Shown: piece by piece, positions 1 to 18,526 of the stretch | How positions within the stretch are numbered: position 1 is the first letter of the stretch | Layout: each line of letters begins with the position of its first letter | Virus record (IMG/VR): IMGVR_UViG_2703718818_000001 | Location: 1 to 18,526 of that record | Length of the DNA: 18,526 bases | Source of the DNA: a virus | Taxonomy: Duplodnaviria; Heunggongvirae; Uroviricota; Caudoviricetes | Direction: 5' to 3' (one strand) | Position numbers and translations under genes: made by a program | The notes under the pieces: generated by a model | Database searches by the model: none | Seen by the model: the letters and a program-made list of their open reading frames with translations, nothing else | What the model was told of the DNA's origin: nothing

Positions 1-135
1 CTGCATCAGGGTATAAGGCGTGATGGCCACCGGACTACCAAATGGCTGCCACCCCTCCTTCAGTTTTTGAGTCAGTCGCTCCGCAAGGTCTGACGGCGAC
101 GCCGCCCTGACCACGTCATAGTGTTTAAATGCCAT
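1..135 (-). CDS. Hypothetical late-region protein, 5' part only (runs off the window edge); possibly a DUF1737-like protein that often precedes lysis genes
   Basis: ATG at 135-133 (minus) preceded by GGGAGG with a 4-nt spacer; frame open to position 1. Translation begins MAFKHYDVVRAASPSDLAERLTQKLKEGWQPFGSPVAITPYTLMQ. Not in the ORF track because it is truncated. Family name is recalled, not verified. Confidence 0.4.
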   Translation of the reverse strand, partial: MAFKHYDVVRAASPSDLAERLTQKLKEGWQPFGSPVAITPYTLMQ

Positions 136-332
136 GAATCCTCCCGGCCGGGATAATGTTGTGAGTCAGATAAGGGGCGGGCTGAAGTCCGGAAGTTACA
201 GGACAATGACTGGAGGAAGACTACAGCCCGCAATACGAAAAAGGCCGCGCAGTTGCGCAGAGTGATTACTGTCGGGTATTATTCGCCAGCTGAAAAATTG
301 ATTACTTCACGTTTTGTTGTTTATTCCTTGCT

Positions 333-361
333 GCCCGCGTCTCCCGGCGCGGGCTTTTTTT
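333..361 (+). terminator. Intrinsic-terminator-like hairpin (GCCCGCG / CGCGGGC stem) followed by a 7-T run
   Basis: 7-bp GC-rich inverted repeat at 333-339 and 348-354, then TTTTTTT at 355-361. Confidence 0.5.
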
Positions 362-366
362 GCATG

Positions 367-393
367 TAAAAAGGCTCCTGCGATGAGGAGCCT
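367..393 (-). terminator. Intrinsic-terminator-like hairpin on the minus strand (AGGCTCCT / AGGAGCCT stem, then a U run), back-to-back with the 333-361 hairpin
   Basis: 8-bp inverted repeat at 372-379 and 386-393 with a 6-nt loop; plus-strand A run at 368-371 gives a U tract after the hairpin on the minus strand. Confidence 0.45.
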
Positions 394-436
394 GGATATA
401 TGCCTAATCTCTGTATACAGCATGATGCCGGGTGCC

Positions 437-650
437 TCCCGGTGAATTCTGCAATGACCAGACAGAATCCGCAACTTGCCTATACAATACGCAACCAAAC
501 ATCTGTCATTATGCCCCTCCGCTCAGGGGGATTCACCATGCCTGTTCCTTTTAACAAACGCCCCGCAAAACAGACAACTGTCAACCGTCTGAATTGTGAG
601 ACATTTAAAATTTTCGGGGCGTAACTGATACCCGGTTAATTCTGCAATAT
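437..650. repeat. Two direct copies of CCCGGT-N-AATTCTGCAAT (437-457 and 631-650) flanking a ~170-bp segment with internal inverted repeats
   Basis: AATTCTGCAAT is identical at 445-455 and 638-648, with CCCGGT upstream of both copies. Inside the flanked segment ACGCCCCG (548-555) pairs with CGGGGCGT (614-621). Confidence 0.4.
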
Positions 651-1708
651 CATCCGTTCTGACTGACTAAATCCTGAACTTCCCTGACAGTCTGCTCAAA
701 ACGTTCAGTCTCCAGCTCAACGCCAGTTGCACGACGTCCCAGCGCCATCGCTGCTTTGACTGTCGAACCCGACCCCATGAAGAAATCTGCAACCAGGTCA
801 CCCGGACGACTGCTCGCGCTGATTATCTGCTGCAGCATTTCTGCTGGTTTTTCGCACGGATGTTTCCCGGGATAGTACTGCACCGGTTTATGCGTCCACA
901 CATCGGTGTACGGCACCTGCGCCGTCACGCCAAAATACCGCCGCAGATACTTATATTCACTCTGCAGTTCCGCATACTGCCGGTTCAGTTCACTGTATGT
1001 GCTGACCAGTTGGTGATGTGGCTTTTCCAGTTCTCCGCGCTGATGCTTCTCTTCTGCCACCCGGGCAAACAGCGCCTGTAATTTCAGATAATCGCTTTCG
1101 TCCGGTAGCTGCCACTGGCTGGCACTGAACCAGTGCGACACCATGTTTTTCTTTCCTGTGGCATCAGCAATCTGTTTTGCCGTTATCCCCAGGGCAGCAC
1201 GCGCATCACGAAAGTAAGCAATCAGCGGAGCCATCACATGCTGTTTCAGTGCCCTGCCCTTCGCCTCATACCCGGCATCTTTCGGACGATACGGCCCCTG
1301 ATAATGTTCCGCGAACAGAATGCGCTCTGTGGCGGGGAAATACGCCCGCAGGCTTTCCTTGTTGCACCCGTTCCAGCGTCCGGACGGCTTTGCCCAGATG
1401 ATATGGTTCAGCACACTGAAGCGTTCACGCATCATGATTTCAATGTCAGACGCCAGGCGATGACCACAGAACAGGTAAAGACTTCCGGCAGGTTTCAGCA
1501 CCCGCCAGAACTGCGCAAGACACTGGTCCAGCCATTTCAGGTAATCCTCATCCCCCGTCCACTGGTTATCCCAGCCCTCGGGCTTCACTTTAAAGTATGG
1601 CGGGTCTGTGACTATCAGATCGACAGAGTTTTCCGGTAAGGTCTGGATAAATTCCAGGCAATCAGCGTTGATTAGCTCACAACTGGATATTTTTACAGTA
1701 TTAGCCAT
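650..1708 (-). CDS. DNA methyltransferase, beta-class amino-methyltransferase (N6-adenine or N4-cytosine); no restriction partner visible (orphan)
   Basis: 352-aa ORF. Motif IV DPPY (LIVTDPPYF) near the N-terminus and motif I FxGxG (DFFMGSGST) near the C-terminus, the circularly permuted order of beta-class MTases. ATG at 1708. Confidence 0.85.
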   Translation of the reverse strand: MANTVKISSCELINADCLEFIQTLPENSVDLIVTDPPYFKVKPEGWDNQWTGDEDYLKWLDQCLAQFWRVLKPAGSLYLFCGHRLASDIEIMMRERFSVLNHIIWAKPSGRWNGCNKESLRAYFPATERILFAEHYQGPYRPKDAGYEAKGRALKQHVMAPLIAYFRDARAALGITAKQIADATGKKNMVSHWFSASQWQLPDESDYLKLQALFARVAEEKHQRGELEKPHHQLVSTYSELNRQYAELQSEYKYLRRYFGVTAQVPYTDVWTHKPVQYYPGKHPCEKPAEMLQQIISASSRPGDLVADFFMGSGSTVKAAMALGRRATGVELETERFEQTVREVQDLVSQNG

Positions 1709-1740
1709 AGATCAATAAGCACTTCTCTGATAGGCTCATT

Positions 1741-1759
1741 CTGCTTTTGCGCAAAGCAG
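1741..1759. promoter_or_regulatory. Near-perfect 19-bp palindrome CTGCTTTTGCGCAAAGCAG, 33-51 nt upstream of the methyltransferase start; candidate operator
   Basis: The sequence is its own reverse complement except for one T/A offset. Regulatory role is inferred from its position. Confidence 0.3.
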
Positions 1760-1845
1760 TGGGCCTGAGGTTTGCTTGTGATCCGGACGCATGAGCAGAT
1801 GGCTGGTGAGTGCCCCTAACACCCACCAGCCGCCCATTTACCACA

Positions 1846-1872
1846 AATAAAAAAGCCTTCAGGACTGAAGGC
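1846..1872 (-). terminator. Strong intrinsic terminator on the minus strand, overlapping the stop codon of the small upstream ORF
   Basis: Minus strand reads GCCTTCA-GTCC-TGAAGGC (7-bp stem, 4-nt loop) then TTTTTTATTT. Plus-strand hairpin at 1855-1872, A run at 1846-1854. Confidence 0.6.
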
Positions 1873-2056
1873 GTCTGTAACAACCGAACTGATAGTCTGC
1901 CAGACCCGCCATAACAAGCTGGGTCAGTATTAACTGACAGCGTTCGCGTGAAAGGTACGTATTCTGCGCAATCTCCCCGACTGTCGCCGGTTCGGTGACG
2001 CTTAATTCATTAAACACCACTCTGGCGGTTTCGGTCATATCCTGCTGTTTCAGCAT
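1859..2056 (-). CDS. Small hypothetical protein (65 aa), possible winged-helix DNA-binding protein; first ORF after pR'/tR'
   Basis: The ORF track start at 2137 is a GTG. I prefer the in-frame ATG at 2056, which has AAGGGA about 8 nt upstream. Translation MLKQQDMTETARVVFNELSVTEPATVGEIAQNTYLSRERCQLILTQLVMAGLADYQ... DNA-binding fold is an impression only. Confidence 0.45.
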   Translation of the reverse strand: MLKQQDMTETARVVFNELSVTEPATVGEIAQNTYLSRERCQLILTQLVMAGLADYQFGCYRRLQS

Positions 2057-2178
2057 GTCTTTTTCCCTTTTCCGGTTAACGTGACACACCAATAACTCTT
2101 GTCGAAAAAGCCAGCAAGCTGAAAGACCGGTATTCACCGCCGCCAGCGCGTTTACTGTACTGGAGTGATTTCAGTCAT

Positions 2179-2201
2179 AAAAAAACCCGCCTGGCGACGG
2201 G
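2179..2201 (-). terminator. tR'-like intrinsic terminator about 60 nt downstream of the predicted pR' start
   Basis: Minus strand reads CCCGTC-GCCA-GGCGGG (6-bp stem with one G-U pair) followed by TTTTTTT. Plus-strand A run at 2179-2185. Confidence 0.55.
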
Positions 2202-2234
2202 TGTAAAAAGTCTTCTAACGTCAGGCATAAAACG

Positions 2235-2277
2235 CCCATCGTTAGGGCAAATTTACCACAGATTCCGGAAAAATCAA
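2235..2277 (-). promoter_or_regulatory. Late promoter pR' with a lambda-type promoter-proximal pause element (Q engagement region)
   Basis: Minus strand reads TTGATT-16 nt-TAAATT-TGCCCT-AACGATGGG. Lambda pR' is TTGACT-17-TAAATT-TGACTC-AACGATGGG, recalled from memory. It lies immediately downstream of the Q stop codon. Confidence 0.6.
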
Positions 2278-2282
2278 CCTTG

Positions 2283-3104
2283 TTACCTGGTTACCTTTTT
2301 TAACTGCCTCTCAGCCCATGCTTCCTCAATATCAAACTTGCTCACCAGCGCATCATAGAATTTCTTAACTGTTTTTTCCCATGACGCGCGTGTTATCTGG
2401 TTTGTCACCTCGCATATAGCATTAAATGCCTCTGTTGACGGCAATCTTTCATAGCCACGACCACCACAACGCTGGCAGTCCCTGATAACAGGCATACCCC
2501 GTTTTTCAGACTCTTCACGATGAATGGCAACACCGCGCCCACGACAATCTTTACAGGCGGTGGAAACCTCCCCCTTTCCGCCACACTCCGGACAGGCAAC
2601 TTTTACCACCTCCCTGACTTTTTTCCATTCCTCCCAGTAAGACGGATACACGCCTTTTGTGCACTTTGCCCACACTGGCGGCTTACCATCCGGATACTGG
2701 ATCTTGTTTGTAAAAACCTCGCTTTCAATAAATTTTTTTCCATGACAACAGGAGCACTGTTTTTTGCTCGCCGCGCTACGGGCATAATCTTCAAACGCAT
2801 ACGAAGCCATAATACGCATCACTGCCGGTTTTATTTCTGCCGGGAGTTTTCTTAACGCCGCCACGCAATCACACCGACTGAGTGCATATTCTGTCAGCAA
2901 TTCTGTTGCCCGTTCTCTGTCATTCATACTAATGCCCATTTTCCCAAGGAACGCAGAAAACCCCATCTCAGCCCGATTCTGTGTCATGCCCTGCGCGGCC
3001 ATCACATCAGTGATACTCAGCGCATCTTTCGACGTTGAGGCCGATGCATCAGTCAGGCCGGGGGATTTTGGGGAGTAGTATTTCGGTAAATCTTCCAGTT
3101 TCAT
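2283..3104 (-). CDS. Late-gene antitermination protein Q (phage-82-type Q family, with Cys-rich zinc-binding region)
   Basis: 273-aa ORF with Cys clusters (CPECGGKGE, CKDCRGRG, CQRCGGRG). Position directly upstream of the pR'-like promoter. ATG overlaps the RusA stop (ATGA). Confidence 0.8.
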   Translation of the reverse strand: MKLEDLPKYYSPKSPGLTDASASTSKDALSITDVMAAQGMTQNRAEMGFSAFLGKMGISMNDRERATELLTEYALSRCDCVAALRKLPAEIKPAVMRIMASYAFEDYARSAASKKQCSCCHGKKFIESEVFTNKIQYPDGKPPVWAKCTKGVYPSYWEEWKKVREVVKVACPECGGKGEVSTACKDCRGRGVAIHREESEKRGMPVIRDCQRCGGRGYERLPSTEAFNAICEVTNQITRASWEKTVKKFYDALVSKFDIEEAWAERQLKKVTR

Positions 3105-3481
3105 TTTTTGACCTGCCCTTCAAGCATTATGGGGTAAATCTTCACCCCCAGCCGTCCACCAGATACTGGCTTGCCACGTACAATATTGATTTCATCAAAC
3201 TGCTCGTCATCAATAAGCACTCCCGCATGCGTCAGCGCATCCAGCGGTGCTTTCAGAATATTGTCCAGGTCACGACGACGCTTATCCGGTGGCTCTGCAA
3301 TAATTTTTATTGCCAGCCGTCCGGACAGGCTTAATTTCAGCCGCTGCTGGCGAACAATAAGCGCCACTGCCCGGCGATAGCGCTTTCCCTCCTCCGATAT
3401 AAAATATGTGCTGCCACGGCGTCGCCAGTAAGTGTTCACCGTCGGCGGGTAAGGCAAAACAAATTCTATGCGCTCGGTCAT
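3101..3481 (-). CDS. rusA: Holliday-junction resolvase RusA (crossover junction endodeoxyribonuclease)
   Basis: 126 aa; conserved RusA core KRRRDLDNILKAPLDALTHAGVLIDDEQ and C-terminal GGRL motif. Start ATG directly follows the upstream stop (TAAATG). Confidence 0.9.
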   Translation of the reverse strand: MTERIEFVLPYPPTVNTYWRRRGSTYFISEEGKRYRRAVALIVRQQRLKLSLSGRLAIKIIAEPPDKRRRDLDNILKAPLDALTHAGVLIDDEQFDEINIVRGKPVSGGRLGVKIYPIMLEGQVKK

Positions 3482-4540
3482 TTATGCTTTCCACTTCAGA
3501 ACACCCGAATTTCTCGCGTGCATTAAAAAACGAATCAGCAACAACAGCTGACTGCCGTGTTTCTCTTCAAAATCTTTTACCCCGGCGTGTAGTTCGTTAT
3601 GGCATTTACGGCATAACGGAATAACAAACAAATCGTCAGCCTTTGTTCCCATACCTCCCAGTCCATGACCAATGATGTGATGCGGATCATCTGCCTGATT
3701 GCCACACGTCATGCATTTCTGCGTTTTTACCCAGCGCGTGTATACAGGCATCTCTTCCCGTTGTGGTTTCTGGCGCTGGAGGTACTGAGCCGGAGACTCC
3801 GGATCAACGGCGATGCTTACTAACGTCTTTTCCTGGGGGGGATTTTGTTGCTGGTGGACGTGAAGTGGCAGCGCAATATTTTTTGTGCGCTGCTTCAGTA
3901 TGCTGGTGGCGGCCTGCTCTCCCGGTATGATGTCGCTCTCACGGTATACGGAGCGGATTTTTTCCGCTGGTAATCCCAGCGAACGACGCACTACTGCCTC
4001 AGGTAGTGCATCCACCACCTGATTGCAGACCGCCCACCAGGATAATTCGGCCAGCGATAACTCCCTCTCCTGCGTACTGCTTATTGCGTGACGGATGACG
4101 TCAATCATCCAGGCAACCAGATTCTGCTGAGCAAGTTGATCGAGTGATTCTGATGTCTGGTCGCGCAGCTGGTTGTCACAGTGCCAGCACAACACCATCG
4201 CGCCGGTACCGTAACGGTGAATGACGGTTTCGCTGTGATGATAATCACCGTGTGGCCACTGGCAGGATTTCACGTGACGTAATAACCAGTCAGACAGTGC
4301 ACCTGCACCACCTGCTGCACGAATAACCCGCTCATCGCTGAAAAATGGCAGTAATGTTTTATCCTCTGCCAGCGGCTGGCGAACGGCAGGAACGACTCCG
4401 GACGGCAGACCGCGCATGTTTTTCGGTTCCGGTTCCACCAATATTCTGCCGTTATGGAATGCTGACATTGATTCACGGCCCGGCTTAAGGAGCACCATCC
4501 CGAGTTCCGGTACCAGAACAGGTCGAAGTAATACCCGCAC
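3482..4540 (-). CDS. DUF968-family protein (YdfU-like) with a C-terminal HNH-like metal-binding nuclease motif
   Basis: 352 aa. C-terminal CMTCGNQADDPHHIIGHG...CRKCHNELH is a CxxC...HH...CxxC...H arrangement typical of HNH. GTG start at 4540 with GGAGG 4 nt upstream, abutting the upstream stop. Confidence 0.7.
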   Translation of the reverse strand: MRVLLRPVLVPELGMVLLKPGRESMSAFHNGRILVEPEPKNMRGLPSGVVPAVRQPLAEDKTLLPFFSDERVIRAAGGAGALSDWLLRHVKSCQWPHGDYHHSETVIHRYGTGAMVLCWHCDNQLRDQTSESLDQLAQQNLVAWMIDVIRHAISSTQERELSLAELSWWAVCNQVVDALPEAVVRRSLGLPAEKIRSVYRESDIIPGEQAATSILKQRTKNIALPLHVHQQQNPPQEKTLVSIAVDPESPAQYLQRQKPQREEMPVYTRWVKTQKCMTCGNQADDPHHIIGHGLGGMGTKADDLFVIPLCRKCHNELHAGVKDFEEKHGSQLLLLIRFLMHARNSGVLKWKA

Positions 4541-4541
4541 G

Positions 4542-4820
4542 TTACCTCCAGATGCGCTGCTGGAATGTGCGGGACGGACGCGGTGGGCGTTCGGAATAAG
4601 GGAGCCTGACGGAGATTATCCAGTGACGACGATCGAAGCTGAGATCTTTCTGAAACTCGTAACCACGTCTGCGGTAGCACTGGATCAGCCATTCGGCCTG
4701 TTCTTCAGTGCATGGGTCATGCTGGAACCAGTCAGATTTGAATGCATGAGAACGCCGCCCGTGCCTGCTGGCAGGGGCGGTGGAGTTATCCGAATTGTGT
4801 AATTTGGTATCTTGCGCCAT
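4542..4820 (-). CDS. Hypothetical nin-region protein (92 aa)
   Basis: In-frame ATG at 4820 (the ORF track's longer start is a TTG at 4874). Stop lies 1 nt before the DUF968 start. No family recognised. Confidence 0.4.
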   Translation of the reverse strand: MAQDTKLHNSDNSTAPASRHGRRSHAFKSDWFQHDPCTEEQAEWLIQCYRRRGYEFQKDLSFDRRHWIISVRLPYSERPPRPSRTFQQRIWR

Positions 4821-4889
4821 CGGTTGTCTCTGCTGGCGCAGCAGGTGCCAGTTGTTCAGGCTGGCGTGCGGCAATATTGTCTCTGATTT

Positions 4890-4920
4890 CTGTTGTCGTC
4901 AACAGGCAGCGTGCTATCAT
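4890..4920 (+). promoter_or_regulatory. Candidate parDE promoter/operator: inverted repeat CTGTTG-tcgt-CAACAG overlapping a -35-like element, with TATCAT -10-like hexamer
   Basis: Inverted repeat at 4890-4905; TATCAT at 4915-4920; ParD ATG at 4956. Operator role is inferred from the autoregulation typical of RHH antitoxins. Confidence 0.35.
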
Positions 4921-4955
4921 CGAATAGTGTTCTATCCTACTCCGTGAGGTTTACC

Positions 4956-5213
4956 ATGCGTACAACCCAACAATTCAGCATTACATTAACTAACGAGATG
5001 GCTGACATGGTGCGCGCCCGTGTGGCTTCCGGCGCCTATGCTTCAGAAAGCGAGGTCATTCGTGAAGGGCTTCGCGCACTGAATGAGCGCGATAAAGCAA
5101 TCGAAGCGTGGTTAACGCATTCAGCCGCCCCCTCTCTTGATTCTATCCGCGAAAACCCAAACAACGGACGCTCCATTTCACAGGTTCGCGTCGCGATTCG
5201 ATCCGGGAAGTAA
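4956..5213 (+). CDS. parD: Type II antitoxin, ParD/CopG-like ribbon-helix-helix family
   Basis: 85 aa from the ATG at 4956 (GAGG 7 nt upstream); the ORF track start at 4893 is a longer in-frame extension. Translation MRTTQQFSITLTNEMADMVRARVASGAYASESEVIREGLRAL... Stop is 5 nt before the ParE ATG. Confidence 0.75.
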   Translation: MRTTQQFSITLTNEMADMVRARVASGAYASESEVIREGLRALNERDKAIEAWLTHSAAPSLDSIRENPNNGRSISQVRVAIRSGK

Positions 5214-5218
5214 TCTGC

Positions 5219-5518
5219 ATGACATATGAAGTCATCATTACTCCTGAGGCCGAACAACAAATAATCAACCTGCACAGATATATAACGGAGAAAGCAGGGA
5301 ACATCATTGCTGACAATTATGCCAATGCGCTTCTTGATTATCTTGATGGGTTTTCTACATTCCCGCATCGGGGCAATAAACGCGATGATATTCGCCAGGG
5401 GATGCGGGTAACTCATTTCCGCCACAGAACGATTATTGCTTTTGCCGTTGATGGCAGAAAAGTCTTTATTGTCGGTATCTATCATGGTGGGCAAAGTTAT
5501 GAAACCGATTTCTTATAA
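5219..5518 (+). CDS. parE: Type II toxin, ParE/RelE superfamily
   Basis: 99 aa, small basic protein with the ParE/RelE signature pattern (...RVTHFRHRTIIAFAVDGRKVFIVGIYHGGQSY). Tightly coupled downstream of the RHH antitoxin. Confidence 0.8.
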   Translation: MTYEVIITPEAEQQIINLHRYITEKAGNIIADNYANALLDYLDGFSTFPHRGNKRDDIRQGMRVTHFRHRTIIAFAVDGRKVFIVGIYHGGQSYETDFL

Positions 5519-5597
5519 ACTTTTACCCACATCATTCCGGTGTTAGAATAAACCGTCTGCCCCTCTCTTACTGCGGATTCGTAGGCTATATAAATCA

Positions 5598-5633
5598 AAG
5601 ATCCCGGCTCATGTTTGTGGCGGGATCTTTTTT
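5598..5633 (+). terminator. Hairpin with T run downstream of parE (AAGATCCCG / CGGGATCTT stem, 14-nt loop, TTTTTT)
   Basis: 9-bp inverted repeat at 5598-5606 and 5621-5629, then T run to 5633. The large loop lowers confidence. Confidence 0.4.
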
Positions 5634-5720
5634 CGGCGATTTATCCCCAGCGGCAAATCGAATACACCACCAGCGCCACCGCCATTGCAATACCAACATT
5701 TGAGAAGGCCTCAGGCCAGC

Positions 5721-6251
5721 TCATTGGCGCACCTCCTTCGGCGGTTCTGGTAGCGGCATCCAGTGTGATGGTATCCACGACGCACCAGGTACTACCCACC
5801 CATCATTAGCGTCAGGATGCCCCGGGATGTAAGTCGCCCATTTCATTCGCCAGTCACCTTTCCTGTCAAACTCCCTGGCAACAAGAACGGCTGTTTTGGT
5901 ATCCGGCATTCGCTCACTACAGCTTATCCAACCATCCGGAGTTACCGGCACTGGCTTGGCGGTATAAAGCGGTGTTATATCTGCCCGAAAATTACATGCT
6001 TTATGCAGCCGCACCCACCGTTCGACTTCTGCTTTGTCAGAATACATACCAGTGAACGTGTTATATTCACGGTCAATTTGCGTGAATGTTACCTTCCACG
6101 CCACCGGCTCTGCTTCCAGAGATGCCAGTGCGATACGCAGGGAAGCCAGGATATTCCCCTGGTAATCATCAAGCCCGAAAGGAAGCTCATCACGAACGCT
6201 TTCATAATCGTTGATAGCCTGCTGCAGCCATTCTCTTGTGATAGTGCTCAT
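5721..6251 (-). CDS. Phage protein with DUF551-like C-terminal region
   Basis: 176 aa; C-terminal WISCSERMPD...WIPSHWMPLPEPP resembles DUF551 as I recall it. ATG overlaps the upstream stop (ATGA), with AAGGAGAGG upstream. Confidence 0.6.
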   Translation of the reverse strand: MSTITREWLQQAINDYESVRDELPFGLDDYQGNILASLRIALASLEAEPVAWKVTFTQIDREYNTFTGMYSDKAEVERWVRLHKACNFRADITPLYTAKPVPVTPDGWISCSERMPDTKTAVLVAREFDRKGDWRMKWATYIPGHPDANDGWVVPGASWIPSHWMPLPEPPKEVRQ

Positions 6252-6925
6252 GATTCCTCTCCTTTACCGGCTGCGGCGGCGATACGAAAAAGTTTAATGT
6301 CGCCGCTGTCTGAGTTCTGCTTACTCCAGATAAGTGACGTTTCTCGCCCGCGCTCGTTGATATGCATGAGATTTCTTTCGTCTGTAAAGCATGCAGGGAT
6401 GAAAGCTACAGGGAGTGGATAGAGGGCAACTGCATCATCACCCCATTGCTCAACTGCATATTTCTCATCGGTTGTGAACCTCGACATGAATGATGTGACG
6501 TTAGCATTCCTCATCCATGCAACTGGCTTAACGTCCCGCGCCTGCAGCTCAGCAATCCGCTTCTCTGCTGCTTCCAGCTCAACACGCAGCTTCCCTACCG
6601 TTAGCGCAATATCCTCGTTCTCCTGGTCGCGGCGTTTGATGTATTGCTGGTTTCTTTCCCGTTCATCCAGCAGCGCCAGCACGGTAGCTGGATTGGCTGC
6701 GGCGATGAATTCAGCATTGGCCTGCTGTTCCATTTGGAAATCTTCATCGAAACCGCTTTCAGGATGCGCTCCTTCAATTCTGCAAATGGGAATATATCCA
6801 GCAACTTCACGATGAATTAGCGCATCATCACCATCAAATCGTCCCTCTCCATATTCGAGCGACCACTCGCCACACGTTGCTTTTTCTGCCTTAGCACGCA
6901 ATGCCTGATAGTCAATCTTGCTCAC
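6248..6925 (-). CDS. Ead/Ea22-like protein (paralog 1)
   Basis: 225 aa. GTG start at 6925 preceded by GGAGG-CAACCA. N-terminal IDYQALRAKAEKATCGEW and NAEFIAAANPATVLALLDERE motifs are shared with the adjacent paralog. Confidence 0.6.
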   Translation of the reverse strand: MSKIDYQALRAKAEKATCGEWSLEYGEGRFDGDDALIHREVAGYIPICRIEGAHPESGFDEDFQMEQQANAEFIAAANPATVLALLDERERNQQYIKRRDQENEDIALTVGKLRVELEAAEKRIAELQARDVKPVAWMRNANVTSFMSRFTTDEKYAVEQWGDDAVALYPLPVAFIPACFTDERNLMHINERGRETSLIWSKQNSDSGDIKLFRIAAAAGKGEES

Positions 6926-7485
6926 TGGTTGCCTCCTTTGCGAAGCTCAGCGGCGAAGGCTACTGCGTGATCATGATGTTCAAGTGTGTATGCACACTCC
7001 GCAAACATCTCCACGCCCTGCGCTCGTACTTCAGCCAGGAAAGCATCGGTGGCAGGCATATTTCCTGTTGCTTTCATGGCCTCCAAGATAACCAGAACGC
7101 CATCTCGCCCAACCTCCTCAGCGATAACCTCGGTGTTGTCGCCAACAACATCGCAGAATGCCTGAACTGCTTTACGAGCAAGTGCATTCTCCGCCGCCAG
7201 CGCCACAAGATTAGCTTCCAGCTCTGCAATACGTTTGCTTTGGGCTTCCCGTTCATCCAGCAGTGCCTGTACTACTTCAGGGTTGAAAGCTGCAATAAAT
7301 TCTGCGTTGTTCTCTGCATTTTTCTGGTCATCAAAGCCAGGCCATTTGATAATGTCTCCGCAACGTTCATCCCCCGGCGTATGCACCGCATATGTATCAG
7401 TGCCCGGCGAAATGAATGCGACCCATTCGCCCTGGGTTGCCAGTTTTGCTATCTCACGTAGCGTCTGATAATTAATTTTTCTCAC
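6922..7485 (-). CDS. Ead/Ea22-like protein (paralog 2)
   Basis: Preferred start is the GTG at 7485, with the same GGAGG-CAACCA-GTGAG context as paralog 1 (the ORF track's longest start is 7512). Shares INYQTLREIAKLATQGEW and NAEFIAAFNPEVVQALLDERE. Confidence 0.6.
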   Translation of the reverse strand: MRKINYQTLREIAKLATQGEWVAFISPGTDTYAVHTPGDERCGDIIKWPGFDDQKNAENNAEFIAAFNPEVVQALLDEREAQSKRIAELEANLVALAAENALARKAVQAFCDVVGDNTEVIAEEVGRDGVLVILEAMKATGNMPATDAFLAEVRAQGVEMFAECAYTLEHHDHAVAFAAELRKGGNQ

Positions 7486-7777
7486 TGGTTGCCTCCTGGA
7501 AAATAACCGCATGTCCCAGTTTCTCCGCCAGTGCCAGTTCTGCCTTAGCGCCTGCCGACCGCTGCCAGCCTTTCAGCATGTAAATCGCATCCACGCAGCG
7601 TATCATCGCCATGCAAATATCCATGTAGTGTGGCTGTGTCAGTCCGTCCGGAAGTACTGCCGGGTTTAAAACGGTATGCCCTTCCCGTTTCAGTGCTTCT
7701 TCCGCCCTGTGAAACGCCTCACGGTTGAAATTTTCATATCCCGTCATCGGACCGGCGATATAAATTCTCACCCTCAC
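7472..7777 (-). CDS. DUF4406-family protein (nucleoside 2-deoxyribosyltransferase-like fold)
   Basis: 101 aa; N-terminal RIYIAGPMTG motif typical of DUF4406. GTG start at 7777 with AGGAGGG 7 nt upstream, overlapping the upstream stop. Confidence 0.65.
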   Translation of the reverse strand: MRVRIYIAGPMTGYENFNREAFHRAEEALKREGHTVLNPAVLPDGLTQPHYMDICMAMIRCVDAIYMLKGWQRSAGAKAELALAEKLGHAVIFQEATSEKN

Positions 7778-8055
7778 GCCTGAACCCTCCTGTCGAAATA
7801 AACGTAGTTATTCACTGCGCCCAACTTCATCCCAAACTTTTCGGCAATTTCCCGTCGGGGTACGCCACGCTGATGCAGTTGCCGCGCCAGCTCAATATCA
7901 CGCTGTGAACATTTGGCTGACTGGTGATAATCACCCCGTAACATCATGCAGATACCCAGTTCCCGCGCTTTCGTCCTGACGGCAGCCCCACTACGGCCAA
8001 TCAGACTGCCGATGCTTTCGACTGTCATCGTTCCCGCACACTGCCGGAGTATCAT
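7774..8055 (-). CDS. Hypothetical small protein with possible HTH
   Basis: The ORF track extends to 8178, but that N-terminal extension overlaps the upstream gene and is low-complexity. The in-frame ATG at 8055 gives a 93-aa product MILRQCAGTMTVESIGSLIGRSGAAVRTKARELG... Start is ambiguous (8055, 8028 or 8178). Confidence 0.4.
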   Translation of the reverse strand: MILRQCAGTMTVESIGSLIGRSGAAVRTKARELGICMMLRGDYHQSAKCSQRDIELARQLHQRGVPRREIAEKFGMKLGAVNNYVYFDRRVQA

Positions 8056-8087
8056 AATTTCCGCCCAGCGCCACTTCTTCCAGCCAC

Positions 8088-8849
8088 TCACCGCAGCAGC
8101 TCTCTGGTGGCGGTAATATCCCGGAGAATATCCCTGTGTTTGTTCAGTTCCCGCAGCGCGGCACAGACTCGCTCCCACTTCTGAACATCACTTTTCGCCC
8201 TGCGCAGCGCCAGGTTTGCCCTGCACAGGGACAGAAAAATCAGCTCATCTGCTTGCGTTTCGGTAAACGATGGCAACGACTGCACAATGTCCGCCACTGT
8301 TTCTGTTTTAATATCTTCCTGTGTTGCAGATTCCTGTACTGGTAACGCAACACCTGCTGGCTGAGGAAAGGCCTTACCATCATTTTCCGTTACCGGCACG
8401 GCTTTCGGCTCTGCTGGTAAATTATCGCCCGGCATGCAGTAACGAAATTTACCGTTCTGATTTACGCGTGCCAGGCGTCCCGTTGCGGTTACCACCGCCA
8501 ACGTGGAAGCAACCTTGCGAATGCTAACACCGAACTTATCCGCCAGTTCCTCACACGTTTTAGCCCCCTCCTGACCGATAAACTCAATCATCATGTCTGC
8601 GGTAACTTTTTGTTCGACCTCCCCGGTCAGCACATCCGGTACTTCAGACTGTTCTGGCTGCTCTTCGGTTACCCCGGATTCACCTTCGCCAGCCAGAAAC
8701 CAGATGTGACCCGCTTTATCAACAACGCCATTTCTTTTGAGTTCCCACAGTTCGTTGAGAACCTCTTCACGACTGATATCAAGCCGCTCAGCCAGTCCAA
8801 CAGAGCTGGCTTTTCCCATTGCTTTCAGTGCGTCAAAAACGGTTTCCAT
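8088..8849 (-). CDS. Hypothetical phage protein with N-terminal winged-helix-like domain (recalled as DUF1627-like)
   Basis: 253 aa. ATG at 8849 with AGGAGG 8 nt upstream. N-terminal [45 protein letters not shown]. Family name not verified. Confidence 0.55.
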
Positions 8850-8882
8850 TAAAATTTCCTCCTACAAAATCGCTTCTCAGAT

Positions 8883-9545
8883 TCAAATAAAACCAGCTGC
8901 CTTCCGGCGTTCGTATTCCTGTTTCAGCCATTCAATTGGCGTTGGCCCTTTCGGGTGTTTCGCCCCTTCCAGTTGTCGTCGCACTGGCGGAACACTCATC
9001 CCGTTACCAACATGCTTTGCCCATTTCGTCAGTTGCCGTTCCGCAAGTCGTTTTAACTCACCCTGCGTCATCTGGCGCTCAATCCCTCTGGTACGCATTT
9101 CGAGGCAGATGTGGTACAGCACAGGCTGTGGCCACGGGTATTTATCACTCCCGTCGTATCGCCAGGATTCATTGCGCCAGCGCCGGTACTCTTCCATCAC
9201 GGCATCCACCGTAAGACCAAATGGATTTGCCCCACTCTCCGAAATCAGTGCAACAAACTCAGCCAGGTCCGGGGGCCACGTTTCACCCGCCCGGCAGCGG
9301 TCCATGCACTGACGGCAGACCAGCCGGATTTGCTGTTCAGTCATCGCGCCAATCTGGGCAATCCAGAGCTTCGAAGGTGCGGCCCCGTTCTTCTGTGTCC
9401 AGCGGTTCGAATACACCTCCCCCATAAGCTCCCACAGCTTCCAGGCCGTTTCCGTTGCTGATAAATCCGTTTTCACGTTCCCACTGTTCGCGTGCTGCCC
9501 GGATTTCCTGAACTGCCCGTGATGCCGTGCCACCTGATGCTGCAT
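8883..9545 (-). CDS. Replication protein P-like (DnaB helicase loader)
   Basis: 220 aa. The C-terminal two-thirds align by eye with lambda P (GLTVDAVMEEYRRWRNESWRYDGSDKYPWPQPVLYHICLE versus lambda GLPNVSELVDMVYEYCRKRGLYPDAESYPWKSNAHYWLVTNL). ATG at 9545 has AAGGGGG 6 nt upstream. An alternative ATG at 9344 would cut the overlap with the O-like gene to 8 nt. Confidence 0.7.
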   Translation of the reverse strand: MQHQVARHHGQFRKSGQHANSGNVKTDLSATETAWKLWELMGEVYSNRWTQKNGAAPSKLWIAQIGAMTEQQIRLVCRQCMDRCRAGETWPPDLAEFVALISESGANPFGLTVDAVMEEYRRWRNESWRYDGSDKYPWPQPVLYHICLEMRTRGIERQMTQGELKRLAERQLTKWAKHVGNGMSVPPVRRQLEGAKHPKGPTPIEWLKQEYERRKAAGFI

Positions 9546-10347
9546 GGCTTACCCCCTTGCTGACTGGTTTTACCTGTGCCCTGACGTGCTGCACGTGGCG
9601 GGCAAATTTCTGCTCCCACTGAATCTGCGTGAAAACCTTCCCCTCCGCCATCCAGTAATCCCGGAATGCGGCAAGCTCTGCAGGTGTAAATTCCGGCTCA
9701 GGCAGAGCCATACCCCACACTGCTGCCCGTTGTCGAAAATCCGGCGACGGCTGCCAGACAGTGGTCATCGAAAATTTCCCGATCGGTTCGCTCAGGCCGT
9801 CCAGGTATTCAGGTTCGGCTGTCTGCAACGGCGCACCATGCGACTCACTGGTCGGAATACTCTCGCGTTCACGCACGTTATGTGTGGGGTTTAATTCTTT
9901 TAGATCTGTATCTTTATTAGTTGCTTTTGTGTTTGCGTCATGTTCAAACACAACACCAACATTTGTTTGAACACCTGTTAAATCTCTCTCTTGTTTTGTT
10001 TGAACATATACTTCCTTTCTGCTTCTTCTGGCCTGAACAGATGCTTTTCCGGCGGCTGATTTTTTGGTCAATTTTTCCCTGACTGATGCCAGATCTTCCT
10101 CAATCCGAAGATGCACCCATTCATCGCCGTTATCGCAAAAAAACTCCCGCAAGGATGGTTCCACATCAGCCCATCGCTCGTTAGTCAGACGGGAAATTTT
10201 TGCCAGCCTGTTTTTAGGTATTGGTTTCCCTGTTTGCCAGTAATTGAACATCAGCAACAAATACGCACCGTGCTCCTCTGCGGACAAATGCATGGTGTCA
10301 GCCAGGTAATCAGCTATGTACAGTTGCATGTATGGTAATGCGGCCAT
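9337..10347 (-). CDS. Replication initiation protein, O-like / DUF1376 (YdaU-like)
   Basis: Preferred ATG at 10347 with GAGG 5 nt upstream (ORF track start at 10401 is a TTG). N-terminal MAALPYMQLYIADYLADTMHLSAEEHGAYLLLMFNYWQTGKPIP is typical of DUF1376. The 3' end runs 209 nt out of frame over the P-like ORF. Confidence 0.65.
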   Translation of the reverse strand: MAALPYMQLYIADYLADTMHLSAEEHGAYLLLMFNYWQTGKPIPKNRLAKISRLTNERWADVEPSLREFFCDNGDEWVHLRIEEDLASVREKLTKKSAAGKASVQARRSRKEVYVQTKQERDLTGVQTNVGVVFEHDANTKATNKDTDLKELNPTHNVRERESIPTSESHGAPLQTAEPEYLDGLSEPIGKFSMTTVWQPSPDFRQRAAVWGMALPEPEFTPAELAAFRDYWMAEGKVFTQIQWEQKFARHVQHVRAQVKPVSKGVSHAASGGTASRAVQEIRAAREQWERENGFISNGNGLEAVGAYGGGVFEPLDTEERGRTFEALDCPDWRDD

Positions 10348-10433
10348 AATTGCCTCATCTTGTGACGAACCATCCTCTGGTGATATTCTGTGATTCCCCA
10401 ATCAACAGAATCAGCAGGGGGCTGGCATAAATA

Positions 10434-10871
10434 TCAATGCACCACAACAGACTCGCCGGATGACCCGCCGTCGCTGAAATACGCTTTCCGGTAAACGGCC
10501 TGGACAGCATCATCATGTGCATCAATTGCCGTGCTCAACGCTTCCTGCGCCGCCAGTAATGCACGGCGCTCAACAGTGTCAAAAATACTGAGGTGATAAC
10601 GCAGTTCACGCGGAAGAACAGTCAGGATAGCCGGAATTAGTGCCTGAATTTTTTCAACAGCATCAGGCGTATCCTTTTCAAGCCAGCGAAAAATATTTTG
10701 TATATTCAATCCAATACCCTCTGTCGTAGAGGTGTCATGCATTGGTGGATAAGTCATTTCAAGCTCAAAATATGCTGTCGCTATATCATCAGCGATTTTT
10801 TTGCGCCCTACCCTCGGATAAAGCAGCCACGCATTCATCGCCATGCGGATGTGCTCATGCTTGATTTTCAT
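10434..10871 (-). CDS. YdaT-like protein (cII-position regulator of Rac-type immunity regions)
   Basis: 145 aa beginning MKIKHEHI, which I recall as typical of YdaT. ATG overlaps the stop of the cro-like gene (ATGA). Confidence 0.65.
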   Translation of the reverse strand: MKIKHEHIRMAMNAWLLYPRVGRKKIADDIATAYFELEMTYPPMHDTSTTEGIGLNIQNIFRWLEKDTPDAVEKIQALIPAILTVLPRELRYHLSIFDTVERRALLAAQEALSTAIDAHDDAVQAVYRKAYFSDGGSSGESVVVH

Positions 10872-11128
10872 GAATCAACTCCCGCCGCTGCTTGTGCGTT
10901 AGCCTGATACTCAACAGGTAAACCATCGGTTGGATTAGGGTATTTATCAGGGCGCAATTCATGCGGAGTTACTCCCCAGTCAAGCGCCTCACATGCTGGT
11001 ATAACCTCCTCCGCTGGCACTCGTTTTTTAAACCACCCACTTATGGTTTGCGGTGTTTTACCAAGACGACGCCCTAATTCTGATTGGCTCATTATTGACA
11101 GGATTTTCACTTGAGTACTTTTTTGCAT
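10868..11128 (-). CDS. Cro/YdaS-like HTH regulator
   Basis: 86 aa with HTH segment SQSELGRRLGKTPQTISGW. ATG at 11128 with GGAGGG 4 nt upstream. Divergent from the repressor gene. Confidence 0.7.
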   Translation of the reverse strand: MQKSTQVKILSIMSQSELGRRLGKTPQTISGWFKKRVPAEEVIPACEALDWGVTPHELRPDKYPNPTDGLPVEYQANAQAAAGVDS

Positions 11129-11254
11129 GTTTCCCTCCGAACTTTACGATGACACCGATGATTACAAATTTAATTTTAAATTTCAACTTCTATTTGTAAT
11201 GCCACTTATCAATTTTTTCTGTAGGATCGCGGAACTAGTTTACGAGGGGTGGTG
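11129..11254. promoter_or_regulatory. Immunity-region divergent promoter/operator region (OR-like)
   Basis: 126-bp AT-rich intergenic region between divergent HTH genes. Inverted half-sites TTACAAAT (11162-11169) and ATTTGTAA (11192-11199); imperfect palindrome AAATTTAA-TT-TTAAATTT (11166-11183). Confidence 0.55.
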
Positions 11255-11647
11255 ATGATCTTTGTAAAACGCCTTCAGCAGGTGTTGCAGGAATTGAATA
11301 TAAACCAGTCAGAGCTGGGAAGACGTCTTGGTGTAAAACCCCAATCCGTGCAAGGTTGGTTGAAAGGCGTGATGCCAAGAATGGATAAACTGGAAAAATT
11401 AGCAGAGCTCTCACAACATCCCGTCCATTGGTTCTTTATGGAAGAAGAAACTCTCGGCGATAAAATGGCTGTATCCAGTAATGACAACCAACCGCAACTT
11501 ACAGAACAACAACGAAAAATCATATCGCTTTTAGATGAGTTACCTCAAAGCGACGCAGAGCAGATCATTCGTGATATGGAGCAAAAACGCGATTTCTATA
11601 AACGGAAACTTGAAGAGTTACTGCGGCAGAAAAACAAAACTGCCTGA
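11255..11647 (+). CDS. CI/RacR-like prophage repressor: HTH protein with no peptidase (S24) domain
   Basis: 130 aa from the ATG at 11255 (GAGGGG 5 nt upstream). HTH segment NQSELGRRLGVKPQSVQGW closely matches the cro-like protein's HTH. C-terminal half is charged and coiled-coil-like, with no Ser-Lys protease motifs. Confidence 0.7.
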   Translation: MIFVKRLQQVLQELNINQSELGRRLGVKPQSVQGWLKGVMPRMDKLEKLAELSQHPVHWFFMEEETLGDKMAVSSNDNQPQLTEQQRKIISLLDELPQSDAEQIIRDMEQKRDFYKRKLEELLRQKNKTA

Positions 11648-11677
11648 TGCATTCCTTTTCTGGAACGAGCATCAGGC
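11630..11677 (-). terminator. Hairpin (GCCTGATGC / GCATCAGGC, 18-nt loop) with a U-rich tail on the minus strand; candidate higBA terminator overlapping the repressor stop codon
   Basis: 9-bp inverted repeat at 11642-11650 and 11669-11677; plus-strand A-rich run at 11630-11641. Confidence 0.35.
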
Positions 11678-11693
11678 AAATGACTAGCAGATT

Positions 11694-12053
11694 TTATAAT
11701 CCAACCAGGCTTTCCAGGGGGATACCAAATTGATTATGAAGACGGCGAATCATTGGTAACGTAAGGCTTCTGGTACCATTCAACACCTCATAAACCCGAT
11801 TTTTTTTCCCAATTGCGGGTTCCAAATCTTTCACAGTCAGCCCCTGCTGTTCCATGCGAAATCTTATAGCTTCAATTGGGGATGGTGGCTCAATGGGATA
11901 ATGTTTTTTTTCATATTCCTCTATTAGCAAACACATCACCTCAAAAAAATCCCCCTCAGGCGTGTCAATTTCGGGCTCATTGTCGAACATGGGTTCAACA
12001 GCACGCAACGCGGCTTCATAATCTTGCTCTGTACGAATAGGTTTGATGTTCAT
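11694..12053 (-). CDS. higA: HigA-like antitoxin (C-terminal XRE-type HTH)
   Basis: 119 aa. C-terminal GLTVKDLEPAIGKKNRVYEVLNGTRSLTLPMIRRLHNQFGIP is an XRE-type HTH. ATG lies 2 nt after the stop of the upstream toxin gene, giving the toxin-first order typical of HigBA. Confidence 0.75.
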   Translation of the reverse strand: MNIKPIRTEQDYEAALRAVEPMFDNEPEIDTPEGDFFEVMCLLIEEYEKKHYPIEPPSPIEAIRFRMEQQGLTVKDLEPAIGKKNRVYEVLNGTRSLTLPMIRRLHNQFGIPLESLVGL

Positions 12054-12055
12054 GC

Positions 12056-12358
12056 TTACTCCAGTTCGATGGTATCAGCATCAATAGCATCGTATTCCTT
12101 GTGGTTTCCGATGAATTTAACAAATACCCATCCTCGCTGATACGCAATTGCAACAATTAAACGGTAATGATTACCTTTTATGTTGAATACCACGCGCCGG
12201 TTTTTCAATATACTGGCCGTTCGGTATTGTGCCTTAATGTCTGCTGGGCTTTTCCAGTCAGCTTTTGCCGCCTCATCCACCCATGCCCTTAGCGGTTGTT
12301 CTGCATCAGGATTCTCCGCCCAAAAATCCCTGAGTGTTTTAACTGAGATAATCTTCAT
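12056..12358 (-). CDS. higB: HigB-like toxin (RelE/ParE superfamily mRNA interferase)
   Basis: 100 aa from the ATG at 12358. C-terminal ...NIKGNHYRLIVAIAYQRGWVFVKFIGNHKEYD matches the HigB pattern as I recall it. The ORF track's 240-aa version (to 12778) is an upstream open-frame extension. Confidence 0.75.
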   Translation of the reverse strand: MKIISVKTLRDFWAENPDAEQPLRAWVDEAAKADWKSPADIKAQYRTASILKNRRVVFNIKGNHYRLIVAIAYQRGWVFVKFIGNHKEYDAIDADTIELE

Positions 12359-12369
12359 AACTGTATAGT

Positions 12370-12386
12370 AGTCCCATTTTGGGACT
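12370..12386. promoter_or_regulatory. Perfect inverted repeat AGTCCCA-TTT-TGGGACT, 12-28 nt upstream of the higB start; candidate HigA operator
   Basis: 7-bp arms at 12370-12376 and 12380-12386. Confidence 0.4.
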
Positions 12387-12401
12387 GATGCAACAGCTCG
12401 C

Positions 12402-12456
12402 AATTGCAAATTTAATAATAAACATGTTGACCAGTTAAATTTTAATTTGTAAATTG
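12402..12456 (+). promoter_or_regulatory. pL-like early-left promoter (TTGACC-17 nt-TAAATT) flanked by operator-like repeats related to those in the cI/cro region
   Basis: -35 at 12427-12432, -10 at 12450-12455. AATTGCAAATTTAAT (12402-12416) differs by one base from ATTACAAATTTAAT in the OR-like region, and ATTTGTAA recurs at 12445-12452. Confidence 0.5.
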
Positions 12457-12632
12457 TATCCATAAACCCACCCCGCCCCACAGAACGCAGGGCAATACTT
12501 CGAGTTACCCGGCAGTGGTCAGGGGTTAAGTAGCCAGCCTGAGGCGTATGAACATGACGGCGGGGATTACGTTTAACTATGCAGCAGGTTTTTTGTTCCG
12601 CTACCCCGGCGTTAAGGGGAAATGAGGTCAAC

Positions 12633-12785
12633 ATGGATACGCTCAATCTTGGCAACAACGAATCTCTGGTATGCGGTGTGTTCCCTAACCAGGACGGCAC
12701 GTTTACCGCGATGACGTATACCAAAAGTAAAAAGTTTAAAACCGAAGCTGGCGCGCGTCGCTGGTTAGCCAGAAACACTAACTGA
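12633..12785 (+). CDS. Small hypothetical protein (50 aa), first ORF of the early-left transcript; possibly YdaF/DUF1391-like
   Basis: ATG at 12633 with GAGG 5 nt upstream (the ORF track start at 12579 is a longer in-frame extension). Translation MDTLNLGNNESLVCGVFPNQDGTFTAMTYTKSKKFKTEAGARRWLARNTN. Family name is a weak recollection. Confidence 0.4.
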   Translation: MDTLNLGNNESLVCGVFPNQDGTFTAMTYTKSKKFKTEAGARRWLARNTN

Positions 12786-12822
12786 TTAGCACCAGTAAAA
12801 ACAGGTTGCCACTGGTTAATTT

Positions 12823-12842
12823 ACCCTGAAAAGTCAGGGTAT
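12823..12842 (+). other. Perfect hairpin TACCCTGA-AAAG-TCAGGGTA with no U tract; boxB-like RNA element or processing site
   Basis: 8-bp arms with a 4-nt loop, about 40 nt after the 50-aa ORF stop. The boxB comparison is speculative. Confidence 0.3.
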
Positions 12843-13579
12843 AACACGAAAGCGCACGGCGAAGCTCTTTCCCTTAGAAGGCTTGTCGTTAGATTTCTTC
12901 GAACGTGCGCTTCCGGTTGTGGCAATCCGCGAAATGGCGCGGCGGTAAGTATGGCTGGGGTTTCCTCCATTGCTCCAGAAAATGCACCGGGTTGTCAGGT
13001 TGACCATACGATTAAGTGACAGCCCCGCCACAATACCCATGTGTAGTCTTTGGTGGCATCAGTTCTACTCCGTGACTGCTCTGCCACCCTTTTTAAAGTG
13101 AATTTTGTGATGCGGTGAATGCGGCTAAGCGCACGCGGAACAGTTAAAACCGTAAAGTGGTCTTTTACGGGGCGTAACGGGCATACTTCTGTATTCCGGC
13201 GTTAATTGTTAACTGGTTAACGTCACCTGGAGGCACCAGGCACTGCATCGACAAAGTTCACTTCGGTGATGAAAGGTAAGAGAAAATGTTGAATGTAGCT
13301 ATTGAAAACCAGAACGGGTGGAATTATAGTGCACCTGCACCTCATAAAGCGGGTGCCGGGATTGCTACCCCGATGTTCATCATGGCGCATAACCGCGCTC
13401 AGGCGGTTTTTTTATGCGTAATGCACAGCCACATTCAGATTATGGTGGGGCGTGCAGGGCAGCCGCAAGGCTGGCCGGGTTCCATGATGACCGGTTGTAG
13501 CAACCCTGTGCGTCTCACCACCCATGAGATTGCTACCTCCGGTGGTGAGTTAATGAAATTCATCATGGAGGCTGCCATC

Positions 13580-14137
13580 ATGGCTACTATCCCTGCCCTT
13601 TCTCACCCTGAAATTACTATCGCCAATGGGCGTGCTGTTACATCCTCTTTAGCTGTTGCCGAGTATTTCCGGAAACCACACAAAGATGTACTGGCAAAAA
13701 TTTCACGTCTAGACTGTTCAGCAGAATTCACTGAGCGAAATTTTTCGCCCAGTGAATATACCGACTCAACCGGGCGCAAACTCCCTATGTACCAAATCAC
13801 CAAAAACGGCTTCGTTTTCCTGGTGATGGGCTTCACCGGCAAAAAAGCCGCTGCATTTAAAGAAGCCTACATCGCTGAGTTCGATCGCATGGAGAAAGAA
13901 CTGCGCCAGAATAACGCCCCGTCTCCCGACAAAATGATTCACGGGGACGGACGTACCCTGGTTATCCGTCTCGACGAACACGGCAATATCAAATTCACTG
14001 AAACCGTTCCTGATGGTGCAATGGTCTGCACCCTGGATACCTTCCAGTTTTATCTGGAGAAACAAGGCTGGACTCTTGTAAACCGGAGCGCAATTAAAAA
14101 TATGACTGTGGAGCAATTACTAAAAATTCATTGTTGA
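13580..14137 (+). CDS. Rha-family phage regulatory protein
   Basis: Conserved Rha-like N-terminal segment ...SSLAVAEYFRKPHKDVLAKISRL... Preferred start is the ATG at 13580 (GGAGG 8 nt upstream), with 13553 as an alternative. The ORF track's start at 13286 adds an implausible N-terminal extension. Confidence 0.7.
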   Translation: MATIPALSHPEITIANGRAVTSSLAVAEYFRKPHKDVLAKISRLDCSAEFTERNFSPSEYTDSTGRKLPMYQITKNGFVFLVMGFTGKKAAAFKEAYIAEFDRMEKELRQNNAPSPDKMIHGDGRTLVIRLDEHGNIKFTETVPDGAMVCTLDTFQFYLEKQGWTLVNRSAIKNMTVEQLLKIHC

Positions 14138-14147
14138 GGACGCGATA

Positions 14148-14336
14148 ATGGAAACGTTATTACCAAACGTTAATACGTCTGAAGGGTGTTTTGATATTGG
14201 TATTCTGCTCAGTAACCGGGAGTTTACTGAAGATGCCATTAAGATGAGAAAATATGAGCCTTATCTTCTCAATGATAATTCCATACTCTCCAGAATTGCC
14301 CTTCTTAAACTTGGTATTTTCGGAGGGCAGCAGTGA
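14148..14336 (+). CDS. Small hypothetical protein (62 aa), AT-rich by eye
   Basis: ATG at 14148 with GAGGA 7 nt upstream, 10 nt after the Rha stop. No family recognised. Confidence 0.4.
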   Translation: METLLPNVNTSEGCFDIGILLSNREFTEDAIKMRKYEPYLLNDNSILSRIALLKLGIFGGQQ

Positions 14337-14521
14337 CTTCTGCATTTGCACTGGTGATGACGGTTTTTCTTATAACGGGTGAGCCACAGAATGTGATTAC
14401 CGGAATTTATGCCAGTAAAGAATCATGCCTCCGTGCAAGAGACGAGCAAAAAATTTCTGGCGAATGCCTCCCGTTAAAAAAAGTATCGCTGTACCTGAAT
14501 AACGAAATACCGGCTGGATAA
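14333..14521 (+). CDS. Small hypothetical membrane-anchored protein (62 aa, N-terminal hydrophobic segment)
   Basis: GTG start at 14333 overlapping the upstream stop (GTGA), with GGAGGG 5 nt upstream. Hydrophobic stretch AFALVMTVFLITG near the N-terminus. Confidence 0.4.
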   Translation: MTSAFALVMTVFLITGEPQNVITGIYASKESCLRARDEQKISGECLPLKKVSLYLNNEIPAG

Positions 14522-14613
14522 TCCACCAGCCATATTAACGCCATACCCGTTGATTAAGCATGCCAGCAATGGCAGGGGTTCGTACAACCTTAAAATAGTT
14601 ATGAGGTTTATCC

Positions 14614-17052
14614 ATGAGCACTGATAAAGAAGAATTTTCGCTATATTGCGAAGCAAAAAATGACAAGGTCAGAAAACGCCTTGGGATTAAAGGAGGTTTT
14701 TACTGGACTACAGCAAAAAAATTATCTGTTGCCATCTCACGGTGCGTTGTTGCAATGGACGAGGCAGGCTACGACGCTGATGATTTCAAAAAACCTGTCC
14801 GCGTCCATTTCCCCGTTGTGAATGACCTTCCACCGGAAGGCGTGTTTGATACCGAATTCTGCAACCGCTATGAAAAAGGCGGGGAAGATGGCATCACAAT
14901 GATATTTATAGCGCCTTCCCCCTCAGTTCAGGACAAACCAGCCAGCACTGACAATACCAACGTCAATGGCGAAGACATGGCTGAGATTGAGGATAATATG
15001 CTCCTGCCGATTTCCGGTCAGGAACTGCCCATTCGCTGGCTTGCGCAACATGGCAGCGAAAAACCGGTAACGCACGTTTCACGGGAAGAACTTCAGGCAT
15101 TACATATCGCACGAGCTGAAGAACTGCCGGCTGTTACTGCCCTGGCTATTTCCCACAACACAAAGCTGCTCGACCCGCTGGAGATTCGCGACCTTCACAA
15201 ACTGGTACGCGACACAGACAAAGTTTTCCCTAATCCCGTTAATTCCAGTCTGGGGTTAATGACTGCTTTTTTCGAAGCATACCTGGACGCTGACTATACC
15301 GATCGAGGTCTGCTGACAAAAGAGTGGATGAAAGGAAATCGTGTTTCTCGCATCACCCGCACGGCTTCCGGTGCAAATGCCGGTGGCGGAAATAAAACCG
15401 ATCGTAATCCTGACTTAGTACACACCCTCGATACTCTGGATGTGGAGGCTGCAGCAGCCACACTTCCGATGGATTTTAATATTTATGAAATACCCGTGAG
15501 CGTTTATCGTCGCGCAAAAGAAATCGTCCTGAAAAAAGAAAGTCCGTTCAGGGAATGGTCCGCAGCACTTCGCGCAACCCCTGGTATCCTGGACTATTCC
15601 CGCGCAGCTATTTTTGCACTTATCCGGAGCGCCCACCCTGAGTTTTATCACTACCCGGGACGCCTTCAGGGGTATATCAATGCCAACCTGACAGAAACTG
15701 ATCACGAGAATCCCACAGCTGAAACGCTCATGGCTGCCCGGCATACACCGGAAAAAGATATCCTGGAAGAAATTAACGGCGGACTGGCTGCTGAGTGCAA
15801 AACAGAAGAAGAAAAAAATGATGAAGAAAACCCGCAACCATCTGGCGCAATGGCAGATGAACAGGCAACGGCTGAAACAATGGCAGCGGATACAGTTGAA
15901 CATCATCAGGACCCGCAGCCGCTGGATGACAAGTCACAGGTAAAAGTTACTGCTGAAGAAGTAAATAAAATTATGGAGGCAGCAGACATCAGTCGACCAG
16001 ATGCCGACAAATTGCTTGCCGCTTCTCGTGGTGAGTTTGTTGAAGGGATTAGCGACCCGAATGATTCGAAATGGGTTAAGGGGATTGAAACCTGCGATTC
16101 TGTGAACCAGAACCAGCAAGAAACGGAACAGAACGGTCAGAAAGCGGAACAAAACAGCCCAAATGCGTTACAAAACGAGCCAGAAACGAAACAACCTGAA
16201 CCAGTAGTGCAACAGGAAGAGGAAAAAGTTTGTACCGCATGCAATCAGACTGGTGGTGGTAACTGCCCTGATTGTGGCGCAGTGATGGGGGACGCAACCT
16301 ACCAGGAGACATTCAACGAAGAAAGCCAGGATGAAGCCCGGGAAAAAGATCCGGAGGAAATGGAAAGTGCCGGACTCCCGAACAAGGAGTGCACCGAAGG
16401 CGATCAACATGCCAATGGCAATAATGAAACAGGCGAGACAGCAAATCCCTTAATTAAGGTGAACGGTCATCGTGAAATCACATCCACCAGCAGGTTATGG
16501 CACCATCTGATGATTGACCTTGAAACAATGGGCAAAAATCCTGACGCACCAATAGCCTCAATAGGCGCTGTATTTTTCGATCCACAAACCGGAGAGCAGG
16601 GGCCTGAATTCAGCAAAATAATTGATATGGGTACATGTGGCGGCACTGTAGACATAAGCACCATCGAATGGTGGCTTCAACGCTCTGGCGAAGCCCGTGC
16701 CGCCATTTTAGCTGATCGAATACCGCTTGATGATGCGCTTTTACAATTACGGGAATTTATAGACGAAAACTCCGGTGAGTTTTTTGTTCAGGTCTGGGGA
16801 AATGGAGCCAACTTCGACAACGTGATTTTACGCCGTTCATATGAACGGCAGGAGATCCCCTGCCCGTGGCGTTACACCAATGATCGTGATGTAAGAACGA
16901 TTGTTGCCCTGGGGCTGGTGATGGATTTCGATGCTCGAAGTGTCATCACATTTGAGGGTGAACGCCATAATGCCCTGCACGATGCGCGTTACCAGGCAAA
17001 ATACGTTTCAGCTATCTGGCAAAAACTGTTCCCGAATCAGGCTGATTTTTAA
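14614..17052 (+). CDS. Large multidomain protein (812 aa): N-terminal region of unknown function, acidic low-complexity linker, Cys4 zinc-ribbon-like motif, C-terminal DEDDh-type 3'-5' exonuclease domain
   Basis: ATG at 14614 with GAGG upstream. DEDDh motifs: IDLETMG (residues 634-640), [10 protein letters not shown] (730-739), HNALHD (785-790). C540-x2-C543-x7-C551-x2-C554 at nt 16231-16275. E/Q/N/D-rich segment at about residues 360-535. Confidence 0.8.
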
Positions 17053-17118
17053 TGTTCAACCCATATCGCCGCCCACAAGCTATAGTGGCGGCGGTCATGC
17101 TGTAAGGCACGTGACCAC

Positions 17119-17370
17119 ATGTACGAATTAACTCTATCGCCAGCAGAAATTCAAGAGATCACGAGATACGAACGGTATACAAAACAGCAACAACAGTTAA
17201 GGTTGCACGGTATCCCATTTGTACCCGGTCCTAAAAACGAACCAATAGTTCTTCGCAGTGATGTCCCGCGCGGACTGACTGCGATACCGAAAGTATCTGA
17301 ACTGGTTTCTGCTGACCCCGATTTTGAGGCGCTGAACAATGGGAAGACCAAGAAAAAACAAAAAAGATAA
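17119..17370 (+). CDS. xis: Excisionase (lambda Xis-like)
   Basis: 83 aa. Begins MYELTL (lambda Xis begins MYLTL, recalled), with a basic C-terminal tail NNGKTKKKQKR. The 3' end overlaps the int start by 32 nt, as in lambda xis-int. Confidence 0.6.
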   Translation: MYELTLSPAEIQEITRYERYTKQQQQLRLHGIPFVPGPKNEPIVLRSDVPRGLTAIPKVSELVSADPDFEALNNGKTKKKQKR

Positions 17371-18358
17371 TGCACTACCGCCACGTGTTAGATCGAATGG
17401 TTACAGTTACGTATGGAAACCCGAAGGAAGCACAAAAACTATAGGGCTAGGAAGAGTGCGGGAAACCAGCATAGCTAAAGTCTGGCAGAATTATGAACTG
17501 GAAAAAGCAAAACGCCACAACATAATGACCGTCGCTAAATTATGGCACATGTTTATGGATTCCCCCGCATTTACAGAACTGGCCCCCAGAACCCAAAAAG
17601 ATTATCGGCAACATCAGAGGGCGTTACTGGCAGTCTTCGGAAAAGTACTGGCTGATAATGTAAAAATTGAGCAGGTAAGAATTTTCATGGATAAACGGGG
17701 GATTGAGAGCAAGACCCAGGCAAACCATGAACTGGCAAGTCTCAGTCGTGTATACGGGTGGGGATATGAGCGTGGATATGTGAAGAATAACCCATGCAAA
17801 GGAGTCAGGAAATTTACGCTTAAAGCCCGCACTGTTTACATCACAGATGAACAGTATGCGGCGATATATGCGGAAGCAATACCACAGTTACGCATTGCAA
17901 TGGAGATATCCTATCTTTGTGCGGCAAGACTCGGTGATGTGCTCGAGCTGAAATGGCAGGATATTATGGATAAAGGAATCTACATTGAGCAAAACAAGAC
18001 CGGCACCAAACAAATCAAGGAATGGTCTCCACGATTACGAACCGCGATCCAGTTAGCCAGAAATGTATCTTCAGGCACATGTGAATATGTGATCAACACA
18101 ACCAAGGGCGGGAAGGTCATAGCTAAAACGCTAAACAACTGGTGGAACCAGGCTAAACACGCAGCCGAGAAAAAATCCGGCGTCCCGTTTGGGTGCAATT
18201 TCCATGACATAAAAGCCAAAGGAATATCAGATTACGAAGGAAGCAGTCGCGACAAACAGATTTTCAGTGGACATAAAACAGAAAATCAGGTGTTGATTTA
18301 TGATCGTAAAACAAAAATCACGCCGACACTGGATTTGCCACTTGTGGTCAGCAAGTAG
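17339..18358 (+). CDS. int: Tyrosine site-specific integrase, lambda Int family
   Basis: 339 aa. N-terminal MGRPRKNKKDNALPPRVRSNGYSYVWKPEGSTKTIGLG parallels the lambda Int arm-binding domain; C-terminal ...HDIKAKG...SGHKTENQVLIYDR carries the catalytic His and Tyr region. Confidence 0.9.
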   Translation: MGRPRKNKKDNALPPRVRSNGYSYVWKPEGSTKTIGLGRVRETSIAKVWQNYELEKAKRHNIMTVAKLWHMFMDSPAFTELAPRTQKDYRQHQRALLAVFGKVLADNVKIEQVRIFMDKRGIESKTQANHELASLSRVYGWGYERGYVKNNPCKGVRKFTLKARTVYITDEQYAAIYAEAIPQLRIAMEISYLCAARLGDVLELKWQDIMDKGIYIEQNKTGTKQIKEWSPRLRTAIQLARNVSSGTCEYVINTTKGGKVIAKTLNNWWNQAKHAAEKKSGVPFGCNFHDIKAKGISDYEGSSRDKQIFSGHKTENQVLIYDRKTKITPTLDLPLVVSK

Positions 18359-18499
18359 GCAACTCAGGAAATTTTCTGGCAAAAAAGACTTGGTATACTA
18401 ACTCTGAAAGCTCCCTAACAGCCTGATTTTTCTAGGTGTTAAGTTTGGTTAATTTTTCAGCTACTTTTCGTATTGCATTGATTTTTATTTATTTTTCAT

Positions 18500-18526
18500 C
18501 GGTCTTGAAAACCGGCGACCCGAAAG
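18500..18526 (+). tRNA. 3' fragment of a tRNA-Ser(UGA)-like gene, from the anticodon stem onward, truncated by the window edge; probable attachment-site core
   Basis: CGGTCTTGAAAACCGGCGACCCGAAAG matches the anticodon stem-loop (loop CTTGAAA, anticodon TGA) and the start of the variable arm of E. coli tRNA-Ser(UGA) as I recall it. The bases immediately upstream diverge from the tRNA. Confidence 0.55.

Follow-up and report, generated by a model that had tools for sequence, protein, structure and literature searches.

A conserved four-helix leader RNA at the start codon of an M.EcoGII-family adenine methyltransferase gene in a lambdoid phage late region

In the window, i.e. the whole stretch of 18,526 nt that was analysed (IMG/VR record IMGVR_UViG_2703718818_000001, Caudoviricetes), the spacer at 1843-1703 in front of a DNA methyltransferase (MTase) gene is a conserved RNA of four helices with a fixed position relative to the MTase start codon. 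This leader structure is a new result; the gene content is already known, since the order of Q antiterminator gene, small ORF, and MTase gene is annotated in more than 300 Stx-phage records, and the block from the small ORF to the MTase gene (650-2137) is found in 2,091 of 5,426 complete E. coli genomes, with up to 9 copies per genome. The leader and its helices are located as follows.

1703-1843, minus strand: structured leader RNA of the MTase mRNA, about 140 nt, four helices (P1-P4)
1837-1791, minus strand: leader helix P1
1784-1774 paired with 1721-1709, minus strand: leader helix P2, covering positions -1 to -13 of the AUG
1766-1760 paired with 1738-1732, minus strand: leader helix P3
1759-1741, minus strand: leader hairpin P4, identical with the palindrome reported in the first-pass annotation

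P2 pairs the 12-13 nt directly 5' of the MTase AUG, its segment P2a (1714-1709) abuts the AUG at 1708, and no Shine-Dalgarno sequence is found at the normal distance from this start. Therefore, translation of the MTase should need an opening of the leader, and P2 would act as a translational repressor. The covariance model of the leader (CM; R1) gives a single match in the window (114.8 bits). The minimum free energy of the leader is -61.4 kcal/mol (z=-3.5), and the same helices are recovered by folding.

By CM search, 71 of 80 diverse IMG/VR loci have the leader immediately in front of the MTase start, and a second IMG/VR set has a leader match at the MTase start in 34 of 58 loci, plus the window itself. 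Most matches end 6 nt past the annotated start of the MTase match and the remainder within about 30 nt, the exceptions being six matches that lie about 125-155 nt upstream of it. Covariation was counted on alignments fitted to the model: in set A7, 89.6% of the cells are paired, as compared with 77.2% in shuffles and 31-38% in slid controls, with double changes in 28 of 40 pairs, and in the replication with set A8, 92.9% of the cells are paired (82.2% in shuffles), with double changes in 24 of 40 pairs. Over both sets, the observed values are attained by 0 of 500 shuffles, and slid controls are 27-40% paired. Compensatory changes include AAGC/GCUU to GGAC/GUUC in P2b and UA to GC in the P4 stem, and G-U pairs occur on the sense strand only. 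Leader identity amounts to 79-82%, whereas the third codon positions of both flanking genes reach 41-57% in the same pairs of loci. RNAalifold recovers P1 to P3 from 16 closer sequences; when the 28 most diverse leaders are aligned by MAFFT without regard to structure, the helices are missed because the stems are misaligned.

For the leader, cmscan against Rfam 15 gives nothing at E<=1 in 1-3200, and at E<=10 the region 1690-1890 gives generic hairpin matches alone, all far below gathering. No methyltransferase-associated motif is mentioned in those parts of the Breaker/Weinberg motif-discovery literature that were covered. Other roles of the spacer were considered as well. A small peptide encoded in it was rejected because relatives carry offsetting 1-nt indels and neither the candidate frames nor their stops are conserved. 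A scan of the minus strand of the spacer found no promoter, the conserved TATCAA being without the final T of a -10 hexamer; an internal promoter may nevertheless bypass the leader. Two alternative 'switch' pairings, UGGGC:GCCCA (pairable in 97% of sequences) and GCUCA:UGAGC (70%), show no covariation and do no better than shuffles, in the former case because the columns are invariant. Duplex energies for pairing in trans between the leader and STnc100 or the pR'-tR' RNA are likewise no better than those of shuffles. As a separate observation, the two strands of a possible UGUGA:UCACA helix in the leader co-occur across lineages, their columns being invariant.

The MTase gene and the elements upstream of it are listed below.

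650-1708, minus strand: MTase gene (1708 to 650), 352 aa; M.EcoGII ortholog, orphan beta-class N6-adenine DNA methyltransferase
1849-1872, minus strand: hairpin over the stop of the small ORF, 7-bp stem 1872-1855 followed by T6 (terminator scan)
1859-2056, minus strand: small conserved protein gene, 65 aa, ATG at 2056 to stop at 1859
2178-2202, minus strand: tR'-like intrinsic terminator, stem 2202-2185 followed by T7 (terminator scan)
2238-2277, minus strand: pR'-like late promoter, with -35 TTGATT at 2277-2272, -10 TAAATT at 2255-2250, and AACGAT at 2243-2238
2283-3104, minus strand: Q antiterminator gene, 273 aa (Pfam PF03589 Antiterm, E=4.4e-53)

The MTase matches Pfam PF01555 (N6_N4_Mtase) over residues 29-340 (E=1.1e-43; 150.2 bits at a cut-off of 26.7), and its translation has DPPY at residues 35-38 and F-M-G-S-G at residues 310-314. 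Since DPPY (motif IV) comes before the TRD and FxGxG (motif I) after it, the order is that of the beta class; the Pfam match and this order bear out the 352-aa beta-class MTase of the first-pass annotation, and the PDB relatives (RsrI, CcrM, MboIIA, and DpnA) are beta-class MTases. The protein is identical to M.EcoGII at 328 of 349 residues (94%), the reference being Table S1 of PMC11551740, a supplement whose OCR text contains a few obvious misreadings, given which the true identity is probably about equal to 94% or higher. Like M.EcoGII, it is an orphan beta-class enzyme of a lambdoid prophage with the order DPPY, TRD, FxGxG; it differs in being longer by 3 aa at the C-terminus and at about 20 positions. 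M.EcoGII and M.EcoGI come from prophages of E. coli O104:H4 C227-11 (GenBank EGT69837.1; Murray et al. 2018, PMC5778455). That study describes M.EcoGII as a non-specific adenine methyltransferase that is silent in the lysogen, harmful if constitutive, and 'likely just switched on' at induction, and it notes that phage-encoded MTases are assumed to guard against restriction. In REBASE-based tables, homologs with about 93% amino-acid similarity to M.EcoGI/GII are entered as 'nonspecific' (PMC6602927). Judged by its identity to M.EcoGII, the window MTase probably methylates adenines in any context, and non-specificity would thus extend to this allele. The sections of the M.EcoGII papers covered here mention neither the upstream small ORF nor the structured leader.

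No restriction-endonuclease domain was found in Pfam scans of 23 further window ORFs (among them the 17 of at least 90 aa picked as gene candidates, of which 4 gave no Pfam hit). Past the left edge of the window, the closest relatives encode a nanS-p esterase, holin, and endolysin and no restriction gene. Neighbouring genes annotated in relatives comprise tRNAs, stx, nanS-p, and those for lysis. The statement that no restriction endonuclease is present therefore holds for the window and likewise for relatives beyond its edge, and with no such domain found in either, a relic of a restriction-modification (R-M) system was rejected. An orphan MTase in the transcription unit downstream of Q, pR', and tR' is equally supported.

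The window locus represents the usual 'late-operon' form of the M.EcoGII family in lambdoid phages. The arrangement of Q, small ORF, and MTase, in places with tRNAs and stx, is annotated in Stx phages, phiP27, and SfV, and the module moves very readily between prophages of the Enterobacterales. Phage 1720a-02 shows 95% DNA identity to window 338-1907, a match that takes in the leader together with a portion of the small ORF; that this phage carries a very similar MTase was stated by the describers of M.EcoGII (PMC5778455).

All features named in the first-pass annotation are present where it placed them, on the minus strand except for the hairpin at 333-354. The Q gene is named antitermination protein in the annotation of relatives. 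Immediately downstream of Q, the pR' stretch of the window and lambda have in common the block GGTAAATTTG.C..AACGATGGG. The -10 TAAATT directly follows TGG, and AACGAT is a -10-like element; we take these hexamers to be the counterparts of lambda pR' and its sigma-dependent pause element. With lambda-type late control and its form in Stx phages, the window has in common a Q gene, the block of -10 and pause element, and a terminator about 65 nt downstream, as well as cargo genes between tR' and the lysis genes; it differs in that its Q belongs to the PF03589 family. The predicted pR' transcript ending at tR' measures about 65 nt, whereas StxS of the Sakai phages has 258 nt (PMC7547250).

Nine terminator-like sites are found in 1-3200, as compared with 3.0 +/- 1.9 in shuffles, and those on the minus strand that combine a GC-rich stem with a U-run are 2202-2185, 1872-1855, and 393-372. 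The second hairpin, which encloses the small-ORF stop codon (1859-1861), is an intrinsic terminator in the Escherichia-type copy. In other genera its stem is kept with compensatory changes and the T-run is degenerate or absent: the stem is followed by UUUCUGCUGUG in Kluyvera and Salmonella types and by AUAA in Scandinavium and L013 types, Proteus-type copies are without the hairpin, and a good T-run is found in Escherichia-type copies only. The pR'- and tR'-like elements and the terminator after the small ORF are present as first proposed, the U-run of the last not being conserved across relatives.

The small ORF is a real conserved gene under purifying selection: 335 homologs were found, mostly of 63-65 aa, dN is 0.08-0.18 with saturated synonymous sites, and the ORF precedes the MTase gene in 15 of 17 genome loci from different species. 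The end coordinate first given for the region, 2137, corresponds to a GTG from which the same frame reads as 92 aa. Among 18 diverse homologs, the best Pfam hits are 1.6e-4 (DprA_WH) and 3.7e-4 (TrmB), all below gathering and nearly all to winged-helix families, and the PGAP label is 'TrmB family transcriptional regulator'. The best PDB profile match (E=0.005) is to residues 31-70 of an O-methyltransferase, presumably its winged-helix domain. These matches suggest that the 65-aa protein is probably a winged helix. Its AF2 model (pLDDT 73.5), however, gave no winged-helix or RNA-binding match in fold searches.

Taken together, it is likely that the locus encodes a late, Q-dependent anti-restriction methylase that is kept silent by terminators and by a leader that blocks translation. 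In the lysogen, pR' transcripts would stop at tR', with a second hairpin and T-run after the small ORF, and the harmful MTase would not be made because of these two stops. Upon induction, Q-modified RNA polymerase would read through to the MTase gene, a dependence on Q that is suggested by the position of the gene and by the terminators. The MTase would then methylate adenines of the replicating phage DNA before packaging, which would give the progeny broad protection from restriction. A second gate would be post-transcriptional, with P2 holding the 12-13 nt 5' of the AUG, and it might be opened by the small, winged-helix-like protein (as Com acts on the translation inhibition structure of Mu mom), by a ligand, or by processing. 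Any part of the small protein in MTase control would be confined to some lineages; it is not a universal trigger of the leader, since the leader is found in many loci without a detectable small ORF.

This arrangement resembles com-mom of phage Mu (PMC6483171, PMC3299994), in which a small regulator gene also lies directly upstream of the gene for a harmful, late, broad-specificity adenine-modifying enzyme. An RNA stem with which P2 is comparable, the 'translation inhibition structure', encloses the mom start region, and com-mom shields phage DNA from many restriction enzymes, the same purpose as proposed for the window. In Mu-like prophages, com is found together with the non-specific adenine MTases Hin1523, Hia5, and Nma1821 (PMC6483171, PMC3299994). 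The parts differ, however. Mu Com is an RNA-binding zinc finger with four Cys, whereas the winged-helix-like window protein has no CxxC pairs and only two conserved Cys in its alignment (C40, C59); Mom has an acyltransferase fold and the Hia5-type MTases are Dam-like (alpha order), whereas the window MTase is of the beta class; and the Mu structure is a short pair of hairpins as compared with a leader of about 140 nt and four helices. The likeness is an analogy of architecture and not homology, and activation of the leader is proposed here from the sequence. It can be tentatively suggested, at somewhat less than even chances, that 1843-1703 represents an undescribed class of cis-regulatory RNA that gates translation of the M.EcoGII family, with a 65-aa partner binding the P4 apex in many lineages; such a system would be a lambdoid equivalent of com-mom whose components are unrelated to those of Mu.

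As a reagent, M.EcoGII is in wide use for chromatin footprinting, MadID, Fiber-seq-type assays, and m6A tools for RNA, and its natural role and control have only been guessed at. The window shows the native setting of the family, directly after Q, pR', and tR' and, in Stx phages, on a late transcript shared with the toxin genes. A concrete candidate for the control element is the strongly conserved leader fold in which the start codon is buried, along with the small protein linked to it. If such an RNA class exists, it would be carried by thousands of Enterobacterales prophages, many Stx phages included, and phage late-gene regulation would gain a new RNA family. The RNA class would also explain how over a third of complete E. 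coli genomes can tolerate a harmful methylase of nearly every adenine, and offer a handle on restriction evasion by spreading Stx and other lambdoid phages. Should leader control not be confirmed, the gene would be an ordinary, already annotated prophage methylase.

Several other explanations bear on the leader and the small ORF. A 19-bp near-palindrome, CTGCTTT GCGCA AAAGCAG on the mRNA (minus) strand, is indeed present at 1741-1759, 33-51 nt upstream of the ATG at 1708, and together with the small ORF it had been read as a possible controller-like regulator. In C-protein R-M systems, a small putative HTH protein and a dyad near the MTase gene are found as in the window; however, those systems have a C-box upstream of the C gene, a co-regulated endonuclease, and an HTH_3 protein of about 80 aa, whereas the window dyad lies downstream of the 2056-1859 ORF and is part of a covarying RNA helix, no endonuclease is present, and the 65-aa protein has no HTH_3 (Xre-type) match at E<=0.1. 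The C-protein part of the idea was therefore rejected, the palindrome being the RNA hairpin P4. A regulatory partnership is possible because the small ORF is tightly linked to the MTase gene and lineages without the ORF are without a dyad-symmetric apex. A related view, close to the C-protein idea and compatible with the RNA model, is that a dimeric winged-helix 65-aa protein binds 1741-1759 as a DNA operator and so lowers or raises transcription into the MTase gene. In most lineages, the P4 apex is self-complementary through its centre despite a differing hexamer (AGCGCT, GTGCAC, GTCGAC, ACGCGT, AACGTT, TGCGCA, and others), non-palindromic loops (CGAA, CUAA, CUAUGAA) coincide with the absence of a small ORF upstream, and both the weak Pfam hits of diverse homologs and the PGAP name point to a transcriptional regulator with a winged helix. 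On the other hand, a template-switch mutation in hairpin DNA can also yield perfect palindromes, some lineages have a palindromic apex and no detectable small ORF, and no promoter-like site was found or is conserved near the palindrome (scan, alignments A5 and A7). With the UA to GC changes of the P4 stem as an RNA helix, the Pfam hits below gathering, the fold searches without a winged helix, and the C-protein features that are absent, an operator at the DNA level appears unlikely, with about one chance in four.

It is less probable still that the leader is a riboswitch in which SAM, SAH, or another signal of the lytic state opens P2. A junction of several helices in which many unpaired nucleotides are invariant (UGUGAA, UCAC, AAC, GCCC, UAUCAA), its fixed position relative to the start codon, its presence without the small ORF in many lineages, and the alternative UGGGC:GCCCA pairing would suit such a sensor, whereas no Rfam riboswitch class matches the leader and the alternative pairing is without covariation in invariant columns. 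Moreover, riboswitches in phage late operons are rare to our knowledge. The MTase might instead be expressed in the lysogen from its own promoter as an epigenetic regulator of the host and not as a late phage function, since some prophage MTases, e.g. M.EcoGIII (PMC6602927), reshape host transcription and genomes carry as many as 9 copies. [quoted passage not shown] Finally, the mobility of the module could mean that the spacer was conserved through recent horizontal spread, its structure being incidental. This is disfavoured as the least probable explanation of all, since the spacer is far more conserved than the flanking third codon positions of the same locus pairs, the synonymous sites of the small ORF are saturated, and compensatory double changes affect 24-28 of 40 pairs.

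Beyond the MTase gene, the region consists of the following features.

600-636, no strand: 37-bp junction, replacing the 1,664-bp tRNA(x3)+stx2bAB cassette of the closest relative
362-570, minus strand: sRNA STnc100 (PasD-related), Rfam RF02076, 168 bits as compared with a gathering score of 47, model positions 1-206
333-361, plus strand: GC-rich hairpin, 333-354, 9 bp of which 8 are GC, followed by T7
1-134, minus strand: N-terminus of a nanS-p type SASA esterase, the next late gene, cut by the window edge

The hairpins in 333-393, described earlier as back-to-back terminators downstream of the MTase, both exist and lie 257-317 nt beyond the MTase stop. However, the one on the minus strand (393-372, 8 bp) is the terminator of STnc100, and that at 333-354 faces the other way, convergent with it; the proposal that each gene is insulated by its own terminator therefore fails. 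The junction is defined by alignment to the closest relative, with window 1-599 corresponding to L002 3001-3599 and window 637-2300 to L002 5264-6927. No tRNAs were found between the MTase and the next gene or elsewhere in the window, whereas in Stx relatives the MTase gene is separated from the STnc100 terminator by three tRNAs and stxAB. By tblastn and blastn, 1-134 matches the first part of the gene annotated as 'SASA family carbohydrate esterase' in NZ_CP027586. STnc100/PasD is placed in the Q-proximal late region beside an esterase gene (bioRxiv 10.64898/2026.05.13.724894), and the window copy has the same location, outside the MTase unit, where it accounts for the terminator formerly assigned to the MTase.

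In the locus under study, the gene content is an ordinary, very common prophage module, and the only parts that appear undescribed are a structured RNA leader of the methyltransferase gene and the small protein linked to it; these make the silencing of M.EcoGII-type enzymes directly testable. The sequence features of the first-pass annotation (genes, terminators, and palindrome) were borne out by translation, Pfam, and a terminator scan. The window and lambda have the block GGTAAATTTG.C..AACGATGGG downstream of Q in common, and its -35, -10, and AACGAT elements are presumably lambda pR' and its pause element. An orphan methyltransferase of the M.EcoGII type belongs to the transcription unit that follows Q/pR'/tR', and two terminators separate its gene from pR'.

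Features of the locus (coordinates, strand, description)
4540-3482, minus: DUF968/HNH-like gene
3481-3101, minus: rusA
3104-2283, minus: Q antiterminator (PF03589)
2277-2272, 2255-2250, and 2243-2238, minus: pR'-like -35, -10, and -10-like AACGAT in the block common with lambda
2202 to 2185, minus: hairpin and T-run (terminator scan)
2056-1859, minus: small ORF, 65 aa (92 aa with the GTG start at 2137)
1872 to 1855, minus: hairpin and T-run overlapping the small-ORF stop (terminator scan)
1837-1791, minus: leader helix P1, AUGGGC-GGCUGGUGGGUG... pairing with ...CACUCACCAGCC-GCUCAU
1784-1774 with 1721-1709, minus: helix P2, GGAUCA.AAGC with GCUU..UGAUCU, its last base adjoining the AUG at 1708
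1766-1760 with 1738-1732, minus: helix P3
1759-1741, minus: helix P4, the near-palindrome of the first-pass annotation
1708-650, minus: methyltransferase, 352 aa (PF01555)
362-570, minus: STnc100 sRNA (Rfam RF02076, full length, 168 bits against a gathering threshold of 47)
393 to 372, minus: hairpin and T-run, the STnc100 terminator (terminator scan, Rfam)
333-354, plus: hairpin and T-run (terminator scan)
134 to the window edge, minus: nanS-p-type esterase, the next late gene

Records from 341 matching phage entries, among them phiP27 and SfV orf48/orf47, show Q, a hypothetical protein, a DNA methylase, and then tRNAs and stx annotated in this order. Among complete E. coli genomes, 2,091 of 5,426 have the block from small ORF to methyltransferase (650-2137) at a coverage of at least 80%, in up to nine copies per genome. 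Therefore, the gene content and its position were already known. The closest record is a Stx2b prophage (NZ_CP027586), 98% identical over 1-4600. It is collinear with window positions 1-599 and 637-2300, and 37 bp at 600-636 stand where the prophage has 1,664 bp with three tRNAs and stx2bAB (3600-5263 of its locus L002). The window is an 'empty-site' version of an Stx2b prophage, and ARAGORN found no tRNA in it.

The methyltransferase matches PF01555 (Pfam, E=1.1e-43), and its translation has DPPY (residues 35-38) and FMGSG (310-314) in the beta-class order. It is identical to M.EcoGII (GenBank EGT69837.1; sequence as printed in SUPREM Table S1, PMC11551740) at 328 of 349 residues (94%), and since the reference text contains a few obvious OCR errors, the true identity is probably about equal or slightly higher. 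M.EcoGII is the non-specific adenine methyltransferase of an E. coli O104:H4 prophage. Its describers report methylation of A whatever the context, no expression in the lysogen, and harm from constitutive production, and they consider it 'likely just switched on' at induction (PMC5778455). Phage 1720a-02, which matches window positions 338-1907 at 95%, carries a very similar methyltransferase (PMC5778455). Homologs from O111 STEC with ~93% amino-acid similarity to M.EcoGI/GII are tabulated as 'nonspecific', and no motif was detectable for them in lysogen methylomes (PMC6602927). Pfam scans of the window ORFs found no restriction endonuclease, as the first-pass annotation had stated, and its view of an orphan, late-positioned enzyme with an anti-restriction role is consistent with the published views of M.EcoGII.

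The spacer between the small ORF and the methyltransferase (~150 nt, 16 loci aligned) is better conserved than the coding DNA on both sides, with 79-82% identity versus 41-57% at the third codon positions of the two genes that flank it. A coding function of the spacer was ruled out by offsetting 1-nt indels. RNAalifold, run on the 16 loci, and minimum free energy folding of the copy in the window (-61.4 kcal/mol, z=-3.5) led to the same helices, and G-U pairs are confined to the sense strand. The conserved fold pairs the 12-13 nt 5' of the methyltransferase AUG, and no Shine-Dalgarno sequence lies at normal spacing before it. There was no Rfam match, even in a permissive search, and no published description in the literature searched. 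In an IMG/VR E. coli-type copy (L052, ~1340-1500), a 29-nt insertion lies within P1 and the methyltransferase ORF is intact. In M.EcoGII-type leaders (L001/L004), the pre-start sequence corresponding to window 1721-1700 is GGCUUAAUGAUCCAUGCUUAA, with an out-of-frame upstream AUG 4-5 nt 3' of AGG; this AUG opens a 4-codon mini-ORF whose UAA overlaps methyltransferase codons 2-3. The window has UUG in its place, it is not conserved in other genera, and in a distant subfamily the equivalent AUG is within the 3' strand of P2.

A covariance model built from nine enteric copies matched the window once (1843-1703, 114.8 bits) and was run on diverse IMG/VR loci. Of 80 loci retrieved with a family representative of 54% identity, 71 had the leader (35-111 bits); most copies ended 6 nt past the start of the methyltransferase match, the remainder within ~30 nt of it, except in two loci at ~125 nt upstream. 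A second search covered 58 further loci, six without a match in the first, and the window; it recovered the leader in 34 loci, all among the 58, and in the window, and again found none in the six. In the two sets, with alignments fitted to the model, 89.6% and 92.9% of cells paired versus 77.2% and 82.2% in shuffles (0 of 500 reached the observed values) and 27-40% in slid controls. Double changes occurred in 28 of 40 and 24 of 40 pairs (e.g. pair 16-45: UA 26, GC 22, AU 5, CG 4). When the 28 most diverse copies were aligned with MAFFT, blind to structure, the helices were not recovered. Roughly half of the diverse loci have the leader without the small ORF, so of these two it is the RNA that accompanies the methyltransferase more constantly.

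The small ORF has 335 homologs, and in 15 of 17 loci of a species-level genome scan (Escherichia, Kluyvera, Salmonella, Citrobacter, Pseudocitrobacter, Buttiauxella, Klebsiella, Scandinavium, Phytobacter, and Proteus) a methyltransferase homolog, 60-97% identical, follows after ~150 nt; this linkage is kept even when the upstream Q is unrelated or undetectable. Its synonymous sites are saturated at a dN of 0.08-0.18, therefore it is a real protein-coding gene. The window protein matches TrmB below gathering (Pfam, E=0.0024), and the weak Pfam matches of 18 diverse homologs are nearly all to winged-helix families (DprA_WH 8/18, TrmB 8/18; also MarR_2, HTH_20, ArsR, and others). The suggestion of a regulator like a C-protein, the controller of restriction-modification systems, must be corrected: the small ORF is not a C-protein, since it has no HTH_3 match in Pfam, an endonuclease is absent, and the dyad is located 3' of the small-ORF gene itself. 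A Com-like identity was also rejected, as homologs have just two conserved Cys. An Enterobacteriaceae genome (L017, 4172-4305) has lost the methyltransferase yet retains the small ORF along with most of the leader, and in E. albertii NBRC 107761 (L004, 4349-5404) an in-frame stop interrupts the methyltransferase; in both cases the enzyme has decayed while upstream parts persist.

The near-palindrome CTGCTTT-GCGCA-AAAGCAG (1741-1759) lies 33-51 nt upstream of the ATG. In favour of an RNA hairpin, its P4 stem covaries (UA to GC) and some lineages have a plain CGAA, CUAA, or CUAUGAA loop. In most lineages, however, self-complementarity of the apex extends through its centre, and the hexamers there are many and varied. 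Non-palindromic loops belong to the lineages without any small ORF upstream, and a group with a distant small-ORF homolog (...EFILEQMI...GRYSL) has palindromic apices too. The pattern would fit a dimeric protein that recognises DNA or RNA; as a neutral explanation, mutation may have 'perfected' hairpin DNA.

Nine terminator-like sites were found in 1-3200 versus 3.0 +/- 1.9 in shuffles. Compensatory changes preserve the stem of the hairpin that follows the small ORF, since the 5' arm of this hairpin is coding; a good T-run occurs only in Escherichia-type copies and Proteus-type copies lack the hairpin. Therefore, the proposal that each gene is insulated by its own terminator holds at most for the small ORF of this lineage. 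It fails for the methyltransferase: given the full-length STnc100 match, the 393 to 372 hairpin is the terminator of that sRNA, which in Stx relatives lies beyond stxB and not directly 3' of the methyltransferase. STnc100, a prophage sRNA related to PasD (bioRxiv 10.64898/2026.05.13.724894), sits between the methyltransferase and the esterase gene. An extra terminator-like hairpin at 2233-2249 (minus) overlaps the region predicted for the pR' start and pause (AACGAUGGG) and is thus unlikely to terminate pR' transcripts.

The proposed scheme is that transcription of the methyltransferase would need Q read-through and its translation a remodelling of the leader, and that the enzyme may then hypermethylate phage DNA late in infection as a broad anti-restriction measure. 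The nearest functional precedent, by analogy, is Mu com-mom, in which Com binds a hairpin beside a translation-inhibition stem holding the mom start codon (PMC6483171); in Mu-like prophages, com is followed by non-specific adenine methyltransferases of the Dam-like class (PMC3299994). The two are alike in design, but the parts in the window are unrelated to those of Mu, so the likeness is one of design and not of membership.

The remaining ORFs form a Rac-like prophage early region, with integrase, recE-like, rha/ash, HigBA, cI/cro-type HTH, ydaT, O/P-like, Ea22, and ParDE matches in Pfam scans. The immunity/early region has Rfam matches above gathering, all on the plus strand, to DicF (13038-13089, 61 bits), isrK (13337-13413, 65 bits), and the C4 antisense RNA (13438-13525, 78 bits), the latter two inside a Rha/Ash-type ORF (13286-14137), in its 5' portion. 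A ParD/ParE toxin-antitoxin pair (4893-5518, plus) and the late-proximal genes are on opposite strands, and a HigB-domain protein with an HTH partner forms a second pair (11694-12778, minus). An 812-aa protein (14614-17052, plus) combines the N-terminal region of Exonuclease VIII (RecE) with a C-terminal Rv2179c-like 3'-5' exoribonuclease domain.

Follow-up and report, generated by a model that had tools for sequence, protein, structure and literature searches.

The archetype of the ParD-ParE toxin-antitoxin (TA) systems is the parDE locus of plasmid RK2/RP4, in which, as outlined in PMC3001019, the ParE toxin inhibits DNA gyrase and the ParD antitoxin autoregulates the operon. ParE-family systems have also been described that act in the maintenance or regulation of prophages: ParESO-CopASO (7ETR) in the Shewanella element CP4So (PMC8706911) and PfiT-PfiA, also denoted PfiAT (9W3A), in the Pseudomonas phage Pf4 (PMC13048266). 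The latter two systems provide a precedent for the stabilization function that we propose below for a two-gene cassette from a lambdoid prophage.

Analysis of an 18,526-nucleotide stretch of DNA from a tailed phage (positions 1 to 18,526 of the IMG/VR record IMGVR_UViG_2703718818_000001; hereafter, the window) points to a moron of about 770 bp that comprises an intact, autonomous type II ParD-ParE TA operon in the nin region of a lambdoid Escherichia coli prophage, a reading to which we assign a probability of about 0.85. The cassette spans positions from about 4871 to 5639 on the plus strand and includes a promoter/operator region, parD, parE, a 3' spacer and a terminator hairpin. The borders come from comparison with hokD-type prophages, in which homology to the window ends at 4865-4870 and restarts at 5640; these limits are close to the extent of 4890-5633 proposed in an earlier note that was made from the sequence alone. 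As that note described, both open reading frames (ORFs) are on the plus strand and all annotated flanking genes are on the minus strand, which is borne out by the annotation of a 99%-identical RefSeq locus (L001) and by Pfam: on one side, the neighbors are the Q antiterminator, RusA, DUF968 and a 92-aa hypothetical protein, and on the other side, DUF551, ead/Ea22, and replication P and O-like genes. The 85-aa ORF (MRTTQQFSITL...) is followed exactly 5 nt later by the 99-aa ORF, again as claimed; indeed, the observation was confirmed in all details, and its interpretation is supported with respect to family membership.

The layout of the cassette is that of a type II TA operon, with small, co-oriented genes, the antitoxin gene first, a promoter of its own and conserved pairing. 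The features of a moron are present as well: the cassette brings along a promoter and a terminator, occupies a conserved site in some but not all related prophages and recurs in other contexts, and “moron” is also the PHROG category of the cassette proteins. Elsewhere in the window, a second TA-like pair, detected with Pfam, adjoins the repressor gene.

The antitoxin gene, parD (4956..5213, plus strand), is preceded by a GAGG Shine-Dalgarno sequence at 4946-4949. The protein starts with MRTTQQ in all homologues; the mechanical ORF list extends the frame to a TTG at 4893. The 85-aa product scores above the curated cut-offs of PF03693 (ParD_antitoxin; 32.2 bits vs 21) and TIGR02606 (53.1 vs 46.2), matches phrog_6494 (E = 5e-56) and, in sequence and profile searches of the PDB, retrieves ParD chains only. 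In the AlphaFold (AF2) model (pLDDT 90.5), an extended N-terminus is followed by helices at residues 13-24, 31-66 and 74-84, and the modeled ribbon-helix-helix (RHH) domain overlays the ParD chains 8c24, 7b22 and 7r5a at rmsd of 1.0-1.6 Å. In the model, then, an RHH DNA-binding domain makes up the N-terminal part of ParD, and the predicted toxin-binding helices make up the C-terminal part. The DNA-binding N-terminus is nearly invariant across homologues. Both the profile matches and the modeled fold agree with the RHH-like reading of this ORF in the earlier note.

The downstream gene, parE (5219..5518, plus strand), encodes a 99-aa toxin that we assign, on the strength of profile and fold comparisons, to the ParE subgroup of the RelE/ParE superfamily. 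The protein passes the curated cut-off of PF05016 (ParE_toxin; 40.7 bits vs 23) across model positions 1-89 of 89 and matches phrog_5232 (E = 4e-43); an NCBIfam search with the toxin matched no model. The AF2 model (pLDDT 83) has a beta-alpha-alpha-beta-beta-beta topology (E4-7, H9-26, H28-46, E61-67, E71-78 and E81-89), with a long alpha-hairpin, a three-stranded antiparallel sheet and no RelE-type C-terminal helix. Confidence is low for residues 50-56 and toward the end of the protein, where the last ten-residue block averages 53 and residues 97-99 have pLDDT < 50; the C-terminus matters for ParE toxicity. The ParE/RelE-like character attributed to this ORF from sequence is therefore upheld by PF05016 and by the ParE fold of the model, with profile searches identifying both partners as anticipated.

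Upstream of parD, a promoter scan detected a TTGTCG hexamer (4893-4898) separated by a 16-nt spacer from a TATCAT hexamer (4915-4920), which is preceded by TG (4912-4913), that is, an extended -10 element TGcTATCAT (4912..4920, plus strand). The scan on its own is not significant, with 3 promoter-like sites compared to 2.1 expected, but the promoter is credible because it is conserved across species. TGCTA and the last T of the -10 hexamer are invariant in 7 aligned enteric cassettes, and the upstream 68 nt are 68-78% identical among enteric cassettes vs 36-49% at the third codon positions of the neighboring parD. The palindrome CTGTTG-TCGT-CAACAG at 4890..4905 (plus strand; arms 4890-4895 and 4900-4905), which overlaps the -35-like TTGTCG, was found as claimed in the earlier note, together with the promoter-like hexamers. 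This palindrome, too, is not significant alone, given five 6-7-nt inverted repeats within the same 200 nt; its core, TGTCGTCAA, is invariant in the 7 enteric cassettes, its outer arms are not kept (5/6 in ArgO145, 4/6 in Salmonella and 2/6 in Yersinia), and its distance to the -10 element differs by 4-5 nt among homologues. The proposal that it is the operator has to be revised: the palindrome is kept in the enteric clade only, whereas a family-wide palindrome is located 20 nt further downstream. We consider the 4890-4905 palindrome to be a candidate secondary operator or promoter element.

The downstream site, ATAGTGT-TCT-ATCCTAC (4924..4940, plus strand), is a degenerate copy of the family-wide palindrome GTAGGAT-N3-ATCCTAC and, judging from sequence comparison, most likely is the ParD operator. 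It is the sole match in the window at ≤3 mismatches, with a degenerate left arm (4/7 positions match), and is located downstream of the promoter and ahead of the ribosome-binding site, over the transcription start, which is predicted near 4927. Perfect copies of the palindrome occur in 6 distant loci and, when ≤3 mismatches are allowed, 18 of 20 loci carry the site 14-24 nt ahead of the parD start, with no such site in any control window of those loci. In the distant homologues, as read from the sequences, the left arm TAGGAT is located 17 nt downstream of a TTGACA-like hexamer, which is the classic operator-over-promoter layout. The operator sequence has no match in the literature searched. 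A minus-strand promoter (TTGACG-18-AATATT, 4902 to 4873) located on the conserved TCGTCAA block was not adopted: it would face a co-oriented upstream gene in Yersinia, and its -10 element is not conserved in Salmonella or Enterobacter.

At the other end of the cassette, between the convergent parE and the minus-strand phage genes, lies the hairpin with a T run that the earlier note described, AAAGATCCCG ... CGGGATCTTT followed by T6 (5597..5633, plus strand; stem 5597-5606/5621-5630, T-run 5628-5633). This terminator-like structure has a folding energy of -21.5 kcal/mol (z = -3.55) on the plus strand and of -17.9 kcal/mol (z = -4.4) on the minus strand. Owing to its 14-nt loop, the hairpin escaped a simple terminator scan; the weak terminator that the scan placed inside parE (5440-5459) was discounted. 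The hairpin is kept in ArgO145, with changes in the loop only, and is missing in prophages without the cassette, where homology begins past its end, at 5640. A promoter-like site (5522-5549) is located between the parE stop codon and the hairpin. A search of positions 4500-6000 against Rfam gave no match at E ≤ 1 and hence no support for a known sRNA in this spacer.

In related lambdoid prophages, the insertion slot is located directly upstream of a conserved block that consists of the 92-aa hypothetical gene, DUF968, RusA and Q. In place of parDE, the slot carries hokD in related prophages, including prophages of O157:H7, and relBE-hokD in K-12 Qin. The earlier note suggested looking for homologous prophages without the 4.89-5.64 kb segment, and the hokD-type prophages are such relatives, with homology broken at the borders given above. 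In a search with the concatenated flanks, the flanks abutted directly in none of the matches listed, and in all listed matches to both flanks, either hokD or parDE was found between them. Because a cleanly delimited cassette swaps with hokD and relBE-hokD at one position, the slot behaves as a TA hot spot. The segment 4873-5724 is 96.3% identical to a part of phage ArgO145 with a different genomic context, near int; the recurrence of these ~850 bp in another phage context, along with the other TA genes in the slot of related prophages, confirms the view of a self-contained cassette. Relatives of parDE were also detected in a Yersinia prophage, within a tail-gene cluster marked by tape-measure and Phage_tube domains, and in a Salmonella prophage, where they adjoin Q. 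In three lambdoid contexts, namely, the window, ArgO145 and the Salmonella locus L013, the cassette is antisense to its neighbors. The whole cassette is present in 324 of the 5426 complete E. coli genomes (~6%). Relatives of ParE are encoded on 200 plasmids, all with less than 60% identity except for one 1.4-Mb E. coli record (98% identical), and only three of these plasmid records come from Escherichia. A close relation to the IncI/IncF plasmid ParDE (Kamruzzaman and Iredell, PMC6614396) hence appears unlikely, as judged from the plasmid matches rather than from direct comparison.

The two genes also travel together: parD is directly upstream of the parE relative in 21 loci with a readable upstream region (17 identified by script and four, L010, L012, L014 and L022, by gene calls; L031 was left out of this count). 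The gap between the genes, 5 nt here, ranges from -4 to +24 nt where the homologous parD is intact. In L029, parD is truncated and located 95 nt from the parE match, and no parD was found at the parE relatives in L026 or L030. Both genes are under purifying selection, with dN/dS of about 0.1 each (0.085 for parD and 0.104 for parE), which shows that the toxin protein is functional, without indicating the activity itself.

Extrapolating from the known ParDE systems of RK2, Caulobacter (ParDE1) and Vibrio (ParDE2), we propose the following mode of action. ParD dimers would bind the 4924-4940 site, and perhaps also the 4890-4905 palindrome, via the N-terminal RHH domain, and would thereby repress the promoter. 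As a result, a repressed prophage would express the operon only weakly, in antisense orientation to the early-right operon, which is silent in this state. The toxin would be neutralized by ParD through C-terminal helices that wrap around it. Once the cassette is lost or ParD synthesis is halted, the protease-labile ParD would decay, and free ParE would poison DNA gyrase, so that double-strand breaks would arise, the SOS response would be induced and growth would stop. The outcome would be addiction, with a price to pay for any cell that loses the prophage or the phage genome after its excision. Inhibition of DNA gyrase and cessation of growth are expected of this toxin from its family membership, as is its neutralization by ParD; a part of the cassette in prophage stabilization or phage defense is likewise an inference. 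The presence of ParE relatives on 200 plasmids is consistent with a stabilization role. The benefit of addiction is debatable, because chromosomally integrated prophages are rarely lost, and the ParE-family toxins PrpT and PfiT have been assigned functions beyond simple gyrase poisoning.

Several alternatives have to be considered. PF05016 and the RefSeq name “RelE/ParE family toxin” span both subgroups, and no ParE-specific NCBIfam model matches, so that the toxin might be a RelE-like, ribosome-dependent mRNA endonuclease and the cassette might arrest translation; the structural comparisons make this most improbable. A single-sequence PDB search with the toxin produced one weak match (6x0a, E = 0.008), and a 91-sequence toxin profile matched ten ParE-family chains, one of them deposited as RelE/StbE family (the matches include 6x0a, 8c24, 5ceg, 7ycs, 3kxe, 6xrw, 5cw7 and 7r5a, all ParE-type), but no characterized RelE, YoeB, HigB or YafQ nuclease at E < 0.001. 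The Foldseek matches of the model include RelE, YoeB, YafQ and HigB chains only from rank 23 downward, the top 22 being all ParE-type; TM-scores are 0.59-0.73 for the ParE chains, at 14-24% sequence identity to the solved toxins, vs 0.39-0.52 for the RNases. The long ParE-type alpha-hairpin, the lack of the C-terminal helix and the partner, which is a ParD (TIGR02606, Caulobacter CC2985 type) rather than RelB, argue in the same direction. Alternatively, the cassette could be a selfish, decaying passenger with an inactive toxin, in which ParD is kept only as a regulator or anti-toxin. Many PA2-type Stx2a phages have kept parD and lost parE, and databases contain variants of the toxin that are truncated or frameshifted (P0012, P0029-P0034). 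Decay is nevertheless very unlikely for the cassette in the window, where the two full-length ORFs are identical to widespread RefSeq proteins (WP_001260978.1 and WP_000220597.1), the estimated dN/dS is low for both genes, the promoter and the operator site are conserved, and the whole cassette persists in the 324 complete genomes.

The role of an intact operon can be viewed differently, too. Arguably, a prophage moron slot with expression independent of the lytic genes (as gleaned from annotation and the promoter scan), the second TA-like pair beside the repressor gene, and the statements in parts of the general literature that TA systems often turn out to be defense systems, would all fit a cassette devoted mainly to anti-phage defense or superinfection exclusion, via abortive infection triggered by an incoming phage, rather than to addiction. 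We regard such a principal role as unlikely: neither protein matches any of the 5027 PADLOC models at E ≤ 0.1, no paper on ParDE-mediated phage defense was found in the literature searched, and the ParE family of the cassette is common on plasmids, where stabilization is the classical function. The phage-defense role raised in the earlier note hence found no support, and an extra abortive-infection or defense role, on top of addiction, is possible but unsupported. An improbable further scenario links the cassette to the lambdoid switch as an amplifier of damage or induction. The cassette is convergent with the early-right (pR) operon, with no parDE-oriented gene between them; upon induction, antiterminated transcription from pR would traverse parDE in the antisense direction, cut off ParD synthesis and free ParE, and the DNA breaks made by ParE would reinforce RecA activation and commitment to lysis. 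If this were true, Stx-carrying relatives would also be committed to toxin release. The antisense placement in the three lambdoid contexts fits this scenario, and ordinary moron architecture fits equally well.

Public databases already label the pair as a ParD/ParE TA system (RefSeq through PGAP, PHROGs and at least one phage GenBank record), so that the cassette is ordinary, and finding it carries little weight alone. The literature searched contains no experimental paper on the cassette and nothing on ArgO145 in connection with TA, on WP_001260978.1 or on WP_000220597.1; the Stx-phage papers found mention only unrelated TA genes or an orphan ParD. Modestly useful is the TA hot-spot slot in lambdoid prophages, including Shiga-toxin phages. 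The comparison across Enterobacterales, Burkholderiales and Desulfovibrio yields a candidate ParD operator that is directly testable. The antitoxin-only Stx2a phages raise the question of antitoxin cross-talk among co-resident prophages of enterohaemorrhagic E. coli (EHEC): the orphan parD could be a trans-acting anti-addiction or anti-exclusion factor against the ParE of a co-resident prophage. More speculatively, if freed ParE triggers the SOS response, both the induction of prophages and the release of Shiga toxin could be affected by it.

Among the known systems, the best sequence-profile and fold matches to the cassette are the chromosomal ParDE complexes of Mesorhizobium opportunistum (5CEG, 6X0A), Caulobacter crescentus (ParDE1, 3KXE), Mycobacterium tuberculosis (ParDE1, 8C24), Pseudomonas aeruginosa (6XRW) and Vibrio cholerae (ParDE2, 7R5A). 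The cassette shares with them the antitoxin-first two-gene operon, the antitoxin with an N-terminal RHH domain and a C-terminal toxin-binding region, and the beta-alpha-alpha-beta3 toxin; the connection to Caulobacter is underscored by the passing score of the antitoxin against TIGR02606, a model named after CC2985. Unlike these systems, from which the toxin differs by its low identity of only 14-24%, the cassette resides in a lambdoid prophage and is surrounded by convergent phage genes. With the RK2/RP4 parDE, it shares the family names, the gene order and the inferred autoregulation and addiction logic, a likeness of organization rather than of compared sequences, but it is prophage-borne instead of plasmid-borne. 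The PaaR2-PaaA2-ParE2 system of E. coli O157:H7 prophages (5CW7, 5CZE) similarly places a ParE-family toxin in an E. coli prophage, and ParE2 matches the toxin profile (E = 3.3e-6) and is also a Foldseek match, at 17-19% identity. That system, which Hallez et al. 2010 are said to have described as three-component, combines a separate regulator with a small antitoxin devoid of a DNA-binding domain, in contrast to the two genes and the classical RHH ParD of the cassette. ParESO-CopASO and PfiT-PfiA, the toxin chains of which are among the profile or fold matches, resemble the cassette in pairing a ParE-superfamily toxin with a DNA-binding antitoxin within a prophage, but differ in the phage type (a P4-like element and a filamentous phage, respectively) and in the antitoxin family, and are distant in sequence. 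Finally, the relBE-hokD of K-12 Qin and the hokD of O157:H7 occupy the same slot as parDE but belong to unrelated TA families (type I Hok and RelBE) and are encoded on the strand of the nin genes, whereas parDE is on the opposite strand.

Two adjacent plus-strand ORFs, of 85 and 99 amino acids and separated by 5 nt, had been reported in the earlier note, and both are real: parD (MRTTQQFSITL..., 4956-5213) and parE (5219-5518). The product of parD begins with MRTTQQ in every homologue, for which reason the TTG at 4893, given as the start of this gene in the mechanical ORF list, was rejected; a GAGG Shine-Dalgarno sequence is located at 4946-4949 (+). Both genes are subject to purifying selection (dN/dS of 0.085 for parD and 0.104 for parE, against one Salmonella homologue). 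Positions 637-9917 of the window share 99% identity with an Stx2b prophage carried by E. coli 2012EL-2448 (L001), where RefSeq labels the two proteins ParD family antitoxin (WP_001260978.1) and RelE/ParE family toxin (WP_000220597.1); in PHROGs, both fall in the category "moron" (phrog_6494 "antitoxin", 5e-56, and phrog_5232 "toxin", 4e-43, respectively). According to the L001 annotation and Pfam, the minus-strand genes for the Q antiterminator, RusA, a DUF968 protein and a 92-aa hypothetical protein flank the pair on one side, and DUF551, ead/Ea22, DUF1627 and the replication P and O-like genes on the other side; these neighbours place the cassette within the nin region and its genes antisense to the early-right operon, as originally proposed.

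The predicted family membership held up in HMM searches, with all matches above the cut-offs. The antitoxin matched PF03693 (ParD_antitoxin; 32.2 bits, cut-off 21) and TIGR02606 (53.1 bits, cut-off 46.2), and its PDB matches, obtained with the single sequence and with a 61-sequence profile, were ParD antitoxins only (3kxe, 7ycv, 7b22, 6x0a, 5ceg, 8c24), covering residues 1-51, the ribbon-helix-helix (RHH) domain. In the AlphaFold model (pLDDT 90.5), three helices (13-24, 31-66 and, at the C-terminus, 74-84) follow an extended N-terminus, and the RHH domain overlays solved ParD chains with an rmsd of 1.0-1.6 A. The toxin matched PF05016 over the full model length (40.7 bits, cut-off 23) and none of the NCBIfam models; an exhaustive HMM search recovered 2359 cluster representatives at E <= 1e-3. 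A 91-sequence toxin profile matched only ParE-type chains in the PDB (6x0a at 2e-12, then 8c24, 5ceg, 7ycs, 3kxe, 6xrw, 5cw7 and 7r5a) and none of the characterised RelE, YoeB, HigB or YafQ nucleases. The toxin model (pLDDT 83, pTM 0.75) has the topology beta(4-7), alpha(9-26), alpha(28-46), beta(61-67), beta(71-78), beta(81-89), with the C-terminal helix absent, and in the Foldseek search ranks 1-22 were ParE-type chains (TM 0.59-0.73), followed by RNase-type relatives (TM 0.39-0.52). Given the profile matches, the predicted topology and the Foldseek order, we assign the toxin to the ParE subgroup.

The cassette is self-contained, as had been suggested, in that it has borders of its own and recurs elsewhere. 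Homology to lambdoid prophages lacking the segment stops at 4865-4870 and restarts at 5640, so that the cassette spans approximately 4871-5639, the downstream hairpin included. In prophages of O157:H7 and other strains, the equivalent slot is occupied by hokD, a type I toxin gene (L006 3216-3371, L008 4062-4217), and in the K-12 Qin prophage by rem-hokD-relE-relB (L007 4113-5334); no empty site with abutting flanks was present among the matches listed. The slot thus behaves as a toxin-antitoxin (TA) hot spot, and the cassette as a mobile unit within it. At least 80% of the cassette length is carried by 324 of the 5426 complete E. coli genomes. The Stx phage ArgO145 (genus Oslovirus) contains a copy (96.3% identity to 4873-5724) near int, antisense to its neighbours, with an anti-repressor gene on one side and other early-left genes on the other. 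More distant pairs lie beside Q in a Salmonella lambdoid prophage, where they are convergent too, within a cluster of tail genes of a Yersinia prophage (Phage_tube and tape-measure domains), and in an Enterobacter island that also contains int and IS66; others come from Desulfovibrio, Paraburkholderia and further genera, and from 200 plasmids. In the Yersinia mollaretii prophage (L009 4395-5848), a further short gene of the ParD family and one with a YafO_toxin domain follow the parDE homologue, so that a TA cluster lies between the tail tube and tape-measure genes.

Upstream of parD, the promoter scan found TTGTCG, 16 nt, TATCAT, with TG just before TATCAT; the palindrome CTGTTG-TCGT-CAACAG noted earlier at the -35 position is present at 4890-4905 (+) and overlaps the TTGTCG hexamer. 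Neither motif is significant alone: the scan returned 3 promoter-like sites where 2.1 would be expected, and the same 200 nt contain several inverted repeats of 6 nt. Their validation comes from comparative evidence rather than from single-sequence scans. Across seven aligned enteric cassettes (the window, ArgO145, VT2phi_272, Yersinia, two Salmonella and Enterobacter), the putative extended -10 element TGcTAnnnT and TGTCGTCAA are invariant, as is most of the sequence separating the -10 from the start codon. Identity across the 68 nt that precede parD is 68-78%, compared to 36-49% at third codon positions of the adjacent gene, and hence the leader is constrained. The 4890-4905 palindrome is only partly retained: its arms match at 5/6 positions in ArgO145, 4/6 in Salmonella and Enterobacter and 2/6 in Yersinia, and its spacing to the -10 varies by 4-5 nt between homologues. 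A different palindrome, GTAGGAT-N3-ATCCTAC, is located approximately 20 nt before parD in more distant homologues, with perfect copies in Paraburkholderia, Pantoea and Winslowiella and near-perfect ones in Polynucleobacter, Scandinavium, Buttiauxella and Desulfovibrio; in these homologues, a TTGACA-like hexamer precedes the left arm TAGGAT by 17 nt, and the palindrome therefore overlaps the -10. The only match in the window at no more than 3 mismatches is a degenerate copy, ATAGTGT-TCT-ATCCTAC (4924-4940, +), between the -10 and the Shine-Dalgarno sequence. In 18 of 20 loci, a site within the same threshold precedes the parD start by 14-24 nt, whereas none of the control 80-nt windows of those loci reaches that score; the loci are partly dependent (for example, four are from Paraburkholderia, and the window, ArgO145, VT2phi_272 and L016 are closely related). 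We take 4924-4940 to be the primary candidate ParD operator, whereas 4890-4905 may be a second site specific to the enteric clade. In keeping with a conserved operator, the N-terminal DNA-binding part of ParD is almost invariant across the compared loci.

The terminator-like hairpin with a T run, also noted previously, is present downstream of parE (stems 5597-5606 and 5621-5630, T6 at 5628-5633, +; -21.5 kcal/mol, z = -3.55; opposite strand, -17.9 kcal/mol, z = -4.4), and the non-homologous downstream regions read in Enterobacter and Salmonella each contain such a hairpin as well. Between the parE stop and the hairpin, there is a promoter-like TTTACC-16-TAGAAT with an upstream TG (5522-5549, +), conserved in ArgO145, from which a transcript of about 80 nt ending at 5633 could originate; the region has no match in Rfam. 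A 27-aa hydrophobic ORF, MSWPEAFSNVGIAMAVALVVYSICRWG (5641-5724, -), without a match in the PHROG search, overlaps the DUF551 stop with its ATG (ATGA). About a thousand E. coli genomes without the parDE cassette match this stretch, which places the ORF in the phage backbone, outside the cassette.

In the PA2-type Stx2a phages VT2phi_272 (L004 2918-3978) and phi349 (L005), the promoter and an intact 85-aa parD are retained (86% nucleotide identity), an arrangement found in 45 phage records in all. Cassette homology ends 14 nt into parE, followed by a lipoprotein-like ORF and a HigA-like HTH gene. This parD is the "orphan ParD" that, along with a HigA antitoxin gene, was remarked upon without explanation in two PA2-type phages (PMC12502783).

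Elsewhere in the window, a second TA-like pair (11694-12778, -) adjoins a cI-like repressor gene (11249-11647, +): ORF 12056-12778 contains a C-terminal HigB_toxin domain (PF09907, 110.9 bits) and is followed by a HigA-like HTH_3 protein (11694-12053). L001 encodes RelB/RelE beside its repressor in the equivalent place, and therefore the immunity region may be a second TA slot. At 10434-11128 (-), a YdaS-like HTH protein (PF15943) and a YdaT-like protein (PF06254), both named toxins by Pfam, occupy the Cro and CII positions, the usual place of lambdoid regulators. In L001 (7273-8938), the stx2b A/B genes and three tRNA genes separate the DNA methyltransferase from the downstream region; the window lacks these genes at the corresponding place (599-637), and no tRNA was detected in it by ARAGORN. 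Rfam matches above the gathering score are STnc100 (362-570, -, 168 bits), DicF (13038-13089, +, 61 bits), isrK (13337-13413, +, 65 bits) and C4 antisense RNA (13438-13525, +, 78 bits).

Comparative analysis thus shows an intact, selected ParD-ParE pair with a conserved predicted promoter and operator-like site, apparently transcribed independently. The ParD/ParE identification is correct but ordinary: the family, the architecture and the exact proteins are already catalogued in RefSeq, PHROGs and the ArgO145 GenBank annotation, although the literature searched included no experimental paper on this cassette. The increments beyond annotation are the cassette borders together with the exchange for hokD or relBE-hokD at a single slot, the orphan parD of the PA2-type phages, and the family-wide operator-like palindrome, of which the literature searched contained no mention.

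A role of the cassette in phage defence is conceivable but unsupported, neither protein being matched by PADLOC and no report of ParDE-mediated defence being found in the literature searched. The likely selective effect, by analogy, is addiction or stabilisation of the prophage or of the excised phage genome. From what is established for the ParDE systems of RK2, Caulobacter (ParDE1) and Vibrio (ParDE2), ParD dimers would repress the promoter via the RHH domain, and the ParD C-terminus would neutralise ParE by wrapping around it; upon loss of the cassette or arrest of ParD synthesis, ParD would decay and ParE would poison gyrase, leading to DNA breaks, SOS induction and growth arrest. A precedent for such stabilisation is ParESO-CopASO in CP4So (PMC8706911).

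Follow-up and report, generated by a model that had tools for sequence, protein, structure and literature searches.

A probable lambdoid immunity cassette with two matching sets of predicted operators in an Escherichia coli prophage

The window analysed here is a stretch of 18,526 nt that carries a cI-like/cro-like region and is part of a prophage, the rest of which lies outside it. A YdaS-family Cro and a YdaT-family CII are transcribed divergently from the repressor, and the main features are the following:

10434-10871, minus strand: YdaT-family gene (Pfam YdaT_toxin PF06254, E 1.2e-10), functional analogue of lambda cII
10861-10878, unstranded: exact copy of the YdaT operator, TTGATT-N6-AATCAA, at the cro/ydaT junction
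10868-11128, minus strand: Cro-like gene of the YdaS family, 86 aa (Pfam YdaS_toxin PF15943, E 1.7e-8; HTH_3)
10980-12452, unstranded: immunity-specific cassette (cro HTH, OR, cI, higBA, OL/pL), delimited by blastn against the heteroimmune prophage L023
11255-11647, plus strand: cI-like repressor of the DicA/Gifsy type, 130 aa, ATG at 11255
11694-12358, minus strand: higA (11694-12053) and higB (12056-12358), Pfam HTH_3 and HigB_toxin, PGAP names in L001
12427-12455, plus strand: pL-like promoter, TTGACC-17-TAAATT, sigma-70-like, from the promoter scan
13302-14137, plus strand: candidate antirepressor module, consisting of a promoter (TTGAAA-17-TATAGT), an IsrK sRNA, a C4-type antisense RNA/orf45-like leader and a Rha-family ORF (13553-14137)

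The YdaT-family protein matches the CP-933P YdaT structure (PDB 8bt1, E 5e-29) and PDB 3c4r (E 2e-30). The motif and position of the YdaT operator were set by footprinting in CP-933P (PMC9986795), and its copy at 10861-10878, which has 0 mismatches and is the sole match in the window at up to 2 mismatches, is probably a pRE-type control site. Together, the YdaT homology and the exact operator link this region to the CP-933P switch, which has been dissected by experiment (PMC8630535, PMC9986795). The higBA pair, in which the gene for the RelE-like toxin HigB (PF09907, E 5e-33) lies upstream of that for the HTH antitoxin HigA (HTH_3 at residues 63-115), is a toxin-antitoxin moron, an insertion that separates cI from OL; it is absent from the Arsenophonus relatives. 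The first-pass annotation of this DNA did not mention it. Beyond the pL-like promoter, which stands where dicBp does in Qin, follow ydfA-like, DicF, dicB, recE, xis and int.

The cI-like protein had been described earlier as a 130-aa repressor without an S24 peptidase-like C-terminus, and this is what the domain searches return: only HTH_3 (E 6.3e-9) and HTH_26 are found by Pfam, with neither a peptidase nor a different sensor domain, and no peptidase family, Peptidase_S24 included, is matched in Pfam, NCBIfam or PHROGs. The sequence also contains no Ala-Gly or Cys-Gly dipeptide. The AlphaFold model, for whose alignment DicA was left out, is all-helical, with an HTH domain (residues 1-61, pLDDT above 90), a disordered linker (62-83) and a helical hairpin (84-128), so that only 46 ordered residues, all helical, follow the linker. 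Foldseek matches of the model include P22 c2 (rmsd 1.1-1.2 Å), 434 Cro (~2.0 Å) and SinR of Bacillus subtilis, whose HTH is among the best structural matches. SinR, too, consists of an HTH and a small C-terminal helical domain, there bound by its antagonist SinI, and the resemblance may be taken as a lead on architecture; SinR does not belong to a phage system, and no sequence relationship is detectable in the C-terminal part. Compared with PDB sequences both singly and as a profile, the protein matched HTH domains alone, with the C-terminal hairpin unmatched.

Full-length homology is to DicA and the Gifsy repressors. Residues 3-129 correspond to positions 6-132 of the 135 in NCBIfam NF007257, the DicA model (E 2.7e-13), and since its 49.9 bits fall below the 101-bit cutoff the protein lies outside the DicA subfamily proper. 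It is 30% identical to GtgR across 127 aa, and tblastn finds it related to Gifsy-1/-2 at E 8e-10. The closest relatives are switches of the DicA/Gifsy/CP-933P type, and the Rac-type likeness proposed from the first reading does not apply specifically. There is no BLAST match between the cI-like protein and the PaaR-like repressor of strain IBS28; the latter, linked to paaA2, is a different, heteroimmune protein and was rejected as a stand-in for PaaR2. The absence of a Pfam peptidase, the all-helical model and the full-length homology to DicA and GtgR all support the earlier proposal that the repressor is not self-cleaving and would be non-cleavable; as it lacks a protease domain, RecA should therefore be unable to inactivate it directly. 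The near identity claimed for the recognition segments of the cI-like and cro-like proteins is also real (12 of 17 residues, and 58% over 26 residues), and the recognition helices of both proteins, like the Cro-like HTH as a whole, are conserved in the same relatives as OR.

What, then, could release such a repressor? Derepression would most likely require a repressor-binding protein (an antirepressor) or a spontaneous Cro-driven flip. The homologues GtgR/GfoR and DicA are relieved by antirepressors (PMC3121763, PMC10448788), in the case of DicA by Rem (PMC10448788), and such proteins are able to act in trans from other prophages (PMC3121763). The first-pass annotation suggested a search for a LexA-controlled antirepressor, and within the window none was found: tblastn for GftA, Rem, DinI and IrsA gave no meaningful E-value, and the LexA matrix placed no credible box beside any candidate antirepressor. 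An exact CTGT-N8-ACAG at 4890-4905 shares bases with a -35-like TTGACG that precedes a 92-aa ORF, and was rejected as marking a LexA-controlled antirepressor: it scores under 8 bits with the LexA matrix, matches to the loose pattern occur at chance level, and the ORF does not resemble Rem and is a member of PHROG 1212 (function unassigned in PHROG).

The module at 13302-14137 offers a different candidate. Its promoter matches at 10 of 12 positions in the promoter scan, Rfam identifies isrK (64.7 bits) and C4 (77.9 bits), and at 76% identity the leader resembles the Gifsy-1 isrK-orf45 region, a locus that controls an antirepressor-like protein (PMC4825925). The ORF behind this RNA gate, 0.9 kb downstream of pL, hits Pfam Phage_pRha and PHROG anti-repressor families, which makes the isrK/C4-RNA-controlled Rha gene a candidate antirepressor by homology. 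That induction actually proceeds through the RNA gate and not through SOS, with the IsrK/C4 leader controlling translation of a Rha-family antirepressor of the 130-aa CI, we consider unlikely. If it did, a stress-responsive small RNA would time the release of the early-left operon (DicF, DicB, RecE, Xis, Int), and on related stx2b-carrying backbones the same sRNA would time late and toxin genes.

There may also be no dedicated antirepressor, with release left to a host protease, to thermal or chemical instability or to stochastic takeover by Cro, or with the prophage cryptic and non-inducible. The lack of a GftA or Rem homologue in the window fits this, as do several observations on related switches: Qin dicBp is derepressed by urea and switches spontaneously, independently of Rem and RecA (PMC10448788), DicA instability has been reported with urea and temperature, and PaaR2 of CP-933P is unresponsive to mitomycin C (PMC8630535). 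However, the homologous repressors do answer to antirepressors, which can work in trans, and an anti-repressor-like gene lies under RNA control a short way beyond pL. Release without a dedicated antirepressor is a reasonable possibility, if less likely than not.

The sites on which repressor and Cro are predicted to act lie in two clusters, and the right-hand one occupies the divergent intergenic region:

11158-11186, minus strand: pR-like promoter, -35 TTGAAA (11186-11181), 17-bp spacer with TG, -10 AATCAT (11163-11158), from the promoter scan
11161-11181, unstranded: OR1, dyad ATTACAA-N7-TTTAAAT, covering the pR -10 and spacer and including 11161-11174
11180-11200, unstranded: OR2, dyad ATTTCAA-N7-TTGTAAT, over the pR -35, abutting the pRM -35 and including 11192-11199
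11199-11227, plus strand: pRM-like promoter, weak -35 ATGCCA, 17-bp spacer, -10 TAGGAT, read by eye
11205-11225, unstranded: OR3, weak in the window, CTTATCA-N7-CTGTAGG over the pRM spacer and -10

Three 21-bp dyads with the consensus ATTRCAR-N7-YTGYAAT make up the 65 bp of OR, a block that relatives in Salmonella, Sodalis, Serratia and Arsenophonus have preserved in both length and sequence. Across six lineages the block aligns without gaps at a mean pairwise identity of 75%, against 33-37% in its flanks. A half-site matrix built from the non-E. coli relatives alone and scored on all window positions ranks OR2 first (18.3) and OR1 second (15.6). Both halves of OR1 are conserved in the six lineages, and in the relatives from Sodalis and Serratia the 7+7 bases of OR2 form a perfect palindrome. 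The window has a poor OR3, with 4-5 of 7 consensus positions in each half; all relatives share its position and 21-bp length, and its palindrome is clear in Sodalis (GTTACAA-N7-CTGTAGA) as well as in Serratia (GTTACAG-N7-CTGTAGA). The -35 and spacer of pR are conserved in all relatives, and we infer promoter function from this anatomy. The pRM-like promoter, absent from the promoter-scan output, is followed by a leader of about 20 nt with the Shine-Dalgarno sequence GAGGGG; TTCTGTAG(G/A/T)AT is conserved at pRM in the E. coli, Salmonella, Sodalis and Serratia relatives, in place of which those from Arsenophonus have TTTTGTATGCT. OR2 is centred ~44 bp ahead of the predicted start of pRM, a lambda-like placement that is presumably close to that of lambda OR2 at -42.

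The left-hand cluster surrounds the pL-like promoter:

12403-12423, unstranded: OL2, ATTGCAA-N7-AATAAAC upstream of the pL -35, with the outer half alone strong, corresponding to the site reported earlier at 12402-12416
12433-12453, unstranded: OL1, AGTTAAA-N7-TTGTAAA over the pL spacer and -10, corresponding to the site reported earlier at 12445-12452

OL2 shares 16 of 21 bases with OR1, and OL1 shares 17 of 21 with the reverse complement of OR1. Other E. coli variants have ATTACAA in place of ATTGCAA at OL2, and the converse swap occurs at OR1 in variant L018. The pL-like promoter is the sole window match to the pL of the relatives, with substitutions at 3 of 29 positions; pL was not located in two Salmonella loci (L010 and L014) at the threshold used. 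OL2 is conserved upstream of pL in Arsenophonus, and the stretch equivalent to OL1 is conserved in Arsenophonus, Sodalis and Serratia. As dyads the left sites are weak: OL1 scores only 7.0 (rank 9) with the matrix from other species, and OL2 has one recognisable half. For OL, 21 bp may not be the right unit. Folding of the pL leader RNA (12462-12600) is no better than that of shuffles (z = 0.73).

The first-pass annotation based its OR/OL reading on words common to both clusters, and a string check of the window finds every one of them where it was reported. ATTACAAATTTAAT (11161-11174) and AATTGCAAATTTAAT (12402-12416) differ by one base over their common 14, and ATTTGTAA occurs at both 11192-11199 and 12445-12452. 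The inverted TTRCAAAT pairs described at two loci are likewise there, and the 4 occurrences in 18.5 kb, counting either strand, all fall at these sites, in two inverted pairs that surround the pR-like and pL-like promoters. It is the unit that needs revision: in place of half-sites 31-42 bp apart, the working operator is more likely a 21-bp dyad, with three such dyads at OR, and there are weak inner half-sites.

Could the shared words be no more than a chance or low-complexity likeness of AT-rich promoters, or a trace of shared promoter ancestry, with no operator role? Both intergenic regions are 63-64% A+T, TTRCAAAT is not enriched (4 observed vs 2.7 expected, a number unremarkable by itself), the dyad scores of OL1 and OL2 are modest, and pR and pL have spacer sequence in common, so that part of the similarity between OR1 and OL1 could reflect common ancestry of the two promoters and not operator function. 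The arrangement of the sites, unlike their count, is unusual. When the two intergenic regions are dinucleotide-shuffled 2000 times, 2.3% of trials give a common word of at least 10 bases, 1.4% give a common inverted 8-mer pair, and just 0.15% give the two features together. Conservation, as seen in the cross-genus alignment of OR against its diverged flanks, is stronger evidence for operators than these shuffle statistics.

A further argument against mere likeness comes from heteroimmune prophages. In blastn against the E. coli prophage L023, homology is lost after 10979, within the Cro-like gene, of which the C-terminal part alone is common to the two, and comes back at 12453; both operator sets therefore lie at the ends of one exchangeable immunity cassette, in agreement with the earlier OR/OL assignment. 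Exactly these stretches are swapped for another repeat at both loci, L023 carrying its own AATAGCA at its OR and at its OL. Three heteroimmune modules, namely this one, that of Qin DicA and the PaaR-like module of IBS28, each have their own repeat at OR and pL, and all three stand upstream of a common ydfA gene; only IBS28 also has the pL leader in common with this module, and its own module served to map the cassette boundaries. An origin of the words in base composition or promoter ancestry alone is thus very improbable, and the OR/OL interpretation of the two clusters is supported by comparative sequence evidence.

The left cluster might instead hold HigA operators of the higBA promoter, its likeness to the cI/cro intergenic region being incidental. 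HigA is an HTH protein, and higB starts at 12358 on the minus strand, so its promoter must be within ~100 bp of the left sites. All 148 complete E. coli genomes with this cI also carry higBA, so E. coli data alone cannot separate the two. The sequence upstream of higB contains

12365-12393, minus strand: probable higBA promoter, TTGCAT-17-TACTAT, read from the sequence
12371-12385, unstranded: palindrome GTCCCAttttGGGAC in the spacer of that promoter, likely the HigA operator

and GTCCCAttttGGGAC, which the E. coli variants retain (L018 with one mismatch), is unrelated to ATTRCAA. HigA as the binder of 12402-12456 is hardly credible and was rejected: the left sites resemble OR and not the palindrome in the best higBA promoter candidate, the HigA HTH has no similarity to CI or Cro (E above 4), and in Arsenophonus and Phlomobacter the same promoter and sites follow 94-109 bp after cI, with no gene between and no space for higBA. 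The left sites are found over a sigma-70-like promoter directly 3' of cI in relatives whose repressor is ~50% identical, as expected of OL.

Taken together, 10980-12452 probably serves as immunity cassette to an E. coli lambdoid prophage that is of the DicA/Gifsy/CP-933P type, with predicted operators: an uncharacterised immunity region of a well-known kind, with a repressor, a Cro partner and two matching operator sets. Its anatomy suggests how binding, activation and cooperativity may be organised. The CI-like and Cro-like proteins would compete for the same operators, 21-bp dyads of ATTRCAR heptamers. OR1 covers the -10 of pR, and repressor bound at OR2 would probably silence pR and boost its own promoter, pRM, while OR3, over pRM, is likely the first target of Cro. 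The two OL sites, with their strong outer halves flanking pL, would keep the early-left operon (ydfA, DicF, dicB, recE, xis, int) silent. Centre-to-centre spacing is 19 bp within the OR pair and 30 bp within the OL pair, a difference of one helical turn that would fit pairwise cooperative binding, and the C-terminal hairpin on its flexible linker probably serves oligomerisation.

A lambda-like layout is evident in the divergent pR/pRM with three operators, in the second set at pL, here ~1.2 kb away, and in the accessory module between cI and OL (rexAB in lambda, higBA here). The OR-OL distance in lambda is 2.3 kb. Unlike lambda, the switch has a repressor without the S24 self-cleavage domain, dyads of 21 bp, only two recognisable OL sites and an all-helical Cro of the YdaS type. 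The Gifsy-1/-2/-3 repressors of Salmonella (GfoR, GtgR and GfhR) are full-length homologues with 30-32% identity, also short and without a cleavage site, and also set in a lambdoid immunity region with recE-type early-left genes; however, their dinI-antirepressor-irsA operon and LexA box are absent from this window, and their Cro and CII partners are of another type.

DicA of Qin (E. coli K-12, 135 aa) is likewise a short repressor with an HTH and a C-terminal helical region, divergent from a cro-like gene, and the motif L..L..LP.S(E/D)...EELL is common to the C-termini of both proteins; in Qin, too, one repeat stands between the divergent genes and returns in the ydfA-DicF-dicB promoter, where it separates the -35 (TTGACC) from the -10. 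In contrast, identity to DicA is only 22%, the operator word there is of the TGTTAG type and not ATTRCAA, the Cro partner is DicC and not YdaS-like, and higBA is inserted only here.

The PaaR2-YdaS-YdaT switch of CP-933P/Sp12 (E. coli O157:H7) also combines a non-cleavable CI analogue with a YdaS Cro and a YdaT CII, and has TTGATT-N6-AATCAA at the ydaS/ydaT junction. Footprints of both regulators were obtained on its OR repeats, and past a toxin-antitoxin pair in the rexAB position come pL and a second operator set (PMC8630535); as sequence anatomy, repeats common to OR and to OL/pL past such a module are present and conserved here. The operator word there is GTTTAGTAA, however, and higBA here is transcribed apart from cI, on the other strand and from a promoter of its own. 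The PaaR2 mRNA is leaderless, unlike that predicted here for cI with its GAGGGG leader.

The immunity biology would follow the paradigms established for Qin, Gifsy and CP-933P, and the switch is of interest since it controls the cell-division inhibitors DicF and DicB. The operators and the predicted RecA-resistant repressor indicate which signals can and cannot wake the prophage, and the comparative operator model pinpoints the exact bases for mutation. A DNA search of a collection of sequenced phage isolates gave no match to the immunity type. Among complete E. coli genomes it is present in 148 of 5426, enterohaemorrhagic O26, O103 and O111 strains among them, and the nin/Q backbone of the prophage is common to a Stx2b-converting prophage.

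The first-pass annotation had proposed that inverted TT(A/G)CAAAT half-sites at the cI/cro region and at a pL-like promoter form right and left operators (OR and OL), and all the strings it quoted were found where it had placed them. Counting both strands, the window has just four copies of TTRCAAAT, at 11162, 11192, 12404 and 12445, which make up the two inverted pairs. The count itself is unremarkable (2.7 expected) but the arrangement is not, since a shared word and a shared inverted pair appeared together in only 0.15% of shuffles of the two intergenic regions with dinucleotide content preserved (a word of at least 10 bases in 2.3%, an inverted 8-mer pair in 1.4%).

Repressor homologues with 47-76% identity are found in Salmonella, Sodalis, Serratia, Arsenophonus and Phlomobacter. 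We retrieved the surrounding DNA and compared the cro-cI intergenic regions of six lineages, all of which contain a fixed-length 65-bp block with 75% mean pairwise identity, as against 33-37% in the directly flanking intergenic DNA. The block consists of three 21-bp dyads of the form ATTRCAR-N7-YTGYAAT, and each of the two OR half-sites noted earlier corresponds to the strong outer half of a dyad, one in OR1 and the other in OR2. When a half-site matrix built from the non-E. coli relatives only was used to scan the whole window, OR2 came first of all positions (18.3) and OR1 second (15.6), with the next at 10.7. Helix 2-helix 3 of the repressor (QSEL.RR..VKPQSVQ.W) is near-invariant among homologues and the Cro-like HTH in their loci is also kept (QSELGR..GK.PQTI..WF); in the window the recognition segments of the two proteins are indeed similar, with HTH segments 58% identical over 26 residues.

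Predicted operators and promoters of the switch
11161-11181, OR1, 21-bp dyad
11180-11200, OR2, perfect 7+7 palindrome in Sodalis and Serratia
11205-11225, OR3, weak in the window, clear palindrome in Sodalis and Serratia
11186-11158, minus strand, pR-like promoter, TTGAAA-17-AATCAT with extended TG, conserved in all relatives
11199-11204 (poor -35, ATGCCA, abutting OR2) and 11222-11227 (-10, TAGGAT), plus strand, pRM-like promoter
12403-12423, OL2, 16/21 identical to OR1
12427-12455, plus strand, pL-like promoter, TTGACC-17-TAAATT
12433-12453, OL1, 17/21 identical to the reverse complement of OR1

OR1 covers the -10 and OR2 the -35 of the pR-like promoter, while a conserved TTCTGTAG(G/A/T)AT on the plus strand supplies the pRM-like -10. 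Since the pRM -35 abuts OR2, the OR2 centre lies ~44 bp upstream of the predicted pRM start, close to the arrangement in lambda pRM, where OR2 is at -42, and we infer that repressor bound at OR2 would activate pRM. Unlike both lambda cI and paaR2, the cI-like gene is preceded by a short leader with a Shine-Dalgarno sequence, GAGGGG.

On the left, the Arsenophonus and Phlomobacter loci have the same pL-like promoter; ATTACAAAT precedes it and TTTAATTTGTA extends into its -10. Because pL follows the cI stop at 94-109 bp in these loci, 201 bp in Sodalis, 759 bp in Serratia and 780 bp in E. coli, the left-hand sites travel with cI and pL and not with the intervening DNA. The OL sites are weak as 21-bp dyads in the matrix scan (OL1 ranks 9 and OL2 has one good half only), so the size of the OL unit is uncertain. 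At position 4 of the heptamer, A and G replace each other among natural variants of OR1 and of OL2, in keeping with the R of the consensus. Centres are 19 bp apart for OR1-OR2 and 30 bp for OL2-OL1, a difference of one helical turn.

Relatives carry varied insertions between cI and pL, which makes this interval a cargo hotspot. The window has a HigB/HigA pair there, missing from the first-pass annotation, in the place of lambda rexAB and CP-933P paaA2-parE2.

Cargo of the cI-pL interval
E. coli: 11694-12358, minus strand, HigB/HigA toxin-antitoxin pair between cI and OL
E. coli: 12393-12365, minus strand, best higBA promoter candidate, TTGCAT-17-TACTAT
Salmonella Javiana: L010 4454-4645, PaaA2-family antitoxin
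S. diarizonae: L014 4506-5780, PLD-domain protein
Serratia: L016 4414-5038, two small ORFs
Arsenophonus: nothing

The spacer of the candidate higBA promoter contains a palindrome, GTCCCAttttGGGAC, unrelated to ATTRCAA. The predicted start of this promoter is the A of the higB ATG (12358), with no Shine-Dalgarno sequence upstream, which suggests a leaderless higB mRNA. Among complete E. coli genomes, cI with OR always co-occurs with higBA (148 genomes each), and a short-query search found OL in 136 of the 148; since cI and higBA are always together, E. coli data alone could not separate the modules.

The strongest computational argument for a likely operator identity of both clusters is their co-variation with the repressor. 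A heteroimmune E. coli prophage of strain IBS28 (L023) matches the window in the replication genes, in YdaT and in the C-terminal third of Cro, and again all the way from the pL -10 onward. The match ends at 10979 and restarts at 12453; the segment exchanged between these points encodes another repressor and has a repeat of its own, AATAGCA, in OR as well as in OL. The cryptic prophage Qin shares the ydfA ribosome-binding region with the window and likewise carries TGTTAG-type sites at two places: in the spacer that separates dicC from dicA, and within dicBp, between its -10 and its -35 (TTGACC here too). Both site clusters thus lie at opposite ends of a single exchangeable immunity cassette. 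The sequence observation holds, and the proposal that the sites are probable OR and OL operators is supported, refined by the 21-bp dyads, the pL conserved in relatives and the co-varying sites.

From the pL -10 to ydfA runs a leader (12456-12632) that heteroimmune E. coli prophages conserve to a high degree (L023 3069-3250) and that is partly kept in Arsenophonus (L005 about 4005-4060; CAACNCAC..CA.AACGCA.GGCAA...CGAGTTA). It showed no unusual RNA folding (z = 0.73), ends in GCAGCAGG and a T run just before ydfA, and may be a nut-like or attenuator element.

The 130-aa repressor does lack an S24 peptidase: its Pfam matches are to HTH families only, and no peptidase domain was found in Pfam, NCBIfam or PHROGs. 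In an AlphaFold model, residues 1-61 form a confidently predicted HTH domain of five helices, 62-83 a disordered linker and 84-128 a helix-turn-long-helix hairpin; in structure it is nearest to P22 c2, 434 Cro and repressor, and SinR, and no solved structure was found for the C-terminal part. DicA aligns over the full length (22% identity) with a C-terminal motif in common, and the NCBIfam DicA model matches with E 2.7e-13, a score under its cutoff. Full-length alignment extends to the Gifsy-2 repressor GtgR, which is 30% identical across 127 residues (tblastn E 8e-10), and more weakly to RacR. Gifsy repressors, with which DicA and RacR have been grouped, are not cleaved but stripped from DNA by small LexA-controlled antirepressors (Lemire et al., PMC3121763), and Rem antagonises DicA (Ragunathan and Vanderpool, PMC10448788). 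The missing peptidase domain and the full-length homology to DicA and GtgR argue that the repressor is not self-cleaving, as had been proposed.

The same layout exists for PaaR2/YdaS/YdaT in CP-933P, with a non-cleavable repressor, OR, and OL and pL on the far side of a toxin-antitoxin pair, and both regulators were footprinted there (Jurenas et al., PMC8630535). The window switch is an uncharacterised immunity specificity within this well-described class. The YdaT of CP-933P, which has been crystallised, is a homologue of the one in the window, and the footprinted YdaT operator, TTGATT-N6-AATCAA, has one exact copy in the window (10861-10878, TTGATTTTCATGAATCAA), spanning the cro stop and ydaT start, which suggests that repressor synthesis is established from a pRE-type promoter.

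How would such a repressor be removed? The window has no homologues of GftA, DinI, IrsA or Rem, and a candidate antirepressor source lies downstream of DicF.

Candidate antirepressor module and Rfam matches above the gathering score
362-570, STnc100
13038-13089, DicF
13302-14137, candidate module: strong promoter, IsrK sRNA, C4-type antisense RNA/orf45-like leader, Rha-family ORF
13337-13413, isrK
13438-13525, C4 antisense RNA

The C4/orf45-like leader is 76% identical to that of Gifsy-1, where this RNA leader controls whether the antirepressor-like AnrP is translated (PMC4825925). The Rha-family ORF matches several PHROG anti-repressor families, and its protein is weakly similar to AnrP, in the C-terminal part only. 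The ORF at 13286-14137 (283 aa) overlaps the isrK and C4 RNAs, matches Pfam Phage_ASH over residues 1-109 and is probably an orf45-like leader peptide fused to the Rha protein, a fusion noted for Shigella in the IsrK paper. Antirepressors can also act from other prophages (PMC3121763), and Qin derepression is possible without Rem or RecA (PMC10448788). A perfect CTGT-N8-ACAG at 4890 is not credible as a LexA box. A strong LexA-box candidate, AACTGGATATTTTTACAGTA at 1681-1700, scored 23.2 bits (best of 200 shuffles, 18.1) against a matrix of known SOS boxes; it falls within the DNA methyltransferase ORF (650-1708, minus strand), at codons 4-10, downstream of Q, and is also present in the near-identical E. 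coli locus (L001).

Overall, the 18.5 kb of the window make up the early and regulatory half of a lambdoid prophage of E. coli, whose integrase adjoins yccA in L001.

Gene order, low to high coordinates on the minus strand
Minus strand: DNA methyltransferase, Q, rusA, DUF968 gene, nin-region genes, P, DnaT-like replication gene, YdaT-family gene, YdaS-family cro-like gene
Plus strand: cI-like, ydfA-like, DicF, Rha gene, dicB, recE-like exonuclease, xis, int

The nin region contains a ParD/ParE toxin-antitoxin pair (4956-5518, plus strand), divergent from a 92-aa ORF (4542-4820, minus strand) of the function-unknown family PHROG 1212, which sits roughly at the position of rem in Qin yet is unrelated to Rem. 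Compared with the Stx2b-converting prophage of strain 2012EL-2448, a 1664-bp piece (L021 36941-38604) with three tRNA genes and stx2b A and B is absent from the window, which has 37 bp instead (600-636), with ~97% identity on both sides. The window is a stx-negative counterpart of this Stx2b backbone; the Cro-like and YdaT accessions in 2012EL-2448 differ from those of L001.

Follow-up and report, generated by a model that had tools for sequence, protein, structure and literature searches.

What does a prophage gain from a pair of small antisense genes placed between its repressor and its early-left promoter? The question is raised by the immunity region of a virus of the class Caudoviricetes (IMG/VR record IMGVR_UViG_2703718818_000001), of which positions 1 to 18,526, that is, a stretch of 18,526 nucleotides, form the window considered here. 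A preliminary description of this DNA had proposed a HigB/HigA-like toxin-antitoxin cassette, acquired at the immunity locus as an addiction or abortive-infection module. The reading that we hold with fair confidence is that of an intact and autonomous type II HigBA toxin-antitoxin cassette of ~0.7 kb (roughly 11688-12400), carried as accessory cargo by a lambdoid E. coli prophage of the YdaS/YdaT-DicA type, within its immunity module, and most likely repaid by retention of the prophage. Comparison with relatives provides a parts list of a promoter, an operator, two genes, and a terminator. The HigBA pair is real and probably functional, and its relatives suggest an ordinary member of a known family; the slot that it occupies is already known to collect such cargo, and its biochemistry is expected to be ordinary.

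The immunity region around the cassette contains a prophage repressor gene (11255..11647, plus strand) that encodes 130 aa with an HTH only and no peptidase domain, in the position held elsewhere by DicA and PaaR2. Its product matches HTH_3 (E 6.6e-9), the DicA subfamily weakly, and PHROG transcriptional repressor families. Divergent from it, on the minus strand, lie a Cro-like YdaS gene (10868-11128) and, beyond that, a CII-like YdaT gene (10434-10871). OR-like operators occupy the interval between the Cro-like gene and the repressor (11161..11200, no strand assigned) and comprise the repeat families D2, I2, and I3 together with an operator core. On the other side of the cassette, OL-like operators, again with repeats and operator core, are found at 12403-12422 on the plus strand, with an inverted copy at 12435-12452, and a PL-like promoter (TTGACC-17-TAAATT) extends over 12427-12455 on the plus strand. 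Within the window, the operator core TTRCAAATT has just three occurrences, the first two at 11162 and 12404 and the third, on the minus strand, at 12444-12452. The cassette is enclosed by the OR and OL of the repressor and fills the space between the end of the repressor gene (11647) and OL/PL (12403-12455). From PL, a plus-strand early-left unit runs through DUF1391/ydfA, DicF, Rha, and dicB onward. The cassette had been described as antisense and embedded in a plus-strand operon. It is on the minus strand and convergent with the repressor gene, but it sits between two separate plus-strand units.

The first gene of the cassette, higB (12358..12056, minus strand), encodes a 100-aa toxin of the RelE superfamily that belongs to the PF09907 HigB family. 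The match to the HigB_toxin profile scores 113.7 bits with a cut-off of 27 (E 4.8e-33) and covers profile positions 1-74 of 74, and the 3,061 homologues of the protein are all PF09907. Residues 1-93 match the solved HigB structures 5IFG, 5YCL, and 6KML (E 3e-7), and the motifs VFN..GN..R and HKEYD, common with HigB of E. coli K-12, are kept. An AF2 model of moderate confidence (pLDDT 76.8) shows a beta-alpha-alpha-alpha-beta4 topology. When it was submitted to Foldseek, the top matches were the HigB chains 5IFG_A and 6KML_A (TM 0.65), followed by RelE, YoeB, and ParE chains; the predicted fold is RelE/BECR-like. The 100-aa reading of higB is taken to be correct because all homologues are ~100 aa long and start at the corresponding MKII... 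ATG (12358). A 240-aa GTG-started ORF (12056-12778) was rejected, as its extension crosses PL and ydfA and is absent from every homologue, and two overlapping plus-strand ORFs (11876-12040 and 12180-12368) were set aside with no support for either. K-12 HigB cuts translated mRNA only (PMC2814082; PMC8138530; PMC11980606), and by analogy with it (PMC2814082), ribosome-dependent mRNA cleavage may be expected of the toxin in the window.

After a gap of 2 nt, higB is followed by higA (12053..11694, minus strand), which encodes an antitoxin of 119 aa, toxin-binding in its N-terminal region and ending in an XRE HTH. This HTH (residues 63-115) matches HTH_3 of Pfam (E 4.3e-6), and residues 6-112 match HigA of E. 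coli K-12 (5IFG_B, E 3e-9). A Shine-Dalgarno sequence, GGAG (12059..12062, minus strand), can be read 5 nt before the higA ATG, within the last codons of higB. HigA ends at its HTH, and no third gene follows; the next feature is a terminator at 11679-11630. The inverted order, with the toxin gene first, is the defining feature of HigBA systems (PMC2814082) and is the order found here. The coordinates agree with the earlier account of a 100-aa ORF followed 2 nt later by a 119-aa ORF with a C-terminal XRE HTH, and the profile search suggested in that account placed the toxin in PF09907 HigB_toxin and the antitoxin in HTH_3; an NCBIfam HMM search returned no match for either HigB or HigA. Both genes are under purifying selection, with dN/dS at or below 0.08 for higB against its homologues and pN of 0.05-0.14 for higA, synonymous sites being saturated in both.

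For both proteins, sequence and structure comparisons alike rank the HigBA pair of E. coli K-12 (YgjN/YgjM; PDB 5IFG, 6KML, 5YCL) first, and the preliminary assignment to HigB and HigA holds. The K-12 pair is likewise toxin-first and combines a PF09907 toxin with an antitoxin of the same layout, toxin-binding at the N-terminus and XRE HTH at the C-terminus, although the identity is only 28% for HigB and 33% for HigA (BLASTP, E 7e-17). Identification as HigBA-type is supported by the Pfam assignment of both proteins, their full-length matches to K-12 HigB and HigA, the predicted fold, the toxin-first order, and a conserved promoter palindrome. Toxicity, its neutralisation, DNA binding by the antitoxin, and lability of the antitoxin would follow from what is known of characterised relatives.

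The palindrome AGTCCCA-TTT-TGGGACT, reported earlier upstream of the toxin start, lies exactly at 12370-12386 (no strand), 12-28 nt upstream of the higB ATG. This perfect 7-3-7 repeat is unique in the window, where only 0.06 matches would be expected by chance even with 2 mismatches allowed, and it is a putative HigA operator. It fills the spacer of a putative higBA promoter (12365..12393, minus strand) with a -35 hexamer TTGCAT (12393..12388), a 17-nt spacer, and a -10 hexamer TACTAT (12370..12365). The higB ATG starts 7 nt past the -10 hexamer, and higB has no Shine-Dalgarno sequence comparable to that of higA. A strict consensus promoter scan did not call this promoter, the hexamers of which match the consensus at 7/12 positions. 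For this reason, the putative promoter, PhigB, is argued from conservation alone. The palindrome core GTCCC-N5-GGGAC is kept in 10 sequence variants of the prophage module, and homologues from four genera, in E. coli, Salmonella, Klebsiella, and Xenorhabdus and on plasmids, have a palindrome at position -28. What is conserved in the promoter is TTG in the -35 hexamer, TAnnAT in the -10 hexamer with positions 3-4 free to vary, a 17-nt spacer, and a distance of 6-7 nt to the ATG. The same geometry recurs in the 10 prophage variants, a Salmonella prophage, and the plasmid, Klebsiella, and Xenorhabdus homologues.

This conserved geometry, with a palindrome in the spacer, 6-7 nt to the ATG, and no Shine-Dalgarno sequence, argues for autorepression by HigA and for a higB mRNA that is probably leaderless. 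The sequence evidence for a palindromic operator, through which HigA would regulate its own operon, is strong, and higBA of K-12 is autorepressed by HigA (PMC2814082; PMC8138530; PMC11980606). Both systems have 7-3-7 promoter palindromes (GTTGCCA-ATC-TGGCAAC in K-12). Nevertheless, the K-12 operon belongs to the chromosome and not to a phage, its -10 lies between two palindromes, and its leader contains a purine-rich (GAAGA) Shine-Dalgarno-like stretch, whereas the operon in the window has one palindrome, located in the spacer, and a higB gene without leader or Shine-Dalgarno sequence. Plasmid and chromosomal homologues show a second palindrome at about -57. It is missing from the E. coli prophage version and from the Salmonella one, both of which have repressor-operator sequence there instead. 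Two details were not found described for this branch of HigB: the promoter geometry common to several genera, which would imply a leaderless toxin mRNA, and the loss of the distal operator beside a phage operator.

At its other end, the cassette is closed by an intrinsic terminator (11630..11679, minus strand), composed of a hairpin (11679..11640) and a U-tract (11639..11630), that overlaps the stop codon and the last codons of the repressor gene. Its stem pairs 11641-11650 with 11669-11678 and contains an inner helix of 4-5 bp; the repressor stop TGA (11645-11647) falls within the 5' arm of the hairpin. The folding energy is -23.5 to -26 kcal/mol (z about -3.8). A hairpin with a U-rich tail at the repressor stop codon had been noted before and is confirmed in position, but its strand had been misread. 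The U-rich tail GUUUUGUUUUUCUG is the complement of 11630-11639, on the minus strand, while the plus strand past the hairpin reads AAUGACUAGCAG, with no U-tract. Since the U-tract is on the minus strand, the hairpin terminates higBA and not the repressor transcript. A standard terminator scan reported no sites. As the stem is long and composite and is interrupted by an internal mismatch, the region was rescanned with a custom ViennaRNA procedure, which found this hairpin and, within 11600-12480, no second strong terminator-like element on either strand. The inner GGAACGA core of the hairpin likewise occurs downstream of related repressors that are not accompanied by higBA.

The distribution of the cassette was followed in complete genomes and viral contigs. 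It is present in 148 of 5,426 complete E. coli genomes and in 22 viral contigs, always tied to the same immunity type. An identical set of 148 genomes holds both the cro-repressor segment and the whole module. In all 22 of the 22 close viral contigs, cro, the repressor gene, and higBA are kept together, whereas the flanking ydaT and ydfA sides are variable. Thousands of other prophages share homology from ~12465 onward, just beyond PL. In E. coli prophages of like architecture, namely two of O157 (L006 and L007) and Qin of K-12, the slot is empty, as it is in a Sodalis relative (L039) with a 71%-identical repressor. Elsewhere it holds PaaA2-ParE2 (L045), PaaA2 with other cargo (L042), or higBA (L036); the PaaA2 gene that follows a 72%-identical relative of the repressor in the window is an orphan. 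These relatives came from a protein database and contig look-ups; a scan of genome contigs with the repressor protein found no relative, and megablast against a phage collection matched the ydfA flank only and not the cassette.

A comparison of related prophages at this junction, proposed earlier, thus returned higBA, empty slots, and other cargo, and the idea of an acquired cassette agrees with a position between the repressor gene and OL/PL that is empty or otherwise filled in relatives. The toxin does have HigB/RelE-fold matches, and the cassette is not universal at its position, so that neither observation counts against the earlier reading. By position and variable presence, the cassette is accessory cargo (a "moron") of the lambdoid repressor-to-PL hotspot; its own terminator is clear, and its own promoter is suggested by the conserved geometry. 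It is a clean example of the repressor-PL interval of lambdoid prophages acting as a slot for toxin-antitoxin or defence modules. A single repressor family can be accompanied by higBA (antisense), by PaaA2 with or without ParE2 (sense), by other defence-like genes, or by nothing.

The PaaA2-ParE2 example of L045 lies in the same genomic frame as the cassette of the window. In paaR2-paaA2-parE2 of the cryptic prophage CP-933P of E. coli O157:H7 (PMC8630535), a type II pair occupies the same slot of a YdaS/YdaT-type immunity region. The toxin belongs to the ParE family, the antitoxin has no DNA-binding domain, and the genes are co-transcribed with the repressor gene on the same strand and regulated by the repressor. 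In contrast, the pair in the window is antisense, relies on an operator, a promoter, and a terminator of its own, and encodes a DNA-binding antitoxin. Assignment to a PaaR2-type, repressor-controlled tripartite system was rejected on account of the opposite strand, the HTH of HigA, and the separate operator.

The following mechanism can be proposed. A weak sigma-70 promoter (-35 TTGCAT, -10 TACTAT) would drive a bicistronic higB-higA mRNA, the 5' end of which would lie at or beside the higB AUG, leaving the message probably leaderless. A leaderless higB would be poorly translated, whereas higA has its GGAG Shine-Dalgarno sequence. The N-terminal part of HigA would bind HigB, and a dimer of its C-terminal HTH would bind the 17-bp palindrome in the spacer and repress the operon. 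Transcription would stop at the hairpin and U-tract overlapping the repressor stop codon. When the supply of HigA ends, the more stable HigB would cut mRNA in the ribosomal A site and arrest growth.

Such a device would most likely pay off by keeping the prophage, and its immunity module in particular, in the cell through post-segregational arrest. The closest relatives of the pair (HigB about 89-91% and HigA about 93% protein identity) are found on non-mobilizable E. coli and Salmonella phage-plasmids of ~90-97 kb (e.g., NZ_CP066033.1). This placement of relatives at about 90% protein identity was counted toward addiction. Their higBA has the same proximal palindrome and -10 as the operon in the window, but it belongs to an extrachromosomal prophage and has two palindromes, and in NZ_CP066033.1, unlike in the window, a 22-nt leader with a Shine-Dalgarno sequence precedes higB. 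Two published observations were also counted toward addiction: PaaA2-ParE2 of the same slot stabilises a mini-F plasmid (PMC8630535), and higBA of Rts1 causes post-segregational growth arrest (PMC10899753). A difficulty for this role is that an integrated prophage would need to be lost frequently before addiction could be of consequence. A defence role is favoured by the slot itself, which is best known for abortive-infection systems (rexAB, bstA, and HigBAC), and by matches to the PADLOC models of PD-Lambda-2.

It is possible, if on balance doubtful, that the same module was selected for phage exclusion, so that infection would deplete HigA and the freed HigB would cut mRNAs and abort the infection, protecting lysogens as rexAB, bstA, and HigBAC do. 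The interval between the repressor and N/PL is a documented defence hotspot of prophages (PMC8585504; bioRxiv 10.1101/2024.02.24.581848). Lambda rexAB and BTP1 bstA (PMC8585504) are lysogen-expressed cargo of this hotspot; nevertheless, their proteins are unrelated to HigBA, they are transcribed with the repressor, and they act by abortive infection and not as a RelE-type toxin-antitoxin pair. Another comparison is offered by HigBAC of E. coli NT1F31 and of Stx phages of the BP-4795/H-19B type, in which a 42%-identical HigB of the same Pfam family, a longer HigA (43% identical in the N-terminal region and HTH), and a SecB-like chaperone hold the same variable locus, which lies downstream of the repressor. 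HigBAC of the BP-4795/H-19B type defends against lambda-vir (bioRxiv 10.1101/2024.02.24.581848). However, its three genes lie on the repressor strand, its antitoxin has 218 aa with a C-terminal extension, and its chaperone senses a phage tail protein; BP-4795 encodes a 218-aa HigA and a PD-T4-9_C chaperone. Membership in HigBAC was rejected because the HigA of the window has 119 aa and ends at the HTH, with no ChAD extension and no chaperone gene.

The second defence system that resembles the cassette is PD-lambda-2 (Vassallo et al. 2022, PMC9519451). The PADLOC models PD-Lambda-2_A and PD-Lambda-2_B match the HigB/HigA pair strongly, at E 1e-40 and 2e-42, but component B is an Xre-peptidase fusion with a profile length of 402, of which only positions 1-119 were matched. 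The peptidase part and the third gene are both absent here, and defence by PD-lambda-2 requires component C (PMC9519451). Membership in this system was likewise rejected. Phage exclusion would have to operate without the phage-sensing parts of these relatives, as the ChAD extension, chaperone, peptidase domain, and third gene are all missing. In addition, activation of type II toxin-antitoxin systems reportedly takes at least 1 hour, which is longer than the phage cycle (PMC10899753), and the nearest relatives reside on phage-plasmids, for which maintenance is the expected role.

It is unlikely, in our judgement, that the cassette is wired into the lysis-lysogeny switch. According to this explanation, the repressor bound at OL-left (12403-12422) would modulate the adjacent divergent higBA promoter, with OL-left standing in for the distal HigA operator of non-prophage homologues, and/or unterminated repressor transcripts would run antisense through higA-higB, and expression would shift on induction. 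OL-left lies at a distance of 9 bp, and the -35 of PL at one of 33 bp, from the higB -35 (12388-12393), no plus-strand terminator is found between the repressor gene and the cassette, and PaaR2-PaaA2-ParE2 is a precedent for a toxin-antitoxin pair under switch control (PMC8630535). Moreover, in the prophage versions repressor-operator sequence lies where plasmid and chromosomal homologues have their distal palindrome (about -57), but loss of that palindrome could simply mark an insertion breakpoint. The argument is purely positional, and the opposite orientation makes joint expression with the repressor less likely. Since the cassette brings an operator, a promoter, a terminator, and a DNA-binding antitoxin of its own, it requires no regulator from elsewhere. 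The link to the lysogenic switch suggested in the preliminary description is, with the higB -35 only 9 bp from a repressor operator, only plausible.

A stronger form of this coupling, which we consider decidedly unlikely, would be that in prophage HigBA, OL-left replaces the distal HigA operator and, combined with a leaderless higB, allows the toxin-antitoxin balance to be read out from the lysogenic switch. If this were true, lysogeny with the repressor bound would set the module one way, and once the repressor was lost, whether by induction or because the immunity module was replaced, PL would fire divergently and PhigB would be reset. The module would then police the immunity cassette itself and not the whole prophage.

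That the cassette is an inactive relic, or consists of chance or misannotated ORFs, is highly improbable and close to refuted: the NCBIfam search was without a match and the promoter is weak compared with the consensus, but both ORFs are full length against their homologues and keep the K-12 HigB motifs, purifying selection is strong, the Pfam match has an E of 4.8e-33, and 136 genomes contain the cassette intact at an identity of 99% or more. An autonomous cassette that favours prophage retention is the reading that we prefer. Its carriers include many non-O157 EHEC strains (O26, O103, O111, and O121), and a module that stabilises or protects such prophages would for this reason be of some practical interest.

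The cassette is a canonical two-gene HigBA module of the PF09907 branch. As the preliminary description had it, both genes are on the minus strand in toxin-first order: higB (100 aa) runs from its ATG at 12358 to the stop codon at 12056, and higA (119 aa, 12053 to 11694) begins 2 nt past the higB stop. The HMM check of both ORFs was run. The 100-aa protein covered the Pfam HigB_toxin profile (PF09907) end to end (E 4.8e-33), and Pfam placed an XRE-type HTH at residues 63-115 of the 119-aa protein. Among all solved structures, E. coli/Shigella HigB was the top sequence match for residues 1-93 of the toxin, and HigA was the top match for residues 6-112 of the antitoxin; pairwise identity to the K-12 proteins is 28% for HigB and 33% for HigA. 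The AlphaFold model of the toxin (pLDDT 76.8) was best matched by 5IFG chain A (HigB; TM 0.65), followed by RelE, YoeB and ParE chains. Both genes are under strong purifying selection, with saturated synonymous sites, pN of 0.05-0.14 and dN/dS of at most 0.08 where computable, and they are intact in every carrier inspected. Among the carriers listed, RefSeq names the toxin "type II toxin-antitoxin system HigB family toxin" in all and labels the antitoxin HigA in only some. The HMMs of NCBIfam release 20 gave no match for either protein, and phrog_5734, the PHROGs family of the toxin, is labelled "unknown function". These are small annotation gaps.

The window spans one half of a lambdoid prophage, from the integrase to Q. 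To the left of the cassette, the replication genes (DUF1376/DnaT-like, P), a CII-like YdaT gene (10434-10871) and a Cro-like YdaS gene (10868-11128) are on the minus strand, and the gene of a 130-aa, HTH-only repressor (11255-11647) is on the plus strand. To the right, DUF1391/ydfA, DicF (13038-13089), the isrK and C4 RNAs, an Ash/Rha gene, dicB, the exonuclease and the integrase are all on the plus strand. The cassette had been placed inside a plus-strand operon; instead, it separates the repressor gene from the PL-like early-left unit, each a plus-strand unit of its own. The early-left unit has a good PL-like promoter, TTGACC-17-TAAATT, at 12427-12455, which is overlapped by operator repeats. 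Repressor-type operator repeats are confined to two places: 11161-11200, between the Cro-like gene and the repressor gene, and the region right of the cassette, at 12403-12422 (OL-left) and, inverted, at 12435-12452. The 18.5 kb contain three copies of the operator core TTRCAAATT, all of them within these sites. With operators on both sides, higBA is therefore enclosed by the immunity module; in lambda, the same position is held by rexAB.

Homologues of the window's own repressor are the sharpest test of acquisition. Beside a 74%-identical repressor, Salmonella prophage L036 holds the same antisense higBA in the repressor-to-PL slot (HigA 89%, HigB 80%). In Salmonella prophage L042 (repressor 72% identical), the slot holds an orphan PaaA2 antitoxin, a TM2 gene and an RmrT/RmrA-like pair, and in Sodalis L039 (repressor 71% identical), it is empty, the repressor stop and the PL -35 being only about 200 nt apart. 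In prophages of the same architecture with other repressors (O157:H7 L006 and L007, K-12 Qin), ydfA comes directly after the repressor gene, and another E. coli prophage of the same frame has the classical paaR2-paaA2-parE2 arrangement. Given this presence, absence and replacement among relatives, the slot is variable and the cassette is accessory cargo, and the earlier view of it as acquired at the immunity locus is borne out. Its left junction is at about 11688-11693, where alignment with relatives stops, and its right junction falls in the gap that separates the higB -35 from OL-left (about 12394-12402). The Salmonella prophages L042-L044 (4454-7256) carry a multi-cargo version of the slot: past the repressor, the PaaA2-like antitoxin stands without a ParE gene, the TM2-domain gene is on the opposite strand, and the pair matches PADLOC RmrT/RmrA (Xre-peptidase M78).

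Though accessory, the cassette is stably linked to this immunity type. Of 5,426 complete E. coli genomes, 148 have the cro-repressor segment, and likewise 148 have at least 80% of the 1.8-kb segment including higBA. In the 22 viral contigs with a 97-100% identical HigB, the cro gene, the repressor gene and higBA are always together, and the ydaT and ydfA flanks alternate between about 100% and about 70-90% identity. Homology to thousands of other E. coli prophages starts at about 12465, just past PL. This mosaic boundary is sharp: only the 148 genomes have the stretch that runs from the Cro-like gene to PL, and the sequence to the right of PL (ydfA, DicF onward) is 80-95% identical in more than 4,700 of the 5,426. 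HigB and HigA of the window are nearer to phage-plasmid copies (about 89-93% protein identity) than to the Salmonella copy in L036, which still has the same repressor linkage and junction layout. This hints that phage-plasmids and lambdoid prophages have exchanged the coding part, or that captures at this one site were independent.

The palindrome AGTCCCA-TTT-TGGGACT reported upstream of higB is present exactly at 12370-12386, and the anatomy first described is correct. The palindrome's single occurrence in the window compares with a chance expectation of 0.06, even if two mismatches are tolerated. Ahead of higB, the minus strand reads TTGCAT, C, AGTCCCAAAATGGGACT, ACTATACAGTT, ATG. The putative -35 (TTGCAT, 12393..12388) and -10 (TACTAT, 12370..12365) would be separated by a 17-nt spacer that is nearly all palindrome, and the ATG begins 7 nt past the -10 without a Shine-Dalgarno sequence; higA has GGAG 5 nt ahead of its ATG. 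The higBA hexamers are weak, and a consensus promoter scan called none there; conservation supports them as a candidate promoter. Ten module variants keep the -35 TTG, the GTCCC-N5-GGGAC core, the -10 T/A/A/T and the distance to the ATG, with changes in -10 positions 3-4 and the palindrome centre. The Salmonella prophage layout is TTGATG / 17 / TACACT / 7 nt / ATG, and homologues on small plasmids and on one Klebsiella and one Xenorhabdus chromosome share it, each with AGTCCC-N5-GGGACT at -28. A single phage-plasmid version differs by a 22-nt insertion ahead of higB, a leader with a Shine-Dalgarno sequence. Across window 12359-12400 and the regions upstream of higB in comparison loci L047, L048, L049, L051, L003, L004 and L036, the geometry is fixed (-35, 17-nt palindrome spacer, -10, 6-7 nt, ATG, without Shine-Dalgarno), which suggests that a leaderless toxin mRNA is a family trait of this HigB subfamily.

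The 7-3-7 format is also seen in K-12 higBA, which has palindromes (GTTGCCA-ATC-TGGCAAC) around the -10 and is repressed by HigA (PMC2814082; PMC8138530). From the conserved geometry and the K-12 autorepression, we infer that HigA on 12370-12386 would block RNA polymerase, that a leaderless or nearly leaderless higB mRNA would keep toxin translation below that of the antitoxin despite the toxin-first order, and that transcription would end at a terminator at 11679-11630. Plasmid and chromosomal homologues have a second, distal palindrome centred near -50. It is missing from both repressor-adjacent prophage versions (the E. coli window and Salmonella), which have repressor-operator sequence there instead; in the window, OL-left lies between the divergent -35 hexamers, with a gap of 9 bp to that of higB. 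This replacement is the sole concrete observation favouring a coupling to the lysogenic switch, and the loss may merely reflect the insertion breakpoint.

The predicted terminator is a hairpin that pairs 11641-11650 with 11669-11678 (-23.5 to -26 kcal/mol, z about -3.8). Its overlap with the repressor stop codon was noted correctly, but its strand was not: the U-tract follows on the minus strand only (GUUUUGUUUUUCUG; the plus strand reads AAUGACUAGCAG). In a custom scan of both strands over 11600-12480, it was the sole strong intrinsic terminator, and the higBA transcript would therefore end on reaching the 3' end of the convergent repressor gene; the scan gave no obvious stop for repressor transcripts running antisense into higA. 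The surroundings of the hairpin, including a conserved GGAACGA core, are homologous in relatives without higBA, and thus the hairpin comes from the 3' flank of the repressor and was not brought by the cassette. The U-tract is encoded by the last repressor codons, K-N-K-T-A (within 11630-11647). Codons for a C-terminal K/R-N-K-P-A are likewise found in relatives without higBA, and the terminator tail therefore looks co-opted from existing sequence, not imported.

HigB of the PF09907 family cuts mRNA that is being translated; HigA both neutralises the toxin and acts as the operon's repressor (PMC2814082; PMC11980606). By analogy, the same activities would be expected of the cassette. Retention of, or addiction to, the prophage is a tentative reading of its role. 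The closest relatives (about 90% protein identity) are on non-mobilizable 90-97 kb phage-plasmids with capsid and tail genes. PaaA2-ParE2, which elsewhere occupies this slot, makes a mini-F plasmid more stable (PMC8630535), and Rts1 higBA causes post-segregational arrest (PMC10899753). Moreover, the cassette is wholly linked to one immunity module and flanked by recombination-prone conserved sequence. Phage exclusion appears somewhat less likely, though the two roles are not mutually exclusive. The slot is a known defence hotspot that holds rexAB and bstA (PMC8585504), and PADLOC PD-lambda-2 models match both proteins. In BP-4795/H-19B-type Stx phages, the slot is occupied by a HigB of 42% identity together with a lengthened HigA and a SecB-like chaperone, and HigBAC systems of this type abort infection by lambda-vir (bioRxiv 10.1101/2024.02.24.581848). 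However, the cassette is without a chaperone, ChAD extension, peptidase domain or third gene. These sensing parts of exclusion systems are absent, and we therefore lean slightly to retention.

Toxin-antitoxin modules in this slot have already been published (PaaR2-PaaA2-ParE2, HigBAC); a literature search found no paper on this specific cassette. Particular to it are the antisense, fully autonomous layout squeezed between the repressor gene and OL, the terminator built on the repressor's last codons, and the conserved promoter geometry implying a leaderless toxin mRNA. In phage BP-4795 (L002, 3501-4842), three genes on the cI strand lie between cI and N, encoding the 42%-identical HigB, a 218-aa HigA-like protein and a 134-aa match to the SecB-like chaperone PD-T4-9_C. 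This trio is the HigBAC system of H-19B/BP-4795-type Stx phages; in most deposited records, it is either unannotated or given only as "transcriptional regulator" or "hypothetical protein".

Further to the right in the window, Rfam places isrK and C4 antisense RNA (13337-13413, 13438-13525) after DicF, inside the 5' part of a long Ash+Rha ORF (13286-14137). This layout resembles the P1/P7 immI-like or Gifsy isrK-antirepressor module. The repressor is without a LexA-like peptidase domain, and prophage induction may therefore use an antirepressor instead of repressor cleavage. At the Q-proximal end, a full-length match to the STnc100 sRNA family (168 bits, 362-570, minus strand) adjoins a DNA methyltransferase gene.

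Follow-up and report, generated by a model that had tools for sequence, protein, structure and literature searches.

The ~0.8-kb gene-poor segment at positions 12790-13580 of the 18,526-nt stretch of DNA analyzed here (the window) consists of three prophage small RNAs, DicF, IsrK, and C4, plus processing structures, and all of this content is of kinds already described. We consider it probable (at roughly 0.8) that an E. coli lambdoid prophage carries here a Qin-type dicBF early-left operon, that the segment makes up the non-coding part of that operon, and that an IsrK-C4 antisense-RNA cassette is inserted into it, a DicF-processing part and an IsrK-C4 cassette part together giving the best explanation of the whole. 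It is an ordinary regulatory region of a known type, and annotation pipelines leave such regions unlabelled or misread them as protein.

A covariance-model scan of the window detected three Rfam families above their gathering scores, DicF, IsrK, and C4 antisense RNA, all on the plus strand, which also carries every other feature given below unless stated otherwise. The original prediction, which had proposed such a scan, guessed that the segment encodes structured RNA or an sRNA. This part of its interpretation was right, the remainder of the segment being RNA-processing structure of the DicF precursor; its nut-like antitermination sites, decayed gene, and regulator-binding sites were not supported, as detailed below. 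Its description of the segment as ORF-poor is fair, in that the sole long ORF is 13286-14137 and no ORF is conserved on either strand within the segment, and all of the hairpins and repeats that it listed are present, displaced by 1-2 nt at most. Three sub-segments, 13090-13265 (z = -5.3), 13337-13600 (z = -3.5), and 12840-13095 (z = -3.1), each folded better than all of their 200 dinucleotide shuffles. No tRNA or tmRNA was found in the region.

The order of the flanking genes, like the family memberships, was observed directly. A pL-like (dicBp-like) sigma-70 promoter outside the segment (TTGACC-17-TAAATT, 12427-12455; 9 of 12 positions in a consensus scan) corresponds in position to the promoter region 5' of ydfA in Qin-type loci. 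The 50-aa ORF mentioned in the original prediction is ydfA itself (DUF1391, 12633-12785; Pfam E 1.5e-29; 88% nucleotide identity to K-12 ydfA), the first gene of a dicBF-type operon. From there the order is ydfA, DicF, the cassette, dicB (cell-division inhibitor, 14148-14336; Pfam DicB E 5.6e-36), DUF1482, and RecE, homologous to K-12 Qin, with ydfB and ydfC missing from the window locus. DicF thus occupies its dicBF-type position 3' of ydfA, 5' of dicB, and behind a pL-like promoter.

The IsrK-C4 cassette between dicF and dicB

BLAST against K-12 Qin delimited an inserted cassette of ~850 nt (13264-14121) that carries a promoter, IsrK, C4, and Rha, lies between dicF and dicB, and displaces dicB. 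Window positions 12821-13260 and 14123-14252 align to adjacent K-12 positions that overlap by 8 nt, and the cassette is bounded by an imperfect ~12-nt duplication (ACAAAGTTCACT at 13252-13263, AAAAATTCATT at 14122-14132). Only about 9 of 123 DicF loci carry it.

The first element of the cassette is a predicted isrK promoter (TTGAAA-17-TATAGT, 13302-13330; 10 of 12 consensus positions) with an inferred start at ~13337; it is conserved in relatives, and Gifsy-1 has TTGACA-17-TATATT at the same place. IsrK (13337-13413; RF01394), equivalent to P4 seqA and the c4-a1b1 element, scored 64.7 bits against a gathering score of 50 and covered model positions 1-77 of 77, which places it within the isrK family; the overlapping Rfam c4-a1b1 model reached 19.6 bits, below its gathering score of 46.7. 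The equivalence of IsrK with seqA, and of C4 with CI, has been stated before (PMC3632133). IsrK contains the target copies b1 (13360-13369) and a1 (13376-13385) and ends in an intrinsic terminator, the AACCGC...GCGGTT stem at 13391-13408 followed by T7 to 13413. The sequence scan thus found both a promoter-like site and a terminator-like stem with T7 at IsrK, and the original prediction had correctly placed a terminator-like element at 13391-13413 inside a doubtful N-terminal extension of Rha.

The second RNA, C4 (13438-13525; RF01695), is equivalent to P4 CI RNA and Salmonella STnc1160. It scored 77.9 bits against a gathering score of 45 over model positions 1-87 of 87, placing it within the family, and its Rfam alignment displays a tRNA-like basal stem with an ACCACCC tail. 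Its recognition elements are a' (13482-13490, in a hairpin loop) and b' (13497-13506), to which a1 and b1 of IsrK are complementary. A second, downstream target (13528-13571) consists of b2 (13528-13537) and a2 (13559-13568), exact repeats of b1 and a1; a2 overlaps the Rha Shine-Dalgarno sequence GGAGG (13567-13571), so this target stands at the translation start of the regulated operon.

These complementarities and their covariation are direct observations. Among 31-40 relatives, variation is concentrated in six short blocks, b1, a1, a', b', b2, and a2, and in 40 unique relatives it does not extend beyond them. There are at least 11 a-alleles and 5-6 b-alleles, and complementarity is kept in all of them. 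For the IsrK-C4 pair, 93.7% of cells were paired compared with 69.4% in shuffles and 35-53% in slid controls. Twelve of its 19 pairs changed on both sides, and double-change cells numbered 126 against 37.6 expected, a value reached by none of 500 shuffles. Because of register shifts between alleles in the alignment, a'/a2 and b'/b2 were assessed by RNAduplex energies of cognate and non-cognate partners: cognate duplexes were stronger by about 7-9 kcal/mol, and the cognate partner was the best in 38 of 39 cases for a'-a2, b'-b1, and b'-b2.

C4-type RNA is matured from a longer transcript by RNase P in P1 and P4. In the window, the promoter at 13302-13330 would drive a 77-nt IsrK ending at the terminator at 13391-13413, and read-through past this terminator would produce a longer RNA containing the C4-type RNA. 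The exposed a' and b' elements of C4 could then pair either with the IsrK site pair (b1, a1) or with the second pair (b2, a2) that overlaps the Rha ribosome-binding site. As for the direction of regulation, we infer that Rha translation would be blocked when C4 pairs with b2/a2, by analogy to P1 immI, and released when C4 pairs with IsrK in cis or in trans, by analogy to Gifsy-1. Since overexpression of the C4-equivalent RNA in Gifsy-1 gave no relief of IsrK-driven toxicity (PMC4825925), C4 may not act as a simple repressor in lambdoid prophages.

Rha and its N-terminal extension

The Rha-family regulator, a putative antirepressor, has a core of 185 aa (13580-14137; Pfam Phage_pRha E 9.9e-31). 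The window gene belongs to the Rha family by Pfam, relatives are annotated as antirepressor, and its third-codon-position excess starts at 13580. The long ORF at 13286-14137 is the Rha frame with a 98-codon 5' extension. Within it, an orf45-equivalent leader ORF (13442-13579) starts with AUUAUGGUGGGGCGU, as does Gifsy-1 orf45, runs through C4, and continues without a stop to the Rha ATG, with which it shares its frame. The leader/Rha junction reads ATCATGG or ATTATGG in all relatives, the frame through C4 is open into Rha in 36 of 40, and in-frame stops are depleted in the variable blocks. Leader translation may be part of the mechanism, which a pure "RBS occlusion" model does not capture, and partial translation from ATG 13442 is plausible.

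Could the extension be truly coding, yielding a 283-aa two-domain Ash-Rha protein to which the IsrK and C4 matches are incidental? In 36 of 40 unique relatives the ATG is conserved and no stop interrupts the ~98-99 codons of the frame, the extension has a full-length Pfam Phage_ASH match (E 1.8e-18), only 2 of 63 variable-block alleles have a stop in this frame compared with 21 and 20 for the two others, and PGAP annotates the long form of Rha. However, codon-position diversity is flat across the extension (0.075/0.074/0.098), whereas Rha has a clear third-position excess (0.11/0.094/0.259); this analysis found no coding-type substitution pattern in the extension, and Phage_ASH (PF10554) did not behave here as a translated polypeptide under amino-acid selection. 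Variation in the extension is instead organised as RNA-RNA covariation. The predicted isrK promoter lies 3' of ATG 13286, and a strong terminator sits inside the extension frame. Other elements point the same way: in Gifsy-1 the conserved 3' half of C4 is read in another frame, with a stop at anrP, and a variable peptide with conserved nucleotides has been reported there (PMC4825925); the Pfam Ash match in P4 falls on the old "cI" ORF over CI RNA, and the real epsilon protein matches another family; and ArgO145 annotates the short Rha. A coding extension is thus unlikely, although it is the alternative that fares best. Judged from its nucleotide variation, the Rha N-terminal extension with its Pfam "Ash" match is a conceptual translation of this RNA region. 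The phi80 rha gene has neither IsrK nor C4 upstream, which shows that Rha proteins do not as a rule come with the RNA cassette.

More tentatively, the cassette may be a "bar-coded" antisense switch, in which E. coli lambdoid prophages share a reshuffled set of at least 11 a-alleles and 5-6 b-alleles, each keeping three-way complementarity between IsrK, C4, and the Rha ribosome-binding site, and in which C4 is in addition read as a leader fused in frame to Rha. The odds are somewhat against this combined reading.

The DicF precursor and the dicF-dicB spacer

DicF with its intrinsic terminator occupies 13038-13094 (RF00039; 61.1 bits against a gathering score of 48, model positions 1-52 of 52 at 13038-13089), which places it within its family. 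The GGTGGCA/TGCCACC stem of the original prediction (13052-13058/13082-13088, followed by T5 at 13090-13094) is the DicF terminator, and it is held by a compensatory C-G to U-A change at 13054/13086. Between 13058 and 13094 only two positions differ from K-12, 13065 in the loop and 13086, the 3' side of the stem change. The RNA thus has the 3' hairpin with U-run and the conserved ftsZ-pairing 3' half of DicF, but unrelated sequence replaces the K-12-like single-stranded 5' seed that is used for xylR (CAUGUGUAGUCU in the window, UUUCUGGUGACGU in K-12). This seed is a minority allele found in 6 of 93 unique loci; the target set may therefore differ from that in K-12, and family membership is unaffected. 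DicF-ftsZ duplex energies were -33 to -38 kcal/mol compared with a shuffle mean of -27 to -30 (sd 4), a comparison uninformative on ftsZ targeting by this variant.

Upstream of DicF, a stem at 12847-12859/12903-12915 with a variable inner hairpin is conserved, with 97-100% pairing in an RNAalifold analysis of 79 unique sequences, and it is followed by a conserved multi-branch leader of the DicF precursor (12916-13034), within the sub-segment 12840-13095 that folded with z = -3.1. The 5' end of the 190-nt DicF species of K-12 maps to window position ~12910, in the 3' arm of this stem, and that species is RNase III-dependent in K-12 (PMC10448788). The stem at 12847-12915 is thus probably where RNase III generates the 5' end of the longer DicF species, the one of 190 nt in K-12. 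DicF would be cut from a polycistronic transcript starting at the pL-like promoter, with this upstream stem as the likely RNase III site and with its 3' end at its own terminator (13052-13094). Mature DicF of K-12 base-pairs with ftsZ and other host mRNAs and represses them. The window DicF would be expected to repress ftsZ and other host mRNAs by the same base pairing.

Downstream of DicF, RNAalifold analysis of 47 unique sequences revealed a structured spacer domain (13097-13262; z = -5.3) closed by a ~20-bp helix, 13097-13117/13241-13262, in which the same sequences display G-C/G-U/U-A exchanges. The helix encloses hairpins at 13121-13136, at 13150-13156/13164-13170 (CCGTAAA/TTTACGG, lineage-specific), at 13198-13207/13215-13224, which contains the GTTAA repeats that start at 13201, 13208, and 13216, and at 13226-13230/13236-13240 (CCTGG/CCAGG in the DNA, the CCUGG hairpin). 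RNase III yields the 72-nt DicF of K-12 by cutting ~19 nt past the terminator (PMC5069750), which corresponds to about window position 13108, in the closing helix. The spacer domain is thus probably an RNase III substrate: read-through transcripts would fold the ~20-bp helix as a likely second RNase III site around the GTTAA and CCUGG hairpins.

The Rfam STnc100 model matched this domain below threshold (29.1 bits, threshold 47; E 6.5e-5) with a like architecture. Positions 13110-13248 align to the STnc100 core (model positions 30-148), and the closing helix, two hairpins, and an ACC(N)GGAGGCACC(N)GGCAC hairpin are held in common. The 5' part and 3' terminator of STnc100 are absent from the window domain, and STnc100 is a free-standing gene, whereas the window domain lies inside an operon transcript. 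STnc100, one of the STnc100/PasD prophage sRNAs, has itself no assigned function (PMC13192938). A full STnc100 copy is present elsewhere in the window, at 362-570 on the minus strand.

The original prediction had also entertained regulator binding sites in the region. Under such a reading, the GTTAA(C/T) repeats and the CCTGG palindrome would be DNA operators of a prophage regulator acting on dicB or the cassette, not RNA structure. GTTAAC is palindromic, the repeats are spaced 7-8 bp apart, and the stretch lies ~80-100 bp 5' of the isrK promoter. It is also near-invariant in 93 unique homologous loci, so covariation cannot prove an RNA role for it. Nevertheless, the repeats supply both the arms and the loop of a 10-bp hairpin predicted within the domain (z = -5.3) that the 20-bp helix closes and that resembles STnc100, and the closing helix itself has the exchanges described above. 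The STnc100 model has, in place of the GTTAA hairpin, one of another sequence in which pairing is preserved, and in the CC(U/G)GG hairpin a U-A pair has been exchanged for G-C, a compensatory change. Moreover, in most relatives the stretch lies within the transcript just 5' of dicB with no promoter nearby. We therefore give the operators only a slim chance, slightly below that of a coding extension, and retain the RNA domain as the preferred reading of the spacer.

The original prediction further proposed an alignment of related prophages to see whether the hairpins are conserved with compensatory changes. The DicF stem has such a change, but the hairpins at 12822-12841 and 13150-13170 are lineage-specific, being missing from about 88-90% of the 93 unique homologous loci. 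The former, a perfect 8-bp hairpin in the repeat scan (12822-12829/12834-12841), marks the junction left without ydfB/ydfC; the columns of its 5' arm are gaps in about 90% of the 93 homologs, and the K-12 version has only 4 bp. It is the candidate hairpin for another suggestion, antitermination at nut sites (boxA/boxB) of the lambda kind, as it lies 3' of the pL-like promoter and begins with CCCUGAAAA, like lambda boxB. We find nut sites very improbable: no N-like gene was seen among the operon ORFs, of which the first is ydfA; the boxA-consensus-related 9-mer CGCTCTTTA had no match near the region with up to one mismatch; the loop of the hairpin, on its 7-8-bp stem, has 4 nt where boxB has a pentaloop, and the absence of the hairpin from most homologs has been noted; and the other hairpins are explained by terminators, sRNA stems, or RNase III stems. 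Of the boxA, boxB pentaloop, and N-type antiterminator of a lambda-type nut site, none was thus seen in the region and operon searched. Least credible of all is a decayed protein-coding gene, be it ydfB/ydfC or another early gene in fragments: in many relatives ydfB and ydfC do separate ydfA from the DicF leader, and in some relatives PGAP annotates a "hypothetical protein" on the minus strand of this region, but window positions 12786-12820 have no similarity to ydfB/ydfC and K-12 homology resumes 113 nt after the ydfC end, which indicates clean absence without remnants, not decay, the minus-strand ORF (68 aa in the window, 12834-13040) has no Pfam match and ranges from 0 to 68 aa among relatives, and K-12 itself has equal ~340-nt and ~175-nt non-coding spacers around dicF.

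Related systems and implications

Among the closest known systems is, for the operon, K-12 Qin dicBF. The two share the order promoter, ydfA, DicF, dicB, ydfD-like, and RecE-like, 80% nucleotide identity over the DicF leader, DicF, and the dicF-dicB spacer, a nearly identical DicF 3' (ftsZ-pairing) half and terminator, and conserved stems that coincide with the ends of the K-12 RNase III products. By contrast, the window lacks ydfB/ydfC, its DicF 5' seed is replaced, its upstream spacer is 14 nt shorter, the 850-nt IsrK-C4-Rha cassette parts dicF from dicB, and a HigBA module replaces the space beside the repressor.

For the cassette, a close known system is Gifsy-1 isrK-orf45(STnc1160)-anrP, in which anrP, an antirepressor gene that has been studied, follows the IsrK-C4 pair (Hershko-Shalev et al., 2016; PMC4825925). 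Promoter, IsrK with its terminator, C4-type RNA, and a two-part target by the ribosome-binding site occur in both with equal order and spacing, and the leader ORF starts at the same AUUAUGGUGGGGCGU. However, AnrP is not homologous to the window Rha (BLASTP E 0.007), the Gifsy-1 leader ORF stops at an AUGA overlap whereas that of the window is fused in frame to Rha, the recognition alleles differ, and the Gifsy-1 pair lies beside the Q-like antiterminator antQ, not in an early-left dicBF operon.

The immunity regions of P4 (seqA, CI RNA, seqC) and P1/P7 (immI: a1b1, c4, a2b2, icd-ant) likewise have an antisense RNA with two recognition elements (processed in P4 and P1), matching sites both upstream and downstream of it, a downstream site at the start of an operon with a derepression or, in the window, putative antirepressor gene, and specificity set by short covarying blocks. 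In P4, the Rfam models for C4 and isrK score 74.9 and 60.8 bits, respectively, in the same order as in the window, and epsilon, the gene for helper derepression, lies about 250 nt downstream of the pair. The output is transcription termination in P4 and a translational block with polarity in P1. Unlike these elements, the lambdoid prophage that hosts the window cassette has a protein repressor as well, at 11249-11647, and its RNA would be an accessory control and not the main immunity. P1/P7 have a classic pair of alleles, compared with at least 11 a- and 5-6 b-alleles among the relatives of the window.

The practical value of these findings lies in annotation. In RefSeq, near-identical loci are recorded without any RNA feature at this place and with a 283-aa "Rha" whose first 98 codons overlie two sRNA genes. 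The Pfam family Ash appears to rest on translations of the C4/IsrK RNA region, and papers that use PF10554 as a P4 epsilon marker or discuss an "Ash domain" may be counting RNA genes. If C4 is also translated as a leader, one RNA stretch would be under pairing and stop-codon-avoidance constraints at once, and the Pfam "Ash" domain would be the translation of an RNA gene. If the bar-code reading is true, co-resident prophages would hold private, non-cross-reacting controls over Rha-family regulators. All parts of the locus are of known kinds, and one early operon here combines two cell-division inhibitors, DicF and DicB, with an RNA-gated putative antirepressor, which makes the locus relevant to prophage cross-talk in E. 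coli.

Three known RNA families between ydfA and Rha

The window represents the early region of a lambdoid prophage of E. coli. Its minus strand carries a Cro-like gene, replication genes, RusA, the Q antiterminator and a DNA methylase, and its plus strand carries, in this order, the repressor gene, a pL-like promoter (12427-12455), ydfA (DUF1391), the ORF-poor segment of about 0.8 kb (12790-13580), Rha, DicB, DUF1482 and a RecE-like exonuclease. The exonuclease (14614-17052, plus strand, 812 aa) combines an Exonuclease VIII region with a C-terminal Rv2179c-like 3'-5' exoribonuclease domain (E 9.6e-63). After the repressor gene, ahead of the pL-like promoter, lies a minus-strand HigBA module consisting of a HigB toxin and an HTH antitoxin (11694-12358); RelBE occupies its place in L003, a related RefSeq locus, and the position therefore looks like a toxin-antitoxin swap site.

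The suggestion in the original prediction that the segment encodes structured RNA or an sRNA was borne out by an Rfam scan of the whole window at gathering thresholds. Three plus-strand matches fall inside the segment: DicF (13038-13089; 61.1 bits against a threshold of 48), IsrK (13337-13413; 64.7 against 50) and the C4 antisense RNA (13438-13525; 77.9 against 45). The segment is thus made up of three RNA families with existing Rfam entries, each of which has been studied in close homologs. The only long ORF touching it (13286-14137) is the Rha frame with 98 extra upstream codons. Three sub-segments folded better than all 200 dinucleotide shuffles (z = -5.3, -3.5 and -3.1), and the structure of the segment therefore exceeds chance.

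All of the hairpins and repeats listed from the sequence were found, and two of them acquired an identity. The GGTGGCA/TGCCACC stem (13052-13058/13082-13088), with five T after it, is the hairpin of the DicF terminator, and AACCGC...GCGGTT (13391-13408), followed by seven T, is the IsrK terminator. The perfect 8-bp inverted repeat at 12822-12841 and the CCGTAAA/TTTACGG inverted repeat at 13150-13170 are lineage-specific, being absent from approximately 88-90% of homologs among 93 unique DicF loci.

DicF and the structured RNA around it

The operon is the counterpart of dicBF in the Qin prophage of K-12. In alignment with Qin, 12595-12776 matches ydfA, 12821-13260 matches, at 80% identity, dicF together with the spacers on either side of it (ydfC-dicF and dicF-dicB), and 14123-14252 matches the beginning of dicB. 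The K-12 genes ydfB and ydfC are missing from the window, and approximately 850 nucleotides (13264-14121) are inserted between dicF and dicB. Partial matches to the locus were present in 4731 of 5426 complete E. coli genomes, 203 of which carried at least 80% of a 1.3-kb query (12400-13700) in one place. In viral contigs, dicF is directly followed by dicB at about 98 of 123 DicF loci, and the insertion is found at about nine.

The 3' half of DicF is nearly identical to that of K-12, and the terminator stem is preserved through a C-G to U-A double change. In contrast, the 5' seed (13038-13050) is replaced, reading CAUGUGUAGUCU in the window and UUUCUGGUGACGU in K-12; this seed allele occurs in only 6 of the 93 unique DicF loci. 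Since the 5' end of K-12 DicF pairs with xylR, while its 3' end pairs with ftsZ and pykA (PMC5069750), the different seed raises the possibility that DicF of the window has a target set different from that of K-12.

The non-coding flanks of DicF are mostly highly conserved across the 93 loci, with a few short variable blocks. A consensus fold of 79 unique sequences pairs 12847-12859 with 12903-12915 and continues as a multi-branch leader up to DicF. In K-12, RNase III generates the 5' end of a 190-nt DicF species and RNase E generates the 53-nt form (PMC10448788); the computed position of the 190-nt 5' end, approximately 12910, is in the 3' arm of this stem. On the other side of the DicF terminator, a helix of about 20 bp (13097-13117 with 13241-13262), supported by 47 unique sequences, encloses a small hairpin (13121-13136), a variable stretch, a 10-bp hairpin (13198-13207/13215-13224) and a CCUGG hairpin (the CCTGG/CCAGG inverted repeat at 13226-13240). 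Two of the three GTTAA repeats (13201, 13208 and 13216) form the arms of the 10-bp hairpin, and its loop holds the third. A 72-nt DicF arises in K-12 through RNase III processing of the full-length transcript (PMC5069750), which places that cut approximately 19 nt beyond the 53-nt end; the implied position, approximately 13108, is within the 5' strand of the long helix.

When compared with the STnc100 covariance model, the domain of the long helix scored below threshold (29.1 bits against 47; E 6.5e-5), with its helices matched and a compensatory difference in the CC(U/G)GG hairpin. The dicF-dicB spacer (13110-13248) thus looks like a diverged form of the STnc100 core. Elsewhere in the window, at 362-570 on the minus strand, the STnc100 sRNA is matched over its full length (168 bits), downstream of the Q antiterminator (2283-3104) and the DNA methylase (650-1708).

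The IsrK-C4-Rha cassette

The extra sequence relative to K-12 carries a predicted near-consensus promoter (TTGAAA-17-TATAGT, 13302-13330); the IsrK match starts seven bases downstream of it, and C4 and Rha follow. An imperfect duplication of about 12 nt of the dicB leader flanks this cassette (13252-13263 and 14122-14132). Because the last four Rha codons and the stop lie in dicB-leader-derived sequence, the arrangement suggests that the cassette was inserted by recombination at the short repeat.

We aligned the 40 unique upstream sequences obtained from 80 loci encoding Rha relatives. Two viral contigs (L187 and L194), in which the RNA region upstream of the Rha relative is quite different and aligns poorly with the IsrK-C4 consensus, were excluded from covariation counts where possible. 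Variation in the upstream sequence is almost confined to six short blocks: b1 (13360-13369) and a1 (13376-13385) in IsrK, a' (13482-13490, in a hairpin loop) and b' (13497-13506) in C4, and b2 (13528-13537) and a2 (13559-13568) downstream. The a2 block overlaps the Shine-Dalgarno sequence GGAGG (13567-13571) ahead of ATG 13580. Within the window, one 10-mer makes up both b1 and b2 and another makes up both a1 and a2; neither has a further copy there. Relatives display at least 11 a alleles and five to six b alleles in several combinations, and in every allele a' can pair with a1 and a2, and b' with b1 and b2. For IsrK-C4 pairs, 93.7% of cells were paired versus 69.4% in shuffles, and 35-53% were paired when partners were slid by 1-3 columns. 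Both sides changed in 12 of 19 pairs, giving 126 double-change cells against 37.6 expected, a number reached by none of 500 shuffles. Cognate duplexes were stronger than non-cognate ones by 7-9 kcal/mol, and the best partner was the cognate in 38 of 39 cases (a'-a2, b'-b1 and b'-b2).

IsrK has been termed a structural homolog of P4 seqA (Hershko-Shalev et al., PMC4825925), and Barquist et al. equated IsrK with seqA and C4 with the P4 CI RNA and noted this system in lambdoid prophages (PMC3632133). The P4 immunity region yielded Rfam C4 and isrK matches approximately 250 nt upstream of the derepression gene epsilon, and Gifsy-1 has IsrK, the c4-a1b1 element and C4 in the same order as the window, upstream of anrP. 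Given IsrK and C4 in both, the cassette belongs to a known class whose members differ in the partner protein: AnrP and the Rha protein are not homologous, and no IsrK or C4 RNAs were found upstream of rha in phi80. In Gifsy-1, the IsrK read-through RNA is translationally silent and is opened by short IsrK in trans, anrP translation requires translation of a 45-codon leader ORF, and a stable processed RNA, STnc1160, occurs downstream of IsrK (PMC4825925). The minimum-energy fold of the window's read-through RNA, in which b1/a1 pair with b'/a' in cis, matches the "structure A" described there. The leader differs, however: at the E. coli loci it runs in frame into Rha without a stop. By analogy with these homologous systems, C4 would be matured out of IsrK read-through transcripts and might, by pairing with b2/a2, keep Rha, a putative antirepressor, untranslated; IsrK, in cis or in trans, would compete for a'/b' and set the switch.

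The Rha start and the Pfam Ash family

At near-identical loci, PGAP annotates a "Rha" of 283-284 aa from the equivalent of 13286, approximately 98 codons upstream of the likely start (RefSeq records L001, 2405-3256; L002, 2841-3695; L003, 2953-3807). This CDS covers IsrK, its terminator and C4, and PGAP annotated no ncRNA features at the three loci. The Rha start is likely mis-annotated in these records. The extension (13286-13579) is a full-length match to Pfam Phage_ASH (PF10554; E 1.8e-18), which some papers take as an epsilon marker or discuss as an "Ash domain" of unknown function. At the P4 locus (L205, 8168-8584, minus strand), Phage_ASH matches the obsolete "cI" ORF over the CI RNA, and the epsilon protein matches a different family, PF25738.

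In favor of a real protein domain, the frame continues open into Rha in 36 of the 40 relatives, with in-frame stops in only 2 of 63 alleles of the variable blocks versus 21 and 20 in the other two frames. However, four observations speak against one: codon-position diversity is flat in the extension (0.075/0.074/0.098) compared with Rha (0.11/0.094/0.259), ATG 13286 is upstream of the predicted IsrK transcription start, the frame contains a terminator, and the conserved 3' half of C4 is read in a different frame in Gifsy-1. The stop depletion, located downstream of ATG 13442, does not fit a conserved polypeptide; it fits ribosomes needing to traverse the leader, a requirement demonstrated for orf45 of Gifsy-1. 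The Pfam Ash family thus looks less like a protein domain than like the translation of an RNA region. Three points deserve note: this probable RNA origin of the Ash family, the wide range of recognition alleles, and the misplaced annotated start of Rha.

What the first reader, a model, noticed from the sequence alone, without database searches (positions are those of the whole stretch)
14614..17052. 812-aa protein in the recombination-gene slot ends in a DEDDh 3'-5' exonuclease, with no annealase partner
Seen in sequence: the last ~180 residues carry all three DEDDh/DnaQ-like motifs in order: IDLETMG (D635, E637), [10 protein letters not shown] (D735), HNALHD (H785, D790). Upstream of this domain are a long E/Q/N/D-rich low-complexity linker (about residues 360-535) and a C-x2-C-x7-C-x2-C zinc-ribbon-like motif (residues 540-554). 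Established knowledge: lambdoid phages carry exo/bet or recE/recT between the immunity region and xis-int, and those exonucleases are PD-(D/E)XK 5'-3' enzymes paired with an annealase. Here the nuclease chemistry is the opposite polarity class, and I see no Bet/RecT/Erf/Sak-like ORF anywhere between the pL-like promoter and xis. Inference: this is either a domain-swapped RecE-like protein or a nuclease with another role, such as anti-defence or host DNA/RNA processing on induction. The N-terminal ~350 residues vaguely remind me of the non-catalytic N-terminal part of Rac RecE, but I cannot verify that.
Basis: partly seen in the sequence, partly recalled or inferred. Interest (0 to 1): 0.7.

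Follow-up and report, generated by a model that had tools for sequence, protein, structure and literature searches.

The report
RecE scaffold carrying 3'-5' exonuclease
This very common but unstudied prophage gene keeps the long non-catalytic front part of the recombination nuclease RecE, replaces RecE's 5'-3' nuclease with a T4 DexA-like 3'-5' exonuclease, and always lacks an annealing partner, so it is a distinct RecE variant whose job is still unknown.

Summary
ORF 14614-17052 (+) is an intact 812-aa gene. Residues 50-614 are homologous to residues 42-591 of Rac RecE, including the CxxC-x7-CxxC motif. Homology stops at the start of RecE's PD-(D/E)XK domain. Residues 630-802 are instead a DEDDh exonuclease (Pfam PF16473, E 1e-62). 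All five catalytic residues are invariant, and the closest solved structure is T4 DexA.

No annealase, Gam or lambda Exo lies in the window. None was found by tblastn in 83 related E. coli loci or 84 loci from other species.

The fusion is not a one-off. Long forms of 685-831 aa occur in more than ten enterobacterial genera. The DEDDh domain is in 60% of complete E. coli genomes. dN/dS is 0.1-0.2 in the folded parts. The gene is always the last one before xis-int. K-12's ydfE is an IS2-truncated allele.

The function is inferred. Most likely it is an early-lytic enzyme that trims DNA 3' ends, targeted by the RecE scaffold, in Chi-rich phages that rely on host RecBCD. Defence, anti-defence and RNA roles are not excluded.

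It is a new variant of a known kind. The literature touches it only as a "DnaQ-like nuclease" and a "nuclease-only" module.

The parts
14614..17052 (+). Complete 812-aa ORF: a RecE-type scaffold fused to a DEDDh exonuclease
   Evidence: It is a single intact ORF. dN/dS against 8 diverged copies is 0.16-0.43 overall. Intact orthologues of 805-847 aa are present in about 70 of 80 IMG/VR loci.
14764..15180 (+). RecE N-terminal domain (Pfam PF06630 Exonuc_VIII), aa 51-189
   Evidence: Pfam E 1.2e-34. DNA of nt 339-791 of the ORF is 88% identical to Rac recE. dN/dS is about 0.11-0.16 against close alleles.
14761..16455 (+). Whole region homologous to the non-catalytic part of Rac RecE (aa 50-614 = RecE 42-591); the domain-swap junction is at its 3' end
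   Evidence: BLASTP gives 56% identity over 576 columns. NCBIfam NF007259 (RecE equivalog) matches profile positions 1-602 of 877 only. blastn homology to Rac recE ends at ORF nt 1841.
15301..15405 (+). Most conserved scaffold motif, [30 protein letters not shown] (aa 230-264)
   Evidence: These columns are invariant across RecE-type N-termini from Escherichia, Salmonella, Klebsiella and Enterobacter. The AlphaFold2 model has low confidence here. The function is unknown.
15694..16218 (+). Acidic low-complexity linker (aa 361-535) containing the conserved [29 protein letters not shown] motif (aa 463-491, nt 16000-16086)
   Evidence: Composition is. The motif is shared with Rac RecE, Gifsy-1 RecE, Tritos/YdfE-type proteins and PhiR5_2. 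dN/dS is 0.2-0.45.
16231..16275 (+). C540-x2-C543-x7-C551-x2-C554 zinc-ribbon-like motif
   Evidence: Positions were verified. The motif is conserved in Rac RecE, Tritos-type, L005 and PhiR5_2, and absent from Gifsy-1, Klebsiella and mEp237 RecE. dN/dS is 0.03-0.11. Model pLDDT is only about 62-65. Metal binding was not tested.
16279..16488 (+). Second acidic linker (aa 556-625) spanning the RecE/DEDDh junction
   Evidence: It is predicted disordered, with pLDDT below 50 for model residues 23-90. RecE homology ends at aa 614.
16501..17019 (+). DEDDh 3'-5' exonuclease domain (PF16473; aa 630-802) with D635, E637, D735, H785, D790
   Evidence: Pfam E 9.6e-63. The catalytic residues are invariant. 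Model pLDDT is about 90. The best PDB match is T4 DexA 8kel/8ken, with Foldseek E 9e-11 and profile E 1.9e-14.
13038..13089 (+). DicF sRNA, upstream in the same leftward early operon
   Evidence: Rfam RF00039, 61 bits against a gathering score of 48. The order DicF-dicB-ydfD-exonuclease-xis-int is the same in phage Tritos and in K-12 Qin.
14148..14521 (+). dicB (14148-14336) and the ydfD-like DUF1482 gene (14333-14521), immediately upstream
   Evidence: Pfam PF05358 E 6e-36 and PF07358 E 7e-16.
17119..18358 (+). Excisionase-like gene (DUF4224, 17119-17370) and tyrosine integrase (17339-18358), immediately downstream
   Evidence: Pfam and PHROG excisionase. The closest genome has yccA next.

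Best explanation
What it is (shown). The protein is a chimera. It has the non-catalytic RecE scaffold: a PF06630 domain, a conserved Gly-rich motif, an acidic linker, the [13 protein letters not shown]...KWVKGI motif and a Cys4 motif. RecE's PD-(D/E)XK 5'-3' nuclease has been replaced, exactly at the domain boundary, by a T4 DexA-like DEDDh 3'-5' exonuclease. It defines a conserved family under purifying selection. That family occupies the last position of the leftward early operon, just before xis-int, in Qin/Tritos-type lambdoid prophages, and it never has an annealase, Gam or lambda Exo.

How it most likely works (inferred). It is made early after induction or infection from the repressor-controlled leftward operon. 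The RecE-type scaffold brings the nuclease to its target, probably double-strand DNA ends or a host factor at such ends. The DEDDh domain removes nucleotides from DNA 3' ends using two-metal catalysis by D635/E637/D735/D790 with H785 as the general base.

These phages are Chi-rich and have neither an annealase nor a RecBCD inhibitor. Trimming 3' tails or flaps would therefore serve host-dependent recombination, in one of two ways. It could make ends blunt enough for RecBCD to load. Or it could expose complementary 5' tails that anneal without an annealase. This would replace the exo-plus-annealase route used by RecET and Red.
For: Identity
- The junction was mapped at protein and DNA level.
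- Catalytic residues are invariant.
- The fold is DEDDh, with DexA the closest solved structure.

A real, conserved family
- dN/dS is 0.1-0.2 in folded parts.
- Intact 805-847 aa ORFs occur in about 70 of 80 IMG/VR loci.
- About 22 long forms with RecE-N homology occur in representative genomes of Escherichia, Enterobacter, Citrobacter, Klebsiella, Pluralibacter, Dryocola, Buttiauxella, Atlantibacter, Scandinavium, Kosakonia and Phytobacter.
- DEDDh-domain DNA is in 3238 of 5426 complete E. coli genomes, at up to 7 places per genome. The Rac RecE nuclease domain is in 1736.

No partner
- tblastn with RecT (three kinds), Bet, Exo, Gam and RecE nuclease domains found nothing in 83 + 84 loci.
- Pfam on 107 flanking ORFs of at least 150 aa from 22 species found no annealase family among the families listed.
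- By contrast, RecE proteins with PF12684 are each followed by RecT.

The scaffold is an independent module
- It occurs with a PD-(D/E)XK domain, with a DEDDh domain, or with no nuclease domain next to gam-bet-exo.

Lytic-cycle DNA role
- The gene sits in the DicA/DicC-type repressed operon.
- The Tritos allele is not among the prophage genes expressed in the LF82 lysogen (PMC9928086).
- The closest characterised relative, DexA, is a DNA exonuclease with roles in host-DNA scavenging and in intron homing (PMC12153337).
- Zheng et al. place DnaQ-like nucleases in lambdoid Rec modules. They classify Tritos as nuclease-only, with no anti-RecBCD function and many Chi sites (PMC12315714).
- The window has 6 Chi sites against 0.74 expected.
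- Full-length RecE improves linear-linear recombination over the nuclease domain alone (review PMC11611040), which hints that the scaffold acts at DNA ends.
Against: - No activity, substrate or phenotype is known for any long-form member.
- 3'-5' exonucleases usually inhibit homologous recombination, as Zheng et al. themselves note.
- Zheng et al. also say that DnaQ-type genes lying next to int, outside a canonical Rec module, need not be recombination genes.
- Standalone versions of the domain, about 185 aa, sit in the same slot without any scaffold. The domain can therefore act alone, and the slot next to int is a typical place for accessory genes.
- The Pfam family is named after an exoribonuclease, so an RNA substrate is not excluded.
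- The scaffold has no recognisable fold, so 'targeting to DNA ends' is conjecture.
- Chi density in the window (1 per 3.1 kb) is only modestly above my recollection of the E. coli chromosomal average.
Confidence: 0.5

Rival explanations
1. Superinfection-exclusion or defence nuclease of the HREX type. The DexA-like domain would degrade incoming phage DNA that carries modified bases. The claimed precedent is the E. coli DexA homologue EcD acting against T4.
For: - Kang et al. 2025 (PMC12153337) report that a plasmid-borne E. coli DexA homologue (EcD) digests T4 DNA and protects against T4. They also report that DexA homologues are common in Escherichia, Citrobacter and Klebsiella.
- Our domain is a DexA homologue.
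- The gene shares an operon with dicB and lies in the accessory-gene slot next to int.
- Up to 7 diverged copies occur per genome, with mosaic N-termini. That pattern resembles arms-race genes.
Against: - Of the residues proposed to recognise 5hmC, DexA W152 aligns to T755 here, and that column is variable in the family. DexA D169 aligns to D771, which is D or G in the family.
- DexA D90, whose loss is said to make EcD safe for the host, is retained here as D707.
- The gene sits in a repressed early operon with no convincing promoter of its own.
- The Tritos allele is not among the genes expressed in the LF82 lysogen.
- PADLOC gives only a weak, generic DEDDh hit.
- The EcD sequence could not be retrieved for direct comparison.
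Confidence: 0.15
2. Anti-defence or host-takeover nuclease. It would be made early in lytic growth and destroy a host nucleic acid that has a free 3' end. Candidates are retron msDNA or other defence-made ssDNA, or nicked or broken host DNA for nucleotide salvage as with T4 DexA.
For: - It is placed in an early lytic operon together with the host-directed functions DicF, DicB and YdfD.
- DexA's classical role is scavenging host DNA.
- Phage and prophage nucleases, including RecE, are known to degrade retron msDNA (PMC12475279).
- There is no recombination partner.
Against: - No member has been tested against any defence system.
- Degradation of msDNA by RecE triggers retron toxicity rather than evading it.
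- Temperate lambdoid phages are not known to scavenge host DNA (my own knowledge).
- This rival does not explain why a RecE-type scaffold, about 565 aa shared with a recombination nuclease, is retained under purifying selection.
Confidence: 0.2
3. RNA exonuclease. As the Pfam family name suggests (Rv2179c-like exoribonuclease), the domain would trim RNA 3' ends. Targets could be operon transcripts or sRNAs such as DicF, or host RNAs.
For: - PF16473 is named for a mycobacterial 3'-5' exoribonuclease.
- The structural neighbours RNase T, Orn and REXO2 act on RNA.
- The operon encodes several processed sRNAs: DicF, isrK and C4.
Against: - The only solved structure detectable by sequence is the DNA exonuclease DexA, with profile E 1.9e-14. 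Rv2179c itself is not detected at E up to 1.
- The domain replaces a DNA nuclease on a scaffold taken from a DNA-recombination enzyme.
- To my knowledge, DicF processing is attributed to host RNases.
Confidence: 0.08
4. Non-functional relic. On this view it is an accidental fusion or a decaying pseudogene. This is what the RefSeq annotation of the identical gene implies, since it splits it into a 'RecE family, incomplete' pseudogene plus a 527-aa 'exonuclease'.
For: - PGAP splits the identical sequence in strain 48.
- K-12's allele, ydfE, is a pseudogene.
- Some loci carry shortened ORFs of 359-745 aa.
Against: - The frame is open over all 812 codons.
- dN/dS is 0.03-0.45 in every segment.
- Long forms are conserved across more than ten genera.
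- Plaque-forming phage Tritos carries an intact 823-aa allele.
- The K-12 truncation is caused by an IS2 insertion.
Confidence: 0.02

Closest known systems
RecE (exodeoxyribonuclease VIII) of the Rac prophage and Gifsy-type RecE proteins
   Same: - Residues 50-614 are homologous to RecE 42-591 at 56% identity. This region covers PF06630, the Gly-rich motif, the acidic linker, the [13 protein letters not shown]...KWVKGI motif and the Cys4 motif.
- Both genes lie in the early-left operon near xis-int.
- Stretches of the DNA are 71-88% identical to Rac recE and 80% identical to Gifsy-1 recE.
   Different: - The catalytic domain is DEDDh (PF16473) instead of PD-(D/E)XK (PF12684), so the expected polarity is 3'-5' rather than 5'-3'.
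- No RecT follows.
- The protein scores 879 bits against the 1269-bit cut-off of the RecE equivalog model.
T4 DexA (exodeoxyribonuclease A; PDB 8KEL/8KEN) and the wider phage DexA / 'Rv2179c-like' DEDDh exonucleases
   Same: - The fold and catalytic pentad are the same, and DexA is the closest solved structure.
- The family is widespread in phages: 729 phage records, including T4-like dexA and ST64B, plus BFVD matches.
   Different: - Identity to DexA is only 22-25%.
- DexA is a free-standing 227-aa protein of a virulent phage. Here the domain is the C-terminus of an 812-aa scaffold protein in a temperate phage.
- The DexA residues proposed for 5hmC recognition are not conserved.
Full-length YdfE / Tritos-type 823-aa 'exonuclease VIII' (K-12 Qin ydfE pseudogene; phage Tritos TRITO_27; PHROG 2082/20376)
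   Same: - The operon position is the same: DicF-dicB-ydfD-gene-xis-int.
- Residues 270-812 are 59% identical, and the shared region covers the linker, the Cys4 motif and the DEDDh domain.
- K-12 ydfE is the first 255 aa of this allele at 99% identity, cut by IS2E.
   Different: - The first roughly 250 residues are unrelated. The Tritos/YdfE type has no PF06630 domain.
- The window's allele is the less common one in E. coli phage loci, present in 13 of 83 loci.
'DnaQ-like 3'-to-5' nucleases' and the 'Tritos' nuclease-only functional type of lambdoid Rec modules (Zheng et al., Genome Res 2025, PMC12315714)
   Same: - The gene class and genomic setting are the same.
- Their Tritos type has a nuclease but no annealase, no SSB and no anti-RecBCD function, with many Chi sites. 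This matches the window.
   Different: - The text I could read does not describe the RecE-scaffold fusion or the exact domain swap.
- Their supplementary tables were not available. I therefore cannot confirm how they typed the Tritos nuclease.
'RecE-2' proteins without a nuclease domain (e.g. the 690-aa protein of phage PhiR5_2, Shigella phages 75/02 Stx and POCJ13)
   Same: - They share the RecE-type scaffold: PF06630, the conserved motifs and the Cys4 motif. The first 290 nt are 85% identical to the window's gene.
   Different: - They have no nuclease domain at all.
- They are followed by gam-bet-exo.

Membership tests
RecE / exodeoxyribonuclease VIII (NCBIfam NF007259; Pfam PF06630 + PF12684) | N-terminal Exonuc_VIII domain (PF06630) | tested here: met
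   Residues 51-189, E 1.2e-34, 120 bits against a cut-off of 25.
RecE / exodeoxyribonuclease VIII (NCBIfam NF007259; Pfam PF06630 + PF12684) | C-terminal PD-(D/E)XK 5'-3' nuclease domain (PF12684; RecE residues about 564/606-866) | tested here: not met
   There is no PF12684 hit. BLASTP homology to RecE ends at RecE residue 591. tblastn with the RecE nuclease domains finds nothing in the window or related loci. The C-terminal fold is DEDDh.
RecE / exodeoxyribonuclease VIII (NCBIfam NF007259; Pfam PF06630 + PF12684) | Score above the curated equivalog cut-off over the whole model | tested here: not met
   879 bits against a cut-off of 1269. Only profile positions 1-602 of 877 are matched.
RecE / exodeoxyribonuclease VIII (NCBIfam NF007259; Pfam PF06630 + PF12684) | Cognate RecT annealase encoded immediately downstream | tested here: not met
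   The next genes are xis and int. There is no RecT or Bet hit in 83 + 84 loci. Control RecE loci all have RecT.
DEDDh (DnaQ-like) 3'-5' exonucleases, subfamily PF16473 (Rv2179c-like / DexA-like) | Profile match above the gathering score over the full domain | tested here: met
   E 9.6e-63, 211.5 bits against a cut-off of 27, profile positions 1-177 of 177.
DEDDh (DnaQ-like) 3'-5' exonucleases, subfamily PF16473 (Rv2179c-like / DexA-like) | Catalytic residues D, E (ExoI), D (ExoII), H-x4-D (ExoIII) present and conserved | tested here: met
   D635, E637, D735, H785 and D790 are present and invariant in 35 homologues.
DEDDh (DnaQ-like) 3'-5' exonucleases, subfamily PF16473 (Rv2179c-like / DexA-like) | RNase H-like alpha/beta fold of DEDD exonucleases | tested here: met
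   The AlphaFold2 domain model has pLDDT of about 90. Foldseek probability is 1.00 to DexA, RNase T, REXO2 and Orn.
DEDDh (DnaQ-like) 3'-5' exonucleases, subfamily PF16473 (Rv2179c-like / DexA-like) | Mg-dependent 3'-5' exonuclease activity and substrate (DNA or RNA) | not testable with these tools
   This needs biochemistry. The only sequence-detectable solved relative is a DNA exonuclease.
HREX / EcD-type defence exonuclease (Kang et al. 2025) | Homology to T4 DexA | tested here: met
   phmmer E 2.3e-5, profile E 1.9e-14, Foldseek top hit.
HREX / EcD-type defence exonuclease (Kang et al. 2025) | Conservation of the residues proposed to recognise 5hmC (DexA W152 and D169) | tested here: not met
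   W152 aligns to T755, in a column that varies in the family (T/Y/C/H/W...). D169 aligns to D771, which is D or G in the family. The alignment is at 22-25% identity, so it is tentative.
HREX / EcD-type defence exonuclease (Kang et al. 2025) | Loss of the tetramerisation residue (DexA D90 replaced, as in EcD A78) | tested here: not met
   D90 aligns to D707, which is retained in the long forms. The same caveat about alignment quality applies.
HREX / EcD-type defence exonuclease (Kang et al. 2025) | Protection against T4 or modified-DNA phages | not testable with these tools
   The EcD sequence could not be recovered for comparison.
Canonical lambdoid Rec module (exonuclease + single-strand annealing protein, with or without anti-RecBCD) | An annealase (Bet/RecT, Erf, Sak, Sak4) in the early-left operon | tested here: not met
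   Pfam and PHROG scans of the window's ORFs find none. tblastn finds none. Pfam on 107 flanking ORFs from 22 species finds none among the listed families. Only the top 25 of 32 families were shown there.

The most novel reading that the evidence does not exclude
The RecE-type N-terminal scaffold, about 600 aa, would be an autonomous targeting platform for DNA ends or for a host repair factor. It would accept interchangeable nuclease 'warheads' of opposite polarity: PD-(D/E)XK, DEDDh, or none when lambda Exo is encoded alongside. The DEDDh version would define a recombination or end-processing strategy that needs no annealase and cooperates with RecBCD/Chi. This would be the strategy used by the majority of E. 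coli lambdoid prophages. Studying it would reveal what the long-mysterious RecE N-terminus does.
Probability: 0.25. Interest if true: 0.75.

Novelty: new variant of a known kind. Interest (0 to 1): 0.55.

Why it matters
RecE/RecT is a workhorse of recombineering, yet a 2023 review still calls the 600-residue N-terminal part of RecE 'of unknown function' (PMC11611040).

This gene shows that nature re-uses that part with a nuclease of the opposite polarity and without any annealase. The combination is more frequent in E. coli genomes than canonical RecE: 60% against 32% of complete genomes.

The result gives a direct experimental handle on what the scaffold does. It also bears on how Chi-rich lambdoid phages with no annealase and no Gam handle their DNA ends.

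It has probably been overlooked for two reasons. The K-12 copy (ydfE) is destroyed by IS2. Annotation pipelines label the gene 'exonuclease VIII', split it into pieces, or call only its last roughly 240 codons.

Tried and rejected
1. Fold of the N-terminal 365 residues. An AlphaFold2 model built from 27 homologues reached only pLDDT 63 and pTM 0.31. Two subdomains are moderately confident (aa 5-100 and 275-360). Foldseek against the PDB gave nothing below E 0.87. No inference was drawn from it.

2. Recovering the EcD sequence from Kang et al. I searched with their primer sequence. It has no exact match in IMG/VR, in the GTDB representative genomes or in complete E. coli genomes. The gene was probably synthetic or comes from a rare strain. 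Direct comparison was therefore impossible.

3. Supplementary tables of Zheng et al. These are not held, so their typing of the Tritos nuclease could not be checked.

4. PADLOC. It gave only a weak, generic CRISPR-associated DEDDh hit. There is no support for membership of a known defence system.

5. A weak Pfam hit to a UBA-like domain (aa 443-476, E 0.014). It is below threshold and was not pursued.

6. Literature searches for Rv2179c + phage, ydfE + dicB, and DnaQ-like + RecE + prophage. None turned up a paper describing the fusion. Several hits were word-matching artefacts.

7. The pseudogene reading implied by the RefSeq annotation. I rejected it on the open frame, the dN/dS values and conservation across genera.

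8. A promoter of its own or a terminator isolating the gene. Only consensus-level matches were found, no more than in shuffled sequence.

9. The protein database searches listed almost only contig-end fragments shorter than 700 aa. Architecture statistics were therefore taken from DNA loci instead.


Full report
**1.

The window has a single open frame at 14614-17052 (+) of 812 codons. It starts with ATG, and a GAGG lies 8 nt upstream.

- C540-x2-C543-x7-C551-x2-C554;
- D635 and E637 in LMIDLETMG;
- D735 in [10 protein letters not shown];
- H785 and D790 in HNALHD.

Residues 361-535 are 39% D/E/Q/N with net charge -28.

Pfam gives two significant assignments:
- PF16473 'Rv2179c-like 3'-5' exoribonuclease' over its whole length at residues 630-802 (E 9.6e-63);
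- PF06630 'Enterobacterial exodeoxyribonuclease VIII' at residues 51-189 (E 1.2e-34).

**2. The C-terminus is a DEDDh exonuclease, not PD-(D/E)XK**

- The five catalytic residues are invariant in 35 homologues that are 47-93% identical.
- An AlphaFold2 model of residues 536-812 has pLDDT of about 90 across the domain and a disordered linker before it.
- Foldseek against the PDB returns only DEDDh enzymes. T4 DexA (8KEL/8KEN) comes first, followed by RNase T, a CRISPR-associated DnaQ domain, REXO2 and oligoribonuclease.
- By sequence, DexA is the only solved structure detected: phmmer E 2e-5 and family profile E 1.9e-14.
- The domain belongs to a broad phage family. It is found in 729 phage records, including T4-like dexA and Salmonella phage ST64B, and it has many BFVD matches.

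**3. The rest is RecE, and the swap is exact**

BLASTP aligns residues 50-614 with Rac RecE residues 42-591 at 56% identity.

The Pfam architectures make the swap explicit. Rac RecE is PF06630 + PF12684 (PDDEXK). This protein is PF06630 + PF16473.

The curated RecE equivalog model NF007259 matches only its positions 1-602 of 877. The score of 879 bits is below the cut-off of 1269.

At the DNA level the gene is a patchwork:

| ORF nucleotides | Closest relative | Identity |
|---|---|---|
| 1-290 | the nuclease-less 'RecE' of phage PhiR5_2 | 85% |
| 339-791 | Rac recE | 88% |
| 683-1145 | Gifsy-1 recE | 80% |
| 1188-1841 | Rac recE | 71% |
| 1328-2439 | the phage Tritos gene | 81.5% |

RecE homology ends at nt 1841 (aa 614). 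This is just before the RecE nuclease domain, which a review places at residues 564-866 (PMC11611040) and Pfam at 615-850.

A multiple alignment shows three parts shared with RecE proteins: the Gly-rich motif [28 protein letters not shown], the motif [28 protein letters not shown], and (in a subset) the Cys4 motif.

**4. No annealase, here or anywhere in the family**

The gene's neighbours in the window run in this order:
- DicF sRNA (13038-13089);
- an isrK/C4 RNA pair and an Ash/Rha ORF;
- dicB;
- a ydfD-like DUF1482 gene;
- the 812-aa gene;
- an excisionase-like gene;
- integrase.

The other ORFs, from the replication genes towards the late region, are replication proteins O/P, DUF1627, Ea22-like proteins and similar.

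tblastn with Rac RecT, lambda Bet, Exo and Gam and the RecE nuclease domain gave no hit in the window, in the closest genome, in phage Tritos or in 80 IMG/VR loci.

The same search, with Gifsy and Klebsiella RecT added, gave none in 84 loci from GTDB species representatives and related contigs.

Pfam scans of 107 flanking ORFs of at least 150 aa from 22 species found YdaT, integrase, DnaT/O, P, DUF1376 and HTH proteins. No annealase, SSB or Gam family was listed. Only the 25 most frequent of 32 families were displayed.

As controls, RecE proteins that do have PF12684 are each followed by RecT. This holds for Rac, Gifsy-1, a Klebsiella phage and mEp237.

**5. A real, old and common family**

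- About 70 of 80 IMG/VR loci carry intact ORFs of 805-847 aa.
- Nei-Gojobori dN/dS against eight diverged copies is about 0.1-0.2 for the PF06630 domain, 0.03-0.11 for the Cys4 segment, 0.13-0.23 for the exonuclease domain and 0.2-0.45 for the linkers.
- Among one-genome-per-species representatives, about 22 long forms (685-831 aa) have RecE-type N-termini. They occur in Escherichia, Enterobacter, Citrobacter, Klebsiella, Pluralibacter, Dryocola, Buttiauxella, Atlantibacter, Scandinavium, Kosakonia and Phytobacter.
- Standalone forms of about 180-196 aa dominate in Serratia, Erwinia, Pantoea, Providencia, Hafnia, Photorhabdus, Aeromonas and others.
- In complete E. coli genomes, DEDDh-domain DNA is found in 3238 of 5426 genomes, at 6655 places and up to 7 per genome. 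The Rac RecE nuclease domain is found in 1736 genomes.
- A place covering at least 80% of the whole 2.4-kb gene is found in 1221 genomes.
- The identical gene is in E. coli strain 48, in a prophage next to yccA. The window is 98.8% identical to that prophage over 7010-18526 and mosaic elsewhere.

In every context examined, long or short, the gene is the last one before xis/int.

**6. Two N-terminal alleles and a nuclease-less cousin**

Most E. coli copies have a different first 250 residues, as in phage Tritos (823 aa). These lack PF06630 but share residues 270-812 with the window's protein.

K-12's ydfE pseudogene is the first 255 residues of that allele at 99% identity, cut by IS2E. This probably explains why the gene has not been studied in K-12.

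Phage PhiR5_2 encodes a 690-aa RecE-type scaffold with no nuclease domain, followed by gam-bet-exo. The Shigella phages 75/02 Stx and POCJ13 carry an equally similar N-terminal region at the same genome position.

The scaffold is therefore a module that occurs in three ways: with a PD-(D/E)XK nuclease, with a DEDDh nuclease, or beside lambda Red.

**7. What the literature says**

- Zheng et al. (Genome Res 2025, PMC12315714) report DnaQ-like 3'-5' nucleases in lambdoid Rec modules and note that such enzymes usually inhibit recombination. They list a 'Tritos' type that has a nuclease but no annealase, SSB or anti-RecBCD function, with many Chi sites. They also mention 'RecE-2' proteins without a nuclease domain, and sporadic DnaQ-type genes near int that may not be Rec genes.
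- Misson et al. (PLoS Pathog 2023, PMC9928086) show that Tritos is a plaque-forming siphovirus of strain LF82. Its exonuclease is not among the prophage genes expressed in the lysogen.
- Kang et al. (NAR 2025, PMC12153337) solved DexA. [quoted passage not shown]
- A 2023 review states that the RecE N-terminal domain is of unknown function, although full-length RecE improves linear-linear recombination (PMC11611040).

I found no paper that describes the RecE-scaffold::DEDDh chimera as such.

**8. Mechanism**

Shown: the architecture, the intact active site, the purifying selection, the operon position and the absence of an annealase.

Inferred:
- expression from the repressed leftward early operon after induction;
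- targeting by the scaffold;
- 3'-5' removal of nucleotides from DNA ends.

The window has 6 Chi sites against 0.74 expected from shuffles, and these phages have no RecBCD inhibitor. My best reading is therefore an end-processing enzyme that works with host RecBCD/RecA, or that exposes 5' tails for annealase-free joining. It would replace the exo-plus-annealase route. I give this about 0.5.

Rivals:

| Rival | Weight | Main points |
|---|---|---|
| Anti-defence or host takeover | 0.2 | Not excluded; untested |
| HREX-like defence | 0.15 | Weakened by non-conservation of the proposed 5hmC-recognition residues (W152 aligns to T755), retention of the D90 equivalent, and lack of lysogen expression |
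| RNA exonuclease | 0.08 | Not excluded; untested |
| Relic | 0.02 | Contradicted by the conservation data |

**9. Novelty and interest**

The protein fails membership of RecE proper: it has no PD-(D/E)XK domain, scores below the curated cut-off and has no RecT. It is a bona fide DEDDh exonuclease of the DexA/PF16473 kind.

It is best described as a new variant of a known kind. A specialist would be surprised on three counts:
- the polarity swap on a conserved RecE scaffold;
- its abundance;
- the consistent lack of an annealase.

The family is already visible in databases under generic names and is partly covered by the 2025 survey of lambdoid Rec modules. No function has been demonstrated. 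Interest is 0.55.

Noticed in passing
window 13038-14137 (+): Three Rfam RNAs sit in a row upstream of dicB: DicF (13038-13089), isrK (13337-13413) and a C4 antisense RNA (13438-13525). isrK and C4 lie inside or over the start of a 283-aa Ash + Rha ORF (13286-14137). This looks like a P1-type c4/antirepressor or Gifsy-type isrK module inserted into a dicBF operon. The true start of the Rha ORF is doubtful.
   Followed up: no
window 11694-12778 (-): A HigB-like toxin ORF and an HTH (HigA-like) gene lie on the opposite strand, between the repressor gene and the leftward early operon. RefSeq annotates them as a HigB/HigA toxin-antitoxin pair in the closest genome.
   Followed up: no
window 1823, 3850, 3902, 5667, 14523, 16484: There are six Chi sites (GCTGGTGG) in 18.5 kb against 0.74 expected from shuffles, four of them on the minus strand. 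One lies inside the exonuclease gene and one between ydfD and the gene. This fits the 'Chi-rich, no anti-RecBCD' class of Zheng et al.
   Followed up: partly
window 362-570 (-): A full-length match to the sRNA family STnc100 (168 bits) lies near the late-region end of the window.
   Followed up: no
L001 16142-18439 (= window 14755-17052): RefSeq/PGAP annotates the identical, uninterrupted ORF as two features: a 'RecE family exodeoxyribonuclease, incomplete' pseudogene and a 527-aa 'exonuclease'. In an Enterobacter genome the gene caller reports only the last 239 codons of an 823-codon ORF. The family is systematically mis-annotated.
   Followed up: yes
L089 5079-5999 (E. coli K-12 Qin prophage): K-12 ydfE is the first 255 residues of the Tritos-type 823-aa exonuclease at 99% identity. 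It is truncated by IS2E, and intQ downstream is also a pseudogene.
   Followed up: yes
L088 3501-7334 (phage PhiR5_2): A 690-aa RecE-type scaffold protein without any nuclease domain sits directly upstream of gam-bet-exo. Shigella phages 75/02 Stx and POCJ13 match the same N-terminal region equally well at the same genome position.
   Followed up: partly
window 16931-17131 (+): A 66-aa ORF overlaps the 3' end of the exonuclease gene in another frame and runs into the gap before xis. It has no Pfam or PHROG match and is probably not a gene.
   Followed up: no
L100, L138, L140: Enterobacterial prophage sequence carrying this gene family appears in metagenome bins labelled Veillonella parvula, Geobacteraceae and Actinomycetes. 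L100 has an 812-aa allele whose N-terminus is 91% identical to the window's. These are most likely binning contamination.
   Followed up: no
window aa 230-264 (nt 15301-15405): The most conserved stretch of all RecE-type N-termini is the Gly-rich motif [12 protein letters not shown] and its flanks. AlphaFold2 predicts it with low confidence. A strongly conserved segment that is apparently unstructured suggests a binding motif.
   Followed up: no
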